The notes: a model not told the origin generated them from the sequence alone. A stretch of DNA of 64,000 bases from a virus (IMGVR_UViG_3300027601_000004), one strand, 5' to 3'. Shown: positions 1 to 64,000, numbered from the stretch's first letter. A program made the numbers and translations.

Positions 1-291
1 CATTATGATATTAAAGTTACAGATACTTTAATAGAATCATACCTCGAACTGGCTTCCTCAAAAATGTTTACAGTAGATATTGTTGTTCAAGAAATTAGAA
101 AACTCAATAAATTAGATTCTATTATTGAAAATAAAATTCATTATGAATTGCAAGATGGTAGCATCGTTGCTATTGATGAACAAACTCAAGAACAACTAAA
201 TAATTTATTGGCAAACCATAAAGATGTTGTTGAGTATATGCGTGAAAGCAAAGACAACTTCTTTAACGTAGTTAATAAGATTAAGGAATAA
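1..291 (+). CDS. 5'-truncated ORF running in from upstream of the window; hypothetical. The in-window Met at 64 would give a 75-aa protein. Sits where T4 has prohead-core genes between portal and protease.
   Basis: Frame 1 is open from nt 1 to the stop at 291 and is in the same frame as ORF 64..291. It lies just upstream of the gp21 homolog. Confidence 0.3.
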   Translation, partial: HYDIKVTDTLIESYLELASSKMFTVDIVVQEIRKLNKLDSIIENKIHYELQDGSIVAIDEQTQEQLNNLLANHKDVVEYMRESKDNFFNVVNKIKE

Positions 292-294
292 GAA

Positions 295-723
295 ATGGCA
301 ATGACGCTAACAACTGTCAAAAATACAAATCAGGAGACTGTAATTCACTTTGCGTCTTCTGCTGCAGAGACTGGCACTATCACTCTATCTAACTTAACTG
401 CTCCTGCTCAAGCAAGAAATGCTGATGCACCAAAAGTTGATATCGTTAAATTTATCTGCACTGGTGAGTTGGGTTCTAAAATTATTATTTCTAGAAATGC
501 CAAAATGGTAATTGCAACATCACCAGAGAACGATCTTAATGTAGAGTTTAATTCATTAGGTATTCCAGTTAATAATGATGATACATCTGATATTTCTATT
601 ATTAATAGCGTAGCAAAAGATGTAACTGGTTGGATCGTGCTTCGTAAAGTTGCTGGTTGGTCTACTGAAGTTGAAACTGCAACATTCGGTTCTTACGATA
701 ACCCAACAGTAGTAGGAAGCTAA
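295..723 (+). CDS. Hypothetical 142-aa protein; possible prohead core protein (T4 gp68-like) on position and size only.
   Basis: ORF directly upstream of the prohead protease; AAGAA RBS-like motif precedes the ATG. Confidence 0.3.
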   Translation: MAMTLTTVKNTNQETVIHFASSAAETGTITLSNLTAPAQARNADAPKVDIVKFICTGELGSKIIISRNAKMVIATSPENDLNVEFNSLGIPVNNDDTSDISIINSVAKDVTGWIVLRKVAGWSTEVETATFGSYDNPTVVGS

Positions 724-724
724 A

Positions 725-1378
725 ATGAAACTTATTAGAGAAGTTACAGAATCCGTTAATGTCATTACTGAGAGCAAACTCGGTAAAGGTAAACAATATT
801 ATATTGAAGGTGTTTTCCTTCAATCAGATTTAACAAACCGTAATAATCGCACTTATCCAGAACAGATTATGGATAAAGAAGTTGCTCGTTATATGGAGCA
901 ATGCGTTAAACAAAATCGTGCATATGGCGAACTAGGTCATCCAGATTCACCATCTATTAATTTAGATCGTGTATCACATTTAATTGTTGACTTACGCAAA
1001 GAAGGTACGAACTATATCGGTAAAGCAAAGATTTTAGAAACTCCAATGGGTCAAATCGCCAGAGGTCTTTTAGATGGTGGTGCAAACTTAGGAGTATCTT
1101 CAAGAGCACTTGGTTCTCTACAAATGAACAAAGAGGGTGTTCAAGTGGTTCAGGATGACTTTATGCTGTCTACTGCAGCAGACATCGTTGCTGACCCATC
1201 CGCTCCAGATGCTTTCGTCCGTGGTATTATGGAAAGCAGAGAGTGGGTATTCGTTGATGGAAAGTTTGTGGAAAAGCAGATTGATGAAGTTAAATCTTTT
1301 ATTAGAAAAACTTCGTCCCGTAATCTAGAGGAAGCCAAGCTACGTGCTTTCCAAGATTTTCTGACTAAAATCAGATAA
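725..1378 (+). CDS. 21: Prohead core protease (T4 gp21 family).
   Basis: YIEGVFLQSDLTNRNNRTYP, GELGHP, GVSSRALGSL and DPSAPDAFV match T4 gp21 blocks; position is upstream of scaffold and MCP. Confidence 0.93.
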   Translation: MKLIREVTESVNVITESKLGKGKQYYIEGVFLQSDLTNRNNRTYPEQIMDKEVARYMEQCVKQNRAYGELGHPDSPSINLDRVSHLIVDLRKEGTNYIGKAKILETPMGQIARGLLDGGANLGVSSRALGSLQMNKEGVQVVQDDFMLSTAADIVADPSAPDAFVRGIMESREWVFVDGKFVEKQIDEVKSFIRKTSSRNLEEAKLRAFQDFLTKIR

Positions 1379-1420
1379 ATAATAAATAATTACATAGAAC
1401 TATCCAGTTAGGAGAAAACG

Positions 1421-2413
1421 ATGTCAATCGAACAAAAAATCGCTGAAATTCTTGCTGAGTCAAAAGCTGCTGCTCTCGAGCAACAAGTTGCTGACAATCA
1501 AGAAACTGTAGTAGAAGAGGAAGTTGAAGCTGTTGCTGAAGAAGCAGTTAAGCCAACTACTCCTCCTGCCAATCCAGACAACGCTAGAAATAACGTTGAT
1601 AAAGAGAAAGCAGCTGAGGGTGGTACTTCAAAGACAAAGAACAAAGTAAACCAAGATGAAGAAGCAGCTGAAGCCAGCCATCTTCCAATCAAAGGTGTAA
1701 AAGAAGATATTGATGCACTTATGAATGGTGAAGAACTCTCTGAAGAGTTCCGTACTAAAGCTACTACCATTTATGAAGCAGCAGTTACTACTCGTGTAAA
1801 AGCAGAAGTAGCTCGCATCGAAGAAGAATACGCTACTAAACTCGAAGAAGAAGTAGCAGAAATTGCAGAGGGTCTTGTTGAAAAGGTTGATGGATATCTC
1901 GACTACGTTGTCGAGCAGTGGATTGCACAGAATGAAATAGCCCTTGAGCATGGTATGAAGTCCGAAATCCTTGAAGGATTTGTTGCTGGACTAAAAGGTC
2001 TTTTCGAAGAACACTATATCGATATTCCAGAAGAGAAGTTCGATGTATTAGGTTCAATGGAAAGTAAAGTTGAAGAACTCGAAGCAAAACTAAACGAGCA
2101 AGTTGCGACTAACGTTGAATTGAATAAAACAATCGGCGAACTAAAGCGTAATGAAATCGTTGAAACTGCATGCGAAGGTTTAACTGATACTGAAGTAGAA
2201 AAACTAAAAGGTTTAGCAGAAGAACTTTCTTATGAAGATTCTGACACTTTTAAAACAAAAGTACAGACTATTCGTGAGAATTATTTCACTACCAAGCAAC
2301 AAGCGGAAGTAACATCCGTGGTAACTGATGAGCCAGTGGAAACTTTGACTGAGGAAAAGAAAATTGATCCTACAATGGCAAAGTATCTATCCGCACTCAA
2401 CTATCGCAAGTAA
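1421..2413 (+). CDS. 22: Prohead scaffolding protein (T4 gp22-like).
   Basis: Highly acidic, Glu-rich, coiled-coil protein lying between the protease and the major capsid gene. Confidence 0.8.
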   Translation: MSIEQKIAEILAESKAAALEQQVADNQETVVEEEVEAVAEEAVKPTTPPANPDNARNNVDKEKAAEGGTSKTKNKVNQDEEAAEASHLPIKGVKEDIDALMNGEELSEEFRTKATTIYEAAVTTRVKAEVARIEEEYATKLEEEVAEIAEGLVEKVDGYLDYVVEQWIAQNEIALEHGMKSEILEGFVAGLKGLFEEHYIDIPEEKFDVLGSMESKVEELEAKLNEQVATNVELNKTIGELKRNEIVETACEGLTDTEVEKLKGLAEELSYEDSDTFKTKVQTIRENYFTTKQQAEVTSVVTDEPVETLTEEKKIDPTMAKYLSALNYRK

Positions 2414-2436
2414 TCATTTCAAAAAAGGAAAATAAA

Positions 2437-3708
2437 ATGAATCGTCAAGATTTACTAAAAAAATGGGCACCGATTCTAGAATCTGAATCTGCTCCAAAAA
2501 TCGCTGACAACTATCGTAAAGAAGTTACAGCAGTTCTATTAGAGAACCAAGAGCGTGAGATGGCTAAGCAATCTGAAGCTCTTTTCGAAGCAGTTCCAGC
2601 TAACGCTGGTGGTACTGGTGTTGCTCTAGGTGGCGCAGGTACTAACGCTAACATGGCAGGCTACGATCCAGTATTGATCGCTTTAGTTCGTCGTGCAGCT
2701 CCACAATTAATCGCTTATGACATCGCTGGCGTTCAGCCAATGACTCAGCCAACTGGTTTGATCTTCGCAATGAAGAGCAAGTATACTAGCCAAGCTGGCG
2801 CAGAAGCATTGTTCAACGAAGCCGATACTGACTTCTCTGGTACAGGTACTCACGCTGGTTCTAACCCAGTTGATGGTACTTACACTACTGGTACTGGTAT
2901 CACTACTGCTAACGCAGAAGATCTAGGTGGCGCAACTGCTTTCAATCAAATGGCTTTCTCAATCGAGAAGACAACTGTAACTGCACAAACTCGTGCTTTG
3001 AAAGCAGAATACACTGTTGAACTTGCACAAGACTTGAAAGCAGTTCATGGTCTTGATGCTGAAGGCGAATTGAGCAACATTCTTTCTTCAGAAATCCAAG
3101 CTGAAATTAACCGTGAAGTTGTACGTACTGTATACGCTGCTGCTAAAGTTGGCGCAGAAGTAAACACTGCAACTGCTGGTACTTTCGACATGGACGTTGA
3201 CTCAAATGGTCGTTGGTCTGTTGAGAAATTCAAAGGTTTGATGTTCCAAATCGAACGTGAAGCCAATGCGATTGCTCAGACTACTCGTCGTGGTCGTGGT
3301 AACTTCATCATCTGCTCAAGCGATGTTGCATCAGCACTAGCAATGGCAGGTGTTCTAGACTATACTCCAGCACTTGCTGGCAACAATGGTCTGAACGTTG
3401 ATGAGTCATCTACTACTTTCGCAGGTGTTCTAAACGGTAAGTACAAAGTGTATGTTGACCCATATTCTGCTAACCAATCAGCAAGCCAGTTCTTCGTTGT
3501 TGGTTACAAGGGTTCTTCAGCATTTGATGCTGGTCTATTCTACTGCCCATACGTTCCATTACAAATGGTTCGTGCAGTTGACCCATCAACTTTCCAACCT
3601 AAGATTGGTTTCAAGACTCGTTACGGTATGGTTGCAAACCCATTCACTAGCTTGTCTTCTGGCACTAACATCTACTACCGTAAGGTAAAAGTAACTAACT
3701 TGATGTAA
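2437..3708 (+). CDS. 23: Major capsid protein (T4 gp23 family).
   Basis: DPVLIALVRRAAPQLIAYDIAGVQPM, ELAQDLKAVHGLDAEGELS, GNFIICSSDVASALA and FQPKIGFKTRYGMVANPF are close matches to T4 gp23. Confidence 0.97.
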   Translation: MNRQDLLKKWAPILESESAPKIADNYRKEVTAVLLENQEREMAKQSEALFEAVPANAGGTGVALGGAGTNANMAGYDPVLIALVRRAAPQLIAYDIAGVQPMTQPTGLIFAMKSKYTSQAGAEALFNEADTDFSGTGTHAGSNPVDGTYTTGTGITTANAEDLGGATAFNQMAFSIEKTTVTAQTRALKAEYTVELAQDLKAVHGLDAEGELSNILSSEIQAEINREVVRTVYAAAKVGAEVNTATAGTFDMDVDSNGRWSVEKFKGLMFQIEREANAIAQTTRRGRGNFIICSSDVASALAMAGVLDYTPALAGNNGLNVDESSTTFAGVLNGKYKVYVDPYSANQSASQFFVVGYKGSSAFDAGLFYCPYVPLQMVRAVDPSTFQPKIGFKTRYGMVANPFTSLSSGTNIYYRKVKVTNLM

Positions 3709-3750
3709 TCAAGTTTTTGACGAAACCTACAGTAAGATAGGTATTTAAAA

Positions 3751-3775
3751 GGGGAGCTTCGGCTCCCCTTTTTTT
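3751..3775 (+). terminator. Rho-independent terminator after the MCP gene.
   Basis: GGGGAGC-TTCG-GCTCCCC hairpin followed by a 7-T run. Confidence 0.85.
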
Positions 3776-3777
3776 AT

Positions 3778-3785
3778 TATAAATA
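3778..3785 (+). promoter_or_regulatory. T4-type late promoter box TATAAATA.
   Basis: Exact TATAAATA 27 nt upstream of the ATG at 3813; a gp55 late sigma homolog is encoded in the window. Confidence 0.6.
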
Positions 3786-3812
3786 TTAACATGAATACAC
3801 TTAAGAGTAACC

Positions 3813-4349
3813 ATGAACAATAATACTATTTCTTGTCCTATCCCAGAAAACATTTCTCCATTATCACCTAATGGGTTTATGTTCTCTGTTCAAAAATTAC
3901 CACAGATTAATTTCTTCTGTCAACAAGTGAACCTACCAGGAATAACATTAGGTGCTCCAGAGTTTGGTAACCCATTTAACGTTGCTCCAATTCCAGGCGA
4001 CACACTAACGTATGATACATTAGATGTGCAGTTTTTAGTTGATGAAAGTATGGAAAATTATAGAGCCATCTATAATTGGGTTGTTGCGTTAGGATTCCCA
4101 GAGACATATGAACAATATTTAAACTTTGTGAGTACGAATGAATTAAATCAAACATCTGAACTTGCAAAAAATTATTCTGATGCTTCTCTTGTAATATTGG
4201 GATCTAACAATAAACCAGTGCAAACTATTCAATTTCACGATGCGTTTCCTGTTAGTATTTCTTCTCTCACTTTCCAATCAACGAATCAAGATGTGCAATA
4301 CTTAGTAGGTAGTGCAACATTCCGCTACGGATACTACAAGTTTACTTGA
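3813..4349 (+). CDS. Tail-tube-fold protein (T4 gp3/gp19/gp54 family); probably the gp3-like tail completion / tube terminator.
   Basis: FMFSVQKLPQINFFCQQVNLPGITLG resembles the gp19-family N-terminal block. 178 aa is close to T4 gp3 size, and gp23-gp3-uvsY is the order seen in marine T4-likes. A late promoter lies upstream. Confidence 0.5.
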   Translation: MNNNTISCPIPENISPLSPNGFMFSVQKLPQINFFCQQVNLPGITLGAPEFGNPFNVAPIPGDTLTYDTLDVQFLVDESMENYRAIYNWVVALGFPETYEQYLNFVSTNELNQTSELAKNYSDASLVILGSNNKPVQTIQFHDAFPVSISSLTFQSTNQDVQYLVGSATFRYGYYKFT

Positions 4350-4399
4350 CAAAAATTGCCAATTATAGTATAATTAAATTATGACTAATTGAGGATATT

Positions 4400-4837
4400 A
4401 TGACTTTAGATGAATTACAAACTATGTGGGAAAATGATTGCCAGATTGATGATAACTTTCTTGGTGAAAATTCCACTGCCACACCAAAGTTACATGCTAA
4501 GTATGTAAAACTTCTGGTAAACACAAAACTCAAGCATACCAAAATCCAAGCAGATTACGCATTGTTACGTAAGAATAAGTTTCGCCATTATCGTGGCGAA
4601 CTATCACGTGATGAATTGTCTAATCTTGGTTGGGATCAATGGCAAGGTGTTAAGCCACTTAAAAATGAAATGGATGAATTCCTGCAAGGTGATAGCGAGT
4701 TAGTCACTTTAAAAATTAAAATAGATTATCTTGAAACAATGATTTATTTTTTGGAATCAGTTCTCGGACAAATTAAAGCACGTGACTGGCAGATTAAAAC
4801 TGCAGTTGAATGGAAGAAGTTTCTAGCAGGATTTTAA
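4400..4837 (+). CDS. uvsY: UvsY recombination mediator.
   Basis: MTLDELQTMWENDCQIDD...PKLHAKYVKLL matches the T4 UvsY N-terminal pattern (L.DLQ..W..D..ID...LH.KY); size and position fit. Confidence 0.75.
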   Translation: MTLDELQTMWENDCQIDDNFLGENSTATPKLHAKYVKLLVNTKLKHTKIQADYALLRKNKFRHYRGELSRDELSNLGWDQWQGVKPLKNEMDEFLQGDSELVTLKIKIDYLETMIYFLESVLGQIKARDWQIKTAVEWKKFLAGF

Positions 4838-6318
4838 TGATAACAATAGAGAAATTAGATGAAGTCTACATGCGTGTGTTCGGTGATCCAAGTATCGAAC
4901 AAGAACTATGTGACTTCTTTACTTACGAATATCCAGGTGCCAGATTCACTCCGCAGTATCGAGCAAGACTCTGGGATGGTAAAGTACGTCTATATGACCA
5001 AGTAAGAAAAACTCTTTATATTGGTTTGTTGGGTTATGTTGAACAGTTTTGCGAACGAAACAACTATCAGTTAACATTCAAATCAGAAATTACTACCAGT
5101 AATGGTATAACTGCTGAACAAATTTATCATTACGCTAAATCGTTGACTCCATATGGAAGAGGTAAACCTATTGAGATTCGTGATTATCAAGTAGAAGCAG
5201 TAAAGACTGCACTTGATAGAGAACGAACACTTCTACTATCTCCAACTGCATCTGGTAAATCATTCATCATTTATACAGCGATGCGTTGGCATGTTGAACG
5301 CAATCGTAAATGTATTATTATCGTACCAACAACTTCTCTCGTTGAACAGTTATATGCTGACTTCGAAGATTATTCAACAGCCAATGAATGGAAAGTTTCT
5401 GCTCACTGCCAAAAACTTTATTCTGGGTTCTCAAAAGATTTTACCAAAGATGTTTTGATTACAACTTGGCAATCTGTATATCTACAACCTAAAGCGTGGT
5501 TCCGTCAATTTAATGTAATCTTTGGCGATGAAGCCCATCAGTTTAAAGCCAAGTCCTTAACAACAGTTATGGAAAAGATGGATGAAATTCGTTATCGCAT
5601 TGGAACTACAGGAACTCTTGATAACAAGAAAGTTCATCGTTTAGTTCTTGAAGGTATGTTCGGTCCAGTTCACCGAGTTACTACAACCAAAGCACTGATG
5701 GAATCTGAGAGACTTGCTCAACTAAATATTACTTGTCTGGTTCTGAAATATAATGAAGAAATACGTAAGGCAAGAAAAAATAATACTTACCAAGAAGAGA
5801 TGGATTGGCTAGTCGCCAATGAACAGCGTAATAAGTTTATACGCAATTTGGCAGTAAAATCTCGTGGTAACACTTTAGTTCTTTTCCAATACGTAGAAAA
5901 GCATGGACAAGTTCTTTTTGATATGATTAAACAAAAAGTTCATACAGAAAGAAAAGTATTTTTTGTTCATGGTGGAGTTGATACTACAGACAGAGAATCT
6001 ATTCGTCATATAACAGAGGGTGAAGATGATGCTATTATTATTGCATCGTTTGGAACTTTCTCAACTGGTATTAATATTCCATCAATTGAAAATATTATTT
6101 TTGCATCACCATCAAAATCTAAAATTAGAAACCTACAAAGTATTGGTCGTGGGTTGAGATTGAAAGATGGTAAGGATACTTGCAATCTTTATGACTTAGC
6201 TGATGACTTGCATTGGAAGTCTTGGAAAAATCATACATTGAACCATGCTGCAGAAAGATATAAAACTTATGCAGAAGAACAGTTTGATGTTAAACTTGTA
6301 GAGGTAAATCTATGCTAA
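4837..6318 (+). CDS. uvsW: UvsW-like SF2 DNA helicase.
   Basis: Walker A PTASGKS, DEAH box and helicase C-terminal motifs; TAATG overlap with the uvsY stop. An alternative ATG exists at 4810. Confidence 0.85.
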   Translation: MITIEKLDEVYMRVFGDPSIEQELCDFFTYEYPGARFTPQYRARLWDGKVRLYDQVRKTLYIGLLGYVEQFCERNNYQLTFKSEITTSNGITAEQIYHYAKSLTPYGRGKPIEIRDYQVEAVKTALDRERTLLLSPTASGKSFIIYTAMRWHVERNRKCIIIVPTTSLVEQLYADFEDYSTANEWKVSAHCQKLYSGFSKDFTKDVLITTWQSVYLQPKAWFRQFNVIFGDEAHQFKAKSLTTVMEKMDEIRYRIGTTGTLDNKKVHRLVLEGMFGPVHRVTTTKALMESERLAQLNITCLVLKYNEEIRKARKNNTYQEEMDWLVANEQRNKFIRNLAVKSRGNTLVLFQYVEKHGQVLFDMIKQKVHTERKVFFVHGGVDTTDRESIRHITEGEDDAIIIASFGTFSTGINIPSIENIIFASPSKSKIRNLQSIGRGLRLKDGKDTCNLYDLADDLHWKSWKNHTLNHAAERYKTYAEEQFDVKLVEVNLC

Positions 6319-6785
6319 TGGGTAATGAGCATTTTATCATTATTAAACTTGTTTCTGGTGAACAAGTTATGGCTGTGCTCGAAAAAGAAACTGATGAGAA
6401 TATTCAAATCTCGACACCATTATTGCTACGTTTATTTCCATTACTAGGAGCAGAGCAAGGTTCTGAACACGTAACAGCAACACCATGGTGCAAGTTTGCA
6501 GACGATTCAAATTTAACTCTCAATAAAAGAAATATTCTTTTTGTCAAAAATCTTCACAGTATGTTAATTCCACATTATATAAGATTAGCATCTGAAGCAG
6601 AAGAGCACGTTCCAATCAAACAAAAGCAAGACGGAAGTGTAAGAAAACTGCATTGGGAAGACGAAGAAGTAGAGCAGCTTAGTAATGAAGAAATTCAGAA
6701 AAGAATCAAACTACTAGAAGCTATTGCTGAGAAGGAAGAGGAAGAAGCGAGAACCTTTATTGAAGGTAACGATACAATCCATTGA
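6312..6785 (+). CDS. Hypothetical protein with an acidic C-terminus (position of UvsW.1).
   Basis: ORF overlapping the uvsW stop; coding-like composition. Confidence 0.4.
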   Translation: MLMGNEHFIIIKLVSGEQVMAVLEKETDENIQISTPLLLRLFPLLGAEQGSEHVTATPWCKFADDSNLTLNKRNILFVKNLHSMLIPHYIRLASEAEEHVPIKQKQDGSVRKLHWEDEEVEQLSNEEIQKRIKLLEAIAEKEEEEARTFIEGNDTIH

Positions 6786-6878
6786 TCCTTTCTTTCAAAC
6801 CCCACACCGAAAGTTTACATGTTTTCAAAATAAATGTAAAATAATTTTTATATTGCAGAAATTGCAATGAAATAAAAC

Positions 6879-6907
6879 TTTACATTTATGACAAATTGTA
6901 GTATACT
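6879..6907 (+). promoter_or_regulatory. Early sigma70-type promoter (TTTACA-17-TATACT) upstream of gp55.
   Basis: Exact 17-nt spacer. AT-rich inverted repeats (ATTGCA..TGCAAT) lie immediately upstream. Confidence 0.6.
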
Positions 6908-6945
6908 TTATATTATTGAATGAAAATAACTGGAGATTTTGACTT

Positions 6946-7500
6946 GTGGCAAACTACATAAACAATGCTGACTTCTTAGCAGCAATCAAAGAATATAAGA
7001 AAAGTGTGAAGGAAGCTGAGGAGAAGGGTTTACCGAAACCGATTATCCCAAAATATCTTGGTGAGTGCATTCTTAAAATTGCAACGCATTTATCATATAA
7101 ACCAAACTTTATTAATTATACTTACAAAGATGATATGATTCTCGATGGTATTGAGAATTGTATCAATTACTTTGATAATTTTGATCCAGAGAAGTCGAGC
7201 AATCCGTTCGCATATTTCACACAAATTATTTACTTCGCTTTCCTACGTCGCATAGGGAAGGAGAAGAAACATTCGTATATCAAAAATAAATTGATTCAAG
7301 ATATGGCTTTTGATGCATTTGAATTACAAGAGCAAGATGAAGACGGACATTATCATAATGCATATCTTGATTTTATGCAAAGTAATAGCAACTTCGATGA
7401 TTCGTTTATAACAAAGAAAAAAGAAAAAAATAAAAAGAAGAAACAAACACTTGATGATTTTATAGGTGATAATGAAGATGACAGCGCACAGAAGTATTAG
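6946..7500 (+). CDS. 55: Late-transcription sigma factor gp55.
   Basis: NPFAYFTQIIYFAFLRRIGKEKK aligns with T4 gp55 [23 protein letters not shown]. GTG start with a GGAG RBS. Confidence 0.85.
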   Translation: MANYINNADFLAAIKEYKKSVKEAEEKGLPKPIIPKYLGECILKIATHLSYKPNFINYTYKDDMILDGIENCINYFDNFDPEKSSNPFAYFTQIIYFAFLRRIGKEKKHSYIKNKLIQDMAFDAFELQEQDEDGHYHNAYLDFMQSNSNFDDSFITKKKEKNKKKKQTLDDFIGDNEDDSAQKY

Positions 7501-8671
7501 AGATTTGATCCGTCAGTTGGGTGATGGTAACGTTGAGTTTAGACCAGCTCCAGCACTAGTCAGAAAAGGTCGTTCAAAAGTTAGAGCAAGAAAACGCAAA
7601 GATAGATTATTGCGTGGTCACATTTGGGATGCGACAGATAATCAATTTAATTTGAAAGAAATTATGAGTAATAGTGACAACAAAATTTTCTTAGGTGTTT
7701 CAGATGTTGAAGACCTAATCGTATCAGAAATTATGAAACGTCGCATCGAAGCTGGTGAGACGACTGTTCAAAGAGAGACTACTGTTCTATGTAATCGTGA
7801 ACGCTGGGCTAATTGGGCAGAAGAACATTATAGCGATATGCTTTATGTTCAAAGCAATTCTTCTTCTGGGTTTATTATCGCAGAAGAAACTGAAAACTTT
7901 ATCAAGTTTGATGTAAACTCCAACTCAACTACTGTTCGTGCATACGGTGACGCTGAATTCGCAGATTGTATCATTGCTGAGGTAGCAACAAATTTTGATG
8001 TTGTTACATCTTATGTTGAGTGGATCTATGGTAGTGATGGTAACTCAGTCAATGTACCTTTGAATCGTGATCGTCTTCCTGTTGAAGAAATGTATCCATT
8101 CCTTGGAGATGAAACTCTTGGTGACTACTATGATCGTTACATGGAATCTTCTGCGAACATCTTATTGTTGATTGGTCCCCCAGGAACTGGTAAGACTACA
8201 TTTATCCGTGGCTTATTGGCTTATCGTAACGCATCTGCAATCGTAACGTATGATGCAGGTATCCTCGAGAAAGATGGTTTCTTTGCTCGTTTTATTGAGG
8301 ATGATACTGAAGTGATGGTACTTGAAGATAGCGACGCATTCCTAAAGTCACGTAGTGATGGTAATACAATGATGCATCGTTTTCTTAACGTAGGTGATGG
8401 TCTCGTAACCACTAAAGGTAAGAAGATGATTTTCTCCACTAACCTACCAAGCATCCGTGATATCGACTCTGCATTGATTCGTCCAGGACGTTGCTTCGAT
8501 ATTCTTACATTCGATGAATTGAATGTTGAGCATGCTAACAAACTTGCCAAACGACTTGGAGTAAACCTTCCTGCACGTCCACGTGGTAAAGAAACTAATA
8601 AGTATTCTATCGCTGAAGTATTTAATGAACAACAACATAAAACACCTGAAAGAAAGGTAGGGTTTGTCTGA
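7466..8671 (+). CDS. AAA+ ATPase, function unknown.
   Basis: Walker A GPPGTGKTT, Walker B-like VMVLEDSDAF, sensor STN. The start is uncertain because the ORF overlaps the end of gp55. Confidence 0.5.
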   Translation: MIMKMTAHRSIRDLIRQLGDGNVEFRPAPALVRKGRSKVRARKRKDRLLRGHIWDATDNQFNLKEIMSNSDNKIFLGVSDVEDLIVSEIMKRRIEAGETTVQRETTVLCNRERWANWAEEHYSDMLYVQSNSSSGFIIAEETENFIKFDVNSNSTTVRAYGDAEFADCIIAEVATNFDVVTSYVEWIYGSDGNSVNVPLNRDRLPVEEMYPFLGDETLGDYYDRYMESSANILLLIGPPGTGKTTFIRGLLAYRNASAIVTYDAGILEKDGFFARFIEDDTEVMVLEDSDAFLKSRSDGNTMMHRFLNVGDGLVTTKGKKMIFSTNLPSIRDIDSALIRPGRCFDILTFDELNVEHANKLAKRLGVNLPARPRGKETNKYSIAEVFNEQQHKTPERKVGFV

Positions 8672-8807
8672 TGTATGAAGTCAAATTAACTTTAGATAGT
8701 GGTGAAGAAATTCAAAACACATTTGAAACATTTGAACAGATGCTTTCTTTTGTGGTTGAACATGAAAAATATATTGCTACTATGCAAATTAATGCGAATG
8801 GAGAAAA

Positions 8808-9863
8808 ATGCGAGTAGCAATTATTACTGACCAACACTTTGGTGCTCGTAATGACAGTATTGCTTTCCTAGACTTCTTTCAAAAATTCTATGACAATACT
8901 TTCTTTCCTACTATTGATTCATCTGGTATTGACACTGTTCTTATTCTTGGTGATACATTTGATAGACGCAAATATGTAAACTTCTATGCTCTACAAAGAG
9001 CAAAGGAAATGTTCTTTGATAAATTACAAGAACGTGGTATAAGAGTTTATATGTTAGCAGGTAATCACGACACATACTATAAAAATACCAATGAAGTCAA
9101 TTCACCAGATTTACTTTTGCGTGAATACTCCAACATCGAAGTTATTGATGATCCGCAAACAATCTTTGTTGGTGGTATCCCGATATGTATGATGCCATGG
9201 ATTTGTCCAGATAACTATCAAGAGTCACTCGATCAATTAAAGCAAACGCAAGCAGACCTCTGTATGGGGCATTTTGAAATTGCTGGCTTTGCTATGTATA
9301 AAGGTATGCAATCTCATGAAGGATTGGAAGCAAGTTTGTTTGATAAGTTTGACCTCGTGTTTAGTGGGCATTATCATCACCGCAGTGGCAATGGTCACAT
9401 TCATTACCTCGGTAATCCCTATGAACTTACTTGGCAAGATTATAATGATCCAAGAGGGTTCCATTTGTTCTGCCTTGATAATCGAGAACTCGAGTTTATC
9501 CCAAATCCTTATACAATGTTCACCAGAGTTGAGTATTCCGACAAAGGATCCGACCCCATCGACCTCGACTCTCTCGATCTAGCCGATAAGTTTGTTAAGT
9601 TAGTTGTTGTAAATAAAACTGACTTTTATAAATTTGACAAATTTATTCAAAAGCTGTATAATAAAGGATGTCATGAAATTAAAATTATTGAGGACATGTC
9701 TGAGTTTGAAGACGGAGAGGTTGGTGAAGATATCAATCTTGAAGATACGCTAAGTGTTTTATCTAATTATATTGACAGCGTTGAAACTGACGTTGATAAA
9801 GAGCATGTTAAAACATTTATGAAAACATTATATACGGAAGCCATTAACGTAGAGGTGGTCTAA
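8808..9863 (+). CDS. 47: Recombination endonuclease subunit gp47 (Mre11/SbcD-like).
   Basis: ILGDTFDRRKYVNF...AKEMFFDKL matches the T4 gp47 N-terminus; GNHD and GHYHH phosphoesterase motifs are present. Confidence 0.95.
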   Translation: MRVAIITDQHFGARNDSIAFLDFFQKFYDNTFFPTIDSSGIDTVLILGDTFDRRKYVNFYALQRAKEMFFDKLQERGIRVYMLAGNHDTYYKNTNEVNSPDLLLREYSNIEVIDDPQTIFVGGIPICMMPWICPDNYQESLDQLKQTQADLCMGHFEIAGFAMYKGMQSHEGLEASLFDKFDLVFSGHYHHRSGNGHIHYLGNPYELTWQDYNDPRGFHLFCLDNRELEFIPNPYTMFTRVEYSDKGSDPIDLDSLDLADKFVKLVVVNKTDFYKFDKFIQKLYNKGCHEIKIIEDMSEFEDGEVGEDINLEDTLSVLSNYIDSVETDVDKEHVKTFMKTLYTEAINVEVV

Positions 9864-10171
9864 TGCAACAACTTGAGATCCAGTATTTCTTTCCATTAAC
9901 AGAACAGATTCCACTTGATTTAGATTTTACACCATGTGTTGAATATGCTGCTAGCAAAAATGTTGGATCCGTTATTTCTGGTTCTGGATTATGTTTGTCT
10001 ATTGGTAATGGTGGTACTGTAGGTTGGACCACTATCTCAAATAATCTTGGCTCGCCATCTTTTACTATTAATGTAGATGCTATGCCAATTACTGTTATTT
10101 CTAAAAAGAAACCCAACTTCATAATGAGATTCATTTATAAGTCTATGGGTATGAAATGGAAGAGTGAATGA
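9863..10171 (+). CDS. Hypothetical protein between gp47 and gp46.
   Basis: ORF with ATGA overlaps at both ends. Confidence 0.35.
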   Translation: MQQLEIQYFFPLTEQIPLDLDFTPCVEYAASKNVGSVISGSGLCLSIGNGGTVGWTTISNNLGSPSFTINVDAMPITVISKKKPNFIMRFIYKSMGMKWKSE

Positions 10172-11880
10172 TTGTATTTAAAAGTGTAGAGTGGAAGAAC
10201 TTTCTTTCAACAGGTAACGCAGCAAACAAAGTATTATTGAATAAATCACCAACTACTTTAATCATTGGTAAGAATGGTGAAGGAAAAAGCACAATCTTAG
10301 ATGCATTGTGCTTTTCGTTGTTTGGCAAACCATTTCGTAACATCAATAAGAATCAGTTGATTAACAGCATCAATGGTAAGAACTGTTTAGTTACTATCGA
10401 GTTTAATATTGGTCCAGCTGAATATAAAGTTGTTCGTGGTATCAAACCAAACATCTTTGAGATCTGGCAGAATGGAACTTTGATTAATCAGGATGCTGCT
10501 TCACGTGATTATCAAAAAAGTCTCGAACAGCAAATCCTTAAATTAAATTATAAAACTTTTACACAAGTAGTTATTCTTGGTAGTGCTTCTTTTGTTCCAT
10601 TCATGCAACTACCATCGGGACAACGTAGAGAAGTTATCGAAGACATTCTTGACATTCGCATTTTCTCTACCATGAATACATTATTAAAAGAAAAAGCACA
10701 GGAGACTAAAGATGCGATCGCAAAGATTGAATCGGAGATTGCTAACGCTAAGACGAAAGTTGAAAGCCAAACGAGTATTATTAAAACTATTAGCGATGCG
10801 AAGACAGAAACGATTAAAAATTTCCAAGCCAAAGTCGAATCCCATTCTGGAGAAATTAGCAGAATCCAGTCGGAGATTGATGTCATTCTCGGAGAAATAT
10901 CAACACTTAAAGGGAAGATCTCTGAGAAGGAAACAATCAACCAAGAGTTTGAAAAAGCAAAATCAATTAAATCCAAGTTGCTCCAGAAAGTCGAAACTTG
11001 CGAACACCATACAGAGTTTTTTAATGAACATGATGTATGTCCGTCGTGTAACCAAGATATCGCTGAAGAATACAAAGAGACCATTGTCAAAGATCTTAAT
11101 GCGAAACTCATGGACAACAACTCAAAGATTGATGAACTCGACACGATCCTCTCTGGACTTAATGAAAAACTCAAAAAGATTAATGAAGTGGCAGAAGCGA
11201 TTACCGATAAGAACATTGAGTTATCTACAAGAAACAGTACGATCACCCTACTCAACAAACAAATCGGTGAACTCCAAGCTGAGATTGAGGGGTCTAAATC
11301 TGACACAACTAACATCGATGAAGAGAAAGCCAAGTTAAAAGAACTTGCCACTGAAGCCATTGTTAAGATTAATACTAAAACATCTTTACAAGAACAGCGT
11401 AACATTGAAGAAGTTGCTTCTGCTTTATTGAAGGACACTGGTATCAAGACAGCGATTATTCGTGAGTATCTACCTGCCATGAATAAGTTGATCAACAAGT
11501 ATCTAAATGCGATGGATACTTACATTCACTTTGAACTTGACGAAGCATTTAACGAAGTTATTAAATCACGTTATCGTGATGACTTTACTTACGCAAGTTT
11601 TTCGGAAGGTGAAAAAATGAGGATTGACCTTGCAATACTTTTCACTTGGCGACAAATTGCAAAAATGAAGAACTCAGTCAATACAAACCTATTGTTGCTT
11701 GACGAGATTTTTGATTCTTCATTAGACACAGCTGGAACTGATTATTTCCTTAACCTGATGAACCAGTTTGGTGAAAAGTCAAATATCTTTGTTATCTCTC
11801 ACAAAGGAGACCAGCTCTTTGAGAAGTTTAGGTCTGTCATTAAGTTTGAGAAACGTAACGACTTCAGCGTTATAGCCTAA
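10168..11880 (+). CDS. 46: Recombination endonuclease subunit gp46 (Rad50/SbcC-like ATPase).
   Basis: Walker A GKNGEGKST, long coiled coil with a CPSC zinc hook, signature SEGEK, Walker B LLLDEIFD. Confidence 0.95.
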   Translation: MIVFKSVEWKNFLSTGNAANKVLLNKSPTTLIIGKNGEGKSTILDALCFSLFGKPFRNINKNQLINSINGKNCLVTIEFNIGPAEYKVVRGIKPNIFEIWQNGTLINQDAASRDYQKSLEQQILKLNYKTFTQVVILGSASFVPFMQLPSGQRREVIEDILDIRIFSTMNTLLKEKAQETKDAIAKIESEIANAKTKVESQTSIIKTISDAKTETIKNFQAKVESHSGEISRIQSEIDVILGEISTLKGKISEKETINQEFEKAKSIKSKLLQKVETCEHHTEFFNEHDVCPSCNQDIAEEYKETIVKDLNAKLMDNNSKIDELDTILSGLNEKLKKINEVAEAITDKNIELSTRNSTITLLNKQIGELQAEIEGSKSDTTNIDEEKAKLKELATEAIVKINTKTSLQEQRNIEEVASALLKDTGIKTAIIREYLPAMNKLINKYLNAMDTYIHFELDEAFNEVIKSRYRDDFTYASFSEGEKMRIDLAILFTWRQIAKMKNSVNTNLLLLDEIFDSSLDTAGTDYFLNLMNQFGEKSNIFVISHKGDQLFEKFRSVIKFEKRNDFSVIA

Positions 11881-11881
11881 A

Positions 11882-11908
11882 ACCCTACGTTCTGTAGGGT
11901 TATTTTTT
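11882..11908 (+). terminator. Rho-independent terminator (ACCCTAC-GTTCT-GTAGGGT followed by a T-run).
   Basis: 7-bp stem plus TATTTTTT; first member of the CCCTAC/GTAGGG hairpin family. Confidence 0.8.
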
Positions 11909-11977
11909 CCAATAAAATCAACGACTTACGATAGTGCTTTACAAATAATCAAAACTCGGGCATAATTCTACTATAGA

Positions 11978-12163
11978 ATGGAGAAAATTATGCAAAACCA
12001 GTGGAGTAGTTTTGATGACTTTGAATTGGCAAGTCTTTGCCACAAGTATGATATTGGTAATGTGTGTGAGTTTGAACACATCCTACCGATAAAGTTGGCA
12101 AATCGTGATGTGGTTGAGCAAGCATTGACTGAGTTTGAATTTGATATGGCATTTGGAGAATAA
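11978..12163 (+). CDS. Small hypothetical protein (61 aa).
   Basis: ORF with a GGAGAAAATTATG RBS. Confidence 0.3.
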   Translation: MEKIMQNQWSSFDDFELASLCHKYDIGNVCEFEHILPIKLANRDVVEQALTEFEFDMAFGE

Positions 12164-12169
12164 TATATT

Positions 12170-14395
12170 ATGGAAATGAAAGCATCTGATCTATCCGCAA
12201 GACTTCTTGCTACAGAAAATCTTTCTGTTGTTCGTGCAAGAACTCGCACTGCATCTTTCGATATTAAGAGTCGTGTATTGACTCTTCCTATGTGGAAAGA
12301 AATGTCCCCCGAAATTGAAGATATGTTGATCGGTCATGAAGTTGGTCATGCGCTATACACGACTGACGCATATATGAAACCGATCGAAGATAACCCAAAG
12401 ATTCGTAGTTATCTAAACGTCATCGAAGACGTGCGTATCGAGAAACTAATCAAACGTAAATATCCAGGTCTACGTAAGCGTATGAGTGATGGCTACAAAC
12501 AACTCAACGATCGTGACTTTTTTGGTGTTGGTCAGATTCAATCATTCGCTGAATTGAACCTTATCGACAAAATTAATCTCTACTTTAAAGCAGGTGTATT
12601 TTGTGGTGTAAAATTTACATCTGAAGAAAAGATTTTTGTTGAACGTGCTGAACGCACCGAAACTATTGACGATGTTATCACACTAGCCAATGATGTATAC
12701 GCATTCTCCAGAAAACAACTGGAAGAGCGCAAGAAACAAATGCAGGAATTGGGTTTGCAATCAAACGATGAAGACGAAGAAGATCCGATTGAATCTGACT
12801 TTGACATCGATTATGACGAAGACTTTGACGAAGAAGAACTTGACGATATGGAAGAGATTGAAAAAACTGTCAAGAGCACAAAGTCCAAAGAAACTGACGA
12901 ACAAGCAAACAATAATGATGATGAAGATCTTGAGTCTAAAACTGAACGTATTTTTTCCAGTAAACTAAGCGATCTCGCTGACGATACCACTGAGTATAAC
13001 TACTGGAAGTTTGATACTGATTATATGGATGAAGTTGTTGTTCCATTTAAAAAGATTCTTTCTGAAACAAAATCTCCAGAGCAGTGGCTAGATGATACAG
13101 ATGGTCGTGCAGAAAGATACACACGTTATGCTGAGCCAGATTATTTGACAAAGAAAGAACTTGCCGAGAAGAAAGACTTCGAACAATTTAAGATTGACTC
13201 CAGTCGTGCAGTAAACTATTTGGTCAAAGAATTCGAGATGCGCAAGAGTGCAACTATGTATAAACGTGCTCAAGTATCCAAGATCGGTTCATTGGATATG
13301 AAGAAAGTTTATGCATACAAACTCAAAGACGATATCTTTAAACGTGTGACCACTATACCAGAGGGTAAAAACCATGGTATGATTATGCTGGTTGACTGGT
13401 CTGGTTCTATGAATGAAGTTTTGCAAGATACAATTAAGCAGGTTGTTAATTTGGCTATGTTCTGCAATCGTGTTCAGATTCCTTATCGTGTTTATGCTTT
13501 TACATCTGCGTACTATGATTACGTTCGTGAGAATGCTTGTACTTCTGACGAAGCACGTTCACAACGATATACATATGAGCGTGAATTTGAAACAGCGAAA
13601 CGTGCTAAAGCTGAAACCGAAAAATTAATCGGTGCTGCCAATAATTGTTTCAATCTTCTTGAATTGTTCAGTAACAAAATGACTACCAGCGAATTCAATT
13701 CAATGGCACGTCGTTTGTTGCATTGGAAATTTCAGTGGAACAAAGGATATGAAACCAGTGGCACTCCACTTAACGAAGCATTGGTATGGTGCTACAATAA
13801 CGTTGGTTCGTTTGTTAAAAACAACAATATCGAGAAGATGACGTTCATTACTCTTACCGATGGCGAAGGTCATTCTTTGGCTCCTGTTGGATATCATCGT
13901 GGTTTGGATGATGTGCGAACTGAAATTGTTGGTGCTGAATACAAACGTATCAAACAGAAACATTATATCCGTGATGAAATTACTCAAAAGACTTATGAGT
14001 TTAATAAGTATGGTAACCATCAATCGAAAACTATTCTGCAAATGATGAAAGATCGTTACAACATTTCAGTACTGGGCTTTCATATCTGTCAGAATCATCG
14101 TCGTGACTTGCGTGGTGCAATGCAAGCAAATCTACCCGAGTATAGAGGTAGCGATGCTATGTTAATCGAAGAATGGAGAAAAGATTTCCGTGTCAAAGGA
14201 TTTGCATCAATCAAGAATACTGGTCGTGATGACTTGTTCCTGATTCCCCAATCTTCTACAAGAATTCAAGAGGGTGAGTTGGATGTGAAAGCAGATGCGA
14301 ATGCAAAGGCGATCGCAAGAAACTTTGGTAAGTTTTTGAATGTCAAGAAGACTAGCCGAGTCCTTCTGAATAACTTTATTGGCTATGTTGCATAA
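12170..14395 (+). CDS. cobT: CobT-like protein with a C-terminal von Willebrand A domain.
   Basis: MIDAS motif MLVDWSGSM, acidic D/E-rich linker, and a paired cobS-like ATPase immediately downstream. Confidence 0.7.
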   Translation: MEMKASDLSARLLATENLSVVRARTRTASFDIKSRVLTLPMWKEMSPEIEDMLIGHEVGHALYTTDAYMKPIEDNPKIRSYLNVIEDVRIEKLIKRKYPGLRKRMSDGYKQLNDRDFFGVGQIQSFAELNLIDKINLYFKAGVFCGVKFTSEEKIFVERAERTETIDDVITLANDVYAFSRKQLEERKKQMQELGLQSNDEDEEDPIESDFDIDYDEDFDEEELDDMEEIEKTVKSTKSKETDEQANNNDDEDLESKTERIFSSKLSDLADDTTEYNYWKFDTDYMDEVVVPFKKILSETKSPEQWLDDTDGRAERYTRYAEPDYLTKKELAEKKDFEQFKIDSSRAVNYLVKEFEMRKSATMYKRAQVSKIGSLDMKKVYAYKLKDDIFKRVTTIPEGKNHGMIMLVDWSGSMNEVLQDTIKQVVNLAMFCNRVQIPYRVYAFTSAYYDYVRENACTSDEARSQRYTYEREFETAKRAKAETEKLIGAANNCFNLLELFSNKMTTSEFNSMARRLLHWKFQWNKGYETSGTPLNEALVWCYNNVGSFVKNNNIEKMTFITLTDGEGHSLAPVGYHRGLDDVRTEIVGAEYKRIKQKHYIRDEITQKTYEFNKYGNHQSKTILQMMKDRYNISVLGFHICQNHRRDLRGAMQANLPEYRGSDAMLIEEWRKDFRVKGFASIKNTGRDDLFLIPQSSTRIQEGELDVKADANAKAIARNFGKFLNVKKTSRVLLNNFIGYVA

Positions 14396-14439
14396 CCCTA
14401 CGGATTGTAGGGGATTGCAAACCCTCTGGAATAGAGGGT
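14396..14439 (+). repeat. Tandem hairpin pair (CCCTAC-ggatt-GTAGGG then CCCTCT-ggaat-AGAGGG); member of a repeated element family.
   Basis: The same two-hairpin arrangement recurs at 23484-23536 and 62401-62445. Confidence 0.7.
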
Positions 14440-14450
14440 GAAAATATTGC

Positions 14451-14479
14451 TTTACAATAATTCAAAAAAGACGTATAAT
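14451..14479 (+). promoter_or_regulatory. T4-type early promoter TTTACA-17-TATAAT, preceded by a TGCTTTA (MotA-box-like) sequence.
   Basis: Exact consensus -10 and 17-nt spacer. The -35 region TACAATAATT and the -10 flank AATTATTGTA are inverted repeats of each other. Confidence 0.7.
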
Positions 14480-14504
14480 TATTGTATAGAGTGAAAGGAT
14501 TGTT

Positions 14505-14654
14505 ATGAAGTTCTTTGTTATTGATACTGTGAATAAAATTGTTGTTTCTGAAGGTTTCGCTAATTTCGGTCTGGCTTATGATTACCTTCGGTCTGTTGTG
14601 TTACCTGCTGATTATCCTGATGGTGGGGTTCTTGAAATTTGGTCTAGTGTTTGA
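14505..14654 (+). CDS. Small hypothetical protein (49 aa) directly downstream of the promoter.
   Basis: AAAGGA RBS 7 nt upstream of the ATG; too short to appear in the ORF track. Confidence 0.35.
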   Translation: MKFFVIDTVNKIVVSEGFANFGLAYDYLRSVVLPADYPDGGVLEIWSSV

Positions 14655-14678
14655 ATTTTTTATTATGAAAGTGAGTGA

Positions 14679-15851
14679 GTGATGGCAAAAATTACTGAGC
14701 AACAAAAAGCATTCTTCGAAGATAAACTCTTTGAGATGTTCCCTGATACAAAAACTACTGGTACAGTTACACGCAAGCAATTGCTGGAAGTTCGTGCCAA
14801 AAACAAAATCGACTACCACCCATTGTGGCTAATGCAAGATGTTGTTGGTCGTGGTTTATATTCAATTAATGGTGGTAAACCTTCTACTGTTGTAGTTGGA
14901 AATACTGTGGTAAAAACTAAATCTGAACCTGTAGAGTCTTTCGTGGTTGATTACACAAACACTGCATCATTGATTCCTAAGAAGGATTCAAACTTCGTCC
15001 CTTTCGGTAGCTACTCCGACTTGGAAGTTATTATCAAGTCTGGTATTTTCTACCCTGCATATATTTCTGGTCCAACTGGTAACGGTAAGTCTACCATGGT
15101 TGAGCAGATCTGTGCGAAATACAAAAAGCCACTCATTCGTGTTAACCTAAACATGATGACTGACGAAGAACAACTTATCGGCTCCAAAACATTGGAGAAT
15201 GGTAACGTAGAAATTGTTGAAGGACCAGTTCTAATCGCTATGCGTACTGGTACTACTCTGTTGCTTGACGAAATTGATGCTGGCTCTGCCAACACTCTGT
15301 TGTGCTTGCAACCGATTCTCGAGGGTAAACCTTACTATTTCAAACTCAAGAATGAGATGATTGTTCCTGCTCCTGGATTCAATGTTATTGCAACTGCGAA
15401 CACTAAGGGTAAGGGTAGTGACGATGGTCGTTATATCGGTACCAACGTATTGAACGAAGCATTCTTGGAGCGATTCGCTGTTACGTTTGAACAGGAATAC
15501 CCAGCTGCAAAAGTTGAGATTAAGATTATCAAGAATCTCATGGAAACTTATTCGTGTATTGACGAAGAGTTTGCAGAGACCCTTGTAAAGTGGGCTGATG
15601 CTATCCGTCGCACTTTCGAGGATGGTGGTGTGGATGAAACAATTACGACTCGTCGTATGATCCATATCGTTCGTGCATTTGCAATCTTCAAGAACAGGGA
15701 GAAAGCAGTCCAACTTTGTTGCAATCGTTTTGATGCTGCAACGAAAGCTGCATTTATTGACCTGTATGATAAAGTTGCAAACCCGCAACCAGAACCTGTA
15801 GCAGTGGAAGCACCTGTTGTGCAAGAACCTGCTCAGGAAATCCCATTTTAA
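14679..15851 (+). CDS. cobS: CobS-like / MoxR-family AAA+ ATPase.
   Basis: Walker A GPTGNGKST, Walker B LLLDEIDA, sensor motifs; the pairing with a VWA protein is the classic CobS/CobT arrangement in marine phages. Confidence 0.8.
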   Translation: MMAKITEQQKAFFEDKLFEMFPDTKTTGTVTRKQLLEVRAKNKIDYHPLWLMQDVVGRGLYSINGGKPSTVVVGNTVVKTKSEPVESFVVDYTNTASLIPKKDSNFVPFGSYSDLEVIIKSGIFYPAYISGPTGNGKSTMVEQICAKYKKPLIRVNLNMMTDEEQLIGSKTLENGNVEIVEGPVLIAMRTGTTLLLDEIDAGSANTLLCLQPILEGKPYYFKLKNEMIVPAPGFNVIATANTKGKGSDDGRYIGTNVLNEAFLERFAVTFEQEYPAAKVEIKIIKNLMETYSCIDEEFAETLVKWADAIRRTFEDGGVDETITTRRMIHIVRAFAIFKNREKAVQLCCNRFDAATKAAFIDLYDKVANPQPEPVAVEAPVVQEPAQEIPF

Positions 15852-15853
15852 AC

Positions 15854-15882
15854 TTGACAAATAATCAGGTTTAAGGTAGAAT
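15854..15882 (+). promoter_or_regulatory. Sigma70-type promoter TTGACA-17-TAGAAT.
   Basis: Consensus -35 with an exact 17-nt spacer. Confidence 0.55.
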
Positions 15883-15924
15883 TGTTATTGTAGTTGATTA
15901 TTAACTTTGAAAGGTGTATATATT

Positions 15925-16362
15925 ATGAAAAACTTTGCTGATCTGTCTAAAGCACAAAAAGCATTTTGCGTGCGTATTCTTGACGTATGTCCACAGTATA
16001 AGACTAAGAAAGATCTTACTTGGAAAGAGTTGCTTGCTGGTTACTTTCTTCTGAAAGAACAGCGTGGCTCTACTGGTGAGAAACTTGGTTTCCCCATGTG
16101 GCTCCAGAAAACTAACATCGTAGGTCGTGGTACTTATCAAATGCCATGGCCATCGGAGAAAGAACTTTCTGACTTCGTCGCTGCCAAGTCTGCTCCCAAA
16201 GCAGTTAAAGTGAAACAACCCAAAGCCATTAAGGTTAAGACTCCTAAAGCAGTTGCTCCCAAGAAAACTCGTCTTGAGAAAATTGTTGATGAGTCTAATG
16301 TTCACGATGCTGATGTTGAAGATTTCAACGCAATCCTTCGTGAGAATGGCATCGAAGTTTAA
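15925..16362 (+). CDS. Hypothetical protein with a C-terminal histone-H1-like K/P/A repeat tail.
   Basis: ATG with an AAAGG RBS; the C-terminus AVKVKQPKAIKVKTPKAVAPKKT is basic and repetitive. Confidence 0.5.
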   Translation: MKNFADLSKAQKAFCVRILDVCPQYKTKKDLTWKELLAGYFLLKEQRGSTGEKLGFPMWLQKTNIVGRGTYQMPWPSEKELSDFVAAKSAPKAVKVKQPKAIKVKTPKAVAPKKTRLEKIVDESNVHDADVEDFNAILRENGIEV

Positions 16363-16378
16363 TCTTCTATTTTCTAGT

Positions 16379-16418
16379 CGGGAGAGGGAATGCCATCACT
16401 TCTCCCGATCTTTTTTTT
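16379..16418 (+). terminator. Rho-independent terminator.
   Basis: CGGGAGA...TCTCCCG stem followed by 8 T. Confidence 0.8.
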
Positions 16419-16448
16419 GATGGCTGTTTATTATGGAGATATTATATA

Positions 16449-16700
16449 ATGTCCAAGCAAAATCTTTTATTGAAGCACCTACAAGCAGGTAAGCAGTTTA
16501 CTGCCAAGCAGATCTCTGCATCTTTCGGTATCGCCCACCCAGCTTCTACCATTCGTAACTTGCGTGAGCAAGGCTACTGTGTTTATTCAAACCCAGCAGT
16601 AGTAAATGGTACTGAAGTTGTTAAGTATCGTATGGGTCAACCATCACGTCGTATCGTTGGTCTTGCAGCCAAGATCGCAGGTTCACGTCTGTTTGCATAA
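16449..16700 (+). CDS. Small basic protein; possible winged-helix DNA-binding protein.
   Basis: 83-aa ORF with a GGAG RBS and an HTH-like segment (AKQISASFGIAHPASTIRNLREQGY). Confidence 0.35.
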   Translation: MSKQNLLLKHLQAGKQFTAKQISASFGIAHPASTIRNLREQGYCVYSNPAVVNGTEVVKYRMGQPSRRIVGLAAKIAGSRLFA

Positions 16701-16841
16701 TTTGAGTCGTATCTCTACAGGACAACTGCGTCCTTTCGCTGAGCAGACTTTAAACTAAAGAGCGATAAACAGATGCAGTCTATTTTTGCTGGTTACAGAC
16801 TATAAAGAAAAACCAGTACTAATTTTTGTAGTGGAGAAATA

Positions 16842-17180
16842 ATGGCAACTAAAGAAGAAATTAAAAAATCCCAAAACGCCACTACAGGTGGTCGTAAATT
16901 TGATGGTAACAAACTACAATATGGTTTGTTACCTCCACTTGCATTGAAAGCAACTGTAGAAATTCTAACATTTGGTGCGGAGAAATACGAACCAGATAAT
17001 TGGAAACATGTTCCAGATTCAAAGCGTAGATACTTTGATGCAATGCAAAGACATCTGTGGGCATGGAAAGAGGGAGAACAAAACGATCCTGAAACCAGCA
17101 AGAATCATTTGGCACACGCAATGTGCTGTCTAATGTTCTTGTACGAACACGATGTGAAATATTCAAAGGATGAGAAATGA
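16842..17180 (+). CDS. Hypothetical protein; possibly a nucleotide pyrophosphohydrolase-like domain.
   Basis: ORF with a GGAG RBS; the conserved-looking KYEPDNW...HLAHAMCCL pattern is only weakly reminiscent of phage dNTP diphosphohydrolase domains. Confidence 0.4.
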   Translation: MATKEEIKKSQNATTGGRKFDGNKLQYGLLPPLALKATVEILTFGAEKYEPDNWKHVPDSKRRYFDAMQRHLWAWKEGEQNDPETSKNHLAHAMCCLMFLYEHDVKYSKDEK

Positions 17181-17353
17181 TGAAGATCGTTACATCATTC
17201 GCTATTATTTTTGCTATCTTTTATTTTGGCATTCAAGCATTTTGTGCGTTGACTGGTAAACAGAAGTGGCATGTTTCTAAACTTTTATCATACAGTTTAG
17301 TGTGTGCAGTTCTGACTGGTTTATTTTTGGTCGGTATCGTTGTTTTATTTTAA
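17177..17353 (+). CDS. Small two-TM membrane protein (58 aa).
   Basis: ATGA overlap with the upstream stop; two hydrophobic helices. Confidence 0.3.
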   Translation: MMKIVTSFAIIFAIFYFGIQAFCALTGKQKWHVSKLLSYSLVCAVLTGLFLVGIVVLF

Positions 17354-17363
17354 GGAAATTATT

Positions 17364-18155
17364 ATGAAGAAAAGTGTTCTTGCTATTGCCATGCTGGCTG
17401 TTTTTGCCACTGGTTGCACTCGTATTGAAACAGGTGAAGTCGGTGTTCGTGTTGGATTTGACAAGCAAGTCCAGCAAGGAGAGTTGCTTCCTGGATCTTT
17501 TAATCAAGTGTTGATCGGTGATGTTCTTACATTCCCTATCAAAGATGTTAATGTTAAACTTGACGACATGACCCCTGTTGCCAAAGACAACAGCACTATG
17601 AAAGACTTTGATGCTGTGGTTATCTATAACATTAATCAAGCACAAGTTGCTGAACTCTATAGTCAAAAGAGTCAAGCATTCCACGCTAAACACAATGGCG
17701 ATATTTACCTGATGTATAATTACATTGTTCAAACTGCACGTAATGCTATTTACAAAGAAGCACGTAAGTACGAAGCACTGGATATGGCGGACAATCGTCA
17801 AGCAATGGAACAAGCAATCAGAGAGCAGATTCAAAAGAGTCTTGCTGATGAGAAACTTGATGGAAGTCTAATTATCGGACAGGTTCTTATTCGTAACATC
17901 GTTCCTGCTGATTCGGTTGTAGCATCTGCCAATGAATTGGTTCGTGCAAAGAATGAATTCAAACAGAAAGAAGTAGAAGTACAGACTGCTCGTAAAGAAG
18001 CTGAGCGGATGGCTGCTCTTGCAAATAACTCTGCGAGTTCCATTGCGTTTATGAATGCTCAAGCTGCATTGAATATCTCTGAAGGTATTAAGAATGGCAA
18101 GGTTCAGACTATTGTTGTTCCAAGCAATATGACTGGTTTGATGATTGGAAAATAA
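17364..18155 (+). CDS. SPFH/band-7 (prohibitin-like) lipoprotein.
   Basis: Signal peptide with lipobox ATGC; band-7 core; A/E-rich coiled C-terminus; AAGGA RBS. Confidence 0.75.
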   Translation: MKKSVLAIAMLAVFATGCTRIETGEVGVRVGFDKQVQQGELLPGSFNQVLIGDVLTFPIKDVNVKLDDMTPVAKDNSTMKDFDAVVIYNINQAQVAELYSQKSQAFHAKHNGDIYLMYNYIVQTARNAIYKEARKYEALDMADNRQAMEQAIREQIQKSLADEKLDGSLIIGQVLIRNIVPADSVVASANELVRAKNEFKQKEVEVQTARKEAERMAALANNSASSIAFMNAQAALNISEGIKNGKVQTIVVPSNMTGLMIGK

Positions 18156-18226
18156 ATTTTACTTTTAATCAGTTTGAAGGTAAAATGAGAATACATAGTT
18201 ATGTTACATATGAATAGGAGAAGTAA

Positions 18227-18880
18227 ATGAAGTTATCTAAAGAAACAGTTGCAGTAATTAAAAACTTTGCTGGTATTAATAGCAATCTGTTGTTGAAGCA
18301 AGGTAATAAACTTGCAACCATCTCATCACAGAAAAATGTGATGGCTGACACTACAGTGGCAGAAACATTTCCCGACTTTGGCATCTACGATCTCAATGAG
18401 TTCTTGGGTGCCATGTCTTTGTTCGAAGATCCTGAACTTGAGTTCGGTGAGAAGTTCGTTACAATCAAACAAGGTAAGAGTACGATTAAATACTTCGCTG
18501 CATCACCTGAAGTATTGACTGCTCCGCAGAAAGCAATCACATTCCCTGAAGCAGAGATTAACTTCAAACTAACTGCTACTCAGTTGGATATGCTTCGTAA
18601 GACTGCAGGTGTTCTTCGCAGTGAAGACCTATCAATCATCGGTGATGGTTCAACTATCATTGCTGTCGTTGGCGATAAGAAGAATGCTACCGCAAATAGT
18701 TTCAATGAAACTGTTGGTACCACAAACAAAACTTTCAAAGCAAACTTGAAGGTTGAGAACCTAAAGATGCTTCCTGGAGATTATGATGTTAGCATTTCTT
18801 CCAAGAAGATCTCTCGCTTCAAAGGTGCTGGTGATTTGGTTTATTATGTAGCCGTTGAAGCTGACTCTACATTTGAGTGA
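18227..18880 (+). CDS. 45: Sliding clamp gp45.
   Basis: MKLSKETVAVIKNFAGINSNLLLKQG aligns with T4 gp45 MKLSKDTTALLKNFATINSGIMLKSG; the length fits. Confidence 0.92.
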   Translation: MKLSKETVAVIKNFAGINSNLLLKQGNKLATISSQKNVMADTTVAETFPDFGIYDLNEFLGAMSLFEDPELEFGEKFVTIKQGKSTIKYFAASPEVLTAPQKAITFPEAEINFKLTATQLDMLRKTAGVLRSEDLSIIGDGSTIIAVVGDKKNATANSFNETVGTTNKTFKANLKVENLKMLPGDYDVSISSKKISRFKGAGDLVYYVAVEADSTFE

Positions 18881-19530
18881 GATCAATGACTCGAACAGAT
18901 ATATTCACCTATCCTATTTGGCAGTGGAAAGATCTGCCAATAGATAATGAAAAAATATCTAGCCATGCTTATACACTAAGAAGTAAAGATCCTGAGCATA
19001 GAAACCCAGAGGGACATAGTAAATATTCTTTAAAGTGGAAGAGTTATAATTTAACTAAAAAAGACTTTTTAGCATTCCCAGAAACTAAAAAGTTAATTGG
19101 TTTAATTTTTGAAAATGCAAAGACTTGTTTTAATGAGTTAAATCCAAGACCAACAGTTAATTTGGTTTTGGATTCTTGTTGGTTCAATATATATCCTCCA
19201 GGATCTAATCTAGAAAGCCATCCACATCCAGGGAATGTATTAGCTGGATCATACTACCCTAAAGTACCTTTAGAATCTGGCGATCTGGTTTATTTGCATC
19301 CAGATATTAGTACATATTTTAATTATGCAGCCAAATATTTCCATAACAGAAATAATATAACTGCAGTTAAACATTACGTTACACCAGTTGAAGGTGCGTT
19401 AGTTTTAGCACCTGCAAATATTATGCATGCCGTAAGAGAAAATAAATCTGAAGGTGATAGGATTTCTTTTTCGTTTAATTTTGGGGTTGTTGATGTAGAT
19501 ACCTATACACCCAATGATAGGTATTTTTGA
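18877..19530 (+). CDS. 2OG-Fe(II) oxygenase superfamily protein.
   Basis: HPHPG motif and a distal H typical of cyanophage-type 2OG-Fe(II) oxygenases. Confidence 0.65.
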   Translation: MRSMTRTDIFTYPIWQWKDLPIDNEKISSHAYTLRSKDPEHRNPEGHSKYSLKWKSYNLTKKDFLAFPETKKLIGLIFENAKTCFNELNPRPTVNLVLDSCWFNIYPPGSNLESHPHPGNVLAGSYYPKVPLESGDLVYLHPDISTYFNYAAKYFHNRNNITAVKHYVTPVEGALVLAPANIMHAVRENKSEGDRISFSFNFGVVDVDTYTPNDRYF

Positions 19531-19557
19531 TATTTAATTTGTTATAAGGAATTTGTT

Positions 19558-20511
19558 ATGATTGAATCACGTGATGATTTGTTTCTTTGGGTAGAGAAAT
19601 ATCGCCCACAGAAAATTGATGATTGTGTTCTCCCTGAATCGTTGAAACAGACATTCAGGGAATATGTATCTAAAGGACAGCTACCAACATTTTTGTTCTG
19701 CGGAACAGCTGGTGTTGGTAAGACTACTATTGCCAAAGCACTTTGCAATGAAGTCGGAGCAGACTTTATTATGATTAACGGATCTGATGAAGGTCGTTCA
19801 ATTGACACTCTGCGAACTACAATCAAGAACTTTGCTTCTACTGTATCCCTGACTGACGCCAAGAAAGTAGTTATCGTTGACGAAGCAGACTATATGAATG
19901 CAGAGTCAGTGCAACCTGCTCTTCGTAACTTTATTGAGCAGTTCTCTGGCAACTGTTCTTTTATCTTCACCTGTAACTTTAAGAACCGAATCATTGAACC
20001 ATTGCATAGTCGTTGTGCTGTGATTGAATTCAAGATTGAATCTAAAGACAAGCAGGAAATTGCTGCAACATTCTTCAAGCGTGCAGCGCAGATTCTCAAA
20101 CAAGAGAATATTGAGTTTGATCCAAAGGTGGTTTCTGAACTCATCATTAAACACTTCCCTGACTATCGTCGTATCCTGAACGAACTTCAGCGTTACTCTG
20201 TTTCTGGTAAGATTGATTCTGGTATCCTTATCAATGCCAGTGCAGAATCTTACAAACAACTTGTCAAAGATATGAAGGAAAAGAACTTCGGTGAAGTTCG
20301 CAAGTGGGTTGGAAAGAATAGCGAGTTGGGTACTGCTCCATTGTTTCGTGAGTTGTATGATAATGCAGTTGGCAACATGCAAGAAGTGAGCATTCCTCAG
20401 TTGATTCTTATTCTTGCAGACTATCAATATAAAGCAGCATTCGTAGCAGACCAAGAGATAAATATTATGGCAGCACTGACTGAAGTTATGGCTCAGTGTA
20501 AATTCAAATAA
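19558..20511 (+). CDS. 44: Clamp loader large subunit gp44.
   Basis: Walker A GTAGVGKTT, DEAD-like VIVDEAD, and SRC-type clamp-loader motifs. Confidence 0.92.
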   Translation: MIESRDDLFLWVEKYRPQKIDDCVLPESLKQTFREYVSKGQLPTFLFCGTAGVGKTTIAKALCNEVGADFIMINGSDEGRSIDTLRTTIKNFASTVSLTDAKKVVIVDEADYMNAESVQPALRNFIEQFSGNCSFIFTCNFKNRIIEPLHSRCAVIEFKIESKDKQEIAATFFKRAAQILKQENIEFDPKVVSELIIKHFPDYRRILNELQRYSVSGKIDSGILINASAESYKQLVKDMKEKNFGEVRKWVGKNSELGTAPLFRELYDNAVGNMQEVSIPQLILILADYQYKAAFVADQEINIMAALTEVMAQCKFK

Positions 20512-20520
20512 GGATATGAT

Positions 20521-20856
20521 ATGGAACTACTCATATACATTTTGGTCGCCTTTATGCTTGTTCGTCTTGGTTGGTATCTCAGAGAATTTAAAGCGATTGC
20601 TGAAGTTAGAAAAATGCAGCAAGAAGAAACTCTTGAGGTATTACAAGAACACATTGATGAAATAAAAAAGAAATACCTGCCAATTAAAATTGAGAAGGTA
20701 GATCATGGATATTTTGTATATTCACTTCCCGATAATACATTTATGGCTCAGGGAACTAATCGCAAAGAACTAGAAGAAAACTTGGATAAAAGATATCCAG
20801 GTAAAAAGTTCGCAGCGACTCCTGATAATTTGAAAGAAGTCGGGTTTGATTCATGA
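20521..20856 (+). CDS. Hypothetical protein with an N-terminal TM helix.
   Basis: ORF between gp44 and gp62. Confidence 0.4.
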   Translation: MELLIYILVAFMLVRLGWYLREFKAIAEVRKMQQEETLEVLQEHIDEIKKKYLPIKIEKVDHGYFVYSLPDNTFMAQGTNRKELEENLDKRYPGKKFAATPDNLKEVGFDS

Positions 20857-21230
20857 GTCCATTTGATTATATTAATGCAATAAATTTCACCAAACAAAAC
20901 CTATTCGAAGATCCCCAAGCACATAAGGATTATAATGCTTGGATCGTGAATAAAGGGTTGTCTTATTTTCCAGATACCCTATTGTACGCCAACGAGATGA
21001 ATCGCCATTATGGGATTCCAAAGAACTGGCAATTTTCGTTTTTGCTAAATAGTATTACTAAAAAGAAAAGATTCAGTAAATGGTCTAAGAAGGATGCCAT
21101 TTCTGAGTCTTTACGTTTAGTGAAAGAATACTATGGGTATTCTAACGAAAAGGCTAAACAGGCATTGAGTGTATTGTCTGATGAGCAGTTGGCTATGATA
21201 GAACAAAAATTATATAAAGGTGGAAAATAA
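20853..21230 (+). CDS. 62: Clamp loader small subunit gp62.
   Basis: LSYFPDT...NW.FSFLLNSITKKKRFSKWSKK parallels T4 gp62 LSQFPEC...AAVPRGKRYGKWAKL; the 44-62-regA order is conserved. Confidence 0.65.
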   Translation: MSPFDYINAINFTKQNLFEDPQAHKDYNAWIVNKGLSYFPDTLLYANEMNRHYGIPKNWQFSFLLNSITKKKRFSKWSKKDAISESLRLVKEYYGYSNEKAKQALSVLSDEQLAMIEQKLYKGGK

Positions 21231-21232
21231 TC

Positions 21233-21652
21233 ATGACTGTTGAAATGATTTACTACGACTGGACGCCAGAGTCCATGCTTGAAGTGACTTTACCTGAACC
21301 TGACAACTTTCTGAAGGTTCGTGAGACACTTACCCGCATCGGGATCGCATCCAGAAAAGAAAAGAAATTATATCAATCCTGCCATATTTTACATAAGCAG
21401 GGTAGATACTTTATCGTTCACTTCAAAGAACTATTTGCTTTGGATGGTAAAGAATCGAATATCACTTCTGGTGATATTGAGAGAAGAAATGCTATTGCAA
21501 CATTGTTGGAAGACTGGGAACTGTTGAAGATTCTTGATTCTAAACGTGCTGACCCTAAAGCATCTCTATCTCAAATTAAAGTGGTCTCTTATAAAGAGAA
21601 AGATGAATGGGAATTAGTCCCTAAATATAACATTGGTAAGAAGGTAAAATAA
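21233..21652 (+). CDS. regA: Translational repressor RegA.
   Basis: FLKVRETLTRIGIASRKEKKLYQSCHILHKQGRYFIVHFKELF is nearly co-linear with T4 RegA FLKVKETLTRMGIANNKDKVLYQSCHILQKKGLYYIVHFKEML. Confidence 0.92.
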   Translation: MTVEMIYYDWTPESMLEVTLPEPDNFLKVRETLTRIGIASRKEKKLYQSCHILHKQGRYFIVHFKELFALDGKESNITSGDIERRNAIATLLEDWELLKILDSKRADPKASLSQIKVVSYKEKDEWELVPKYNIGKKVK

Positions 21653-21653
21653 C

Positions 21654-21830
21654 ATGATTAAACTTGAACTAACAGTTGACGAATGCAATTTGATTCTGCG
21701 TGTACTTGGTAAACATCCATTTGAGGAAGTTGTAACCCTAATCAGCAAAATCAAGCAACAGGGTGAACCACAGGTAGAAGAAATTATTAAGCAACAAGAA
21801 GCTGCTGCTACAGAACTTCCTGCTGCCTAA
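21654..21830 (+). CDS. Small hypothetical protein (58 aa).
   Basis: ATG right after the regA stop; acidic. Confidence 0.3.
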   Translation: MIKLELTVDECNLILRVLGKHPFEEVVTLISKIKQQGEPQVEEIIKQQEAAATELPAA

Positions 21831-22040
21831 ATAGATTTACCCATGCAAGTACGCATCCCTCGGGATGGGACATGGTGGTAGTAACCATGTAAAACACTAC
21901 CAAGAATTCACCTTAGGACCGCTAAGTTACGAATCGTTGGTAAAGCTGTCAGTACGTTAAGCTGTCGCTGGAACCAGTAACCAGCATTAACGCTATGCCT
22001 TCGGGGTAGCAATTTTAAACTCGCTGAAAAGGAGAACAAT
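21831..22040 (+). other. GC-rich structured noncoding region; candidate small RNA or structured leader.
   Basis: 210 nt with no ORF, noticeably more GC-rich than its flanks; contains several stable hairpins including a C(UUCG)G-type tetraloop. Confidence 0.3.
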
Positions 22041-22265
22041 ATGTTATCAGCATTAAACACATCTATCGATACTGTATCAGGTATCAAAACTCAATTCGTT
22101 AAGACTTTCGTTCAAAACGAAGAAGTAGCAAAATCCCTCCAAACTTACATCGATGCTCAGCAATCATTTGCTAAGACTGTCGCTAAATCAACTGTAGATT
22201 TTTTCACTACAGTAGGTACAGCAGCAACTTCATTTGATGCTAAGAAAGTATTCGGAACTAAGTAA
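22041..22265 (+). CDS. Hypothetical 74-aa protein.
   Basis: ORF with an AAAAGGAG RBS. Confidence 0.45.
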   Translation: MLSALNTSIDTVSGIKTQFVKTFVQNEEVAKSLQTYIDAQQSFAKTVAKSTVDFFTTVGTAATSFDAKKVFGTK

Positions 22266-22274
22266 GGAGAACAT

Positions 22275-22752
22275 TATGAATCGTCAATTTATCCCAAACT
22301 TGTGGAATGATAAAGAACTAGAAAAATTCTTTATTGGATTTGATAAGACTCTTTCTCAATATAAAGAGATGCATGATCAGATCACCAAAAATATTCCTAA
22401 CTATCCTCCATACAACATTCGTAAGAACAGTGAGAACTCATATACAATCGAATTGGCTGTAGCTGGTTTCTCTAAGCAAGACATCGATATCGAGATTGAT
22501 GGTGGCAAGTTAGTAATCAAAGGTAATGTTAATAGCGTATCTGATGATGAAAACTTTGTATTTAAGGGTATTGCTAATCGTGCGTTCACTCGTTGGTTTG
22601 CTCTTGAAGATAATGTAGAAGTTAAAGACGCAGAACTTTTTAATGGTATGTTGAAGATTGCTTTAGAGCGTCTAACACCTGAAGAAAGTAAACCAAAGAA
22701 AGTTGCTATTAAGTCTAAAGGTGAGAAACAATTATTGAATGAGGAGAAATAA
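22275..22752 (+). CDS. hsp20: Small heat shock protein (Hsp20 / alpha-crystallin family).
   Basis: Alpha-crystallin domain pattern (IELAVAGF..DI.IE......I.G) and an AAGGAG RBS. Confidence 0.85.
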
Positions 22753-22965
22753 ATGAAATCATTTTTCCGACATGTCTATGTTGTTTTAAAGGGAATTGGC
22801 TATGCTCGTGCTGCTGCAGATGCTGCTCGCAATGGTAATCGTGAGCGAGCAACTAAGTTGATGCAGGAGTATGGGAAATGCAAGTAAACAATTGGATTCC
22901 CATGACCGATGAAGATTGGGATTGGGTAAACGGTAAAACGCCACAACCAGTTAAATCATAGAAAC

Positions 22966-22987
22966 TAGGGAATCTTCGGATTCCCTA
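22966..22987 (+). terminator. Stable hairpin (9-bp stem, UUCG loop); possible terminator or processing site.
   Basis: TAGGGAATC-TTCG-GATTCCCTA followed by a weak AATAATTT tail. Confidence 0.35.
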
Positions 22988-22997
22988 AATAATTTCT

Positions 22998-23210
22998 ATG
23001 ATGAAAGCAAAAATCTCACCAAATCTAATATCCTTCGTCACGATCCGTCGTGGCAATTGGGTTATGAAAATATCTGTGTATAAAACCAGATATGTGTTAT
23101 TAGTTGCACAACATTATTATGATAAGGAAAGATTTATTATTCAAGAATTTCCAGATCATGACCAAGCAGCATCGTTTATTGATTTTTTAGCGGAGAGTGA
23201 AAATGATTAA
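22998..23210 (+). CDS. Hypothetical protein (70 aa).
   Basis: ORF only. Confidence 0.3.
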   Translation: MMKAKISPNLISFVTIRRGNWVMKISVYKTRYVLLVAQHYYDKERFIIQEFPDHDQAASFIDFLAESEND

Positions 23211-23481
23211 AGTGTTTAAGTTATTGAATGGCGAAGAAATAATTGCAAAAGTAGAAGCGTCTGGTGTTGGATATTCTATGAAAGATCCAGCAGCAATTGT
23301 TATACAACAAACAGCACAAGGAGTTGGTGTTGCTCTTGCTCCTTATATGCCATATGCTAATGGTGATATCACCCTATACTCATCGTCAATAGGAACAGAA
23401 GGTTCTCCAACAGTAGCTATGGAGAATGAATACAACCGAATCTTCGGCTCTGGTATTCAGATCGCATCTTCCTTCAAATAA
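23197..23481 (+). CDS. Hypothetical protein (94 aa).
   Basis: ORF with ATGA overlap to the upstream gene. Confidence 0.4.
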   Translation: MKMIKVFKLLNGEEIIAKVEASGVGYSMKDPAAIVIQQTAQGVGVALAPYMPYANGDITLYSSSIGTEGSPTVAMENEYNRIFGSGIQIASSFK

Positions 23482-23483
23482 AA

Positions 23484-23536
23484 CCCTACGTTCTGTAGGG
23501 GTATTTACAGCCCAAGACCCTCTCTGATAGAGGGTC
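23484..23536 (+). repeat. Tandem hairpin pair (CCCTAC-gttct-GTAGGG then GACCCTCT-ctgat-AGAGGGTC).
   Basis: Second copy of the two-hairpin element, immediately after a stop codon. Confidence 0.7.
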
Positions 23537-23611
23537 GACACACATAAAAACTCCAGTAAAATCAAGGAGTTACAATCCCCTACAACCCAAAGGGTTATCC
23601 AAAAAAAATAC

Positions 23612-23640
23612 TTTACAATAATTCAGGTTTGGTGTATAAT
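23612..23640 (+). promoter_or_regulatory. T4-type early promoter TTTACA-17-TATAAT carrying the conserved TTTACAATAATTCA -35 block.
   Basis: Exact spacing; the downstream leader is near-identical to the one at 62506-62535. Confidence 0.7.
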
Positions 23641-23673
23641 AGTCTTATGATGAATGAAAAAGGAAACCTGATT

Positions 23674-23928
23674 ATGAAAAAGTCTGTCAAAAAGCAAATC
23701 GTTGCTACTATCTACAATGTCCCTGTTCGTACCAAAGCTGAATCTCGTGCTGAATCTGAAAAAGCGATTGCAGCATTCCTTCGCTCTGGTGGCGTGATTC
23801 AAGTTGACTCACGTAAACGTCGTGAACCCAAAGCCAAGATGACTGGCAAAAATTCACGTGGCTTTTGTGGTGGTACCAGTGGGTTTGCTTCGGGAATGCC
23901 ACGTAAGACAACTTTTAGTTTGGTTTAA
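23674..23928 (+). CDS. Hypothetical basic protein (84 aa).
   Basis: AAAAAGGAAAC RBS; ATG chosen by analogy with the duplicated leader at 62536. Confidence 0.45.
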   Translation: MKKSVKKQIVATIYNVPVRTKAESRAESEKAIAAFLRSGGVIQVDSRKRREPKAKMTGKNSRGFCGGTSGFASGMPRKTTFSLV

Positions 23929-23947
23929 TTTTTAGGAGATCTATATT

Positions 23948-24271
23948 ATGAAACTTGTTATTCGCACTCAGTATATGGAAAATTATGGTGCCCACGATTG
24001 GGATGGCGAGGGTGAGTGTCCCCAGTATTGGAAGATGAAAGGTGGCTCTGAGTATATGATTGAAGGTGTGCCACTAAACATCGACTACGCAGAAGTTGTT
24101 GCTGCTGCAGATGTGGAAAAGAATAACGAGTATTGTCGTGAGTATATCCTCGACTGGTCTTTGGAGAGTGATGACTATATGTCATGGTTCGAGAAGTCGC
24201 AGTTGGAGTATGATGGTAAAGTTGCTTGTCCTGAGCCACGCATTGATTACAATGAATTGGTGGCAGCATGA
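23948..24271 (+). CDS. Hypothetical acidic protein (107 aa).
   Basis: ORF with an AGGAG RBS. Confidence 0.45.
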   Translation: MKLVIRTQYMENYGAHDWDGEGECPQYWKMKGGSEYMIEGVPLNIDYAEVVAAADVEKNNEYCREYILDWSLESDDYMSWFEKSQLEYDGKVACPEPRIDYNELVAA

Positions 24272-24612
24272 TTCTCGCTAAAGAGATTACCGTATGGGAT
24301 GTTGAGTATCGTCAACCAAACCATACATACCTCATGAATAATTCAATGGATAAAATCATTGGGTACTTTAAGTGGAACAATCCAAAAGATTTTATGAAGT
24401 TCAAGAAACCTTTGGGATTCGATACTCGGTATCGGAAGTTTCAAATAATTAAACGCTATGAAGAGAAGACATCTAATAAACGATGGAAAATTCTTGGTAG
24501 TAAAGACCATGTGTATTATGTAGAAGAAACTGAGTCTGGTATGTCTTGTACTTGCATCGGTTACAAATATCATGGAAAATGTAAACATATTGAAGGAATT
24601 AAAAGTGAATAA
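24268..24612 (+). CDS. SWIM-type zinc-finger protein.
   Basis: C-terminal CTCIGYKYHGKCKHIEG fits the SWIM CxCx(n)CxH pattern. Confidence 0.5.
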   Translation: MILAKEITVWDVEYRQPNHTYLMNNSMDKIIGYFKWNNPKDFMKFKKPLGFDTRYRKFQIIKRYEEKTSNKRWKILGSKDHVYYVEETESGMSCTCIGYKYHGKCKHIEGIKSE

Positions 24613-24619
24613 ATTTGCA

Positions 24620-24904
24620 ATGAATAAAATTACTTCGGAGAAGCAAAAAGAAATTATGCTTATCTGCCAAGAGGAATGTGCAGAAGTTACACAAGCAATC
24701 AGTAAGGTGTTTCGTTTCGGGATTGATGGCGAACACAATGGTGCAACTAATCGTGAACGTCTTGAAGAAGAGATCGGTGATTTGCTTTGTATGATCGAGA
24801 TGATGATTGAAGAACAAATTATTGATGGTAATGCAGTGGCTCAAGCAGGAATTAAAAAGAAAGAGAAACTTGCTAAGTGGTCAAACATTAAGGTGGCAGC
24901 ATAA
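24620..24904 (+). CDS. mazG: MazG-like nucleotide pyrophosphohydrolase.
   Basis: EExxE (QEECAEVTQAI) and EEIGDLL motifs of the MazG/NTP-PPase fold. Confidence 0.7.
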   Translation: MNKITSEKQKEIMLICQEECAEVTQAISKVFRFGIDGEHNGATNRERLEEEIGDLLCMIEMMIEEQIIDGNAVAQAGIKKKEKLAKWSNIKVAA

Positions 24905-26200
24905 ATGAATCTGAATAAGTTTTTCGAGAGTCTTGCGAGTAATAACTCACGCAACTTCAAGATCGAGCAACTAAACGCACATAGCGATAACGAAGTGCTA
25001 CGTGAGGTTGTTCGCAAGACTCTCGACCCGTTCACTCAGTTTTACATCCGTAAGATTCCTGAGTATACACCAAATACTGGTGATGGAATCTCTCTCAAGT
25101 TTGCCATGGATTCAATCGGTGATTTGACTAAACGATTGGTCACTGGTAATGCTGGTATCGACCATCTGCGTGCGAATCTTGAAGCACTAAACGCAGACGA
25201 TGCTAAAGTACTTGAGCGTATCATCGCTAAAGACTTGAAGTGTGGTGTTGATGTGTCAACAGCAAACAAGGTATGGAAGAATTTGATTTTTGAATATCCT
25301 GTTATGCTCTGTTCACCATTCGAACAGAAGCTGGTTGATAAAATTAAATTCCCTGCTTTCGTGCAAACTAAAATGGATGGTATGCGATTCAATGCTATCG
25401 TTCGTTCTGGTAAGTGTGAGTTTCGTTCACGCAATGGTAAAGAGATTGACTTGTTGGGTAATCTCGAAGAAGATTTCATTGTCATGGCTAACGGACAAGA
25501 TTGCGTGTTTGATGGCGAGTTGCTCGTCAAAGATAAAGGTATCATCCTAGATCGTCAGACTGGTAATGGTATTTTGAATAAAGCCAACAAGGGTACTATC
25601 AAAACTGATGAAGCACGCAAGGTTCATGCCACAGTATGGGATTTGATTCCGTATGATGCGTTTACTAAAGGTGAATGTCTTGTTCCTTACGGACAACGAT
25701 TTGATTCTCTTTGTGTAATGCTGGATACATATCAGCCAAAGAAAGTTGGTCTTGTTGATAGCTGGGAAGTTGATGCTATCGAAGAAGCAAATACGTTGTT
25801 CGAGAAATTGCTTGCTGATGGCCAAGAAGGTATCATCCTGAAATGTCGCAAAGGTATCTGGGAAGATAAACGTAGCAAGACTCAGATTAAATTCAAAGGC
25901 GAACTCGAGTGCGACTTGAAGATTGTTGCAGTGGAAGAGGGTAAGGGTAAAGCTGCAGGAATGCTTGGTGCGATTGTTTGCGAATCTGCCGATGGTGTTG
26001 TAAAAGTTAATGTTGGCTCTGGCTTTACTGAGGAACATCGCAAGAATTATTGGAAAGAAAATTTAGTTGACAAAATTGTAGCTATCAAGTATAATATGAG
26101 AATAAAGAATAAACAAGGTGAGGATAGTTTGTTCCTTCCAGTGTTTATTGAACTTCGTGATGATAAAACTGTTGCAGATACCAGCAAGGTGATTAAATGA
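24905..26200 (+). CDS. ATP-dependent DNA ligase.
   Basis: Motif I KMDGMR, motif III FDGELLV, motif IV EGIILK, motif V KFKG. Confidence 0.85.
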   Translation: MNLNKFFESLASNNSRNFKIEQLNAHSDNEVLREVVRKTLDPFTQFYIRKIPEYTPNTGDGISLKFAMDSIGDLTKRLVTGNAGIDHLRANLEALNADDAKVLERIIAKDLKCGVDVSTANKVWKNLIFEYPVMLCSPFEQKLVDKIKFPAFVQTKMDGMRFNAIVRSGKCEFRSRNGKEIDLLGNLEEDFIVMANGQDCVFDGELLVKDKGIILDRQTGNGILNKANKGTIKTDEARKVHATVWDLIPYDAFTKGECLVPYGQRFDSLCVMLDTYQPKKVGLVDSWEVDAIEEANTLFEKLLADGQEGIILKCRKGIWEDKRSKTQIKFKGELECDLKIVAVEEGKGKAAGMLGAIVCESADGVVKVNVGSGFTEEHRKNYWKENLVDKIVAIKYNMRIKNKQGEDSLFLPVFIELRDDKTVADTSKVIK

Positions 26201-26412
26201 TACTAGAAAGTAAACTAGGGCAGAAAAGATTTTTCAACCCAAAGAGTAAACAAGATCTTGACTCATATAGAAAGTTTTTGAAAACTGGTGGTTGGGGTTC
26301 TAGTGGTTGTCCTTTCTTTCTTGTGTTTCCATATATGACAATCCCACATATGATTCAGGATAAAATTATACATAGAGTATTAGGAGTTAAAAATGACAAG
26401 AGTAGCTATTAA
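26197..26412 (+). CDS. Hypothetical (71 aa).
   Basis: ORF with ATGA overlap. Confidence 0.3.
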   Translation: MILESKLGQKRFFNPKSKQDLDSYRKFLKTGGWGSSGCPFFLVFPYMTIPHMIQDKIIHRVLGVKNDKSSY

Positions 26413-26761
26413 TCGTTGCTTCGGTGGGTTTGGTTTGAGTGATACAGCGTTCGAGAAGTTGCTTGAACGTAAAGGTATTGCATTTGAGAAGGAAGAAGAT
26501 CCAACCAAAGGAAAAATCTTTGGTGTTACATATTGGAAAGACGGTATGTGTGGCAAAGATGATGGTTATCTCAGTTACTATGAGTTCTGTGAAGATCGTT
26601 CAGACCCAGACTTGATTGCTGTGATTGAAGAGATGGGTAGTGCTGCCAATGGTTTCGCAGCAGAGATTGCTATTGTAGATATTCCCGATGGTGTTGAGTG
26701 GCACATTCATGAGTATGATGGTATTGAGCATGTGGCAGAAAACCACAGAACATGGAGTTGA
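26393..26761 (+). CDS. Hypothetical (122 aa).
   Basis: ORF. Confidence 0.4.
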   Translation: MTRVAINRCFGGFGLSDTAFEKLLERKGIAFEKEEDPTKGKIFGVTYWKDGMCGKDDGYLSYYEFCEDRSDPDLIAVIEEMGSAANGFAAEIAIVDIPDGVEWHIHEYDGIEHVAENHRTWS

Positions 26762-26762
26762 T

Positions 26763-26918
26763 ATGGTGGATTTAGAAGAAATTAGATTAGCTCGTACACT
26801 CGGAAGAGTGATTGAAGAAGAAATACGTAAAGGTAATAAACTTCCTGATGAAGTTCTTAGAGCGTATGAAGAGTTGTATAGGTTTTGGCAATATCAAATG
26901 AGTAGAGAATTATCATGA
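26763..26918 (+). CDS. Small hypothetical (51 aa).
   Basis: ATG 2 nt after the upstream stop; the longer annotated ORF starts inside the previous gene. Confidence 0.3.
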   Translation: MVDLEEIRLARTLGRVIEEEIRKGNKLPDEVLRAYEELYRFWQYQMSRELS

Positions 26919-27442
26919 GAAAAGAATTAGACGAAGCACTATGTGCAAAGTATCCGCTTATCTTTAAAGATCGTAATGCGGATATGCGACACACAGCCAT
27001 GTGCTGGGGTTTCGAATGTGGTGATGGTTGGTATAACATCATCGATATTCTTTGTGGTTTGTTGACTTCGGAATATCGTAGCGCAAAAAGTCGATATGAT
27101 TATCTTATGGAAACAGGTGTTGGTAATGTTCTTTATGGAACAAAAACAGTAACGCAAGAAGCAATTGATGAAGCCAAAGCAAAACTGGATGAAGAAACTC
27201 TAAGGGTTCCAGTTGCTGTTCAAGTCAAAGAAAAGTTCGGTGGTCTTCGTTTCTATGTTCAGGCTGCAACTGATAAACACTATAACTACATCTCTTTTGC
27301 TGAGAGTATGAGTTATCGTACATGTGAAGAGTGTGGTGCTCCAGGTAAAACTTATACCGATGGTTGGCATCGTACTATGTGTGATATCCACGCAGCAATG
27401 GAAGGTCGTACTGAAGAATATGAGTATGAGGAGAATGAATAA
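26915..27442 (+). CDS. Hypothetical Cys-rich protein (175 aa).
   Basis: ORF; CWGFECGDGW and CEECG motifs suggest metal binding. Confidence 0.45.
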   Translation: MRKELDEALCAKYPLIFKDRNADMRHTAMCWGFECGDGWYNIIDILCGLLTSEYRSAKSRYDYLMETGVGNVLYGTKTVTQEAIDEAKAKLDEETLRVPVAVQVKEKFGGLRFYVQAATDKHYNYISFAESMSYRTCEECGAPGKTYTDGWHRTMCDIHAAMEGRTEEYEYEENE

Positions 27443-27810
27443 TGTTTTATGGTAAAGACGATGTTGAACGTCAATTCGCTCCACTTGTGAAGAAATTTCA
27501 AGAACAAGAATTGTTTTTATTTGAGCCGATGCCCAAGTACAAAGAAGGTGAGAGATGGACTGACGAATTTCGTATTCGTGATGGTCACACTAAACTCGCT
27601 GATGGATCGTGGGTGACTATTCATAAACTAACTACATATGTTGATGTGCTTCAGAAAAATACTACAAAGTTGTATGAGGAAAATCTGAAACTTAATCGTG
27701 AGTTGTTGCTTGCGAGAAGGCAAAAGCGTGAGATGGAATATGGTCTGCGTGTCGCAGGAAAAGCATTGGAGAAGTCACTTGCTATTACTAAGGAGATGAT
27801 CGATGAGTAA
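27442..27810 (+). CDS. Hypothetical coiled-coil protein (122 aa).
   Basis: ORF. Confidence 0.4.
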   Translation: MFYGKDDVERQFAPLVKKFQEQELFLFEPMPKYKEGERWTDEFRIRDGHTKLADGSWVTIHKLTTYVDVLQKNTTKLYEENLKLNRELLLARRQKREMEYGLRVAGKALEKSLAITKEMIDE

Positions 27811-28114
27811 GTTTGTTTTGGTTGAAACTATTTCTCAATATCGTATGCGTTATGTTATTGAAGTTCCTGATAACCACAATGATGGTGAATATCCTTGCAC
27901 AGCTGAACAATGGGCAGCTGATACAGTTACATCTGAAGAGATGAATGAGTTCTCGCAGTTGTGGGTAGGAGAAACAATTCTAAGCACTCGAGAGATTGCC
28001 AAAGAAGAAATTATTCCATTGGCTGATAAAGATAATGACTACACTAAAGACTGGACAGATGAACAAAAGATGAATGCATTCGTCACACCAATTGGATATA
28101 AGAGAGACTGGTAA
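27803..28114 (+). CDS. Hypothetical (103 aa).
   Basis: ORF. Confidence 0.4.
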   Translation: MSKFVLVETISQYRMRYVIEVPDNHNDGEYPCTAEQWAADTVTSEEMNEFSQLWVGETILSTREIAKEEIIPLADKDNDYTKDWTDEQKMNAFVTPIGYKRDW

Positions 28115-28680
28115 TGTTTGTATTTGATGTAGAAACTTTGGGTATCGAATCAACCTGCGTGATTTTATCTGCAGGTTTAATTTATTTCGATCCAGAGGAA
28201 CAACCTGACTATCAGAAACTTCTTGACGATGCATGTTTCGTTAAGTTAAAATCAAAAGACCAAGTTGAAAGACTTGGTCGCACCATTTCAAAAGACACAA
28301 TTGATTGGTGGAAGAATCAACACGAATATGTTCGCAAGGTTTCTTTTGATGCAAGTCCAGATGATTTAATTGCAGAAGATGCGATTAAAATTCTAAAAGA
28401 TTATATGGCGAAGTATCCTAACGCAAGTAAGCAAACTATGTGGGCACGTGGTTCTCTTGACCAAGTTGCAATAGATAGTTTGTGCGTTAAACTTGACATT
28501 AATCCGATTACCACGTATAATATGTGGAGGGACGTGAGAACTGCTGTTGATTGTTTTACTGGTTCCACGAATGGTTATTGTGAAGTCAATCACCCAACAT
28601 TTAAACGACACAGTGTAATCAAACATCATCCAGTACATGATTGTGCATTGGATGCTATGCAACTTATGTATGGTAAATAA
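28114..28680 (+). CDS. DEDDh 3'-5' exonuclease (DnaQ-like; DexA-like).
   Basis: Exo I FDVETLG; Exo III H..HDCALD. Confidence 0.6.
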   Translation: MFVFDVETLGIESTCVILSAGLIYFDPEEQPDYQKLLDDACFVKLKSKDQVERLGRTISKDTIDWWKNQHEYVRKVSFDASPDDLIAEDAIKILKDYMAKYPNASKQTMWARGSLDQVAIDSLCVKLDINPITTYNMWRDVRTAVDCFTGSTNGYCEVNHPTFKRHSVIKHHPVHDCALDAMQLMYGK

Positions 28681-28984
28681 AATCAAAATATTAAACGTAC
28701 CAATATTTCATTCGCACGACTATGCCATCGGTGGTAAGATGGTAGTGGGTAAAGCAGAGATGGATGAATCGTTTTCAACTCTATTACAAGATGGTGATGA
28801 AACAGCAATCATGCAGGTGAAAGAAAAACTAACTCGAGATATGATAAAACATATGCTCGAGAATAGACTGGTTGAGTTTACTTACTACGATGATCCAATT
28901 ACAATGAGACGATGCTTAACTGTAAGAGCATATCTTGCACCCAATGATCAAGTTAAAATTTTAAGATTAGCAAACAAAATATGA
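28670..28984 (+). CDS. Hypothetical protein upstream of the polymerase; start uncertain.
   Basis: The ORF overlaps the exonuclease end; several in-frame Met candidates. Confidence 0.3.
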   Translation: MVNKIKILNVPIFHSHDYAIGGKMVVGKAEMDESFSTLLQDGDETAIMQVKEKLTRDMIKHMLENRLVEFTYYDDPITMRRCLTVRAYLAPNDQVKILRLANKI

Positions 28985-31470
28985 TTTTTTATACGCACGT
29001 ATTTCCCTTTGGTAACAAAATGTGTGTCAGAGGTTATGAAAACGGCAGAGCGTTTCAACGTAAGATCGACTTTTACCCAACACTTTATGTAACATCAAAT
29101 AAAGCAGAGAGCCAGTGGCGCACACTCGATGGTCAAGTTATCGATGAAGTTAAACCTGGAACTGTAAAAGAAACACGTGAGTTCTTTGATCGTTACAAAG
29201 AAGTGCAGGGTTTCAACGTCTACGGAAACACTAACTATGTTCACCAATATATCAGCGACACTTATGAGAGTGATGTTCGTTGGGATATGGAACAAATTAA
29301 AGTGTTCACCATCGACATTGAAACTGCAGTTGAAGATGGATTCCCTGATGTCAAACAGGCGAATGAAGAGATCTTACTAATCACAATCAAAGACTTTCAA
29401 TCTAAGAGTATTATCACTTTCGGCACACGTGAGTTTGAAAATACTCGCAAGGATGTTACTTACTTCCGTTGCAAAGACGAGCAACAACTTCTCAAAGAGT
29501 TTATGATTTTCTGGCAACAGAATTATCCTGATGTTCTAACTGGATGGAACATTGGATTCTTTGACGTACCATATTTGACTAAACGTATTCAGCGTGAACT
29601 TGGCGAAGCAATCGCAGCCAAACTTTCACCATGGGGATATATCAATGAACGAAAGATCTTTGTTAAAGGTAACGAAGAAATTTCATTTGACATCCATGGT
29701 GTAAGCCAACTTGACTATCTTGACTTGTATAAGAAGTTCACTTATCAAAAGCAAGAGTCCTATCGTCTAGATTATATCGCAGGTGAAGAACTTGGTGATG
29801 CCAAGAAAGAAAACCCTGGAGATACATTTAAAGACTTCTATACAAATTACTGGCAAGACTTCGTTGAGTATAACATTCACGACGTAGAGTTGGTTGACAA
29901 ACTTGAAGATAAGATGCGACTGATTGAGTTGTGTCTTACCATGGCATACAATGCAAAGATTAACTATGAAGATGTATTCTCTCAGGTAAGAATGTGGGAC
30001 GCCATCATCTATAATCACCTGCGTAAGAAACATATCGCCATTCCTACCAAGGTTGGTTCCAGTAAGAATGAAGCATTTGAAGGTGCTTTCGTTAAAGACC
30101 CATTGCTGGGTATGCATAAGTGGGTTGCTTCTTTTGACTTGAACAGTCTATATCCTCACTTGATTATGCAGTATAACATCTCACCAGAAACATTGAGTGG
30201 TGAGAAGATCTCATGCAACGTTGAACGTCTGCTCAATCAAGAAGTTGATACTGAATATTGTAAGCGTAGGGATCTTGCGTTGACTGCCAATGGCTGGACT
30301 TACCGCAGAGATATCAAAGGGTTCATGCCTGAGTTGATGGAGAAGATGTATTCAGACCGCAGTAAGTTCAAGAAGCAGATGCTGAAAGTTGAACAGGAAT
30401 ATCAGAACGACAAGTCCAAGAAAGAACTACTGAAAGAGATTAGTCGACTGAACAACCTGCAGATGGCAATGAAGATTGCTCTCAACTCTGCTTATGGTGC
30501 GATGGGTAATCAGTATTTCCGTTACTTTGATATTCGCATGGCAGAAGGTATTACTACCAGTGGTCAACTATCGATTCGTTGGATGGCAAATGAGTTTAAT
30601 CGTTATCTCAACAAGGTCATGAAGACAGAAGGTAAAGACTTTGTTATCGCCATTGACACAGATTCAATCTATCTAACATTGGAAGAACTGATCGAGAAAG
30701 TTTGCGAAGGTAAAACTGACGACCAGAAAATTAAATATATGGATAAGGTTTGCGAAGAGATCTTCCAACCATTCATTGACCAAACGTATCAAAAGTTGGG
30801 TGAGTATATGAACGCATACTCTCAGAAGATGATTATGAAACGTGAGGTTCTTGCCGATAAGGGTATCTGGACTGCCAAGAAAAGATACATATTGAACGTA
30901 CACAATTCTGAAGGAGTGCAGTATGCTAAACCGAAACTCAAAGTTATGGGGCTTGAAATGGTCAAGTCAAGTACACCTGCTGTTATTCGTGACAAACTTA
31001 AAGATTCGATCGAAGTTATTCTCAAGGGCAGTCAAGCGGACTTACACTCGTATATCGAAAAGTTCCGTGAAGAATTCAACCAAATGCCAGTAGAGGATAT
31101 TGCTTTCCCACGTGGCGTAAATGGTTTGAGAACATATGCTGGTTCTCCGATCTATACCAAGGGAACACCTATCCATGTAAGGGGTTCACTACTTTACAAT
31201 CATTATGTCAAGAAACTTGGACTTGAAAAGAAGTATCAGTTGATTAAAGAGGGTGAGAAGGTTAAGTTTGTATATGTGAGAAAACCAAATCCATTCCAGG
31301 AAGACGTTATCGCATTCCCGCAAAATCTACCGAAAGAGTTTGGTTTGCATGACTTTATTGATTATGAAACACAGTTTGAAAAGACATTCCTCGATGCAAT
31401 GCAAACTGTAATCCAGCCGATTGGTTGGAATGTTGAAGCCAAGTCATCATTGGAGGATTTCTTTGGATAA
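28981..31470 (+). CDS. 43: Family B DNA polymerase gp43, with N-terminal 3'-5' exonuclease domain.
   Basis: Exo I FTIDIET; NSLYPHLIMQYNISPET aligns with T4 TSLYPSIIRQVNISPET; KIALNSAYGAMG and IDTDSIY polymerase motifs. No intron or intein interruption is visible. Confidence 0.96.
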   Translation: MIFYTHVFPFGNKMCVRGYENGRAFQRKIDFYPTLYVTSNKAESQWRTLDGQVIDEVKPGTVKETREFFDRYKEVQGFNVYGNTNYVHQYISDTYESDVRWDMEQIKVFTIDIETAVEDGFPDVKQANEEILLITIKDFQSKSIITFGTREFENTRKDVTYFRCKDEQQLLKEFMIFWQQNYPDVLTGWNIGFFDVPYLTKRIQRELGEAIAAKLSPWGYINERKIFVKGNEEISFDIHGVSQLDYLDLYKKFTYQKQESYRLDYIAGEELGDAKKENPGDTFKDFYTNYWQDFVEYNIHDVELVDKLEDKMRLIELCLTMAYNAKINYEDVFSQVRMWDAIIYNHLRKKHIAIPTKVGSSKNEAFEGAFVKDPLLGMHKWVASFDLNSLYPHLIMQYNISPETLSGEKISCNVERLLNQEVDTEYCKRRDLALTANGWTYRRDIKGFMPELMEKMYSDRSKFKKQMLKVEQEYQNDKSKKELLKEISRLNNLQMAMKIALNSAYGAMGNQYFRYFDIRMAEGITTSGQLSIRWMANEFNRYLNKVMKTEGKDFVIAIDTDSIYLTLEELIEKVCEGKTDDQKIKYMDKVCEEIFQPFIDQTYQKLGEYMNAYSQKMIMKREVLADKGIWTAKKRYILNVHNSEGVQYAKPKLKVMGLEMVKSSTPAVIRDKLKDSIEVILKGSQADLHSYIEKFREEFNQMPVEDIAFPRGVNGLRTYAGSPIYTKGTPIHVRGSLLYNHYVKKLGLEKKYQLIKEGEKVKFVYVRKPNPFQEDVIAFPQNLPKEFGLHDFIDYETQFEKTFLDAMQTVIQPIGWNVEAKSSLEDFFG

Positions 31471-31478
31471 TATTAAAG

Positions 31479-32017
31479 TGATTAAAACAGGAATCAACGT
31501 ATCAAAGATTCTTGCTCAATTAAAACTTTACAAAGATGATTGGAACTCTGAAGGTCAGATGAAAGGTGCTTCAACAGTCCAGAAAGAATTTGACTTCCCA
31601 CAAATTAATGCAGGTGTTTTGCAATTAGTTATTGGTGGTGTTGAGAATGAAACGCAATATGTTGGTGACACTGAGTATTGCATTAAAACACCTGCGTATA
31701 ACAGACACACAGAAATTGTTAGATTTATGAAACGAAACTTCCACGACCATTCACGTTGTGGATTCTTGTCATTGCCAGTTGGTGGTTCTGTCGGCAAACA
31801 TATAGACATCGGTAGTTATTATCAGACCAGAGATCGTTACCATCTCTCCATCGCAGGTAGATACAAATATATGGTTGGAGATGAGGAATACATAGTAGAG
31901 CCAGGAACTTTGTTGTGGTTCAATAATAAATTGCAACATGGAACTGAAAATGTTGGCAATGAAGTTCGTGTAACCTTTGTATTCGATGTGCCACATCACA
32001 AATCTAACCCAAAATAA
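31479..32017 (+). CDS. Cupin / 2OG-Fe(II)-like oxygenase superfamily protein.
   Basis: HxD...H arrangement in a DSBH-like C-terminal half. GTG start chosen just after the pol stop; an alternative ATG lies at about 31559. Confidence 0.45.
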
Positions 32018-32020
32018 AAC

Positions 32021-32049
32021 TTTACAAATAACCATACTTCGTGTATAAT
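32021..32049 (+). promoter_or_regulatory. Early promoter TTTACA-17-TATAAT upstream of uvsX.
   Basis: Exact consensus -10 with a 17-nt spacer. Confidence 0.65.
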
Positions 32050-32069
32050 AAAATTTTAGGAGTTGAAAA

Positions 32070-33137
32070 ATGAGTATACTAGATAAAATTCGCAAGAATA
32101 GTACGATTAAAGATTCTGCTATTCTATCACAATCAAAGTTCTTCACAAAGAAGGATATGATTCCTACCACTGTCCCAGCAATCAATATTGCATTGTCTGG
32201 TCGTCTTGATGGTGGTTTGACTCCAGGTATCACAATGTGGGCTGGACCAAGTAAACACTTCAAGACAGCATTCAGTTTGCTAATGGCTAAGTCTTATATG
32301 GACAAGTACCCCGATGCTGCGTTGCTTTTCTACGACTCAGAGTTCGGCACACCTCAAGCATACTTTGATTCTTTCGGTATTGATACCGAGCGTGTTATCC
32401 ATACACCACTTACTGACGTAGAGCAGTTGAAGTTTGACATCATGCAACAGCTACAAGGAGTTGAACGTGGCGACCATCTTATTATTGTTATTGATTCTAT
32501 TGGTAATCTTGCGTCTAAGAAGGAAGTAGAAGATGCACTTGATGGCAAATCTGTTGCTGATATGAGTCGTGCCAAACAGATGAAGTCATTGTTCCGTATG
32601 ATTACACCACACCTGAACCTTAAAGATATTCCATTGGTTGTTGTTAATCATACATATATGGAGATCGGTATGTTCCCCAAACCTATTGTCGGTGGTGGAA
32701 CTGGTGCCATGTACTCTGCCGATAATGTATACATTCTTGGTCGTCAACAAGAAAAAGAAGGGACTGAAGTTGTTGGATATAATTTTATTATCAATGTGGA
32801 GAAATCTCGTTATGTGCGTGAAAAATCTAAGATTCCTGTTACTGTATATCATGATGGGGGTATTAGCCGTTGGTCTGGCTTACTTGATATCGCACTCGAG
32901 TCTGGGCATGTTGTCAAGCCAAGTAATGGTTGGTATAGTAAAGTAGATGCAGATGGTGTTATTGAAGATAAGAAGTATCGCCTGAAAGATACAGATACTA
33001 AAGACTTCTGGATGCCAGTACTTATGCAAAAGTCTTTCATTGAGTTTGTTAAAAACAAATATCAGGTAGGTTCAACAGATATCCTTAAAGATGAAGATAT
33101 CGATGCAGAACTTGCTGCGATTGATGATGAAGAATAA
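32070..33137 (+). CDS. uvsX: UvsX (RecA-like) recombinase.
   Basis: Nearly co-linear with T4 UvsX: MWAGPSKHFKT, FYDSEFG, VIDSIGNLASKKE, KQMKSLFRMITP, VNHTY. Confidence 0.96.
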   Translation: MSILDKIRKNSTIKDSAILSQSKFFTKKDMIPTTVPAINIALSGRLDGGLTPGITMWAGPSKHFKTAFSLLMAKSYMDKYPDAALLFYDSEFGTPQAYFDSFGIDTERVIHTPLTDVEQLKFDIMQQLQGVERGDHLIIVIDSIGNLASKKEVEDALDGKSVADMSRAKQMKSLFRMITPHLNLKDIPLVVVNHTYMEIGMFPKPIVGGGTGAMYSADNVYILGRQQEKEGTEVVGYNFIINVEKSRYVREKSKIPVTVYHDGGISRWSGLLDIALESGHVVKPSNGWYSKVDADGVIEDKKYRLKDTDTKDFWMPVLMQKSFIEFVKNKYQVGSTDILKDEDIDAELAAIDDEE

Positions 33138-33138
33138 T

Positions 33139-33465
33139 ATGCGCAATTATGTTACTGTGCAAAATCGCAGTAATGGACATGATGCGATAAAGTTGACAGA
33201 TGGTGCATATGAAGGTATAATTTATTCTTATGGTAAAGTTGGTTTCGAAGAAGATGAAGCCAACGATTCCTTGAAGATTAGTTTTGAATATGAGATTCTT
33301 GACTACAACGATAAGGTTATCACTGACATGAAACCCTTTGAGAAATACATAGGTGATATCCTTCAAGATCTTATTCATGAAGGTATTGCGAATAATAATT
33401 TAACGTACACAGGTGGTGTTGATGAGAATAGAACAGGCGATCCTATCGAACCTGATTCACAATGA
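33139..33465 (+). CDS. Hypothetical acidic protein (108 aa).
   Basis: ATG 2 nt after the uvsX stop. Confidence 0.4.
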   Translation: MRNYVTVQNRSNGHDAIKLTDGAYEGIIYSYGKVGFEEDEANDSLKISFEYEILDYNDKVITDMKPFEKYIGDILQDLIHEGIANNNLTYTGGVDENRTGDPIEPDSQ

Positions 33466-34819
33466 GGAGTTCTGTCGTAAGGCAGTTCCTCATTTAAAGA
33501 CTGAGTATTTTGCAGATCGTAAAGAAAGTGCTATCGCTAAAATCTTAGTTGAGTTTTTTGAGCAGTATAATAAGCCAGCATCACCTGAGATTCTGGCTAT
33601 TGAGATTGGCAATATCAAAGGGCTAACTGACAAAGAAGTTCCTGAGTTCCAAGAATATGCCAAACAGTTGACTAATAAAGAACCTAATGAAGAATGGTTG
33701 ATTGGTCAGACTGAAAAGTTTTGTAAAGACAGGGCAGTTTATAATGCGATTCTTAAATCAATTCAAATTATCGATGGTAGGGACAAAGTGCATCAACAAG
33801 ATGCGATACCTACTATTCTTAGTGAAGCACTTGGTGTTTGCTTTGATAATCATGTTGGTCATGATTACATTCAGGATGCTAATGATAGGTATGATTTTTA
33901 TCACAGGGTGGAAGAGAAAATTGCTTTCGATCTTGAGATGTTCAACAAAATCACCAAAGGTGGACTCAGTAAGAAAACTTTGAACATTGCTTTGGCAGGA
34001 ACAGGTGTTGGTAAATCGTTGTTTATGTGTCACGTTGGAGCCAGTGTTCTTATGCAGGGTAAAAATGTTTTATACATAACAATGGAGATGGCTGAAGAAC
34101 GTATCGCTGAACGTATCGATGCAAACTTACTTAACCTAACCATGGATGAATTGAAAGTTGTTGATCGGGATATCTTTGATTCACGTCTACAGAAGATTGC
34201 TACAAAAACACAGGGAACACTGATTGTCAAAGAGTATCCAACTGCAGGTGCTCATGCTGGTCACTTCCGTGCTTTGTTGGAAGAGTTAAAACTTAAGAGA
34301 GAGTTTGCTCCAGATATTATCTTTATTGACTATCTGAATATCTGTGCTTCATCTAGAATGAAACAAACCCATGGTGTAAACTCTTATACATATATTAAGG
34401 CTATCGCTGAAGAACTAAGGGGACTGGCAGTTGAATACAACGTACCTATTGTTAGTGCAACTCAAACAACTCGATCTGGATTTACAAACTCAGACCCAGG
34501 ACTTGAGGACACTTCAGAATCTTTTGGACTCCCTGCGACAGCTGATTTCATGTTCGCACTTGTGAGTAATGAAGAACTTGAGCAGTTGAATCAGATTATC
34601 GTTAAGCAGTTGAAGAATCGTTACAACGACCCAAATTTCTACAAGAGGTTTGTCGTTGGTATCGATAGATCTAAAATGAAGTTATATGATGTTGAAGTTT
34701 CTGCGCAAGCAGGGCTATCAGATGTTGGAACTAAAGAAAAAGACGAACCATTGTTTGATAAATCAGATTTTGGTAAACGACTACATAGTGAGAACGAGTT
34801 TAGTGGATTTAAGTTTTAG
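33422..34819 (+). CDS. 41: Replicative DnaB-like helicase gp41.
   Basis: Walker A GTGVGKS; YITMEMAEERIAERIDANLL aligns with T4 gp41 YISMEMAEEVCAKRIDANML; FIDYLNIC; AGGTGG RBS. Confidence 0.95.
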   Translation: MRIEQAILSNLIHNEEFCRKAVPHLKTEYFADRKESAIAKILVEFFEQYNKPASPEILAIEIGNIKGLTDKEVPEFQEYAKQLTNKEPNEEWLIGQTEKFCKDRAVYNAILKSIQIIDGRDKVHQQDAIPTILSEALGVCFDNHVGHDYIQDANDRYDFYHRVEEKIAFDLEMFNKITKGGLSKKTLNIALAGTGVGKSLFMCHVGASVLMQGKNVLYITMEMAEERIAERIDANLLNLTMDELKVVDRDIFDSRLQKIATKTQGTLIVKEYPTAGAHAGHFRALLEELKLKREFAPDIIFIDYLNICASSRMKQTHGVNSYTYIKAIAEELRGLAVEYNVPIVSATQTTRSGFTNSDPGLEDTSESFGLPATADFMFALVSNEELEQLNQIIVKQLKNRYNDPNFYKRFVVGIDRSKMKLYDVEVSAQAGLSDVGTKEKDEPLFDKSDFGKRLHSENEFSGFKF

Positions 34820-34828
34820 GAGAGAGAA

Positions 34829-36130
34829 ATGACAGTTAAAGTTATTGTCGCTGATAAAAAGATTGATTGTAAACATTTGATTGGTCAATTCGTTGACGAG
34901 AATCATTACGACCATCTTATCGAAGAAGATACTGATGTTTATATGCCAGCACCTTATGGTGAAGATCCTATCAATGAAGACAGGATTGTATTGAAGTTCC
35001 GTAAGAACTTCTTCACCAAAGAACAACAAGACCAAGCGTATGCAGGTCTTCGTGAAGCTGCAACTGAAACACAGAATCGTGGCGCAGCAGCAGGTCCACG
35101 TGGTGAGAAGTTGGGTAATCGTGAATGGGTTACTGAGTATGAATCTGAGATGGTTGAATACTTCCTTGACCCATACTCTGGTCTTGCAGGAGATCCTGTA
35201 GAAGATATTATCAAACGCTATAAGGGTAAACCACCTACTCCATCTAATCGCAATAATGTTTGGTCGATTGAAAGAACTAAGTCAACCAATTTTAATTTCG
35301 ATCAGTGGGTTGAGAAAGTGCGTACACTTCCACGACAAGAACAAATTAAAGAAGCAAACTTTGTTGCTGATGAATTGATTTGTGCAACCACTTACGCTAA
35401 CTCAGTTTATTCTGGCATCGCAGGTTGGTTCGATCGTTATCCTCGCATTCCTTATGGTCGTGCAACATCTTACACTGCCAAGAATCCTGAGAAGTTTGCA
35501 CTTGCTTACCCATTCCTACAAACATTGTCAAATGGTTTTAGGGATCTACTACCACAGCGTTATGAAGCACAGATGAAAGCAGCGAGACAAGTTGATCCTC
35601 GTTTCCTAGTTCCTGGAACTCCATTCACAACTGTTACTGTGAATAAAACATTCAGAACTGCTGCTCACTATGACGTTGGCGATTTAAATAGTGGTCTTTC
35701 AAATCTACTAACTTTGTCAAATGATGGACGTTACAGTGGTGGTTATTTGATTGCACCTGAGTATCGTGTTGCTGTTAATCCACGTCCAGGCGACTTGCTA
35801 TTGATTAACAACCATGATGTTATGCATGGCAACACTCCTATCGTTTGTGAAGAAGGTTCTGAGCGTATCAGTTTGGTTTGCTACTTCCGTGAGAAGATGC
35901 TTGAGTTGGGTTCTTGGGAATATGAGAACTGTCGTTATGACTTCGTTGAACAACGTCGCAAGAATCCTGAACATCCGATGCAACGTAAACTTTGGAATGG
36001 TGTTTCCGAAGGTATGTGGACTTCTGACGAGTGGTACGACTATTGTCGTGAAAAACTTGGAGATGAAATCCTAATTAAATATCATCCAGAATCAATGAAG
36101 TCTGGATCACTTGATGAATTTTTTGCGTAA
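34829..36130 (+). CDS. 2OG-Fe(II) dioxygenase; TET/JBP-like candidate for nucleic-acid base oxidation.
   Basis: HYD (HxD), then HGNT about 57 aa later, then RISLV (RxS) 10 aa after that: a classic DSBH facial triad plus 2OG-binding Arg. Confidence 0.55.
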   Translation: MTVKVIVADKKIDCKHLIGQFVDENHYDHLIEEDTDVYMPAPYGEDPINEDRIVLKFRKNFFTKEQQDQAYAGLREAATETQNRGAAAGPRGEKLGNREWVTEYESEMVEYFLDPYSGLAGDPVEDIIKRYKGKPPTPSNRNNVWSIERTKSTNFNFDQWVEKVRTLPRQEQIKEANFVADELICATTYANSVYSGIAGWFDRYPRIPYGRATSYTAKNPEKFALAYPFLQTLSNGFRDLLPQRYEAQMKAARQVDPRFLVPGTPFTTVTVNKTFRTAAHYDVGDLNSGLSNLLTLSNDGRYSGGYLIAPEYRVAVNPRPGDLLLINNHDVMHGNTPIVCEEGSERISLVCYFREKMLELGSWEYENCRYDFVEQRRKNPEHPMQRKLWNGVSEGMWTSDEWYDYCREKLGDEILIKYHPESMKSGSLDEFFA

Positions 36131-36138
36131 GGTTTATT

Positions 36139-37146
36139 ATGTCACTACATGAGTTTCTAGGTGAAGAAAGGTTGTTAGAGTGGTTCTATTCAAAGAACTC
36201 TAGCAATACTGGAACTAAAATTGGTTATCGCAGAGTTTCTGGTAAGATTGGTTTGACCAACAAAGAGAATGGTGTTCGTGGAGCATGGGTAGAGAAACGT
36301 GTTGCTCTGTTCAAGAACATGCTTGATTTTGGTCATCGAATCATTCCACTATCAGAAGCAACTGATGCAACCAAAGATGATGGGTTTGAAACATTTGACA
36401 CATATCAAGATTGTGATGTTCTCATGCTTGAGTTTGGTGGAACTAATTTGCAGTTCTATCAGAAGTACTGGGATAAAACTGTTGAGATGATTAAAGCACA
36501 TAAGGGTCGCATCATCTTTTTGAATGACGATCCAGATCTTCCATTCCTTTGGGAGTTGTTACCTGATGAAGATTGGTCACGTTGGACTATTGCAGCCAAT
36601 GCGACTGAGTGTAATGAAGTTGCAACTATCCTGAAGTGTCCTATCGGAACTACAACTGTTGATTTACCCATGGCATCTGGTATGGAGTTTGCTGAATTTC
36701 ATCCAGGTAATATTGAGAAGGTGGTTTACATTGGTAGACCAAATGGCAGAACCAAATACTTCAAAGAGTTTACTTCTTCACGTTGTCTTCAAGTTGCAGG
36801 TAAAGAAGCTGAATGGGATGATTTTGAAGCACTTGAGATTCTACCAAACCCACAGCAAAGAGATCGTAGAAAGTTCTATCAACAGTTCTATGGCTGTCTA
36901 GCTGTCTATGACGATAAACATAAGAAGTCTGGTTGGAGAACTGGTCGTGCATATCATGCTCTTTATGCAGGTATTCCTGTCTGCGCACCGAAAGGTAACA
37001 ATGGTTTGAATTGGTGTTTCCCTACAGATACCAAAATGGAGTTGGATAAGTTTGCGTCATTCCCAGAGGAAGTCCGTAGAAATATCTGGGAAAAGCAGAA
37101 AGCTGTTGTAGAAAAGACTGGAAAGGTTGATCCATTAATCCTATGA
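36139..37146 (+). CDS. Putative glycosyltransferase or other group transferase (GT-B-like C-terminal half).
   Basis: C-terminal WRTGRAYHALYAGIPVCAP resembles the GT-B donor-binding helix; sits immediately next to the dioxygenase. Confidence 0.35.
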   Translation: MSLHEFLGEERLLEWFYSKNSSNTGTKIGYRRVSGKIGLTNKENGVRGAWVEKRVALFKNMLDFGHRIIPLSEATDATKDDGFETFDTYQDCDVLMLEFGGTNLQFYQKYWDKTVEMIKAHKGRIIFLNDDPDLPFLWELLPDEDWSRWTIAANATECNEVATILKCPIGTTTVDLPMASGMEFAEFHPGNIEKVVYIGRPNGRTKYFKEFTSSRCLQVAGKEAEWDDFEALEILPNPQQRDRRKFYQQFYGCLAVYDDKHKKSGWRTGRAYHALYAGIPVCAPKGNNGLNWCFPTDTKMELDKFASFPEEVRRNIWEKQKAVVEKTGKVDPLIL

Positions 37147-37595
37147 TAGTTTCTTATGACATCGATGGGGTTCTGGCTGCTCAGCCACCGCCATCCGAAA
37201 TGAAGTGGGGTAAAATGAATGGGGTTCAAAGAAAGGCTAGGAAGGACTTTTTGTACGATTGGTACGAGAATGCCGAGAAACTTATAGAGCCAGTTGAGAC
37301 CCAATTTTACGCCATTTCTGCAAGAAAACGAGAGCCAAGAATACATACAATCACAAAAGACTGGCTGAATAAATATTATGGTGGAAGAGTAATTTCCTTC
37401 CATCTTCTAGATAATACCAGAACTGTTGAAAATGTAGTCCGATTTAAGTCCGAAAGGGTGCTTGAATTGGGTATACAACGACATTATGAAGACAACAAAA
37501 AAGTACTGAGAGGGATGCGCAAACTGTTACCCCAAACTGTTGAGTTGTATTTTTGGGAAAGGGGTATGCAGGAGCCAGTTCCTTTTATCAAATAG
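37143..37595 (+). CDS. HAD-superfamily 5'(3')-deoxyribonucleotidase-like (NT5C-type) protein.
   Basis: N-terminal YDIDGVLA matches HAD motif I as it appears in NT5C enzymes. Confidence 0.45.
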   Translation: MIVSYDIDGVLAAQPPPSEMKWGKMNGVQRKARKDFLYDWYENAEKLIEPVETQFYAISARKREPRIHTITKDWLNKYYGGRVISFHLLDNTRTVENVVRFKSERVLELGIQRHYEDNKKVLRGMRKLLPQTVELYFWERGMQEPVPFIK

Positions 37596-37603
37596 GGCTG
37601 AAT

Positions 37604-38320
37604 ATGAAGTTCCTGGAAAATTATAACTCCGACTGGATGGACATGCTCAATTTTTATGAGCGTCCATTTAGGGCTAAACTTGTTCCAGCAAAAGTCCTCA
37701 AGGATCTAGACAAGTATAGAAACGATTCAAAAGGTTTAGCCAACTATCTTAAAAAGTGGCGAACTAAAGTTGTATGGAGAGAAGAGAAGTCTAAGGCTAG
37801 TTGGACTGAGAAGTATGTTTGTATTGGTGGTGAGTATGATCCAGAAAATAGACAGTCACTTTTAATAATACATACAACCAAATTTGATACATTTAATTTC
37901 AATGACCAAGTTTGGGAAAAGTTTAAGTTTCGTTTATTGCAAACTTTGATGCATGAGATAATTCACTTCATGCAATATGATAGACGTGATGATACATGGA
38001 GCAATTATGTTGTTCCTTATAAGAAAGTTGGTATAGCCAAAAAAGACGCAGAAAGAAAGTACCTTTCTGAGTTCGATGAGATACAAGCATATGCTCATTG
38101 TGTATACCTAGACTTCAAAGTACTAAGACCAAACGTAGATATTAATACGCTACTAAATCGCTGCAAGAAATCTCGCGATTCAAAAACCCTCCACTATTTC
38201 CTCAAGACATTCGACTACGACTTCCGAAACAATGAATCTCCAAGAAAGATCATTTACCAGATCGGTAAGTGGGATCGCAAATACGAGAAAGTTATTCGTA
38301 GACAGCGCAGACCTAAATAG
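37604..38320 (+). CDS. HExxH zinc-metallopeptidase-like protein (ImmA/IrrE- or SprT-like).
   Basis: LMHEIIHFMQYD with a downstream EFDEIQAY provides a possible third zinc ligand. Confidence 0.4.
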   Translation: MKFLENYNSDWMDMLNFYERPFRAKLVPAKVLKDLDKYRNDSKGLANYLKKWRTKVVWREEKSKASWTEKYVCIGGEYDPENRQSLLIIHTTKFDTFNFNDQVWEKFKFRLLQTLMHEIIHFMQYDRRDDTWSNYVVPYKKVGIAKKDAERKYLSEFDEIQAYAHCVYLDFKVLRPNVDINTLLNRCKKSRDSKTLHYFLKTFDYDFRNNESPRKIIYQIGKWDRKYEKVIRRQRRPK

Positions 38321-38337
38321 TACAATAATTATTGTAC
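38320..38337 (+). promoter_or_regulatory. Perfect 18-bp palindrome GTACAATAATTATTGTAC; candidate operator.
   Basis: Half-site TACAATAAT equals the conserved -35 block of the repeated early promoters. Confidence 0.4.
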
Positions 38338-38346
38338 GGGGTTCCC

Positions 38347-39150
38347 ATGGCACAAAAAGGTTTCGATTACGAGAGAAACGCACATAACGTATTGAAAGAA
38401 TACAAAATCACTGTAGGTGATCCAGCTGGCGCATCGCACGATAAACCAGATCTTTCTATCGTCACTAAAAGTATATCAACATCAACAGGATGTGAGTTAA
38501 AGATATCCCCAACTGCAGCAGGATCTCTAGTATTAAAATACTACAACGGTAAGTGGGCATTCGCTGAAGACCTTAAAGGCGATCCTGAGAAAATCATGAT
38601 GCGAGATATCGCAACTCAATACAACCTTCTCCAAGAAATGAATGTATCGGGTACTGCTGGTGAGAAGTGGAGAAGTAAAGTTCCTATTCTACAGAATGAC
38701 CAAGCTGGTAGAAAAATACTTACTGGTGGTATTAAAGACAAACGCAAAGCGTATGAAATTGATATACAAAGTTATAAGGGTGAGAACGAGGTCCACATAA
38801 CAGTCCCAGCTAAGGCTATCTGTGACTACTACAATAAGAAGAAAACCTACTACATCAATGTAGGTACTCATGGGTTCTATTTAATGAATAAATTCGATCC
38901 GTTAAAATTGAATGCCAAGCTAACCAAGAAGATCGAAGATTTCTCAAACTGCACATCAGCTAGAATCAGAACTAGATGCCAGCCAAAGGGTGGTGGCGAT
39001 TACCAGTTCGTTATGACTTTAGAATTTTCAAACCTAAGAAAATCTCTCTATAACCTAGCACCCATTACATCCCAAAATAACGTCACTATTAATAGAACAG
39101 CTTACAGCTTAACTGACAATCAGTCTCTACTTAAAGCATTCGCTTCATAG
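38347..39150 (+). CDS. Hypothetical protein (267 aa).
   Basis: ORF; ATG with a GGGG RBS after the palindrome. Confidence 0.45.
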   Translation: MAQKGFDYERNAHNVLKEYKITVGDPAGASHDKPDLSIVTKSISTSTGCELKISPTAAGSLVLKYYNGKWAFAEDLKGDPEKIMMRDIATQYNLLQEMNVSGTAGEKWRSKVPILQNDQAGRKILTGGIKDKRKAYEIDIQSYKGENEVHITVPAKAICDYYNKKKTYYINVGTHGFYLMNKFDPLKLNAKLTKKIEDFSNCTSARIRTRCQPKGGGDYQFVMTLEFSNLRKSLYNLAPITSQNNVTINRTAYSLTDNQSLLKAFAS

Positions 39151-39155
39151 ACTTT

Positions 39156-39163
39156 TATAAATA
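39156..39163 (+). promoter_or_regulatory. TATAAATA late-promoter-like box upstream of the His-rich gene array.
   Basis: Exact T4 late-promoter octamer about 115 nt upstream of 39271/39280. Confidence 0.35.
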
Positions 39164-39197
39164 CCTCTGTAAGTCATTGTTTTCAATGGATTAAAAT

Positions 39198-39218
39198 AAC
39201 CCTTCAGAACGTAGGGTT
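39198..39218 (+). repeat. Hairpin AACCCT-tcagaacgt-AGGGTT; reverse-orientation member of the CCCTAC/GTAGGG family.
   Basis: The sequence is the reverse complement of the hairpin at 11882 with one substitution. Confidence 0.5.
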
Positions 39219-39231
39219 ACTAAAATAATGC

Positions 39232-39260
39232 TTTACTTTATTGTAAAAGTAGGGTATAAT
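39232..39260 (+). promoter_or_regulatory. Early promoter TTTACT-17-TATAAT with a TGCTTTA MotA-box-like sequence.
   Basis: Exact 17-nt spacer and consensus -10. Confidence 0.6.
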
Positions 39261-39270
39261 AACTGTATAG

Positions 39271-40473
39271 ATGGGTAAAATGAAGTCGTTCCAAACATTC
39301 CTTAAAGAAGAAACCGAAGAAGAGAAACTGAAGCACATCCATCATGTAGAGGATCGCCCTCTATTCCATGGTTCTTCAGGGTTCGAACATGCTCTTGGTG
39401 CACTAAACCATGGACATGAACACATTAAAGCTGGGAAACAATCCAGCGATCTGACCATGAAATATGACGGATCGCCATCATTGGTTTTTGGAAAGCATCC
39501 AGAAACTGGAAAATTCTTTGTTGCTTCCAAGTCAGCGTTCAATAAAAACCCAAAAATCAACTATACTGCTAAGGACATTGACAAGAACCATGGTCATGCT
39601 CCAGGTCTCGCAGAAAAATTAAAGCATGCTCTAAAACATCTACCAAAGGTTGCACCTAAGCAAGGTGTATATCAGGGTGACGTTATGCACTCTGAGGGTG
39701 ATGTTAAATATGATGAGAAGAAGGGAACTGCTTCTTATACACCAAATACAATTAAGTATACTGCGCATGGCGATGAAGCCAAGAAAACAGCCCAATCTAA
39801 ATTTGGGTTAGTTGTTCACCAAAAATATGAGGGTAAAGATTTTGCTTCGATGAAAGCAACTCCTCATCCTGATATGAAAAGTTTTGGTCAACACAAAGAT
39901 GTGCATCTTGCTGGTGCCGAGCATGATACTAGCAAAGTTAAATATACTCAAGCAGATCAGAAAAGATTCCAAAGCCACATGAATGCTGCAAAAGATATTC
40001 ATGATAAACACGGCGATAAGATGTATGGTGCGATCCATCCAGAACACAAAGGTGATGCTGGACATTTGGGAACTTACATCAATCAAACAGTTCGCAAAGA
40101 TACAAAACCAAACGCAAAAGGATTCATTAAACATATTCAGGATGTTTATGAAAAGAAAGCGTCTAAACTAAAGTCTGAGAAGGGACAAACTGCTCAGCGT
40201 AATCTTGGTTCTGGTCACGCTGCGCATGTTGAGAAAAATAAAGAGCATTATGAGAATCTATTTAAAATGCATCAGCATTTACAGCAAGGTAAAAACCTTT
40301 TAGTTAAGAATTTAAACCAGCATACTGGCGGTCTTGAGCATCATATTGGAGATAAGAAAACAGATCCTGAGGGATATGTTATAAATTATACGCACAAAGG
40401 TAAACAAGAACCATCTAAAATTGTTAATCGTGCAGAATTCAGTAAAGCCAACTTATTAAAGCCAAGAAAATGA
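39271..40473 (+). CDS. His/Lys-rich paralog 1, with a degenerate nucleotidyltransferase-like motif. The second ATG at 39280 (MKSFQTF) is probably the true start.
   Basis: The N-terminus MKSFQTFLKEE is shared with the next two genes; KYDGSPSL block; 17% His+Lys; low complexity. Confidence 0.6.
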   Translation: MGKMKSFQTFLKEETEEEKLKHIHHVEDRPLFHGSSGFEHALGALNHGHEHIKAGKQSSDLTMKYDGSPSLVFGKHPETGKFFVASKSAFNKNPKINYTAKDIDKNHGHAPGLAEKLKHALKHLPKVAPKQGVYQGDVMHSEGDVKYDEKKGTASYTPNTIKYTAHGDEAKKTAQSKFGLVVHQKYEGKDFASMKATPHPDMKSFGQHKDVHLAGAEHDTSKVKYTQADQKRFQSHMNAAKDIHDKHGDKMYGAIHPEHKGDAGHLGTYINQTVRKDTKPNAKGFIKHIQDVYEKKASKLKSEKGQTAQRNLGSGHAAHVEKNKEHYENLFKMHQHLQQGKNLLVKNLNQHTGGLEHHIGDKKTDPEGYVINYTHKGKQEPSKIVNRAEFSKANLLKPRK

Positions 40474-41084
40474 AGACATTTAAATCTTATATTGTAGAAT
40501 CAGAAAAAGACGTTCATCATGTTCTTGCTTTTGGTCGAATGAATCCTCCAACTGCTGGTCATGAGAAACTCGTAACCCATATGCATGATACTGCCAAGAA
40601 ACATAATGCAGAACATACATTGGTATTATCAGGTTCGCATGCAACTAAAGACGGATCTAATCCATTACCACCTGATGTTAAAAAGAAACATGCAGAGAGA
40701 GCATTTCCTGGAACCAATGTTAAGGTAGCTGATAAAGAACATCCTACTGTTCTTCATCATGCTGCTGAGTTGCACAAAAAAGGTGTTACTCATTTACACT
40801 TTGCTGGTGGCGATGATCGTAAACCAATGCATGAATTGATTAAAAAGTATAATGGAAAAGAAGGTCCACATGGACATTACAATTTCAAGAGTATAAAGTT
40901 CCACAATGCAGGTAAACGTGATCCAAATGCAAAAGGAACTGAAGGTATTTCTGGAACTAAACTTCGTGGTCACGCTGCAGCTGGTGAACAGAAAAAGTTT
41001 GAATCTCATCTATCGTCACAGATGAAACCAGAACATAAAACAGAATTGTATCACGACTTACGTAAACATATGGGTGTAAAGTAA
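40470..41084 (+). CDS. His/Lys-rich paralog 2; HIGH-signature nucleotidyltransferase-like (cytidylyl-/adenylyltransferase superfamily).
   Basis: VLAFGRMNPPTAGHEKLV is a (T/H)xGH motif preceded by FGR.NP; a C-terminal ISGTKLRG resembles the ISxTxxR motif of NMNAT/PPAT-type enzymes. Confidence 0.55.
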   Translation: MKTFKSYIVESEKDVHHVLAFGRMNPPTAGHEKLVTHMHDTAKKHNAEHTLVLSGSHATKDGSNPLPPDVKKKHAERAFPGTNVKVADKEHPTVLHHAAELHKKGVTHLHFAGGDDRKPMHELIKKYNGKEGPHGHYNFKSIKFHNAGKRDPNAKGTEGISGTKLRGHAAAGEQKKFESHLSSQMKPEHKTELYHDLRKHMGVK

Positions 41085-42130
41085 TGAAAAATTTTAAATC
41101 GTTCTTAGCAGAAGAACAATACTACGAAGAATTGCTTATCGAAGCAGCTGATGATGCTTCCAAAGAGGGTGGTGTTTCCAATAACACTAAAGGTGTGTTG
41201 CACGAACTATTAGTCGGCAAACATTTAAATGGTGGTAAGCATCTAGAGAAACACAAGAATGAAAACGATGAAACACCTGAGCAAGCACACGAGAGATTAA
41301 AGAAACAAATTCACCCTAAAGATTATGATAAGATCGCTAAAAATGCAGAGAGTGCTGCCAATCATATTAAGGCACATATCGATTCTACTCACAAAGGGCA
41401 TAAGATTTCAGCAGTGCATTGGACTTCAAAACCTGGAGATACAGAAAAGGTAACTGGTCACAAAGCAACACAGAAAGAAGATTCTTCTGACGTTTATGTA
41501 ACTACCAAGCATCCAAAGACAGGTAAAGAACATCATCATGGCGTAAGTTTAAAAGTCAGCGATAAGTCCAGTAAAAACATTCCGTCTTCAAGTCTTGGTA
41601 TGGAATCTGGTGGTTCAAAAGCCAGACAGCATTATAAAGATCATCAAGACGCAATACTTGCTGCTCATCCTAAATTAAAAGGTAAGAATAAAGACCAGCG
41701 TAAAGAAATTGCAAAAGCAGATCCTAAGTTGCATGATGATATTAAGAAACGCAACAAAGAACTTTTACATAAAGTTGCTCACGATCATGCTGCTGAGTTG
41801 CAGCACCACTTAGACAACAATAACCACGACCATGTAGTTAAACATATTCGTGAAGTTCTACATGCACATAAGACTCCTGCAGAAGAAAAGGGGCACAGTT
41901 TTATTAAGCATACAACATATCAAACTGCTAAGGGTGTTCAACACCATACAAGTAAGCCAAGCGAAGACCACGAACATATCCTTAAAGACCATAAGAATAT
42001 TACAGTTAAATCCAGTGGTGGCTCTGTTCACTTCTATCACAATGGTAAGAAGTTTGCTTCTCAAGCCCATAAGTTCGACTCTCAATCTGATCCATTAAGT
42101 TCATTAAAGAGTGCAGGTAAAGCTGTATGA
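41084..42130 (+). CDS. His/Lys-rich paralog 3; degenerate motif (NNTKGVLHELLV).
   Basis: N-terminus MKNFKSFLAEE; very His-rich (HHHG, HDHAAELQHHLDNNNHDHVVKH). Confidence 0.55.
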   Translation: MKNFKSFLAEEQYYEELLIEAADDASKEGGVSNNTKGVLHELLVGKHLNGGKHLEKHKNENDETPEQAHERLKKQIHPKDYDKIAKNAESAANHIKAHIDSTHKGHKISAVHWTSKPGDTEKVTGHKATQKEDSSDVYVTTKHPKTGKEHHHGVSLKVSDKSSKNIPSSSLGMESGGSKARQHYKDHQDAILAAHPKLKGKNKDQRKEIAKADPKLHDDIKKRNKELLHKVAHDHAAELQHHLDNNNHDHVVKHIREVLHAHKTPAEEKGHSFIKHTTYQTAKGVQHHTSKPSEDHEHILKDHKNITVKSSGGSVHFYHNGKKFASQAHKFDSQSDPLSSLKSAGKAV

Positions 42131-42474
42131 AAAAGTTAATACTGATTCTTGCCGTAGTTTCTTTATCTGCATGTTCTGTTATCCTACCAAGACCACACGA
42201 CCCAGAAATGTTTGGTCGTTTAGTTGATACCAAAATAGCAGTTGATAAATTAGAATGTGGTAATCAGTTAATGTTCCAAAACGCAGACGAGTATATCGAG
42301 AGATTAAAAGTTTATGCTGTTTTAAGATCTGACCCACAAGCAGAAGCTATTGGAAAATTGCAAGAAGCTATCAAGAAAGCAGGAGAATCCAAGAACAAAG
42401 TATTCTGCGAATCTGTTGTTAAAACAAATAAAGTTAGAATCGATGTAATAGTAGATGCTTGGAAAGGAAGATAA
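42127..42474 (+). CDS. Lipoprotein (115 aa).
   Basis: Signal peptide with lipobox LSAC. Confidence 0.5.
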   Translation: MKKLILILAVVSLSACSVILPRPHDPEMFGRLVDTKIAVDKLECGNQLMFQNADEYIERLKVYAVLRSDPQAEAIGKLQEAIKKAGESKNKVFCESVVKTNKVRIDVIVDAWKGR

Positions 42475-42662
42475 TGACTACATTTACAACTGAAGATAGA
42501 TTAGTAGCAGAAGCACCTTATCATCCAGGATATGAATCTATAGGATTAGAAGAAATTAAGAATCCAATTATGGATGAGGTAAATGAATATCGTGCATATA
42601 AAGCACGACATATGAAAACTGCCAAAGGTATTGTTGAATTTTTAAGGGGTCCAAGATGCTAG
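42459..42662 (+). CDS. Small hypothetical (67 aa).
   Basis: ORF. Confidence 0.3.
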   Translation: MERKIMTTFTTEDRLVAEAPYHPGYESIGLEEIKNPIMDEVNEYRAYKARHMKTAKGIVEFLRGPRC

Positions 42663-42886
42663 AACAATTAAGAGAAGCAGCAGGAATGGGTGGTCCAGCA
42701 GCAGCATTGGCGAACGAGTTATTGGTTATTCGTGAAAATTATGAACAGGGACAGCTATCCAAAGAAGAATATGAGTATTTGGTCAATGAAATCGCTGAAA
42801 TTCGTGCCCAACAGGAGTTAGCCACAGACGAGGTAGCCTGTCGTTGGATCGTTGCAGCAGCAAAAGCGTTAATTAGCGTGGCATAA
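42656..42886 (+). CDS. Small hypothetical (76 aa).
   Basis: ORF. Confidence 0.3.
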   Translation: MLEQLREAAGMGGPAAALANELLVIRENYEQGQLSKEEYEYLVNEIAEIRAQQELATDEVACRWIVAAAKALISVA

Positions 42887-42929
42887 TTGCCTAAATAAAT
42901 GAATAGAAATTACTTTATAGATGGATTAA

Positions 42930-44810
42930 ATGAAAGATTACAGACAACTAATCAAAGAACTACCGTCCAGTACTATTGTTTGTGCAGTTAGCGAGTTTAA
43001 CCCTCCTACAATCGGTCACGAACTACTAGTCAAGACAGTCAAAAAACTGGCAGAACAAAAAAATTCTGACCACGTAATCTATACATCCCCATCTAAGAAC
43101 AGTATTATCCAAGAAGATAAGAAAGAACATTATCTAAATTTAATGTTCCCAAATACTTCTTTTAAAAGTATCACATCTTTATCGGAAACGATTAAAGATT
43201 TGTCGCAGAAGTATAAACATGTTGTATTGGTTGTCGGCAGCGAACAATCAGCCAGCTTGAAAAAAATTGTTAAAGAATCAAGTTCCATTCAGATTATTTC
43301 TACTTTAGATAAAGACCCAGATGTAAATTCTTCAAAGATGAAATCTTTTGCTACTAAAGGAATTTTTGAAGAGTTTAAGAAAAAGTTGCCAAGTTCTGTT
43401 CGTGAGTTAGATGGTCGTCGTTTGATGAACGATGTCCGTATTACGATGGGTTTAGAACCAATTAAAGAGCAGCTTAATTTGGTCAAAGATACTGTACGTG
43501 AACAATATTTCCGTGGTGAAATTTTTAATGTCGGAGATATCGTTGAATGTAGTGGAGAAAAATTAGCAGTAGTTAAACGTGGCTCAAACCATTTACTACT
43601 TAAAGAAGCTAGTGGCAAATTAGTTTCTAAATGGATACAAGACGTAATACCAACGGAAGAAAAAGAAATGAACGAAGACTTAACAGATAAGACTTTAAAA
43701 ACCAACGATAAGATTAAAGTTGCTCGAGTAATCGCAACTATGCTTGGTGTGGATAAAGTTGAGGCAACTGCAAACGCTGAGTTGCTTGTTAATACTGCAC
43801 TACGCAGAATCAAATCCAAGACTTTGAATCCAGAAGCATTGAACATTGTTAATAAGATGTTACAACTGGCTAACCAAGTTGGTATTCAATATGACACAAA
43901 TTTAATTCCACAGAAACTTACTCAAGAAGAAACTTCTTTGGATGAAGCAACTCCATATTATAATAAACCTTCTTTCATCAAGAGAATGTCTCGCATGGCG
44001 AAACAAGAAAGACAGGAACGTGAGAAAAAAGAAAAAGAACAGAAGAAAGATGTAAAAGAGAATCACTGCAAACCTGGACATAGTTTAGTTGAACCAGGAG
44101 CATCTGAAACTTTACGCAAACAAAAAATTAAACAACAATTGGGTGAAGTAGCTCCAGTTGATGTGAGCAAAGTTAATCATGCTGGCGATGAACCACATGA
44201 TGAAGAATGGGAAGATACTGGTATTTGTCCAGTACACAACGTAAAGCATGGCGAAGAAGGATGTGAACACACTAGAGATGTGTTAGAAAAAGAATTAGAT
44301 CTTACTGATGAAGAAATCGATCACATTATTAATACTACACCAGATGATGAATTCATCGATGAGTATGAAGATGATGAGTTTGGTATTATCGATCCAGATA
44401 CTGGCGAAGAATATGACGATGAAGAATGTGCTTGCACAATGCAAGAGCAAGCAATTCTGGAAGTTCTTTCAAGAACAGAACGTATGCGTGCAAGAGTTCG
44501 TTTTGCAAAATCTAAGGCTAAGCGTGAACGTAAAGCATCCATCGCATTAAGAACTCGTGCCACCACTAAGACTACAAACAAACGTGCACGTCGTCTTGCA
44601 ATTAAGTTAATGAAGAAACGTCTACTCCGTGGTCGTGACTATAACAAACTTTCAGTTGGAGAGAAAGAGCGTGTAGAAAGAGTTATTCAAAGACGCAAAC
44701 AAGTTATCGGTCGTGTAGCAATGAAACTTGTTCCACGTATTCGTGCTGTTGAGAAAGCAAGATTATCACATACAAAATATACTAAAGGATCTGGAAATGT
44801 TGCGTTTTAA
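42930..44810 (+). CDS. Large paralog 4: N-terminal HIGH-signature nucleotidyltransferase-like domain, an acidic middle region, and a strongly basic Arg/Lys C-terminus.
   Basis: VSEFNPPTIGHELLV in the same architecture as paralog 2; the C-terminal 150 aa is about 35% R/K; a CTAAATA sequence lies 35 nt upstream. Confidence 0.55.
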   Translation: MKDYRQLIKELPSSTIVCAVSEFNPPTIGHELLVKTVKKLAEQKNSDHVIYTSPSKNSIIQEDKKEHYLNLMFPNTSFKSITSLSETIKDLSQKYKHVVLVVGSEQSASLKKIVKESSSIQIISTLDKDPDVNSSKMKSFATKGIFEEFKKKLPSSVRELDGRRLMNDVRITMGLEPIKEQLNLVKDTVREQYFRGEIFNVGDIVECSGEKLAVVKRGSNHLLLKEASGKLVSKWIQDVIPTEEKEMNEDLTDKTLKTNDKIKVARVIATMLGVDKVEATANAELLVNTALRRIKSKTLNPEALNIVNKMLQLANQVGIQYDTNLIPQKLTQEETSLDEATPYYNKPSFIKRMSRMAKQERQEREKKEKEQKKDVKENHCKPGHSLVEPGASETLRKQKIKQQLGEVAPVDVSKVNHAGDEPHDEEWEDTGICPVHNVKHGEEGCEHTRDVLEKELDLTDEEIDHIINTTPDDEFIDEYEDDEFGIIDPDTGEEYDDEECACTMQEQAILEVLSRTERMRARVRFAKSKAKRERKASIALRTRATTKTTNKRARRLAIKLMKKRLLRGRDYNKLSVGEKERVERVIQRRKQVIGRVAMKLVPRIRAVEKARLSHTKYTKGSGNVAF

Positions 44811-45294
44811 AGATTACCTTACAGAAGATAATGCCAAACATGATGAGGCAGAAGAGCATTTATCAAAAGCCAATGACGCTGAATCTAAAGGTGATATGAA
44901 GTCATTTCATGCACACATGGCGGATCATCATGATGCTATGTCCGAGTGGCATGAGTCGAAGGGTCGTTCGGCATCAGCAGACAAGCATGCTGAAAAGGCA
45001 GATGAACACCATGAAAAATCTTTAACTGTTAAAGAAGCAGCTGTTGATGCAAAAGGATTTAAATCTTCAACTGGTGGCTTGACACAAAAGGGTCGAGATC
45101 ATTATAACAGAACAGAGGGTGGCAATCTTAAAGCACCTGTAACAACACCACCATCAAAATTAAAAGCTGGTAGCAAAGCTGCCAATCGTCGCAAGTCTTT
45201 CTGTGCCAGAATGTCTGGCGTAGAAGGACCAATGAAGAAGCCAAATGGCGAGCCAACTCGTAAAGCATTGGCATTAAGAAAATGGAATTGTTAA
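44797..45294 (+). CDS. His-rich basic protein (165 aa).
   Basis: ATG with an AAAGGA RBS in the +1 frame at the end of the previous gene; HAHMADHHDAMSEWHE. Confidence 0.45.
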   Translation: MLRFKDYLTEDNAKHDEAEEHLSKANDAESKGDMKSFHAHMADHHDAMSEWHESKGRSASADKHAEKADEHHEKSLTVKEAAVDAKGFKSSTGGLTQKGRDHYNRTEGGNLKAPVTTPPSKLKAGSKAANRRKSFCARMSGVEGPMKKPNGEPTRKALALRKWNC

Positions 45295-45295
45295 T

Positions 45296-45742
45296 ATGAA
45301 TGAAACTTTAGTTACTGCGAAAATTTGCTTAGCAAATACATTCTTAATGTATTTTAAGGCACAATCTTATCATTGGAACTTGGAAGGGATGTTCTTTCCA
45401 CAGTATCATGAATTTTTTGGCAATCTTTATGAAGAAATTTATGGAGCAGTTGATCCAATGGCAGAAGAGATGCGTGCGCTTGATGAGTATGCTCCAAAGA
45501 ATATAGAAGAAATGTATAAAGTTACAACTATCGATAATGATAATAACGCTAGTAATGTAACTGAAATGCTGCAAGATTTACAAGAAGCCAACAATAAAAC
45601 CATCGAGAGCCTAAATAAACTGTTCGATCTATTATCGAAAGACAAAGAGCAGGGTTTTGCTGATTTTATTGCTGGAAGATTGGATGCTCACAAGAAACAT
45701 GGTTGGATGATACGTTCCAGCTTAAAGAAAATTGGAGAATAA
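45296..45742 (+). CDS. dps: Dps / ferritin-like protein.
   Basis: FLMYFKAQSYHWNLEGMFFPQYHEFFGNLYEEIYGAVDPMAEEMRAL carries the Dps ferroxidase-site spacing (HW..G..F..H.......E....D...E); the C-terminal HKKHGWMIRS is typical. Confidence 0.65.
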   Translation: MNETLVTAKICLANTFLMYFKAQSYHWNLEGMFFPQYHEFFGNLYEEIYGAVDPMAEEMRALDEYAPKNIEEMYKVTTIDNDNNASNVTEMLQDLQEANNKTIESLNKLFDLLSKDKEQGFADFIAGRLDAHKKHGWMIRSSLKKIGE

Positions 45743-45745
45743 TAA

Positions 45746-48175
45746 ATGGCAAAAAAGAAATTTGCAGATTTAGCCAGTGCTTGCTGGAAAGGCTATAAAG
45801 CAGTTGGTTTAAAGGATAAGAATGGAAGAAAAGTTCCTAACTGTGTTCCTGAAGAAACAGAAGTAGCTGACGATATTATCGAAGCTAGAGTGTTTGCAAC
45901 TTATCAAGATGCGAAAGCTGCTGCAGCACCTGGACAAAAACCTAAGTTGAACCCATCAAATAACAAGTATATTTTAGTTTCTGAAGAAACTATTGACGAA
46001 GAAGATGATTACTCTAGACGTCATACTGTAGTTGCTCATGTTTCTGATAATACTGGAACTCCTGCTGATGGTGAGAAGCGTGAAGTTATAAAGAAAGCAC
46101 TATCTATATTGGCAGCAACTCCAAAGCATGCAGAGCGTGCTGCAAGAAAACATTTCTCTGACAAAGGATATAAAGTTCATAAAATCTCAGCGAAATTAAA
46201 AGAAGAAGTTGAGTTAGAAGAAGCCACAGTAAGCAAGAAAGATTATTCTTGGGGTAAGATGATGACTGTTCATCACGGCAAAGATATTTCTTATCCTCTA
46301 CATCCAGAACACCAAAAGATTGTTAAGGGTTTACGACCAAGTGGTGAACATTCGAAGGCTATGTATAAAGATGAAACTGGTAATCAAGTTCATGTAACAC
46401 GTGAAGATGACAAAGTTCATTTTGTTTCTCACAGAACATCAGGCAGTAAGAAAACTACTGTTGATTACAAACACTTTGATGAATCAGTTCCAGCAAAGAA
46501 CACTGACATTGCCGATAAGAGTTATTTAAAAGATATGGGTAAGAAACCATCTATCAAATCAGATTTGAAAAACTTTAAGAACTTCTTGACAGGTAAGAAA
46601 GAAACCAACGAAGAAGTTGAAATAGAAGAAGCTAGTCAAACTTGGAATCATGCTAAGGTCAAAAAGAATACAGTTCACGGTACATATCATTCATCTTCAA
46701 TGGATGTTTATGGTAATATGACTGCGCATAAAAAAGGTTTCAAAACTTCTAAAGAAGCTGACGATCACGGAAAGAGTATTACTGGTAAACGCACTAAAGC
46801 GTATCATCCTGGAGAAAGAACTCGTGCAGTTTATGTTGATGAGTCAGTTGAACAAGTGGTGGAAGCAGCACCATTCAAAACTAAAGAAGATGCTGTGAAG
46901 TATGCTAAAGAAAAAGTTAAAACCCATCGTGACAATCTTGATGGTATTGAGATTTATGCTCATAGTGGTGGCTTTGATGTTAACCACACTATGAACGCTA
47001 GTGGTCGCAACTCTCTACAAAAGATTAAAGCAAAACATATTGGAACTATCTACAAAGAAGAAGTTGAAATGGAAGAAGGTTACTACCAAAAGCCAGCATC
47101 TGCTTATCGTCGTAAAGGTGACGAGATTGGTGGTGGTTCTTCTAAGAATAGTGTTCCATTTGATGGTCCATATACAAAGACTAAACCTGTTAAAAACTCA
47201 GATGGCACTACTCAATCACCAATGAGTCGTGCACGTGAACTTGCTAAACAAGCTATTGCTGCAAAGAGTAAAATCAAAGAAGACGTTGTTGATGAACAAG
47301 CTCCAGTTGCTCCAGTTCCAGATAAGAAGTATATCAAAGGAACACCTGAGAATAAAGCATACAAAGCAACTAAGAAACCAATCAATGGTCATCCAACTAA
47401 TAAGGTGTCCTGCGAAGAAGTTGAACAGATCGATGAATTAGATCAGAAAACTTTAAAGTCATATGTTAGAAAGAATTTAAAGTCTGGCGATACTAGTGAT
47501 AAAAGAGATGCGGGGTTGTACACGGCAACCAATAAGATTGCCAAAAAACAAGCAACATCAACTCTCGATAAAAAAGTTAAAACCCTTGGTCAGACAAGAC
47601 CTAGTGAAGTGAAAAACCGATATGAATATGAAGCATCTCGTTCTGAATTGAAGAACAGAGGTATTCATCATTTCGCAGGTCGCAGAACTAGAACTGAAGA
47701 AGTCGAACAAGTTGACGAGAAAGCACCTCCAGGATTTGAGGGTACTGTTAAAGCAATGAAGAAGCATAAAGAAATTGATAATCCTTTTGCTCTTGCATGG
47801 TATATGAAGAATAAGGGTATGAAGAGTCATAAAGAAGAAGTGGAACAATTTGACGATAACGGAGAGGTAATAACTAACATGAAAACATATAAAGAGTTTG
47901 TAGAATCTCTTGATGAGGTTAAAATGGCTGACTTACCAGTACGTAAAGTGAGTGGTCGTGGTTATGGTACTGAGTATTATAAGGGTGAAGCCGAAGCAGA
48001 CAAAAAAGGTTACGACGATGAAGACAAGCCAGCTAAACCAGCTGCAGAGAAACGTGGTCGTGGTCGTCCAGCAGGTTCTACATCTGGCGCACGTCAGAAG
48101 GGAACTATTGCTAAGAGAAAAGGTAGTGGTGTCGAAATGACAGGCTATCCAGTACACTTGCCTAATTTCAAATAA
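45746..48175 (+). CDS. Lysine-rich 809-aa protein with six periodic EEVExEE/EEVEQxDE motifs and a C-terminal AT-hook (KRGRGRPAGS).
   Basis: Long ORF with an AATAAATGG RBS; 18% Lys; repeats at about aa 150, 290, 435, 555, 650 and 695. Confidence 0.6.
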   Translation: MAKKKFADLASACWKGYKAVGLKDKNGRKVPNCVPEETEVADDIIEARVFATYQDAKAAAAPGQKPKLNPSNNKYILVSEETIDEEDDYSRRHTVVAHVSDNTGTPADGEKREVIKKALSILAATPKHAERAARKHFSDKGYKVHKISAKLKEEVELEEATVSKKDYSWGKMMTVHHGKDISYPLHPEHQKIVKGLRPSGEHSKAMYKDETGNQVHVTREDDKVHFVSHRTSGSKKTTVDYKHFDESVPAKNTDIADKSYLKDMGKKPSIKSDLKNFKNFLTGKKETNEEVEIEEASQTWNHAKVKKNTVHGTYHSSSMDVYGNMTAHKKGFKTSKEADDHGKSITGKRTKAYHPGERTRAVYVDESVEQVVEAAPFKTKEDAVKYAKEKVKTHRDNLDGIEIYAHSGGFDVNHTMNASGRNSLQKIKAKHIGTIYKEEVEMEEGYYQKPASAYRRKGDEIGGGSSKNSVPFDGPYTKTKPVKNSDGTTQSPMSRARELAKQAIAAKSKIKEDVVDEQAPVAPVPDKKYIKGTPENKAYKATKKPINGHPTNKVSCEEVEQIDELDQKTLKSYVRKNLKSGDTSDKRDAGLYTATNKIAKKQATSTLDKKVKTLGQTRPSEVKNRYEYEASRSELKNRGIHHFAGRRTRTEEVEQVDEKAPPGFEGTVKAMKKHKEIDNPFALAWYMKNKGMKSHKEEVEQFDDNGEVITNMKTYKEFVESLDEVKMADLPVRKVSGRGYGTEYYKGEAEADKKGYDDEDKPAKPAAEKRGRGRPAGSTSGARQKGTIAKRKGSGVEMTGYPVHLPNFK

Positions 48176-48185
48176 GGAGAATAAA

Positions 48186-48455
48186 ATGGCACTATGGGGA
48201 AAAACAGACGCAGCTGGCAGCAAGCCACAATATCTAAACACTGCTGGTAAAGCAGCTGTTGAGGGTATCTCTGCAGCAGAAGCAGCAGTCGCAGCAAACA
48301 AGGCTAAAGGTGTTGCTCATGCAGGCTGGGTAACAACTAATACATACACTGATGCACAAGGTGTAACACGCAACAAGACTGAAGTTCTAGTTGCTATGTC
48401 ATCAATCACTGGTGATGACAACACTGATGATACAACTATCGGTGCTGATGCCTAA
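48186..48455 (+). CDS. Small Ala/Thr-rich protein (89 aa), probably highly expressed.
   Basis: Strong AAGGAG RBS and a strong terminator immediately downstream. Confidence 0.5.
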   Translation: MALWGKTDAAGSKPQYLNTAGKAAVEGISAAEAAVAANKAKGVAHAGWVTTNTYTDAQGVTRNKTEVLVAMSSITGDDNTDDTTIGADA

Positions 48456-48469
48456 TAAATAAATTGGTT

Positions 48470-48494
48470 GAGGGGAGATTCCTCCCCTCCTTTT
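48470..48494 (+). terminator. Rho-independent terminator.
   Basis: GAGGGGAG-ATTC-CTCCCCTC followed by CTTTT. Confidence 0.8.
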
Positions 48495-48507
48495 AGAATG
48501 GGTTAGT

Positions 48508-48708
48508 ATGTTAGAGAATATTAAAAGCGAACTTGAAACACTGAGAGCAGCGCACAAAGAAAAGATGGATTTTCTTACGCAGTTACGCAACACAATGATG
48601 CAGACTGAAGCAGAGATTCATCAGATTAATGGTGCGATGGCAATGTGTGAAAAATTTATGGTTTCGGCAGCAACTGAAAAGAATGATGATGCTCGAAAAA
48701 TTAAATGA
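48508..48708 (+). CDS. Hypothetical coiled-coil protein (66 aa).
   Basis: ORF. Confidence 0.35.
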   Translation: MLENIKSELETLRAAHKEKMDFLTQLRNTMMQTEAEIHQINGAMAMCEKFMVSAATEKNDDARKIK

Positions 48709-49066
48709 TGCTAATTTTTTAGTTTATGCCATGCGACATTATGATAATCCGCAATGTCATAGCATAGCTGAATTTGAAGATGACCTGAAAAAATTTATAT
48801 ACTTGAAAAAATTAATATACAGGTATAAAAATTCAGGTGAATTAAGAGAGCGATTAATATTAAACCACATTATTGTTTTATACAATATCTTTGGTGAATC
48901 AACAACTAAGATGTTGTTTCATAAAATTGAAGAAGACTTGTGGCCACAACTAATCACTTTCTTAGTTTATCTTAATAGGATGCCAGAGACTATTCCAGAA
49001 TATGGAATTAATCTTACTGATATTAAATTGGACGAAACGATTATCGCAGTATTAAGGAAGATATGA
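48683..49066 (+). CDS. Hypothetical (127 aa).
   Basis: Triple ATG start overlapping the upstream stop. Confidence 0.4.
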   Translation: MMMLEKLNDANFLVYAMRHYDNPQCHSIAEFEDDLKKFIYLKKLIYRYKNSGELRERLILNHIIVLYNIFGESTTKMLFHKIEEDLWPQLITFLVYLNRMPETIPEYGINLTDIKLDETIIAVLRKI

Positions 49067-49578
49067 GCAGACTAATAGACAACTTGATAGCATATAGAAT
49101 TTTAACTATGCTTATCAAGCCATTTGATGATACGCAAGCATATAAGTTAGGTATCATTGACGCTAAAGGTAAAAACCTTAAGAAGTCCAGCACATTAAAA
49201 ACTTCTGCAGAAAAAGATGCTTATACTTATTTAAATCGTCTTGTTTTCAATATGAAAAAGATTATTAACAAACTTCCAGGTGGAGAAAGTAAGTTAAAAA
49301 GTCTTGTAGCTGCATTGTTTTTAGTTAAAGAATATTATCAAAGTAATGATAGAACTACATCTTTAATGGAACAAAGATATATTCAGATCTTAGAGATGTT
49401 AGAAGATAATGTTTATTTGGTAGAAGAAGAGATTTTAGTCAGTAAGTTTTTAAGTGAAGATGCAGTAGCCAATGTTGCTGGTGCTGGTGTAGCCACCGAT
49501 ACTCCTGCTCCATTAAAGAAAGATATTGCTAAACATAAACAAATGGCTAGACGTAAACCACCTCTTGAGGCAGCATAA
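49063..49578 (+). CDS. Hypothetical (171 aa).
   Basis: ORF with ATGA overlap. Confidence 0.4.
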   Translation: MSRLIDNLIAYRILTMLIKPFDDTQAYKLGIIDAKGKNLKKSSTLKTSAEKDAYTYLNRLVFNMKKIINKLPGGESKLKSLVAALFLVKEYYQSNDRTTSLMEQRYIQILEMLEDNVYLVEEEILVSKFLSEDAVANVAGAGVATDTPAPLKKDIAKHKQMARRKPPLEAA

Positions 49579-50039
49579 TGTGGTTGTTAAGTTTCCTTCC
49601 AGACGCATTACTCGTTTGGATAATTAATGGTGTATTACTAGCTGGTATAGTAGGTACAACAGTTTCAGTTTTATTTAAACTTGCTATTCGTTGGATACCT
49701 TGGATTATACCTTATCGTACTCTATTGCAGGTAGTAAGTATAGTGTTACTTCTGGCAGGTGTTTACTTCAAAGGTGGTTTGGCAATCGAGCAAGAATGGA
49801 GAGCAAGAGTTAGAGAACTTGAAGCCAAAGTTGCATTATCTGAAGAGCAAGCTAAAACAGCCAATGTTAAAATCGAAAAGGTTTATATTGACAAAGTTAA
49901 AGTTGTTAAAGATACACAAATAGTAATACAAGAAAAGATTAAGAATGTAGAAGTTAAGATTGATTCTCAATGTAAAGTGTCATCAGAAACAATTGACATT
50001 CTTAATGAAGCAGCGAAAAGACCTGAGGTCAAGAAATGA
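49578..50039 (+). CDS. Rz-like inner-membrane spanin candidate (N-terminal TM region plus periplasmic coiled coil).
   Basis: Two hydrophobic segments then a coiled coil; the 3' end overlaps a lipoprotein gene by ATGA. Confidence 0.5.
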   Translation: MWLLSFLPDALLVWIINGVLLAGIVGTTVSVLFKLAIRWIPWIIPYRTLLQVVSIVLLLAGVYFKGGLAIEQEWRARVRELEAKVALSEEQAKTANVKIEKVYIDKVKVVKDTQIVIQEKIKNVEVKIDSQCKVSSETIDILNEAAKRPEVKK

Positions 50040-50302
50040 GAAAGTTACTCATTATTATACCAATAGTATTTTTGCTATCTGGTTGTTTAACCACACCAGT
50101 CAAGCGTAAGTTCCCAGAAGTTCCACAAGCACTTTTGGTATCATGTCCTGACTTAAAACAGATAGAAACAACTGATAAACTTTCTGAGGTTATCAAAGTT
50201 GTCTCTGACAATTATGGTATGTACCATGAATGTCGCATTGCAGTAGAAACTTGGATAGAGTGGTACAAGACACAAAAAGACATTTTTGATAGTGTGAAAT
50301 GA
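50036..50302 (+). CDS. Rz1-like outer-membrane lipoprotein spanin candidate.
   Basis: Signal peptide with lipobox LLSGC, Pro-containing periplasmic segment, two additional Cys; overlaps the i-spanin stop. Confidence 0.5.
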   Translation: MRKLLIIIPIVFLLSGCLTTPVKRKFPEVPQALLVSCPDLKQIETTDKLSEVIKVVSDNYGMYHECRIAVETWIEWYKTQKDIFDSVK

Positions 50303-50312
50303 GTCTTGTGTA

Positions 50313-50666
50313 ATGATAACTAATAACGAAAATTTTCCTACTATGTTAGATCAAGAAAGAGTAGCCAAATTGGAAACACAGGTCGAAGCCATCAAAGAAG
50401 ATGTCGGCGAAGTAAAGAATGACATCAAAGAATTGCATTCTAGAATTACCACAGGTAATCGTGAGATTATGGATAAGCTCGATGAAAAAATCGATGCACT
50501 TGCAAAATCCGATTCAGAACAGCACTTATCTCTGAAGTCTTCAATGGATAAAGTTAAAGAACGTGTTGATATTCTCGAGCGTTGGAGATGGATGATTGTA
50601 GGCGGTGCAATAGTTCTTGGATATGCATTGGGTCATATTGACGTTTTACAAAAGTTTATAAAATAA
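50313..50666 (+). CDS. Coiled-coil protein with a C-terminal TM anchor; possibly lysis-associated.
   Basis: ORF; hydrophobic C-terminus WRWMIVGGAIVLGYALG. Confidence 0.4.
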   Translation: MITNNENFPTMLDQERVAKLETQVEAIKEDVGEVKNDIKELHSRITTGNREIMDKLDEKIDALAKSDSEQHLSLKSSMDKVKERVDILERWRWMIVGGAIVLGYALGHIDVLQKFIK

Positions 50667-50718
50667 ATTTGCTTTTAATTGTGAACTGGGGTAAAATAGT
50701 TACTCTAGTGGAGTTATT

Positions 50719-51750
50719 ATGTTATACATTGATGTTAAGTTTGCAAGTATTCTTGGATCACGTCTAAGAAATTTCAAACAGAAAAAAGATTACCTTTGGA
50801 ATTATTCCTGTCCAGTCTGTGGTGATAGTACCACAAACAAACTTAAAGCACGTGGATACATCTATCGTGCAAAATCAGATTTATTCTGTAAGTGTCACAA
50901 CTGCGGATATGGAACCAATCTCGGCAACTTAATCAAGTATGTCGATACAAAACTTTATGATGAGTATGTCTTGGAACGCTACAAAGGTGGTGCTACAAGA
51001 TATAATGACCACAAAGACATTGCTGATACCAGTGTCGTCTTAGAAACTCCACAAGAAGATTTACTTGAGGATGATATCCTCGAGAGTCTTACACGCATCG
51101 ATAAATTACCAGATGGTCATCCAGTTCTTCAATATATAAACAACCGACAGATACCAAAGGATAAACGGAACTTACTCTACTTTGCTCCAAAATTTAAAGC
51201 ATATACCAATACCGTTACGCCAAAATTTCAAGAGCCAATAGTAGATGAGCACCCAAGACTTATCATTCCTTACTTCACTGCTGCTGGTAAATGTTTTGCA
51301 TATCAAGCCAGAGCATTTGGTAAAGAAGAGCCTAAGTATTATACAATTAAAGTAGATGAAACGCAGGAGAAAATTTATGGACTCGATCGCTTGGATTATA
51401 GCAAACGCATATATGTTGTTGAAGGACCAATTGATTCGCTATTCTTACCAAATGCAATCGCTGTGTCAGGAGCAAGTTTTGATACCCCTACTATTCGGCA
51501 GCTACTTACTAACGCAACGATTGTAATGGATAATGAGCCACGTAATAAAGACATAGTGAAACAACTTGACAAATATATTAGTTTAGGCTATAATGTTTGT
51601 ATGTTCCCCGACACCGTAATGCAAAAAGATATCAATGAAATGATTTTAGATGGTAAAATGACTACTGACGAAATTGTTCAATTGATAAATACGAATACCT
51701 TTTCAGGTGTTGAAGCAAAATTAAAATTTAGTACATGGAGAAAGATTTGA
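50719..51750 (+). CDS. 61: DNA primase gp61 (zinc-binding domain plus TOPRIM).
   Basis: CPVCGDS...CKCHNCG zinc ribbon at the N-terminus; TOPRIM-like YVVEGPIDS; position next to the replication genes. Confidence 0.85.
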   Translation: MLYIDVKFASILGSRLRNFKQKKDYLWNYSCPVCGDSTTNKLKARGYIYRAKSDLFCKCHNCGYGTNLGNLIKYVDTKLYDEYVLERYKGGATRYNDHKDIADTSVVLETPQEDLLEDDILESLTRIDKLPDGHPVLQYINNRQIPKDKRNLLYFAPKFKAYTNTVTPKFQEPIVDEHPRLIIPYFTAAGKCFAYQARAFGKEEPKYYTIKVDETQEKIYGLDRLDYSKRIYVVEGPIDSLFLPNAIAVSGASFDTPTIRQLLTNATIVMDNEPRNKDIVKQLDKYISLGYNVCMFPDTVMQKDINEMILDGKMTTDEIVQLINTNTFSGVEAKLKFSTWRKI

Positions 51751-52430
51751 AAGTTAAATTAATAAATTATTCGCAGGGAACACCTGAAGTTATTGAAGAA
51801 GGTCTAGATAATGTTCAAGATTTAATTGCTTACTGTGCCAGAGTTTCAAACCCCAGTAATCAATACAACACAGATACAGCAGAAAAGTTGATTCGATATC
51901 TAATTAAAAATAAACACTGGTCACCACTAGAGATGGTGAGTGCATGTTTAGAAATTGAAACTACACGTGATATCGCAAGACAAATTTTACGCCATCGCTC
52001 TTTTTCCTTCCAGGAGTTTAGTCAACGATATGCTGACCCCACAAAAGAACTTGACTTTGTACTTCGTGAAGCACGACTTCAAGATACAAAGAACAGACAA
52101 AACTCAGTTGAAGTTAAAGGACTAACACTAACTGAACAAAATCTAATAGATCAGTGGAGATGGAAGCAAGAAGAAGTTATTTCTGCTGCGAACCATGCAT
52201 ATGATTGGGCTATCAAAAATGGGATCGCCAAAGAGCAAGCAAGAGCAGTTTTACCAGAAGGTTTAACTGTCTCACGTTTATACATGAATGGCACTTTGCG
52301 TAGTTGGGTTCATTTTATTGAACTGCGTAGCGCAAATGGTACACAGAAAGAACACATGTTAGTTGCACGTGAGTGTGCGAAAGTAATAGCAAGTATCTTC
52401 CCAATGGTGGAAGAATTCGTAAACAAATAA
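51735..52430 (+). CDS. thyX: Flavin-dependent thymidylate synthase ThyX.
   Basis: ThyX signature RHRSFSFQEFSQRY. Confidence 0.9.
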   Translation: MEKDLKVKLINYSQGTPEVIEEGLDNVQDLIAYCARVSNPSNQYNTDTAEKLIRYLIKNKHWSPLEMVSACLEIETTRDIARQILRHRSFSFQEFSQRYADPTKELDFVLREARLQDTKNRQNSVEVKGLTLTEQNLIDQWRWKQEEVISAANHAYDWAIKNGIAKEQARAVLPEGLTVSRLYMNGTLRSWVHFIELRSANGTQKEHMLVARECAKVIASIFPMVEEFVNK

Positions 52431-52450
52431 TAATAAAATTGGAGCAATAT

Positions 52451-54253
52451 ATGGAAAGTGTCGTGCATGGCATTAAGGTTGACTACAGCCGAGATAATTT
52501 ATTCGATGCATTGGGATTAATGAGATTAAAAGAATCCTACATGAAAGATGATGAACAATCTCCACAAGAAAGGTTCGCTTATGTATCAAAACAATTCGGC
52601 TCTAATGAAGAACATGCGCAGAGGTTATACGAGTACAGCAGCAAGCATTGGCTTTCTTATTCTACTCCCATTCTTTCTTTTGGTCGCAGTAAGCGTGGGT
52701 TGCCTATATCATGTTTTCTTAACTATATTGAAGATACAGCGGAGGGACTAGTTGATAACCTATCAGAAACTAATTGGCTTTCTATGCTCGGGGGTGGTGT
52801 TGGTATTGGCTTTGGTATTCGTTCAGCAGACGATAAATCTACTGGTGTCATGCCTCACCTCAAGATCTATGACTCCAGTTCTTTGGCATACAGGCAGGGT
52901 CGTACTCGCAGGGGTAGCTATGCTGCTTACCTGTCTATTGATCATCCAGACCTTATCCCATTTTTAGAGATGCGTAAACCAACAGGGGATCAGAATTTGA
53001 GAACCCTAAACATGCATCATGGTGTAAACATCCCTGATGCATTTATGCATATTATCGAACAGTCAATGCTCGATCCAAACTTTGATGATTCTTGGGAATT
53101 GAAAGACCCGCATAGCGGAGAAGTTCGTGAAACTGTTTCAGCAAAAGAATTGTGGCAGAAGATTTTAGAATTACGTATGACGACAGGTGAACCATACTTA
53201 CATTTTATTGATGAATCTAATCGTAAGCTACCACAATGGTTAAAAGATAAAGGTTTAAAAGTTAATCAATCAAATCTTTGTTCAGAAATTATTTTACCAA
53301 CTAACGAGAAGCGAACAGCTGTCTGTTGTTTATCTTCATTAAACTTGGAGTACTATGATGAGTGGAAAGACGATCCTCTTTTCCTTGCTGATATTGCAGA
53401 AATGCTTGATAATGTTCTTCAGTATTTTATTGATCATGCACCTTCCGCAATCAAACGAGCGAAATATTCCGCCATGCGAGAGAGAAGTATCGGCATCGGT
53501 GCGTTGGGTTGGCATGCCTACCTGCAAAAAAATAATCTCCCATGGGAAAACCCAATGGCAGTTGGAAGAAACAAAAAAATATTCAAACACGTTAGAGAGA
53601 AGTTAGATGAAGCGAATCAGAAGTTGGGGACTGAGCGAGGTGAAGCACCTGACGCAGTGGGCACTGGGAATCGCTTTAGTCATCTTATGGCTATTGCTCC
53701 CAATGCTTCTTCTTCCATTCTTATGGGCAACACTAGTCCTTCTATTGAACCTTATCGTGCCAATGCTTATCGCCAAGACACTCTATCGGGTTCTCACCTA
53801 AATAAAAATCGTTATCTGGATAAAATCATTCAGAAAGAATCCGAGAATCATAAAGAAGGTTGGGCGGATGAGGTGTGGTCAAGTATTATCGCCAACGATG
53901 GTTCTGTGCAGCACTTAGAGTGGATGGACGACTGGACTAAAGAAGTATTTAAAACTTCGATGGAGATTGATCAGCGTTGGGTTATTCAACATGCAGCAGA
54001 TCGTCAAGAGTATATCGACCAAGCACAATCTCTGAATGTTTTCTTTAGACCAGATTCTCATATCAAATATATTCATGCTGTTCACTTTCAAGCATGGAAA
54101 CAAGGATTGAAAACAATGTATTATTGTCGCTCAGATAAGATTGCTAAAGCAGATAAAGTTGCTAAGCGAATTGAGAGAGAAGTTATTAAAGAGATCGATT
54201 TAACAGCACTGGCATCAGCTGACGATGGTGCTTGCTTAGCCTGCGAGGGATAA
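52451..54253 (+). CDS. nrdA: Class I ribonucleotide reductase alpha subunit.
   Basis: Active-site NLCSEI, C-terminal CLACEG redox Cys pair; GGAG RBS at 52441. The gene is uninterrupted. Confidence 0.9.
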   Translation: MESVVHGIKVDYSRDNLFDALGLMRLKESYMKDDEQSPQERFAYVSKQFGSNEEHAQRLYEYSSKHWLSYSTPILSFGRSKRGLPISCFLNYIEDTAEGLVDNLSETNWLSMLGGGVGIGFGIRSADDKSTGVMPHLKIYDSSSLAYRQGRTRRGSYAAYLSIDHPDLIPFLEMRKPTGDQNLRTLNMHHGVNIPDAFMHIIEQSMLDPNFDDSWELKDPHSGEVRETVSAKELWQKILELRMTTGEPYLHFIDESNRKLPQWLKDKGLKVNQSNLCSEIILPTNEKRTAVCCLSSLNLEYYDEWKDDPLFLADIAEMLDNVLQYFIDHAPSAIKRAKYSAMRERSIGIGALGWHAYLQKNNLPWENPMAVGRNKKIFKHVREKLDEANQKLGTERGEAPDAVGTGNRFSHLMAIAPNASSSILMGNTSPSIEPYRANAYRQDTLSGSHLNKNRYLDKIIQKESENHKEGWADEVWSSIIANDGSVQHLEWMDDWTKEVFKTSMEIDQRWVIQHAADRQEYIDQAQSLNVFFRPDSHIKYIHAVHFQAWKQGLKTMYYCRSDKIAKADKVAKRIEREVIKEIDLTALASADDGACLACEG

Positions 54254-54254
54254 C

Positions 54255-54449
54255 ATGGACGCATACGAATTATTCTGGAAAATAAAAACTATTTGGATGG
54301 ATAATACGGATAAACAGAGCGGATCAGGACCAAAACATACACAACATATGGCGACGATGATAATGACTAGAGATGGTTATCGTGAGGTGATTGGAGCTAA
54401 ATGGAATTCAGAAATAAAAGCAATAGAACTAATTACAGACGAGGAATAA
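54255..54449 (+). CDS. Small hypothetical protein between nrdA and nrdB.
   Basis: ORF. Confidence 0.35.
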   Translation: MDAYELFWKIKTIWMDNTDKQSGSGPKHTQHMATMIMTRDGYREVIGAKWNSEIKAIELITDEE

Positions 54450-54450
54450 G

Positions 54451-55443
54451 ATGGTAAAGAATAAAACGAGTAAAATGACTGATGAAAGGAATTATTTCAA
54501 ACCTTTCAATTATCCATGGGCATATGAAGCGTGGCTAAAACATGAACAAGCACATTGGTTACACACTGAAGTTCCAATGGCAGAAGACGTTAAGCAATGG
54601 AAGAAAAGTTTAACGCAAGAAGAAAAAACATTCTTGACAAACATCTTTCGTTTTTTCACACAAGGTGACATCGATGTGGCAGGTGGTTACGTTAAGAACT
54701 ATCTACCATACTTCCCACAACCAGAGATTCGCATGATGCTTTCTGGTTTCGCTGCACGTGAAGCACTGCATATTGCTGCGTACTCGCACTTGATTGAAAC
54801 ACTGGGTATGCCAGAATCAACTTACAATGAGTTCCTTGAGTATCAAGAGATGCGTGACAAGCACGATTATGTTCTTGAGTTATCTTCGAAGAATGGTACA
54901 TTGGCATCAACAGCAACACACATTGCGGTGTTCTCTGCATTCACTGAAGGGATGCAGTTGTTCTCTTCATTCATTATGTTGTTGAACTTCCCTCGCCATG
55001 GTTTGATGAAGGGTATGGGTCAGATCGTTACTTGGAGTATTGTTGATGAAACGATGCATGCTGAGAATATGATCAAATTATTTAAAGAGTTTATCAAGGA
55101 GAACCCAGAGATCTGGAATGATGAACTTAAATCTAAGATTTATACTATCGCTGAAAAGATGGTTGCATTGGAAGATAAGTTTATCGATCTCTGCTACCAG
55201 AATGGCGAGATGCGTGATCTAAAAGCTGAAGATGTTAAACAGTACATCCGTTACATCGCAGATCGTCGCCTTATCTCGCTAGGTATGAAAGGTATTTTCA
55301 AAGTTAAGAAGAATCCTTTGCCATGGGTAGAAGAAATGATTAACGCACCAGTGCACGGAAACTTCTTTGAGAATCGTGTTACTGACTATGCCAAAGGTGC
55401 ATTGTCTGGCAGCTGGGATGATGTTTGGGGCAAGGCTGCTTGA
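54451..55443 (+). CDS. nrdB: Class I ribonucleotide reductase beta subunit.
   Basis: Di-iron ligand motifs (AAREALH, ETMHAE), tyrosyl-radical region, C-terminal acidic tail. Uninterrupted. Confidence 0.9.
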   Translation: MVKNKTSKMTDERNYFKPFNYPWAYEAWLKHEQAHWLHTEVPMAEDVKQWKKSLTQEEKTFLTNIFRFFTQGDIDVAGGYVKNYLPYFPQPEIRMMLSGFAAREALHIAAYSHLIETLGMPESTYNEFLEYQEMRDKHDYVLELSSKNGTLASTATHIAVFSAFTEGMQLFSSFIMLLNFPRHGLMKGMGQIVTWSIVDETMHAENMIKLFKEFIKENPEIWNDELKSKIYTIAEKMVALEDKFIDLCYQNGEMRDLKAEDVKQYIRYIADRRLISLGMKGIFKVKKNPLPWVEEMINAPVHGNFFENRVTDYAKGALSGSWDDVWGKAA

Positions 55444-56150
55444 TGGCATTCTTGTACCTATTGGTGATGACCCACATCACCATCATTTGTGTTACTTTGT
55501 TTTTACATCGAGGGCAAACTCACAGAGGTATTGACTTTCATCCAGGTCTTTCCCACTTTATGAGATTCTGGTTGTGGTTGACAACTGGTATGGTAACTAA
55601 AGAATGGGTTGCCATACATCGCAAACACCATCAGAACTCTGACAAAGAAGGTGACCCACATACCCCACATATTTTCGGTATTTGGTATATTTTATTCGCT
55701 GGTGTTTTCTGTTATGTTGAATCCTCCAAAGACAAAGAAATGATTGCTAAATATGGTGTCGGTACGCCAGACGATTGGGTCGAGAAAAATGTCTACTCTA
55801 AATTTCCATATGCTGGAATTGTGGTAATGTTAATTCTTGATTGTTTATTCTTTGGCTGGTGGGGTCTCTGGGTTTGGGGTGTTCAGATGATCTGGATTCC
55901 ATTCTGGGCTGCAGGTGTTATAAATGGTTTGGGGCACTATTATGGTTATAGAAACTATGATAGTAAGGATAAATCAACTAATATAGTTCCATGGGGGATT
56001 ATTATTGGTGGTGAAGAACTGCATAACAATCACCATGGCGAGCCAGCAAACCCAAAATTAAGTAGAAAATCATTGGAGTTTGATATCGGTTGGATGTGGT
56101 ATAGGATTTTTAATACATTAGGATTAGCAAGGGTAAAAAATGTCGACTAA
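55443..56150 (+). CDS. Membrane delta-9 acyl-lipid / acyl-CoA desaturase (DesC-like).
   Basis: Three His boxes: HRGQTHRG, HRKHHQNSDKEGDPHTPH, HNNHH. TGATG overlap with the nrdB stop. Confidence 0.75.
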   Translation: MAFLYLLVMTHITIICVTLFLHRGQTHRGIDFHPGLSHFMRFWLWLTTGMVTKEWVAIHRKHHQNSDKEGDPHTPHIFGIWYILFAGVFCYVESSKDKEMIAKYGVGTPDDWVEKNVYSKFPYAGIVVMLILDCLFFGWWGLWVWGVQMIWIPFWAAGVINGLGHYYGYRNYDSKDKSTNIVPWGIIIGGEELHNNHHGEPANPKLSRKSLEFDIGWMWYRIFNTLGLARVKNVD

Positions 56151-56289
56151 ATATTTTGAATGTGAATCATGTGGAGCACGAGGAAAGATCGTTCTCAAAG
56201 GAGATGACCATTCAACAGAAGATGTGGTATATTGCCCAGTTTGTTCTGCTGACATCTACGAAGAAGAGGATCTAGACGATGAAGAATAA
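56140..56289 (+). CDS. Small zinc-ribbon protein (49 aa; CxxC...CxxC) with an acidic tail.
   Basis: FECESCGARG ... CPVCSADIY; too short for the ORF track. Confidence 0.35.
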   Translation: MSTKYFECESCGARGKIVLKGDDHSTEDVVYCPVCSADIYEEEDLDDEE

Positions 56290-56714
56290 TGTGGCATTAT
56301 CAAAACAAAACAGTAGAATCATTACCTGAGGATTGTGTTGGGTTCGTTTATTTGATCACAAATAAAACCAACGATAGAAAATACATAGGTAAGAAGTTAG
56401 CAAAATTTTCCAAGACAACTTACAAAACAGTTAAGTTGAAAAATGGAACAAAAAAGAAAAAGAAGATTCGAGGTAAGATTGAATCTGATTGGCTAACTTA
56501 CTATGGTTCTAGCATTGAATTAAATAAAGACGTTGAGAGATTGGGTGAGGAGTCATTCACACGAGAAATTTTGTACTACTGCAAATCAAAAGCAGAGTGT
56601 TCATACATCGAAGCACGAGAGCAGTTTTTAAGGAAAGTATTAGAAACAGAAGAATATTACAACGGACAAATCTCTGTTAGAGTCCACAAATCACACATAC
56701 TACACAAACTATGA
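56289..56714 (+). CDS. Free-standing GIY-YIG homing-endonuclease-like protein (Seg-like).
   Basis: GFVYLITNKTNDRKYIGKK (GIY-YIG core); no nested host gene. Confidence 0.6.
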   Translation: MWHYQNKTVESLPEDCVGFVYLITNKTNDRKYIGKKLAKFSKTTYKTVKLKNGTKKKKKIRGKIESDWLTYYGSSIELNKDVERLGEESFTREILYYCKSKAECSYIEAREQFLRKVLETEEYYNGQISVRVHKSHILHKL

Positions 56715-57850
56715 AATACCTATTATTCATAACAGCATTGGCATTATCAGCTTGCGCAGCTTACTACTCAATTATGGGTCTGGTGGCAATTTTCGCAGCA
56801 GCTGTTATTCCTATTTTAATTATGGGTTCGTTGCTAGAAGCATCGAAACTTGTAGTAGCATCATGGCTTTATCGAACTTGGAAAGAAATTCCAGTGTTGA
56901 TGAAGACATACTTTACATTCGCTTTGGTTGTATTGATGCTATTAACTTCTATGGGAATTTTTGGTTACCTAAGTAAAGCACACTTGGACCAAGCAATCCC
57001 ATCAGGTGATGTGCAAGCAAAACTTGCACTAATAGATGAAAAAATTAAAACAGAAAAGGAAAACATAAATGCAAATCGTAAAGAACTTTCTCAACTCGAT
57101 TCTCAAGTTGATCAAACCATCGCCAGAACCACAGAAGCCAGCGGAGCAGAGCGAGCCATCTCCATCCGTAGAAACCAGCAAAAAGACAGAGCCAGAATCC
57201 TCCAAGAAATCGGCACCTCGCAAACCAAGATCGCAAAACTCAACGAAGAGCGTGCGCCAATCGCCAGCGAAGTCCGTAAAGTCGAAGCCGAAGTCGGTCC
57301 AATAAAATACATAGCAGCATTACTTTACGGTGATAATCCAGAAACGGATTTGCTTGAGAAAGCAGTCCGCTGGGTTATTATCATGATTGTTATTGTATTT
57401 GATCCACTTGCAGTTCTAATGCTAGTTGCTGCCAACTGGCAAATGCGAAAAGATGAGAGTGTAAAGTCAGTAGTAATTAAAACTGATTCAGAAGGTAATG
57501 ATGTAATTCAGTCTATAGTTCTTAAAGATAATGATGAATTAGAACCCGAACCAGATAAACCTAAGTGGTCAGATATGTTCTTTAAAAAGAGTCCATTGCC
57601 AATGGAATCTAAGAAGATTATCGAAGATTTCTTTGGTAAAAAGAAACCTGAAGAACTAGAGCCAGAACAAATGGCTGAGATGAATAAAGAAGTAGATGTT
57701 ATTATTCCAGAAACTACTCCAAAAGTAGAAGAGTATGGAACTTTTGGACAACGTGAAAAACGTATAACATTAGAATCTAATGTTGAGACAACTGATAATA
57801 TTTCTATACAACTTCCACCAGAAAAACCACCGAGAATGCCATTAAGATAA
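56711..57850 (+). CDS. Polytopic membrane protein with a central coiled coil and acidic C-terminus.
   Basis: N-terminal 3-4 TM helices, an internal TM after the coiled coil, EPEP-rich C-terminal part. Confidence 0.5.
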   Translation: MKYLLFITALALSACAAYYSIMGLVAIFAAAVIPILIMGSLLEASKLVVASWLYRTWKEIPVLMKTYFTFALVVLMLLTSMGIFGYLSKAHLDQAIPSGDVQAKLALIDEKIKTEKENINANRKELSQLDSQVDQTIARTTEASGAERAISIRRNQQKDRARILQEIGTSQTKIAKLNEERAPIASEVRKVEAEVGPIKYIAALLYGDNPETDLLEKAVRWVIIMIVIVFDPLAVLMLVAANWQMRKDESVKSVVIKTDSEGNDVIQSIVLKDNDELEPEPDKPKWSDMFFKKSPLPMESKKIIEDFFGKKKPEELEPEQMAEMNKEVDVIIPETTPKVEEYGTFGQREKRITLESNVETTDNISIQLPPEKPPRMPLR

Positions 57851-57942
57851 ATTTCTTATTGCGAAAACCCCTCAAATGCCTAAATAATAGGTTACCATGA
57901 GTAGTTGTTGAGATCATAAAACAATTAAAATAAAGGTTTAAA

Positions 57943-58416
57943 ATGACTAAAAAGATCGCTACAGCGGTGCTTTTTGTCATGGTTTTGTCCCCAGCGATGG
58001 CTGATCCCATCGTCACTGATTCGACAAGTAGATCTACCACAGATTCAACTTCAAATAGCACCACAACAGTAAAATCACCACCTCCAACAGCGGTGGCTCC
58101 AGCAGTCACAGTTATCAATTCAGACGTTTGCGCAGTAGGTGTATCTGGCGCAGCACAAACACAAATTCTTGGTATCTCCTTTGGAGCAACTATGGTTGAC
58201 AAGAATTGCGAAAGATTAAAATTAGCTCGTTCCATGTATGATATGGGTATGAAGGTAGCAGCAGTTTCTACACTATGCCAAGATGAGCGAGTATTTACAG
58301 CAATGATGAATGCAGGAACTCCATGTCCTGTTGATGGGAAAATTGGCGAGCAAGCTAAGAAAATCTGGGAAGATAATCCAGACAGAGTTCCACAAAAAGT
58401 CAAGAGTAAAGACTAA
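57943..58416 (+). CDS. Secreted Ser/Thr-rich Cys-containing protein (157 aa).
   Basis: Signal peptide MTKKIATAVLFVMVLSPAMA; a CTAAATA sequence 50 nt upstream. Confidence 0.5.
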   Translation: MTKKIATAVLFVMVLSPAMADPIVTDSTSRSTTDSTSNSTTTVKSPPPTAVAPAVTVINSDVCAVGVSGAAQTQILGISFGATMVDKNCERLKLARSMYDMGMKVAAVSTLCQDERVFTAMMNAGTPCPVDGKIGEQAKKIWEDNPDRVPQKVKSKD

Positions 58417-60212
58417 TGAGATTTTGGGGTTTAGTGATTTTAGTTTTTTGCTTGGCTCTATTTGCGCCAAGAGCTAAAGCACAAGTTCAAATCCCTGGAA
58501 CAGATTTTACCTTAACACCAGTTAATGGTGGAACAGGTGGTTTAGTATCAGTACCAATTCCAGGTGGTGCTGGTTTGTCAGTTACAGTTGGAACTGGGTC
58601 AGCAGCACTTCCATTACAAGATATTAAAAACAATCCCAATGCTGTAAATATCTCAACATGGGATGACTGGTATAATGAAGTTCCACTTGGATTCACATTT
58701 CCATTCTACGGACAAAACTTCAACAACTCTTGGGCGATGACCAATGGTTTAGTTACATTCCAAAACCCAGCAACATCTGGTCTCTATGGCGCATGCTGCG
58801 AAGGTGTTGATTTACGAACCACAAGAGATTCAAGATACAACTATACCATCTATGGTTTGCATACTGATTTATATTCGTGGACTAATAATCAATATTATCT
58901 TCGTGGCACAAACGAAATGACTTATGGGTGGTATAACTCAAGTCAATGCTGTTCTTCTGCTGGTGGAAATAGTTTTGAAATTAAAATTAACTCATCTGGT
59001 TTAATAGACACTAGAATTGCTGGTGCTATGGTGAGTTGGAACAGAGTTACATCTGGTATGGCTGGCGATTTATCAAAGGGTGAGTATTTTCAAGCATATC
59101 ATGGACAAGGTATAAACATTACTCCTGGGAGTTCAGGTATTTTTAGTTGGCAAGCATTAAGTGGCACTGGTGCTGTTGATATGTGTTTAACGAACCCACT
59201 ATCTTCTCCATCATGTCCAGGTTATGCAGCTGCGTATTTAACTCAACAGTGTTCAATAAGTGCTTTGTACGATCCATCATGTCCAGGTTATGCAGCTGCA
59301 TATTTTACTCAACAATGTACTGCTAATCCACTATTTGATGTTAACTGTCCAGGTTATGCATCAGCGTATCTTAACTATCAGTGTTCAATAAACTCTCTGT
59401 ATTCTACAACTTGTCCTGGATATGAGCAAGCATACTTTAATCAACAATGTTCATTGAATGGATTATACAGTCAGCAATGTCCAAATTACGCAACTGCATA
59501 TGCTACAAAAATGTTACTTGAACAACAAAACATGGCATCAACAGTAGCTACTGCTGGTGTTATAGCAAGAAACGATCCTTCAAATACACAACCATCAACT
59601 ACAACTGCTTCTGCTACAGTAAGTTCAGATGGATCGGTTGCAGTTGGTGTTTCAAGAACAGGTGATAGTAACGTGGATAGAGTTATTGCTGCACCCGCAC
59701 CAACAACAAACTCTGCAGCTGCACCGAGTGCTCCAGTACAATTAGCACCACCTCCACCTGCGCCAGCTGCTCCACAACAACAAGCACAGCAAGAAAGAAA
59801 ACCAGAAAACAAACCCGAAGCTGGAGAAAAGACAGCTGCTCCACAGACTCAACAAGCACAAGGTGGTAATGAAAAACCAGCAGCACCAAATGCTAGACAA
59901 GCATTACAAGAAAGAAGACAAGCAGCAGCAAGAGCAGAAGCTGTAGAAAAAGGTAAGAACCTCGCAAATGAAATGGGTAAAGTAGCAGACATGGAATCTC
60001 AAAAGCAGATTCAGAATGTTGTGATTCAAGCAATGGGATTTACTCCTGGATTTGATTCTTATAGCAAAGCAATGATCCCAGATGGAGTTGGTTATAGACC
60101 ATATACAGTTTATGGGAACCAACGAACTGTGGATAATCGTAGTGCTTTAAGAATGTTTGGTGGATCAGATAGAGTCCACAATGAAATGGTGGAGAGTCAA
60201 TACGCAAAATAA
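58416..60212 (+). CDS. Secreted 598-aa protein with eight tandem ~20-aa CPGYAxAYxxQQCSxxxLY repeats and a Pro/Ala/Gln-rich linker.
   Basis: Signal peptide ...PRAKA; repeats span about aa 268-370; linker APAPTTNSAAAPSAPVQLAPPPPAPAAPQQQAQQ. Confidence 0.55.
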   Translation: MRFWGLVILVFCLALFAPRAKAQVQIPGTDFTLTPVNGGTGGLVSVPIPGGAGLSVTVGTGSAALPLQDIKNNPNAVNISTWDDWYNEVPLGFTFPFYGQNFNNSWAMTNGLVTFQNPATSGLYGACCEGVDLRTTRDSRYNYTIYGLHTDLYSWTNNQYYLRGTNEMTYGWYNSSQCCSSAGGNSFEIKINSSGLIDTRIAGAMVSWNRVTSGMAGDLSKGEYFQAYHGQGINITPGSSGIFSWQALSGTGAVDMCLTNPLSSPSCPGYAAAYLTQQCSISALYDPSCPGYAAAYFTQQCTANPLFDVNCPGYASAYLNYQCSINSLYSTTCPGYEQAYFNQQCSLNGLYSQQCPNYATAYATKMLLEQQNMASTVATAGVIARNDPSNTQPSTTTASATVSSDGSVAVGVSRTGDSNVDRVIAAPAPTTNSAAAPSAPVQLAPPPPAPAAPQQQAQQERKPENKPEAGEKTAAPQTQQAQGGNEKPAAPNARQALQERRQAAARAEAVEKGKNLANEMGKVADMESQKQIQNVVIQAMGFTPGFDSYSKAMIPDGVGYRPYTVYGNQRTVDNRSALRMFGGSDRVHNEMVESQYAK

Positions 60213-60255
60213 TTAATATCAACTCGGAACCTACGGAAATTTAAAGGATATTAAA

Positions 60256-60852
60256 ATGTCAGAAGAAATTAAAGATGTCAATAAAAAGATTGACGAAGCA
60301 GAAGCAGCAGTAAAGAAGTATGCTAGTAAAGATACGGTTATCAGTATTGGTGGATATGAATTTACACCAGCCAAACTGATGGTTGCATTTACATTAGTGT
60401 CTTCATTGCTTGGTGGTCTTTATGGTACGTTTGAAGTCTATAAAGACTACATGAGTATGAAAAAGAAAATTGCTGAGTACGTAACACCTGACTTAACTGA
60501 ACTCTATAAAAAGATGGAAGTGTTAGATGCAAATACTAGCAAGATGACTGAATACACAAACAACATTAAAAACGACTTAAAGAACGATGTTCGTAGAGTT
60601 GAGGGTGTTGTTGAAAACTTAGAGAGATCTACAAAGGCTAGTCTAAGAGATACTGATATTGCTATTAAAGAAATTAAAAAAGACTCTGATTCTACATTGA
60701 AAGAAGTTCGTAGATATAGTGACCAGAGCGTAAAAGAAGTGACACAAGAATTAGTAAAAAATCAAAAAGAAACAACAGCGGAAATCCGTGCGTTGAGAAA
60801 CGAAGTGGACATGAAGATTAAGAAAGCATTGGATAATCCTCTGTCTCAATAA
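60256..60852 (+). CDS. Single-TM coiled-coil protein; tandem paralog A.
   Basis: Shares the ASKDTVISIGGYEFTPAKLMVAFT...KDY..MKKKIAEYV core with the next gene. Confidence 0.5.
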   Translation: MSEEIKDVNKKIDEAEAAVKKYASKDTVISIGGYEFTPAKLMVAFTLVSSLLGGLYGTFEVYKDYMSMKKKIAEYVTPDLTELYKKMEVLDANTSKMTEYTNNIKNDLKNDVRRVEGVVENLERSTKASLRDTDIAIKEIKKDSDSTLKEVRRYSDQSVKEVTQELVKNQKETTAEIRALRNEVDMKIKKALDNPLSQ

Positions 60853-60863
60853 GGGAAAAGGAA

Positions 60864-61340
60864 ATGACAGAGAAAGTGGACCTAAATAAGAAAGTAGACG
60901 ACCTAGAAGCTGCAGCTAAAAAGTTTGCCAGCAAAGATACAGTAATTTCTATCGGCGGATATGAGTTTACGCCAGCCAAACTGATGGTAGCGTTTACGAT
61001 TGTATCATCTACACTAGGTGGTCTTTATGGAGCATTTGAAGTCTATAAAGATTATCAAGGCATGAAGAAAAAGATTGCGGAATATGTTTCCCCTGATCTA
61101 TCTGAATTGAATAAGAAGATGGAACTCACTATGCAAAATAGTGAGAAAGCTGTTCAATATACTCAAGATATTAAGAACGACCTAAAGCAAGATATTCGTA
61201 GACTTGAAAAGGTTGTTGAAACTGTCGAGCGTGATGGTAAGCAACTTAATCGTGAAGTCGATCAAGACATGCGCCAAATTCGTAAAGAAATAGATAGTAA
61301 GATACAGAAAGCATTGGACAACCCATTGGCTGGAAAATAA
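60864..61340 (+). CDS. Single-TM coiled-coil protein; tandem paralog B.
   Basis: About 60% identity to the previous gene over the N-terminal 100 aa. Confidence 0.5.
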   Translation: MTEKVDLNKKVDDLEAAAKKFASKDTVISIGGYEFTPAKLMVAFTIVSSTLGGLYGAFEVYKDYQGMKKKIAEYVSPDLSELNKKMELTMQNSEKAVQYTQDIKNDLKQDIRRLEKVVETVERDGKQLNREVDQDMRQIRKEIDSKIQKALDNPLAGK

Positions 61341-61361
61341 TAACTACAAGAGAGTAATGGT

Positions 61362-61631
61362 ATGAATGATAAACATCTACTGTGGCTAATAGGAGTTTTG
61401 TTACTGATCCCTATTGCGTTTGCAATAGTAAGTAAAGAATCATTCCGTTACCCATGTCAAGACCCATCTAATTGGGATAAGGAAATCTGTAAGTTGCCAC
61501 TATGCGACGTTAACAGAACTTGTCCAGAACACATTTTTAAAGGGCAGAGAGATCCAAGACTCGGTCCACCAAAAGATGGTGAAGTTGCTAGACCAGCAGC
61601 TGCATCAACAACTACAGGAGCATGCAAATGA
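61362..61631 (+). CDS. Small secreted Cys-rich protein (89 aa).
   Basis: Signal peptide; 6 Cys. Confidence 0.45.
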   Translation: MNDKHLLWLIGVLLLIPIAFAIVSKESFRYPCQDPSNWDKEICKLPLCDVNRTCPEHIFKGQRDPRLGPPKDGEVARPAAASTTTGACK

Positions 61632-62062
61632 GCGAACCAGTTATGTATACAGAAGAGCAGTTAATGGCTCGTCTGAAGTTCTTCATCGGTATCTGTTTAT
61701 CATTTACCCTTGTTGGAATTGTTTTCGTTGTTCTTTATTCAATTATCTTTGTTACTCAACCATTGAACGCTATTAGTCCTATCGACCAGAAGTTCTTTGA
61801 GTTAATTATTCCTATCGCAACATTCTTGACTGGTACTCTATCAGGAATTATGTTGGCAGGTGGAGATAAAGATGCACAGAAGAAAGCACTCGAAGCAGCA
61901 ACTTCTGGCTGGAATAAACCAACAACTCCAGCACCAACTCCAATGAGTTCACCGATGGGTATGCCACCAAGACCAATGGGTATGCCACCAATGCCAATGT
62001 CTACACAATCATATAATCTTGAGCCAGGAGATCCTGTAGCAAGAAATACAAGAAACGACTAA
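61622..62062 (+). CDS. Membrane protein with a Pro/Met-rich C-terminus (PMGMPPRPMGMPPMPM).
   Basis: Two TM helices; low-complexity tail. Confidence 0.45.
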   Translation: MQMSEPVMYTEEQLMARLKFFIGICLSFTLVGIVFVVLYSIIFVTQPLNAISPIDQKFFELIIPIATFLTGTLSGIMLAGGDKDAQKKALEAATSGWNKPTTPAPTPMSSPMGMPPRPMGMPPMPMSTQSYNLEPGDPVARNTRND

Positions 62063-62066
62063 TATC

Positions 62067-62297
62067 ATGAATTGGTTAAGAAGCATGGTATCTGATGGCC
62101 ATAATGGAACTGTCAGCAGCAAACGAGTTGTAACACTATTAGCGTTTTTGTTATGTGCTTATGGGTTCGTTGCTGACATCCAAGGGTATAAGGTAACGCC
62201 AGCTTTATTCGATTCAATGATTTATCTTGTGATAGCAGGACTGGGATTCACAGCTTCTGAAAAATTCGCAAGAAAAGACAATGATAAATCCAATTGA
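62067..62297 (+). CDS. Small two-TM membrane protein (76 aa).
   Basis: ORF. Confidence 0.4.
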   Translation: MNWLRSMVSDGHNGTVSSKRVVTLLAFLLCAYGFVADIQGYKVTPALFDSMIYLVIAGLGFTASEKFARKDNDKSN

Positions 62298-62400
62298 TCT
62301 TTGGGTTTGGTATTTTCTACAAATATGGTTTCTTCCATATCGTCTAGCAGGTGGTAGCGTTGATACAGCCTGCAAACCCTCAAATTTAACTTCAAAATAA

Positions 62401-62450
62401 CCCTACAAACTGTAGGGTCTTCCCAACCCCTCTCTAGTAGAGGGGTTTTT
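62401..62450 (+). terminator. Tandem hairpin pair, the second followed by a T-run (CCCTAC-aaact-GTAGGG; CCCCTCT-ctagt-AGAGGGG-TTTTT).
   Basis: Third copy of the two-hairpin element; here the second hairpin has a clear U-tail. Confidence 0.75.
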
Positions 62451-62476
62451 GCGTTGTAAATTTGCAAAACTGGGGG

Positions 62477-62505
62477 TTTACAATAATTCAAAATGGCTGT
62501 ATAAT
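62477..62505 (+). promoter_or_regulatory. T4-type early promoter GTTTACA-17-TATAAT with the conserved TTTACAATAATTCA block.
   Basis: Exact spacing; the downstream leader is duplicated from 23641-23673. Confidence 0.7.
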
Positions 62506-62535
62506 AGTCTTATGATGATTGAAAAAGGAAACAAA

Positions 62536-62808
62536 ATGTTGAATGTGAATGTTGGTGATGTGATCCGTGCTTATGACTTCAAACCGATGGTTGGTCGTGA
62601 AGACTGTTTCGTTGAAGGTGTTGTTGAACAAGTTAAGAACACTGAGCAAGGTTACTTTGCTTACAAAATTACTGCTACCAAAGATGTGTTCGGTGGCGAG
62701 ATTCAAAAGAAAGGTAAGCACTCTCGTGTTGGCAAAATTGTTTTCGTACCCCATGAAGTTTCTTTCATGGAATATGCTGGTCGTGTGATCAACTTGTCGA
62801 GGATTTAA
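62536..62808 (+). CDS. Hypothetical protein (90 aa).
   Basis: AAAAAGGAAAC RBS identical to that of the gene at 23674. Confidence 0.5.
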   Translation: MLNVNVGDVIRAYDFKPMVGREDCFVEGVVEQVKNTEQGYFAYKITATKDVFGGEIQKKGKHSRVGKIVFVPHEVSFMEYAGRVINLSRI

Positions 62809-62810
62809 TT

Positions 62811-62969
62811 ATGATTAGGTTTTTTATTGGTCTCTTAATTATTTTCGGTGTTTCTGGTGGTCTTGACAATGCTAGTGATGCTGATTTACCTTACCTACTT
62901 CTGGCTTGTGCTGGTGGATTTTTGCTGATGATTATCGGTTCTCAATCAATGGAGCGAAAAAATGATTGA
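62811..62969 (+). CDS. Small membrane protein (52 aa).
   Basis: GAGGA RBS; two hydrophobic segments. Confidence 0.3.
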   Translation: MIRFFIGLLIIFGVSGGLDNASDADLPYLLLACAGGFLLMIIGSQSMERKND

Positions 62970-63096
62970 TCTAAATAAACTCACCCCAGAAGAAATCGAA
63001 GAACTGGAAAATTTGGAACTGCAAAAGCAATATGAGTTTATGTCTTATGCAGATGAATGTGCAAATGATGATGCGCAATATTATGGAGAACATTAA
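62962..63096 (+). CDS. Small acidic protein (44 aa).
   Basis: GGAG RBS; overlaps the previous stop. Confidence 0.25.
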   Translation: MIDLNKLTPEEIEELENLELQKQYEFMSYADECANDDAQYYGEH

Positions 63097-63097
63097 T

Positions 63098-63331
63098 ATG
63101 AATACAATTGAATATCGTGGTCAAACTTTTGATCGTAGTCATGGTAGCCCATTTGATCGTGGTGCTGCTGATAGCTGGTATAGTCGTCCGCAAGACCCGC
63201 ACTGGTATCCTGAGGGATCCTATCGTGGCGATCGAGTTGAACCTAAAGACATGAGTATTGCTGAGATGCGTGCTTATTTTATGGGTTATGAATATAATGA
63301 ACAGTTTGGTGGCAAAAAAGATTATGCGTGA
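63098..63331 (+). CDS. Hypothetical protein (77 aa).
   Basis: GGAGAAC RBS; ATG 2 nt after the upstream stop. Confidence 0.4.
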   Translation: MNTIEYRGQTFDRSHGSPFDRGAADSWYSRPQDPHWYPEGSYRGDRVEPKDMSIAEMRAYFMGYEYNEQFGGKKDYA

Positions 63332-63522
63332 TTTGGTTTTTTACATTATACAACCTGCGATTATTATCTTCGCCATTGTTGTGTTTGTTTCAGGTTTCTT
63401 TTAAGAAAAGTCTTTGTGGAGGAATATCCTTGGTAGACTTTAAACAGCCAAAACAGCATCTGAGTGTTTACTACTATCAACTATGCCAAAGAAAGTAGTA
63501 CTAATTTTGAAAAGGAGTTGTT

Positions 63523-63729
63523 ATGTTAGCATATTGTGACTATATCGCTAAAGTTATTAGCGAAGCAATGAAGAAAGATGCGGATAAGTATAGTTCTTAC
63601 ATTGATAATGTTGGAAAGACGCAATGGGATTTAGATCCACAAGGAAAGTTTTTATCTACTCGCAAGACTATGTCTGTGATTGATAGAAATGGTAAAGCGT
63701 ATCGTGTGACAGTAGAGGAAGTTAAATGA
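63523..63729 (+). CDS. Hypothetical (68 aa).
   Basis: AAAGGAG RBS. Confidence 0.4.
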   Translation: MLAYCDYIAKVISEAMKKDADKYSSYIDNVGKTQWDLDPQGKFLSTRKTMSVIDRNGKAYRVTVEEVK

Positions 63730-63941
63730 CAGAATTTTTGAAGTGGTTAGGAACTGCGTTGACTATTGCTGGCGCAGTTGCAACTTCATTGGCTATGGAT
63801 CCATTGAACGTGTATCTGTTTAATGCTGGTGCAATTACTTGGCTTGCTGCTGCAATAAGGATGAAAGAGAAAAGTCTTATTGTAGTCAATGCTGGGTTGT
63901 TGGCTGTATACATCTTTGGAGTTATCTACAGACTGCAATAA
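63726..63941 (+). CDS. Small three-helix membrane protein (71 aa).
   Basis: ATGA overlap; hydrophobic. Confidence 0.4.
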   Translation: MTEFLKWLGTALTIAGAVATSLAMDPLNVYLFNAGAITWLAAAIRMKEKSLIVVNAGLLAVYIFGVIYRLQ

Positions 63942-63950
63942 TAAAATAAG

Positions 63951-63979
63951 TTGACATTAAAATGAAAGTAGTGTATAAT
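63951..63979 (+). promoter_or_regulatory. Perfect sigma70 consensus promoter TTGACA-17-TATAAT.
   Basis: Both hexamers are consensus with a 17-nt spacer, at the end of the window. Confidence 0.7.
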
Positions 63980-64000
63980 TCAATTAAACCTAGAAATCCT

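What the first reader, a model, noticed from the sequence alone, without database searches (positions are those of the whole stretch)
45746..48175. 809-aa polylysine protein with periodic EEVE-x-EE motifs that fit prohead-protease (L/I/V-x-E) cleavage sites, plus a C-terminal AT-hook
Six near-identical acidic motifs (KEEVELEEA, NEEVEIEEA, KEEVEMEEG, CEEVEQIDEL, TEEVEQVDEK, KEEVEQFDDN) punctuate an otherwise very basic, Lys-rich sequence at intervals of roughly 45-145 aa. The protein ends with EKRGRGRPAGSTSGARQKG, a canonical GRP AT-hook. Five of the six motifs contain (L/I/M/V)-x-E, the specificity of the T4 gp21 prohead protease that is encoded in this window. One hypothesis is a polyprotein processed inside the prohead into basic DNA-binding internal peptides, analogous to T4 internal proteins and peptides II/VII, co-packaged with the DNA. 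Alternatively it is a repetitive DNA- or nucleoid-binding protein acting in the host.
Basis: inference. Interest (0 to 1): 0.6.

Follow-up and report, generated by a model that had tools for sequence, protein, structure and literature searches.

The report
Mosaic cargo polyprotein for phage head
This 809-residue protein of a marine T4-like phage is a string of unrelated small modules joined by acidic linkers that look like T4 capsid-targeting leaders ending in a prohead-protease site, so it is probably loaded into the head, cut into pieces and delivered with the DNA.

Summary
ORF 45746-48175 (+) encodes 809 aa with six exact EEVE motifs (0.036 expected by shuffling) and a conserved KRGRGRPAG AT-hook-like motif. 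"Polylysine" and "periodic repeat" are wrong: K is 14.6%, pI 9.3, and only the linkers recur.

The protein is a mosaic of at least 10 unrelated modules, which relatives carry in other orders and numbers. Across 254 stored relatives, eight module types all begin right after [LIVMF]-x-E, the T4 gp21 cleavage motif. The same module follows either an internal EEVE-type linker or an N-terminal leader resembling the T4 capsid targeting sequence (MKTYQEFIAE).

Five genes just upstream (39280-45294) carry a strict T4-type leader. These are the only such matches in six frames of the window; in 150 kb of T4 the same rule finds only ipII and ipIII. A TATAAATA late promoter heads the cluster here and in distant relatives. 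Homologues of the neighbours, and a positional counterpart that shares only the 25-residue N-terminal motif (S-SZBM1_139), were detected in published cyanophage virion proteomes.

The parts
45746..48175 (+). ORF of the 809-aa mosaic protein (stop codon included)
   Evidence: There are 422 word-indexed homologues and 2377 representative clusters at E<=1e-3. No Pfam, NCBIfam or PDB sequence match.
45782..45850 (+). N-terminal CWKGY...VPNCVP module (aa 13-35). It is the only part with hits in cultured phages.
   Evidence: phrog_9737 E 8e-10. tblastn hits in 66 Synechococcus/cyanophage records. Present in the virion-detected proteins S-SZBM1_139 and S-CREM2 gp160.
45866..45883 (+). Junction ADDIIE|A (aa 41-46). 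In relatives the next module (ARVFATYQDA...) is preceded by the N-terminal leader MKSFKELIGGLEE|A.
45971..46000 (+). Junction ILVSE|ETIDE|EDDY (aa 76-85). It is a homology break in relatives.
46202..46228 (+). Linker 1, EEVELEE|AT (aa 153-161)
   Evidence: Predicted pLDDT is below 50 at aa 149-158, between two predicted folded domains.
46223..46480 (+). Module M1 core (aa 160-245; YSWG..TVHHG..PLHPEH), predicted to be a beta-rich folded domain
   Evidence: AlphaFold2 pLDDT 82-88. Found in 83 of 120 stored homologues. In relatives it follows MKNFKELIAQLAE|AQVS at the N-terminus.
46610..46636 (+). Linker 2, EEVEIEE|AS (aa 289-297)
46841..46867 (+). Degenerate linker 3, ESVEQVVE|A (aa 366-374), aligned with EEVEQVME|AAPFK in relatives
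47057..47083 (+). Linker 4, EEVEMEE|GY (aa 438-446)
   Evidence: 32 of 33 contexts have hydrophobic-x-E|G before this module
47267..47296 (+). Junction KIKE|DVVDE|QAPVAPVP (aa 508-517)
47414..47440 (+). Linker 5, EEVEQIDE|L (aa 557-565)
   Evidence: 23 of 23 contexts
47696..47722 (+). Linker 6, EEVEQVDE|K (aa 651-659)
   Evidence: 24 of 26 contexts
47834..47860 (+). Linker 7, EEVEQFDDN (aa 697-705). It has Asp in place of the cleavable Glu and starts the conserved C-terminal module.
   Evidence: In T4 an Asp at the P1 position blocks processing but not targeting (PMC9026906).
47879..47917 (+). Internal near-copy of the T4 capsid targeting sequence, MKTYKEFVESLDE (aa 712-724). T4 IPII/IPIII have MKTYQEFIAE.
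   Evidence: The only 7-mer within 1 mismatch of MKTYQEF in six frames of the window. Conserved as [MV]K[ST]YKEF[VL].SL.E in the C-terminal module of relatives.
48050..48076 (+). AT-hook-like KRGRGRPAG (aa 769-777)
   Evidence: Invariant in the 20-sequence alignment. Found in the last 90 aa of 174 of 254 stored relatives.
39156..39163 (+). TATAAATA, a T4-type late promoter ahead of the cluster
   Evidence: One of only two exact copies on the + strand of the window, and both are intergenic. Conserved before the first cluster gene in L004, Melnitz, S-CREM2 and L010, and 38 nt before the leader-bearing NMNAT-like gene in L019/L020.
39280..40473 (+). DUF6267 gene with leader MKSFQTFLKE
40470..41084 (+). 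Cytidylyltransferase/NMNAT-like gene with leader MKTFKSYIVE|S
   Evidence: It is homologous to the virion proteins S-CREM2 gp154 and S-SZBM1_140.
41084..42130 (+). His/Lys-rich gene with leader MKNFKSFLAE
42930..44810 (+). 626-aa gene, cytidylyltransferase-like at its N-terminus, with leader MKDYRQLIKE
44797..45294 (+). DUF6321 gene, with its likely true start at MLRFKDYLTE
45296..45742 (+). Dps/ferritin-like gene immediately upstream. It has no leader and is always the left neighbour of the mosaic gene.
48186..48455 (+). Short homologue of the N-terminus of virion structural proteins (MALWG...). It is always the right neighbour of the mosaic gene.
   Evidence: phrog_613. Similar to S-SZBM1_136, Melnitz_23 and S-PM2 d145.
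48470..48493 (+). Hairpin plus T-run; probable end of the transcription unit
725..1378 (+). Prohead protease (T4 gp21 family), the proposed processing enzyme
   Evidence: Peptidase_S77, E 3.9e-38
2581..2589 (+). L-F-E (aa 49-51) of the major capsid protein, at the position of the T4 gp23 maturation site (FLTE|A)
   Evidence: Melnitz FLSE|A, HTVC008M FLGE|I

Best explanation
The gene encodes a concatenated cargo protein for the inside of the phage head. It belongs to a late-transcribed cluster (39156 to about 48490) whose products carry T4-type capsid-targeting leaders.

The 809-aa protein strings together at least 10 unrelated small modules. Each module is preceded by an acidic linker, (K/N)-E-E-V-E-x(0-1)-hydrophobic-x-E, that takes the place of such a leader. 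The conserved C-terminal module holds a near-copy of the T4 leader (MKTYKEF) and an AT-hook-like motif.

Inferred steps:
1. The protein is built into the scaffolding core of the prohead.
2. The gp21-type S77 protease (725-1378) cuts after the Glu of each hydrophobic-x-E. This releases pieces of about 4-16 kDa, mostly neutral to basic, and at least one is a folded beta domain.
3. The pieces stay with the packaged AT-rich DNA, the last one through its GRP motif.
4. They enter the host with the DNA, as T4 internal proteins do.

What the individual modules do in the host is unknown. The conserved linkers also act as joints at which modules are swapped among related phages, so the cargo set is hypervariable.

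Shown here: the motif statistics, the mosaic structure, the junction rule, the equivalence of leader and linker, the clustered leaders, the conserved late promoter, the synteny, and the published virion detection of homologues. Inferred: packaging, cleavage, DNA binding and delivery of this protein.
For: 1. Junction rule. Eight unrelated module types are each preceded at a fixed offset by [LIVMF]-x-E in 51-100% of distinct contexts. The background is 2.4% per position. P1' is mostly A or G, as at T4 sites.

2. Leader and linker are interchangeable. Module M1 follows KEEVELEE|ATVS in the target and MKNFKELIAQLAE|AQVS at the N-terminus of relatives. Module M0b follows ADDIIE|ARVF in the target and MKSFKELIGGLEE|ARLF elsewhere. 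About 78 of 120 relatives start with a T4-leader-like sequence.

3. In the target, all 15 [LIVM]-x-E sites lie at junctions. None of the 29 Glu inside modules has LIVM at P3 (P about 0.007 from composition).

4. A strict rule taken from the T4 leader (M1, aromatic 4, hydrophobic 7, aliphatic 8, E10; residue roles from PMC9026906) matches five places in six frames of the window. All five are consecutive gene starts at 39280-44797. In 150 kb of T4 the rule matches only ipII and ipIII.

5. TATAAATA lies just upstream of the cluster in the window and in L004, L010, Melnitz, S-CREM2 and L019/L020.

6. The S77 protease is present. The gp23 maturation site keeps L-x-E|A in this clade.

7. Virion mass spectrometry in cultured relatives. 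S-CREM2 gp154 (leader MKNFSSFLTE|A; homologue of 40470, E 2e-19) and gp155, gp156 and gp160 were detected. S-SZBM1_140 (homologue of 40470) and S-SZBM1_139 were detected; the latter sits at the target's position and has a CWKGY motif 60% identical over 25 aa. NMNAT-like proteins were also found in S-SCSM1 and S-CBWM1 virions (PMC10665884, PMC9146016, PMC9602691).

8. Modules are gained, lost and reordered between genomes whose flanks are 81-89% identical, and the breaks fall at the linkers.

9. The linker at aa 149-158 and most of the chain are predicted to be disordered and therefore accessible.

10. All 16 IMG/VR loci that carry the C-terminal module lie in the same T4-like syntenic slot.
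Against: - There is no direct evidence for this protein: no proteome, no cleavage assay, and no cultured phage that carries modules M1-M7.
- Its own N-terminus (MAKKKFADLASACWKGY) fails the strict leader rule. Targeting would have to rely on internal linkers or on the internal MKTYKEF, and T4 leaders have only been shown to work at the N-terminus.
- EEVE is more conserved than the protease tripeptide. This suggests a second, unexplained constraint.
- Hydrophobic-x-E next to acidic runs could simply reflect an amphipathic acidic helix. Glu is concentrated in the linkers, so part of the enrichment is compositional, and the junction windows in the depletion test were defined after the fact.
- A crude family-wide depletion test was not discriminating: 22% of Glu outside EE.E windows have LIVM at P3, against 16.6% expected.
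- Several predicted pieces are not basic (pI 5.7-7.7).
- The structure model rests on a shallow 20-sequence alignment (mean pLDDT 47).
- S-SZBM1_139 shares only the short N-terminal motif with the target.
- The virion proteomes cited cannot distinguish capsid interior from co-purifying protein.
Confidence: 0.5

Rival explanations
1. The protein is packaged in the virion but stays in one piece, or is trimmed only at its ends. It would be a beads-on-a-string ejection protein of the 'polyvalent' type, in which the acidic EEVE segments are flexible spacers or charge-balancing helices rather than cleavage sites.
For: - The context and the virion evidence are the same as for the main model.
- EEVE is more conserved than the protease tripeptide.
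- Linker 7 has Asp at the would-be P1 position.
- Polyvalent head proteins with many domains are known (PMC5512222).
Against: - Hydrophobic-x-E at a fixed offset before eight unrelated modules survives even where EEVE is lost: LKE|G, ITE|A, KLDE|K.
- N-terminal leaders that are cleaved in T4 occupy the same position.
- There is no hydrophobic-x-E inside the modules of the target.
Confidence: 0.2
2. It is a non-virion protein made in the infected cell that binds DNA or the nucleoid through its basic segments and the AT-hook. The leader-like sequences would have another role or none.
For: - The KRGRGRPAG motif is conserved.
- Net charge is +29.
- A Dps-like DNA-binding gene lies next door.
- A sigma70-like promoter at 39232-39260 could give early expression.
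- The target lacks a strict N-terminal leader.
Against: - The late promoter is conserved across distant relatives.
- Homologues of the cluster neighbours and the positional counterpart are found in CsCl-purified virions.
- This reading does not explain why every module starts after a protease-type tripeptide, or why leaders and linkers interchange.
Confidence: 0.15
3. It is an accessory core or scaffold component, like T4 gp67/gp68/gp22. It would be assembled into the prohead core, cut at hydrophobic-x-E and expelled before DNA packaging, so nothing is delivered to the host.
For: - T4 core proteins are cut at many L/I-x-E sites into small peptides and are partly acidic (sequences; PMC5694885).
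- The linkers are acidic and disordered.
Against: - The module content varies between near-identical genomes, which fits poorly with a structural assembly role.
- A separate conserved scaffold gene (T4_CASP) is present.
- The EEVE seen in the gp22 of the window and of T4 is absent from Melnitz and HTVC008M gp22, so no shared scaffold motif exists.
- The conserved AT-hook suggests retention with the DNA.
Confidence: 0.1
4. The motif recurrence is chance or a low-complexity or gene-calling artefact.
For: The sequence is rich in Glu and Lys.
Against: - 0.036 EEVE are expected and six are observed.
- The ORF and the motif are conserved in hundreds of homologues.
- An identical protein is on record in public assemblies (P0001).
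Confidence: 0.01

Closest known systems
T4 internal proteins IPI, IPII and IPIII with their capsid targeting sequence (Mullaney and Black 1996; reviews PMC9026906, PMC3012670)
   Same: - The leader pattern is the same: MK-x-aromatic-x-x-hydrophobic-aliphatic-x-E, followed by A/S. It is found on five neighbouring genes and on most relatives.
- A gp21-family protease is encoded in the same genome.
- The gene content is diverse, fast-evolving and non-essential-looking.
- Homologues of the neighbours are found in virions.
- The target carries MKTYKEF, against MKTYQEF in T4.
   Different: - There is no sequence homology to the mature IPs.
- The target has no strict N-terminal leader.
- Leader-like elements are internal and repeated, joining at least 10 modules in one 90-kDa chain, whereas T4 IPs are single small proteins of about 10-21 kDa.
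- The cargo in this cluster includes enzymes (NMNAT-like, DUF6267).
- Cleavage and packaging have not been shown here.
Polyvalent proteins of phages and conjugative elements (Iyer, Burroughs, Anand, de Souza, Aravind 2017; PMC5512222)
   Same: - Many unrelated modules sit in one polypeptide.
- The gene context is late or packaging-related.
- Delivery with the DNA is proposed.
- Processing into separate units is proposed.
- Domain shuffling is extensive.
   Different: - No MuF, zincin-like metallopeptidase or any of the listed effector domains is present; Pfam finds nothing.
- Processing would be done in trans by the prohead protease at conserved linkers, not by an embedded peptidase.
- The modules are small (40-136 aa) and mostly predicted to be disordered.
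- T4-like marine phages are not treated in that paper: 'cyanophage' and 'Synechococcus' occur zero times in it.
T4 prohead core proteins gp22, gp67 and gp68, and internal peptides II/VII
   Same: Multiple L/I-x-E sites in one chain, acidic stretches, and small peptide products.
   Different: - There is no homology; T4_CASP is a separate gene at 1421-2413.
- The composition is hypervariable.
- The chain carries a conserved DNA-binding-type motif.
AT-hook DNA-binding motif (HMGA type)
   Same: An R-G-R-P core preceded by K-R-G; strongly conserved.
   Different: The residues after GRP are A-G-S rather than basic. There is a single copy. DNA binding has not been tested.

Membership tests
T4-type capsid-targeted internal proteins (CTS cargo) | N-terminal leader MKTYQEFIAE-like: aromatic at position 4, hydrophobic at 7 (targeting), aliphatic at 8 and Glu at 10 (processing) | tested here: not met
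   The target starts MAKKKFADLASA and fails the strict rule. The rule is met by five neighbouring genes (39280, 40470, 41084, 42930, 44797) and, in a looser form, by about 78 of 120 relatives.
T4-type capsid-targeted internal proteins (CTS cargo) | A leader-like element anywhere in the chain | tested here: met
   MKTYKEFVE at aa 712-720 has 1 mismatch to MKTYQEF and is unique in six frames. The linkers occupy the position of N-terminal leaders in relatives.
T4-type capsid-targeted internal proteins (CTS cargo) | A gp21-family prohead protease in the same genome, with conserved specificity | tested here: met
   Peptidase_S77, E 3.9e-38. The gp23 site is LFE|A, against T4 LTE|A. The specificity itself is inferred, not measured.
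T4-type capsid-targeted internal proteins (CTS cargo) | Presence in mature heads and cleavage after Glu | not testable with these tools
   The evidence is indirect only: homologues of the neighbours, and S-SZBM1_139 at the same genomic position, are in virion proteomes.
T4-type capsid-targeted internal proteins (CTS cargo) | Sequence homology to IPI, IPII or IPIII | tested here: not met
   tblastn against 50,697 phage records returned only cyanophage hits to aa 5-145.
Polyvalent proteins (PMC5512222) | 2-15 distinct domains in one polypeptide, shuffled among relatives, in a late or packaging context | tested here: met
   modules unrelated to each other; late promoter
Polyvalent proteins (PMC5512222) | Signature domains (MuF, zincin-like MPTase, ART, DarB-type helicase/methylase and others) | tested here: not met
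   No Pfam or NCBIfam family matches and no PDB sequence matches. Fold searches were uninformative.
AT-hook proteins | A G-R-P core flanked by basic residues | tested here: inconclusive
   In KRGRGRPAGS the N-terminal flank is basic and the C-terminal flank is not. The motif is highly conserved. DNA binding is untested.
Tandem-repeat protein | Repeat units similar to each other | tested here: not met
   An all-against-all comparison of the modules matches only the first 7-11 linker residues.
T4 scaffold (T4_CASP / gp22) | Pfam PF25623 match | tested here: not met
   The target has no Pfam hit. PF25623 matches the separate gene at 1421-2413.

The most novel reading that the evidence does not exclude
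The T4 system of capsid-targeting leader plus gp21 cleavage is ancestral and widespread in marine T4-like phages (Kyanoviridae and relatives). There it serves as a universal adaptor. Any module, whether an enzyme such as the NMNAT-like and DUF6267 proteins or a small peptide, becomes head cargo by acquiring the leader.

Leaders placed internally let many cargoes be concatenated into one polyprotein that the prohead protease unpacks. Recombination at the conserved linkers then produces a combinatorial, hypervariable set of injected effectors, probably directed against host defences. This would be a natural counterpart of the engineered T4 protein-packaging system.
Probability: 0.35. Interest if true: 0.8.

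Novelty: new variant of a known kind. Interest (0 to 1): 0.62.

Why it matters
If the reading is right, three things follow.

1. It would explain why NMNAT/cytidylyltransferase-like enzymes keep turning up in cyanophage virion proteomes. The authors of those studies noted this without a mechanism.
2. It would extend the T4 capsid-targeting and gp21 cargo system, so far documented for T-even phages, to the abundant marine T4-like phages.
3. It would describe a new architecture: a cargo polyprotein whose linkers serve at once as targeting-leader derivatives, protease sites and recombination joints.

It also gives a simple sequence rule for predicting which proteins these uncultured phages inject. 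Existing mass-spectrometry data could test that rule.

Tried and rejected
- **Close DNA relatives.** Megablast of 38000-62000 against 50,697 phage records found none.
- **Named families and folds.** Pfam, NCBIfam, the PDB sequence search, and Foldseek against PDB and BFVD gave no informative match for the target. The best PDB E-value was 0.27, and the BFVD top hits are unannotated relatives.
- **DNA-level signal.** The idea was that EEVE is conserved as a recombination or regulatory site in the DNA. The seven linkers use GAA/GAG and GTT/GTC/GTG in line with the gene's codon bias, so the constraint is on the amino acids.
- **Scaffold mimicry.** The gp22 of the window (VVEEEVEAV) and of T4 (AEEEVEKN) both contain EEVE, but Melnitz and HTVC008M gp22 do not. 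This is treated as chance.
- **Tandem repeats of one unit.** Rejected.
- **Family-wide depletion of hydrophobic-x-E outside EE.E windows.** Not discriminating, because many junctions lack EE.E.
- **EEVE itself as the cleavage site.** This reading (P4-P1 = E-E-V-E) was considered and put aside. P3 would be Glu, unlike any known gp21-family site, and junctions without EEVE keep the downstream hydrophobic-x-E.
- **Gap in the T4 control.** It covered 150 of 169 kb; the last 19 kb were not scanned.
Full report
**1. The observation**

The ORF is at 45746..48175 on the + strand. It starts with ATG and encodes 809 aa. Twenty thousand composition-preserving shuffles give a mean of 0.036 copies and never more than 2. 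In the window's called ORFs the full linker-type motif occurs only in this one; a bare EEVE also occurs in the scaffold gene gp22. A seventh, degenerate copy (DESVEQVVEAAP, aa 364-375) aligns with EEVEQVMEAAP in relatives.

Lys is 14.6% and Asp+Glu 15.3%, net charge is +29 and pI is 9.3, so "polylysine" is an overstatement. KRGRGRPAG lies at aa 769-777, not at the very end of the protein. The segments between the motifs are unrelated to one another, and only the first 7-11 linker residues recur. This is not a repeat protein.

**2. The genome**

The window comes from a marine T4-like myovirus. It encodes a Peptidase_S77 prohead protease (725-1378, E 3.9e-38), a T4-type scaffold protein (1421-2413) and Gp23 (2437-3708). 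The major capsid protein is 63-64% identical to those of Methylophilales phage Melnitz, Pelagibacter phage HTVC008M and several cyanomyoviruses. Megablast found no close cultured relative.

**3. The family and its mosaic structure**

The word-indexed search found 422 homologues. The exhaustive search of 1.84 billion representatives found 2377 clusters at E<=1e-3 and 636 at E<=1e-10, with lengths of 112-1181 aa. None has a name or a Pfam domain, except for some that carry a cytidylyltransferase N-terminus.

I cut the target at its linkers and compared each piece with the 120 stored homologues. The same modules occur in different orders, numbers and combinations. Examples are M0-M1-M4-M5-M2-M6-M7 in P0004 and M1-M4-M3-M0-M0-M7 in P0019. 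The C-terminal module M7 is at the C-terminus in 100 of 120.

A fully syntenic relative (L004) has flanks 81-89% identical in DNA, yet whole blocks inside the gene are replaced, and the breaks fall at the linkers. EEVE is the commonest 4-mer in the family. The linker consensus from 141 distinct contexts is [K/N]-E-E-V-E-[Q/L]-[I/E/D/V]-[E/D]-[E/A]. The DNA of the linkers follows the gene's codon bias, so the constraint is on the protein.

**4. The junction rule**

I anchored on the conserved cores of eight unrelated module types and looked at what precedes them in 254 stored relatives. Each type is preceded at a fixed offset by [LIVMF]-x-E:

| Module | Distinct contexts with [LIVMF]-x-E |
|---|---|
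| M3 | 100% |
| M5 | 100% |
| M0b | 100% |
| M4a | 97% |
| M6 | 92% |
| EF-hand-like module | 73% |
| M1 | 57% |
| M4b | 51% |

The background is 2.4% per position. The next residue is mostly A or G. EEVE itself is present at only a minority of these junctions, where variants such as EEQE, EESE, LKE|G and KLDE|K occur.

[L/I]-x-E, with cleavage after the Glu, is the known specificity of T4 gp21 (PMC5694885). In this clade the homologous gp23 maturation site keeps it: window LFE|A, Melnitz LSE|A, HTVC008M LGE|I, T4 LTE|A.

In the target, all 15 [LIVM]-x-E tripeptides lie at junctions. None of the 29 Glu inside modules has LIVM at P3 (P about 0.007 from composition). The junction windows for this test were defined after the fact.

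**5. Linkers and leaders are interchangeable**

The N-termini of relatives fall into two kinds. The first is MAKKF.DLA.ACWKGY, as in the target (18 of 120). The second resembles the T4 capsid targeting sequence MKTYQEFIAE. That sequence was confirmed from the T4 genome and in 10.1101/2021.01.19.427310. PMC9026906 assigns residues 4 and 7 to targeting and residues 8 and 10 to processing.

The same module is found behind either element. M1 follows KEEVELEE|ATVSKKDYSWG in the target and MKNFKELIAQLAE|AQVSTNKYSWG at the N-terminus of P0019. M0b follows ADDIIE|ARVFATYQDA in the target and MKSFKELIGGLEE|ARLFASYQDA elsewhere. K-E-E-V-E-Q-I-D-E|L also aligns residue for residue with K-E-L-I-A-Q-L-A-E|A. 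The internal linker therefore occupies the place of an N-terminal leader and may derive from one.

The conserved C-terminal module carries MKTYKEFVESLDE (aa 712-724). This is the only 7-mer within one mismatch of MKTYQEF in six frames of the window, and it is conserved as [MV]K[ST]YKEF[VL] in relatives.

**6. The neighbourhood**

I applied a strict rule taken from the T4 data: ^M..[FYW]..[FYLIMW][ILVM].E, with at least 60 aa following. In six frames of the 64-kb window it matches exactly five places, all consecutive gene starts just upstream of the target:

| Start | Gene | Leader |
|---|---|---|
| 39280 | DUF6267 | MKSFQTFLKE |
| 40470 | NMNAT/cytidylyltransferase-like | MKTFKSYIVE |
| 41084 | His/Lys-rich | MKNFKSFLAE |
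| 42930 | cytidylyltransferase-like N-terminus | MKDYRQLIKE |
| 44797 | DUF6321 | MLRFKDYLTE |

As a control, the same scan over 150 kb of T4 matches only ipII and ipIII.

Exact TATAAATA, the T4 late promoter, occurs twice on the + strand of the window. Both copies are intergenic, and one is at 39156, ahead of the cluster. The same motif lies before the first cluster gene in L004, in L010 (the only copy in 22 kb), in Melnitz (the only copy in 19 kb) and in S-CREM2. It also lies 38 nt before the leader-bearing NMNAT-like gene in L019 and L020. A hairpin terminator follows 48186-48455.

The order DUF6267 ... NMNAT-like ... DUF6321 ... Dps-like, mosaic gene, MALWG structural-protein homologue, DUF7207, Thy1, NrdAB holds, so far as each locus extends, in all metagenomic and IMG/VR loci examined.

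**7. Published virion proteomes**

- S-CREM2: cytidylyltransferase ORF154 and ORFs 155, 156 and 160 were detected in CsCl-purified virions (PMC10665884). ORF154 starts MKNFSSFLTE|A and is homologous to 40470 (E 2e-19). ORF160 carries the CW.GY..NCV motif.
- S-SZBM1: cytidylyltransferase S-SZBM1_140 and the adjacent 457-aa S-SZBM1_139 were detected (PMC9146016). S-SZBM1_139 lies at the target's genomic position and shares the CWKGY motif (60% identity over 25 aa).
- PMC9602691 notes that NMNAT-like proteins recur in cyanophage virion proteomes and offers no mechanism.

No paper in the searched library links these proteins to a capsid targeting sequence.

**8. Structure**

AlphaFold2 with a 20-sequence alignment gives a mean pLDDT of 47. 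One confident beta-rich domain covers aa 160-245 (pLDDT 82-88). A moderately confident alpha/beta region covers aa 47-150. 553 of 809 residues score below 50, including linker 1 at aa 149-158. Fold searches found nothing informative.

Cutting after each junction Glu would give eleven pieces of 4.2-15.6 kDa, with pI 5.7-9.8 and net charge -2 to +8. The last piece (aa 725-809, +8) holds the AT-hook-like motif.

**9. Interpretation**

The most economical reading is that the cluster encodes cargo for the head interior, recruited by T4-type leaders. The 809-aa protein would be a concatenated cargo whose leader-derived linkers are cut by the S77 protease. The conserved linkers also serve as joints for module exchange.

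The linkers are not periodic repeats in a polylysine chain. The protease-type tripeptide lies just after EEVE. The pieces are heterogeneous, not uniformly basic DNA-binding peptides.

Weak points remain. The target lacks a strict N-terminal leader. Internal leaders have never been shown to target a protein to the capsid. The invariance of EEVE is not explained by the protease motif alone. Nothing here demonstrates packaging or cleavage.

Rival readings, with rough weights:

| Reading | Weight |
|---|---|
| Packaged but uncut multi-module protein | 0.2 |
| Intracellular DNA-binding protein | 0.15 |
| Expendable core component | 0.1 |
| Artefact | 0.01 |

**10. Comparison with known systems**

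The protein works like T4 internal proteins, but it is not homologous to them and fails the N-terminal leader criterion itself. It resembles the "polyvalent proteins" of Iyer et al. (PMC5512222) in concept, but it has none of their signature domains, and its processing would be done in trans by the prohead protease. I classify it as a new variant of a known kind.

Existing mass-spectrometry data, or a Melnitz virion proteome, could settle the question quickly.

Noticed in passing
window 39280-45294: Five consecutive genes start with a strict T4-type capsid targeting leader: DUF6267, two cytidylyltransferase/NMNAT-like genes, a His/Lys-rich protein and DUF6321. [quoted passage not shown] By eye, DUF6267 contains K-Y-D-G, which resembles motif I of ligase-type nucleotidyltransferases.
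   Followed up: partly
window 34829-36130: A 433-aa protein with a Tet/JBP 2OG-Fe(II) dioxygenase domain (E 3e-24), conserved in the syntenic relatives. It suggests that the phage DNA carries oxidised or hypermodified bases.
   Followed up: no
window 45296-45742: A Dps/ferritin-like gene (Pfam Ferritin 8e-20; PHROG 'DNA binding protein') is always the left neighbour of the mosaic gene inside the late cluster. It has no targeting leader.
   Followed up: no
window 48186-48455 and 48470-48493: An 89-aa ORF is homologous only to the N-terminus of longer virion structural proteins (S-PM2 d145, S-SZBM1_136, Melnitz_23; 333 aa in L011). A hairpin terminator follows it. It is either a truncated or a minimal version of that protein.
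   Followed up: partly
window 42127-42474: A lipoprotein-like ORF (MKKLILILAVVSLSAC...) is embedded in the cargo cluster and conserved in L004 and L011. The 455-nt stretch after it (42475-42929) has no ORF of 80 aa or more.
   Followed up: no
window 39232-39260: A sigma70-like promoter (TTTACT, 17-nt spacer, TATAAT) lies between the late promoter and the first cluster gene and is conserved in L004. The cluster may be expressed both early and late.
   Followed up: no
window 60256-60852 and 60864-61340: Two adjacent paralogous genes share N-terminal halves (...KKIDEAEAAVKKYASKDTVISIGGYEFTPAKLMVAF...).
   Followed up: no
relatives P0002, P0148, P0227, L011 13677-15065 and others: Many family members carry a module with a canonical EF-hand-type loop (KG.QHKIDKNKNG.ID..DF) directly after the leader. 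S-PM2 d142 and Melnitz_21 carry an Asp-rich loop (KDIDNDGD.D.SD). The target has neither.
   Followed up: no
window 1421-2413 (aa ~32-36) and T4 gp22: Both scaffold proteins contain EEEVE, but Melnitz and HTVC008M gp22 do not. Judged to be chance in Glu-rich sequence.
   Followed up: yes
L002 (S-PM2) 6800-6900: The intergenic region upstream of the S-PM2 cluster contains a GC-rich structured stretch (GGAGGG...GGGAGTTCGACTCTCCCTCCCTCC) that looks like a tRNA 3' half. Not examined.
   Followed up: no
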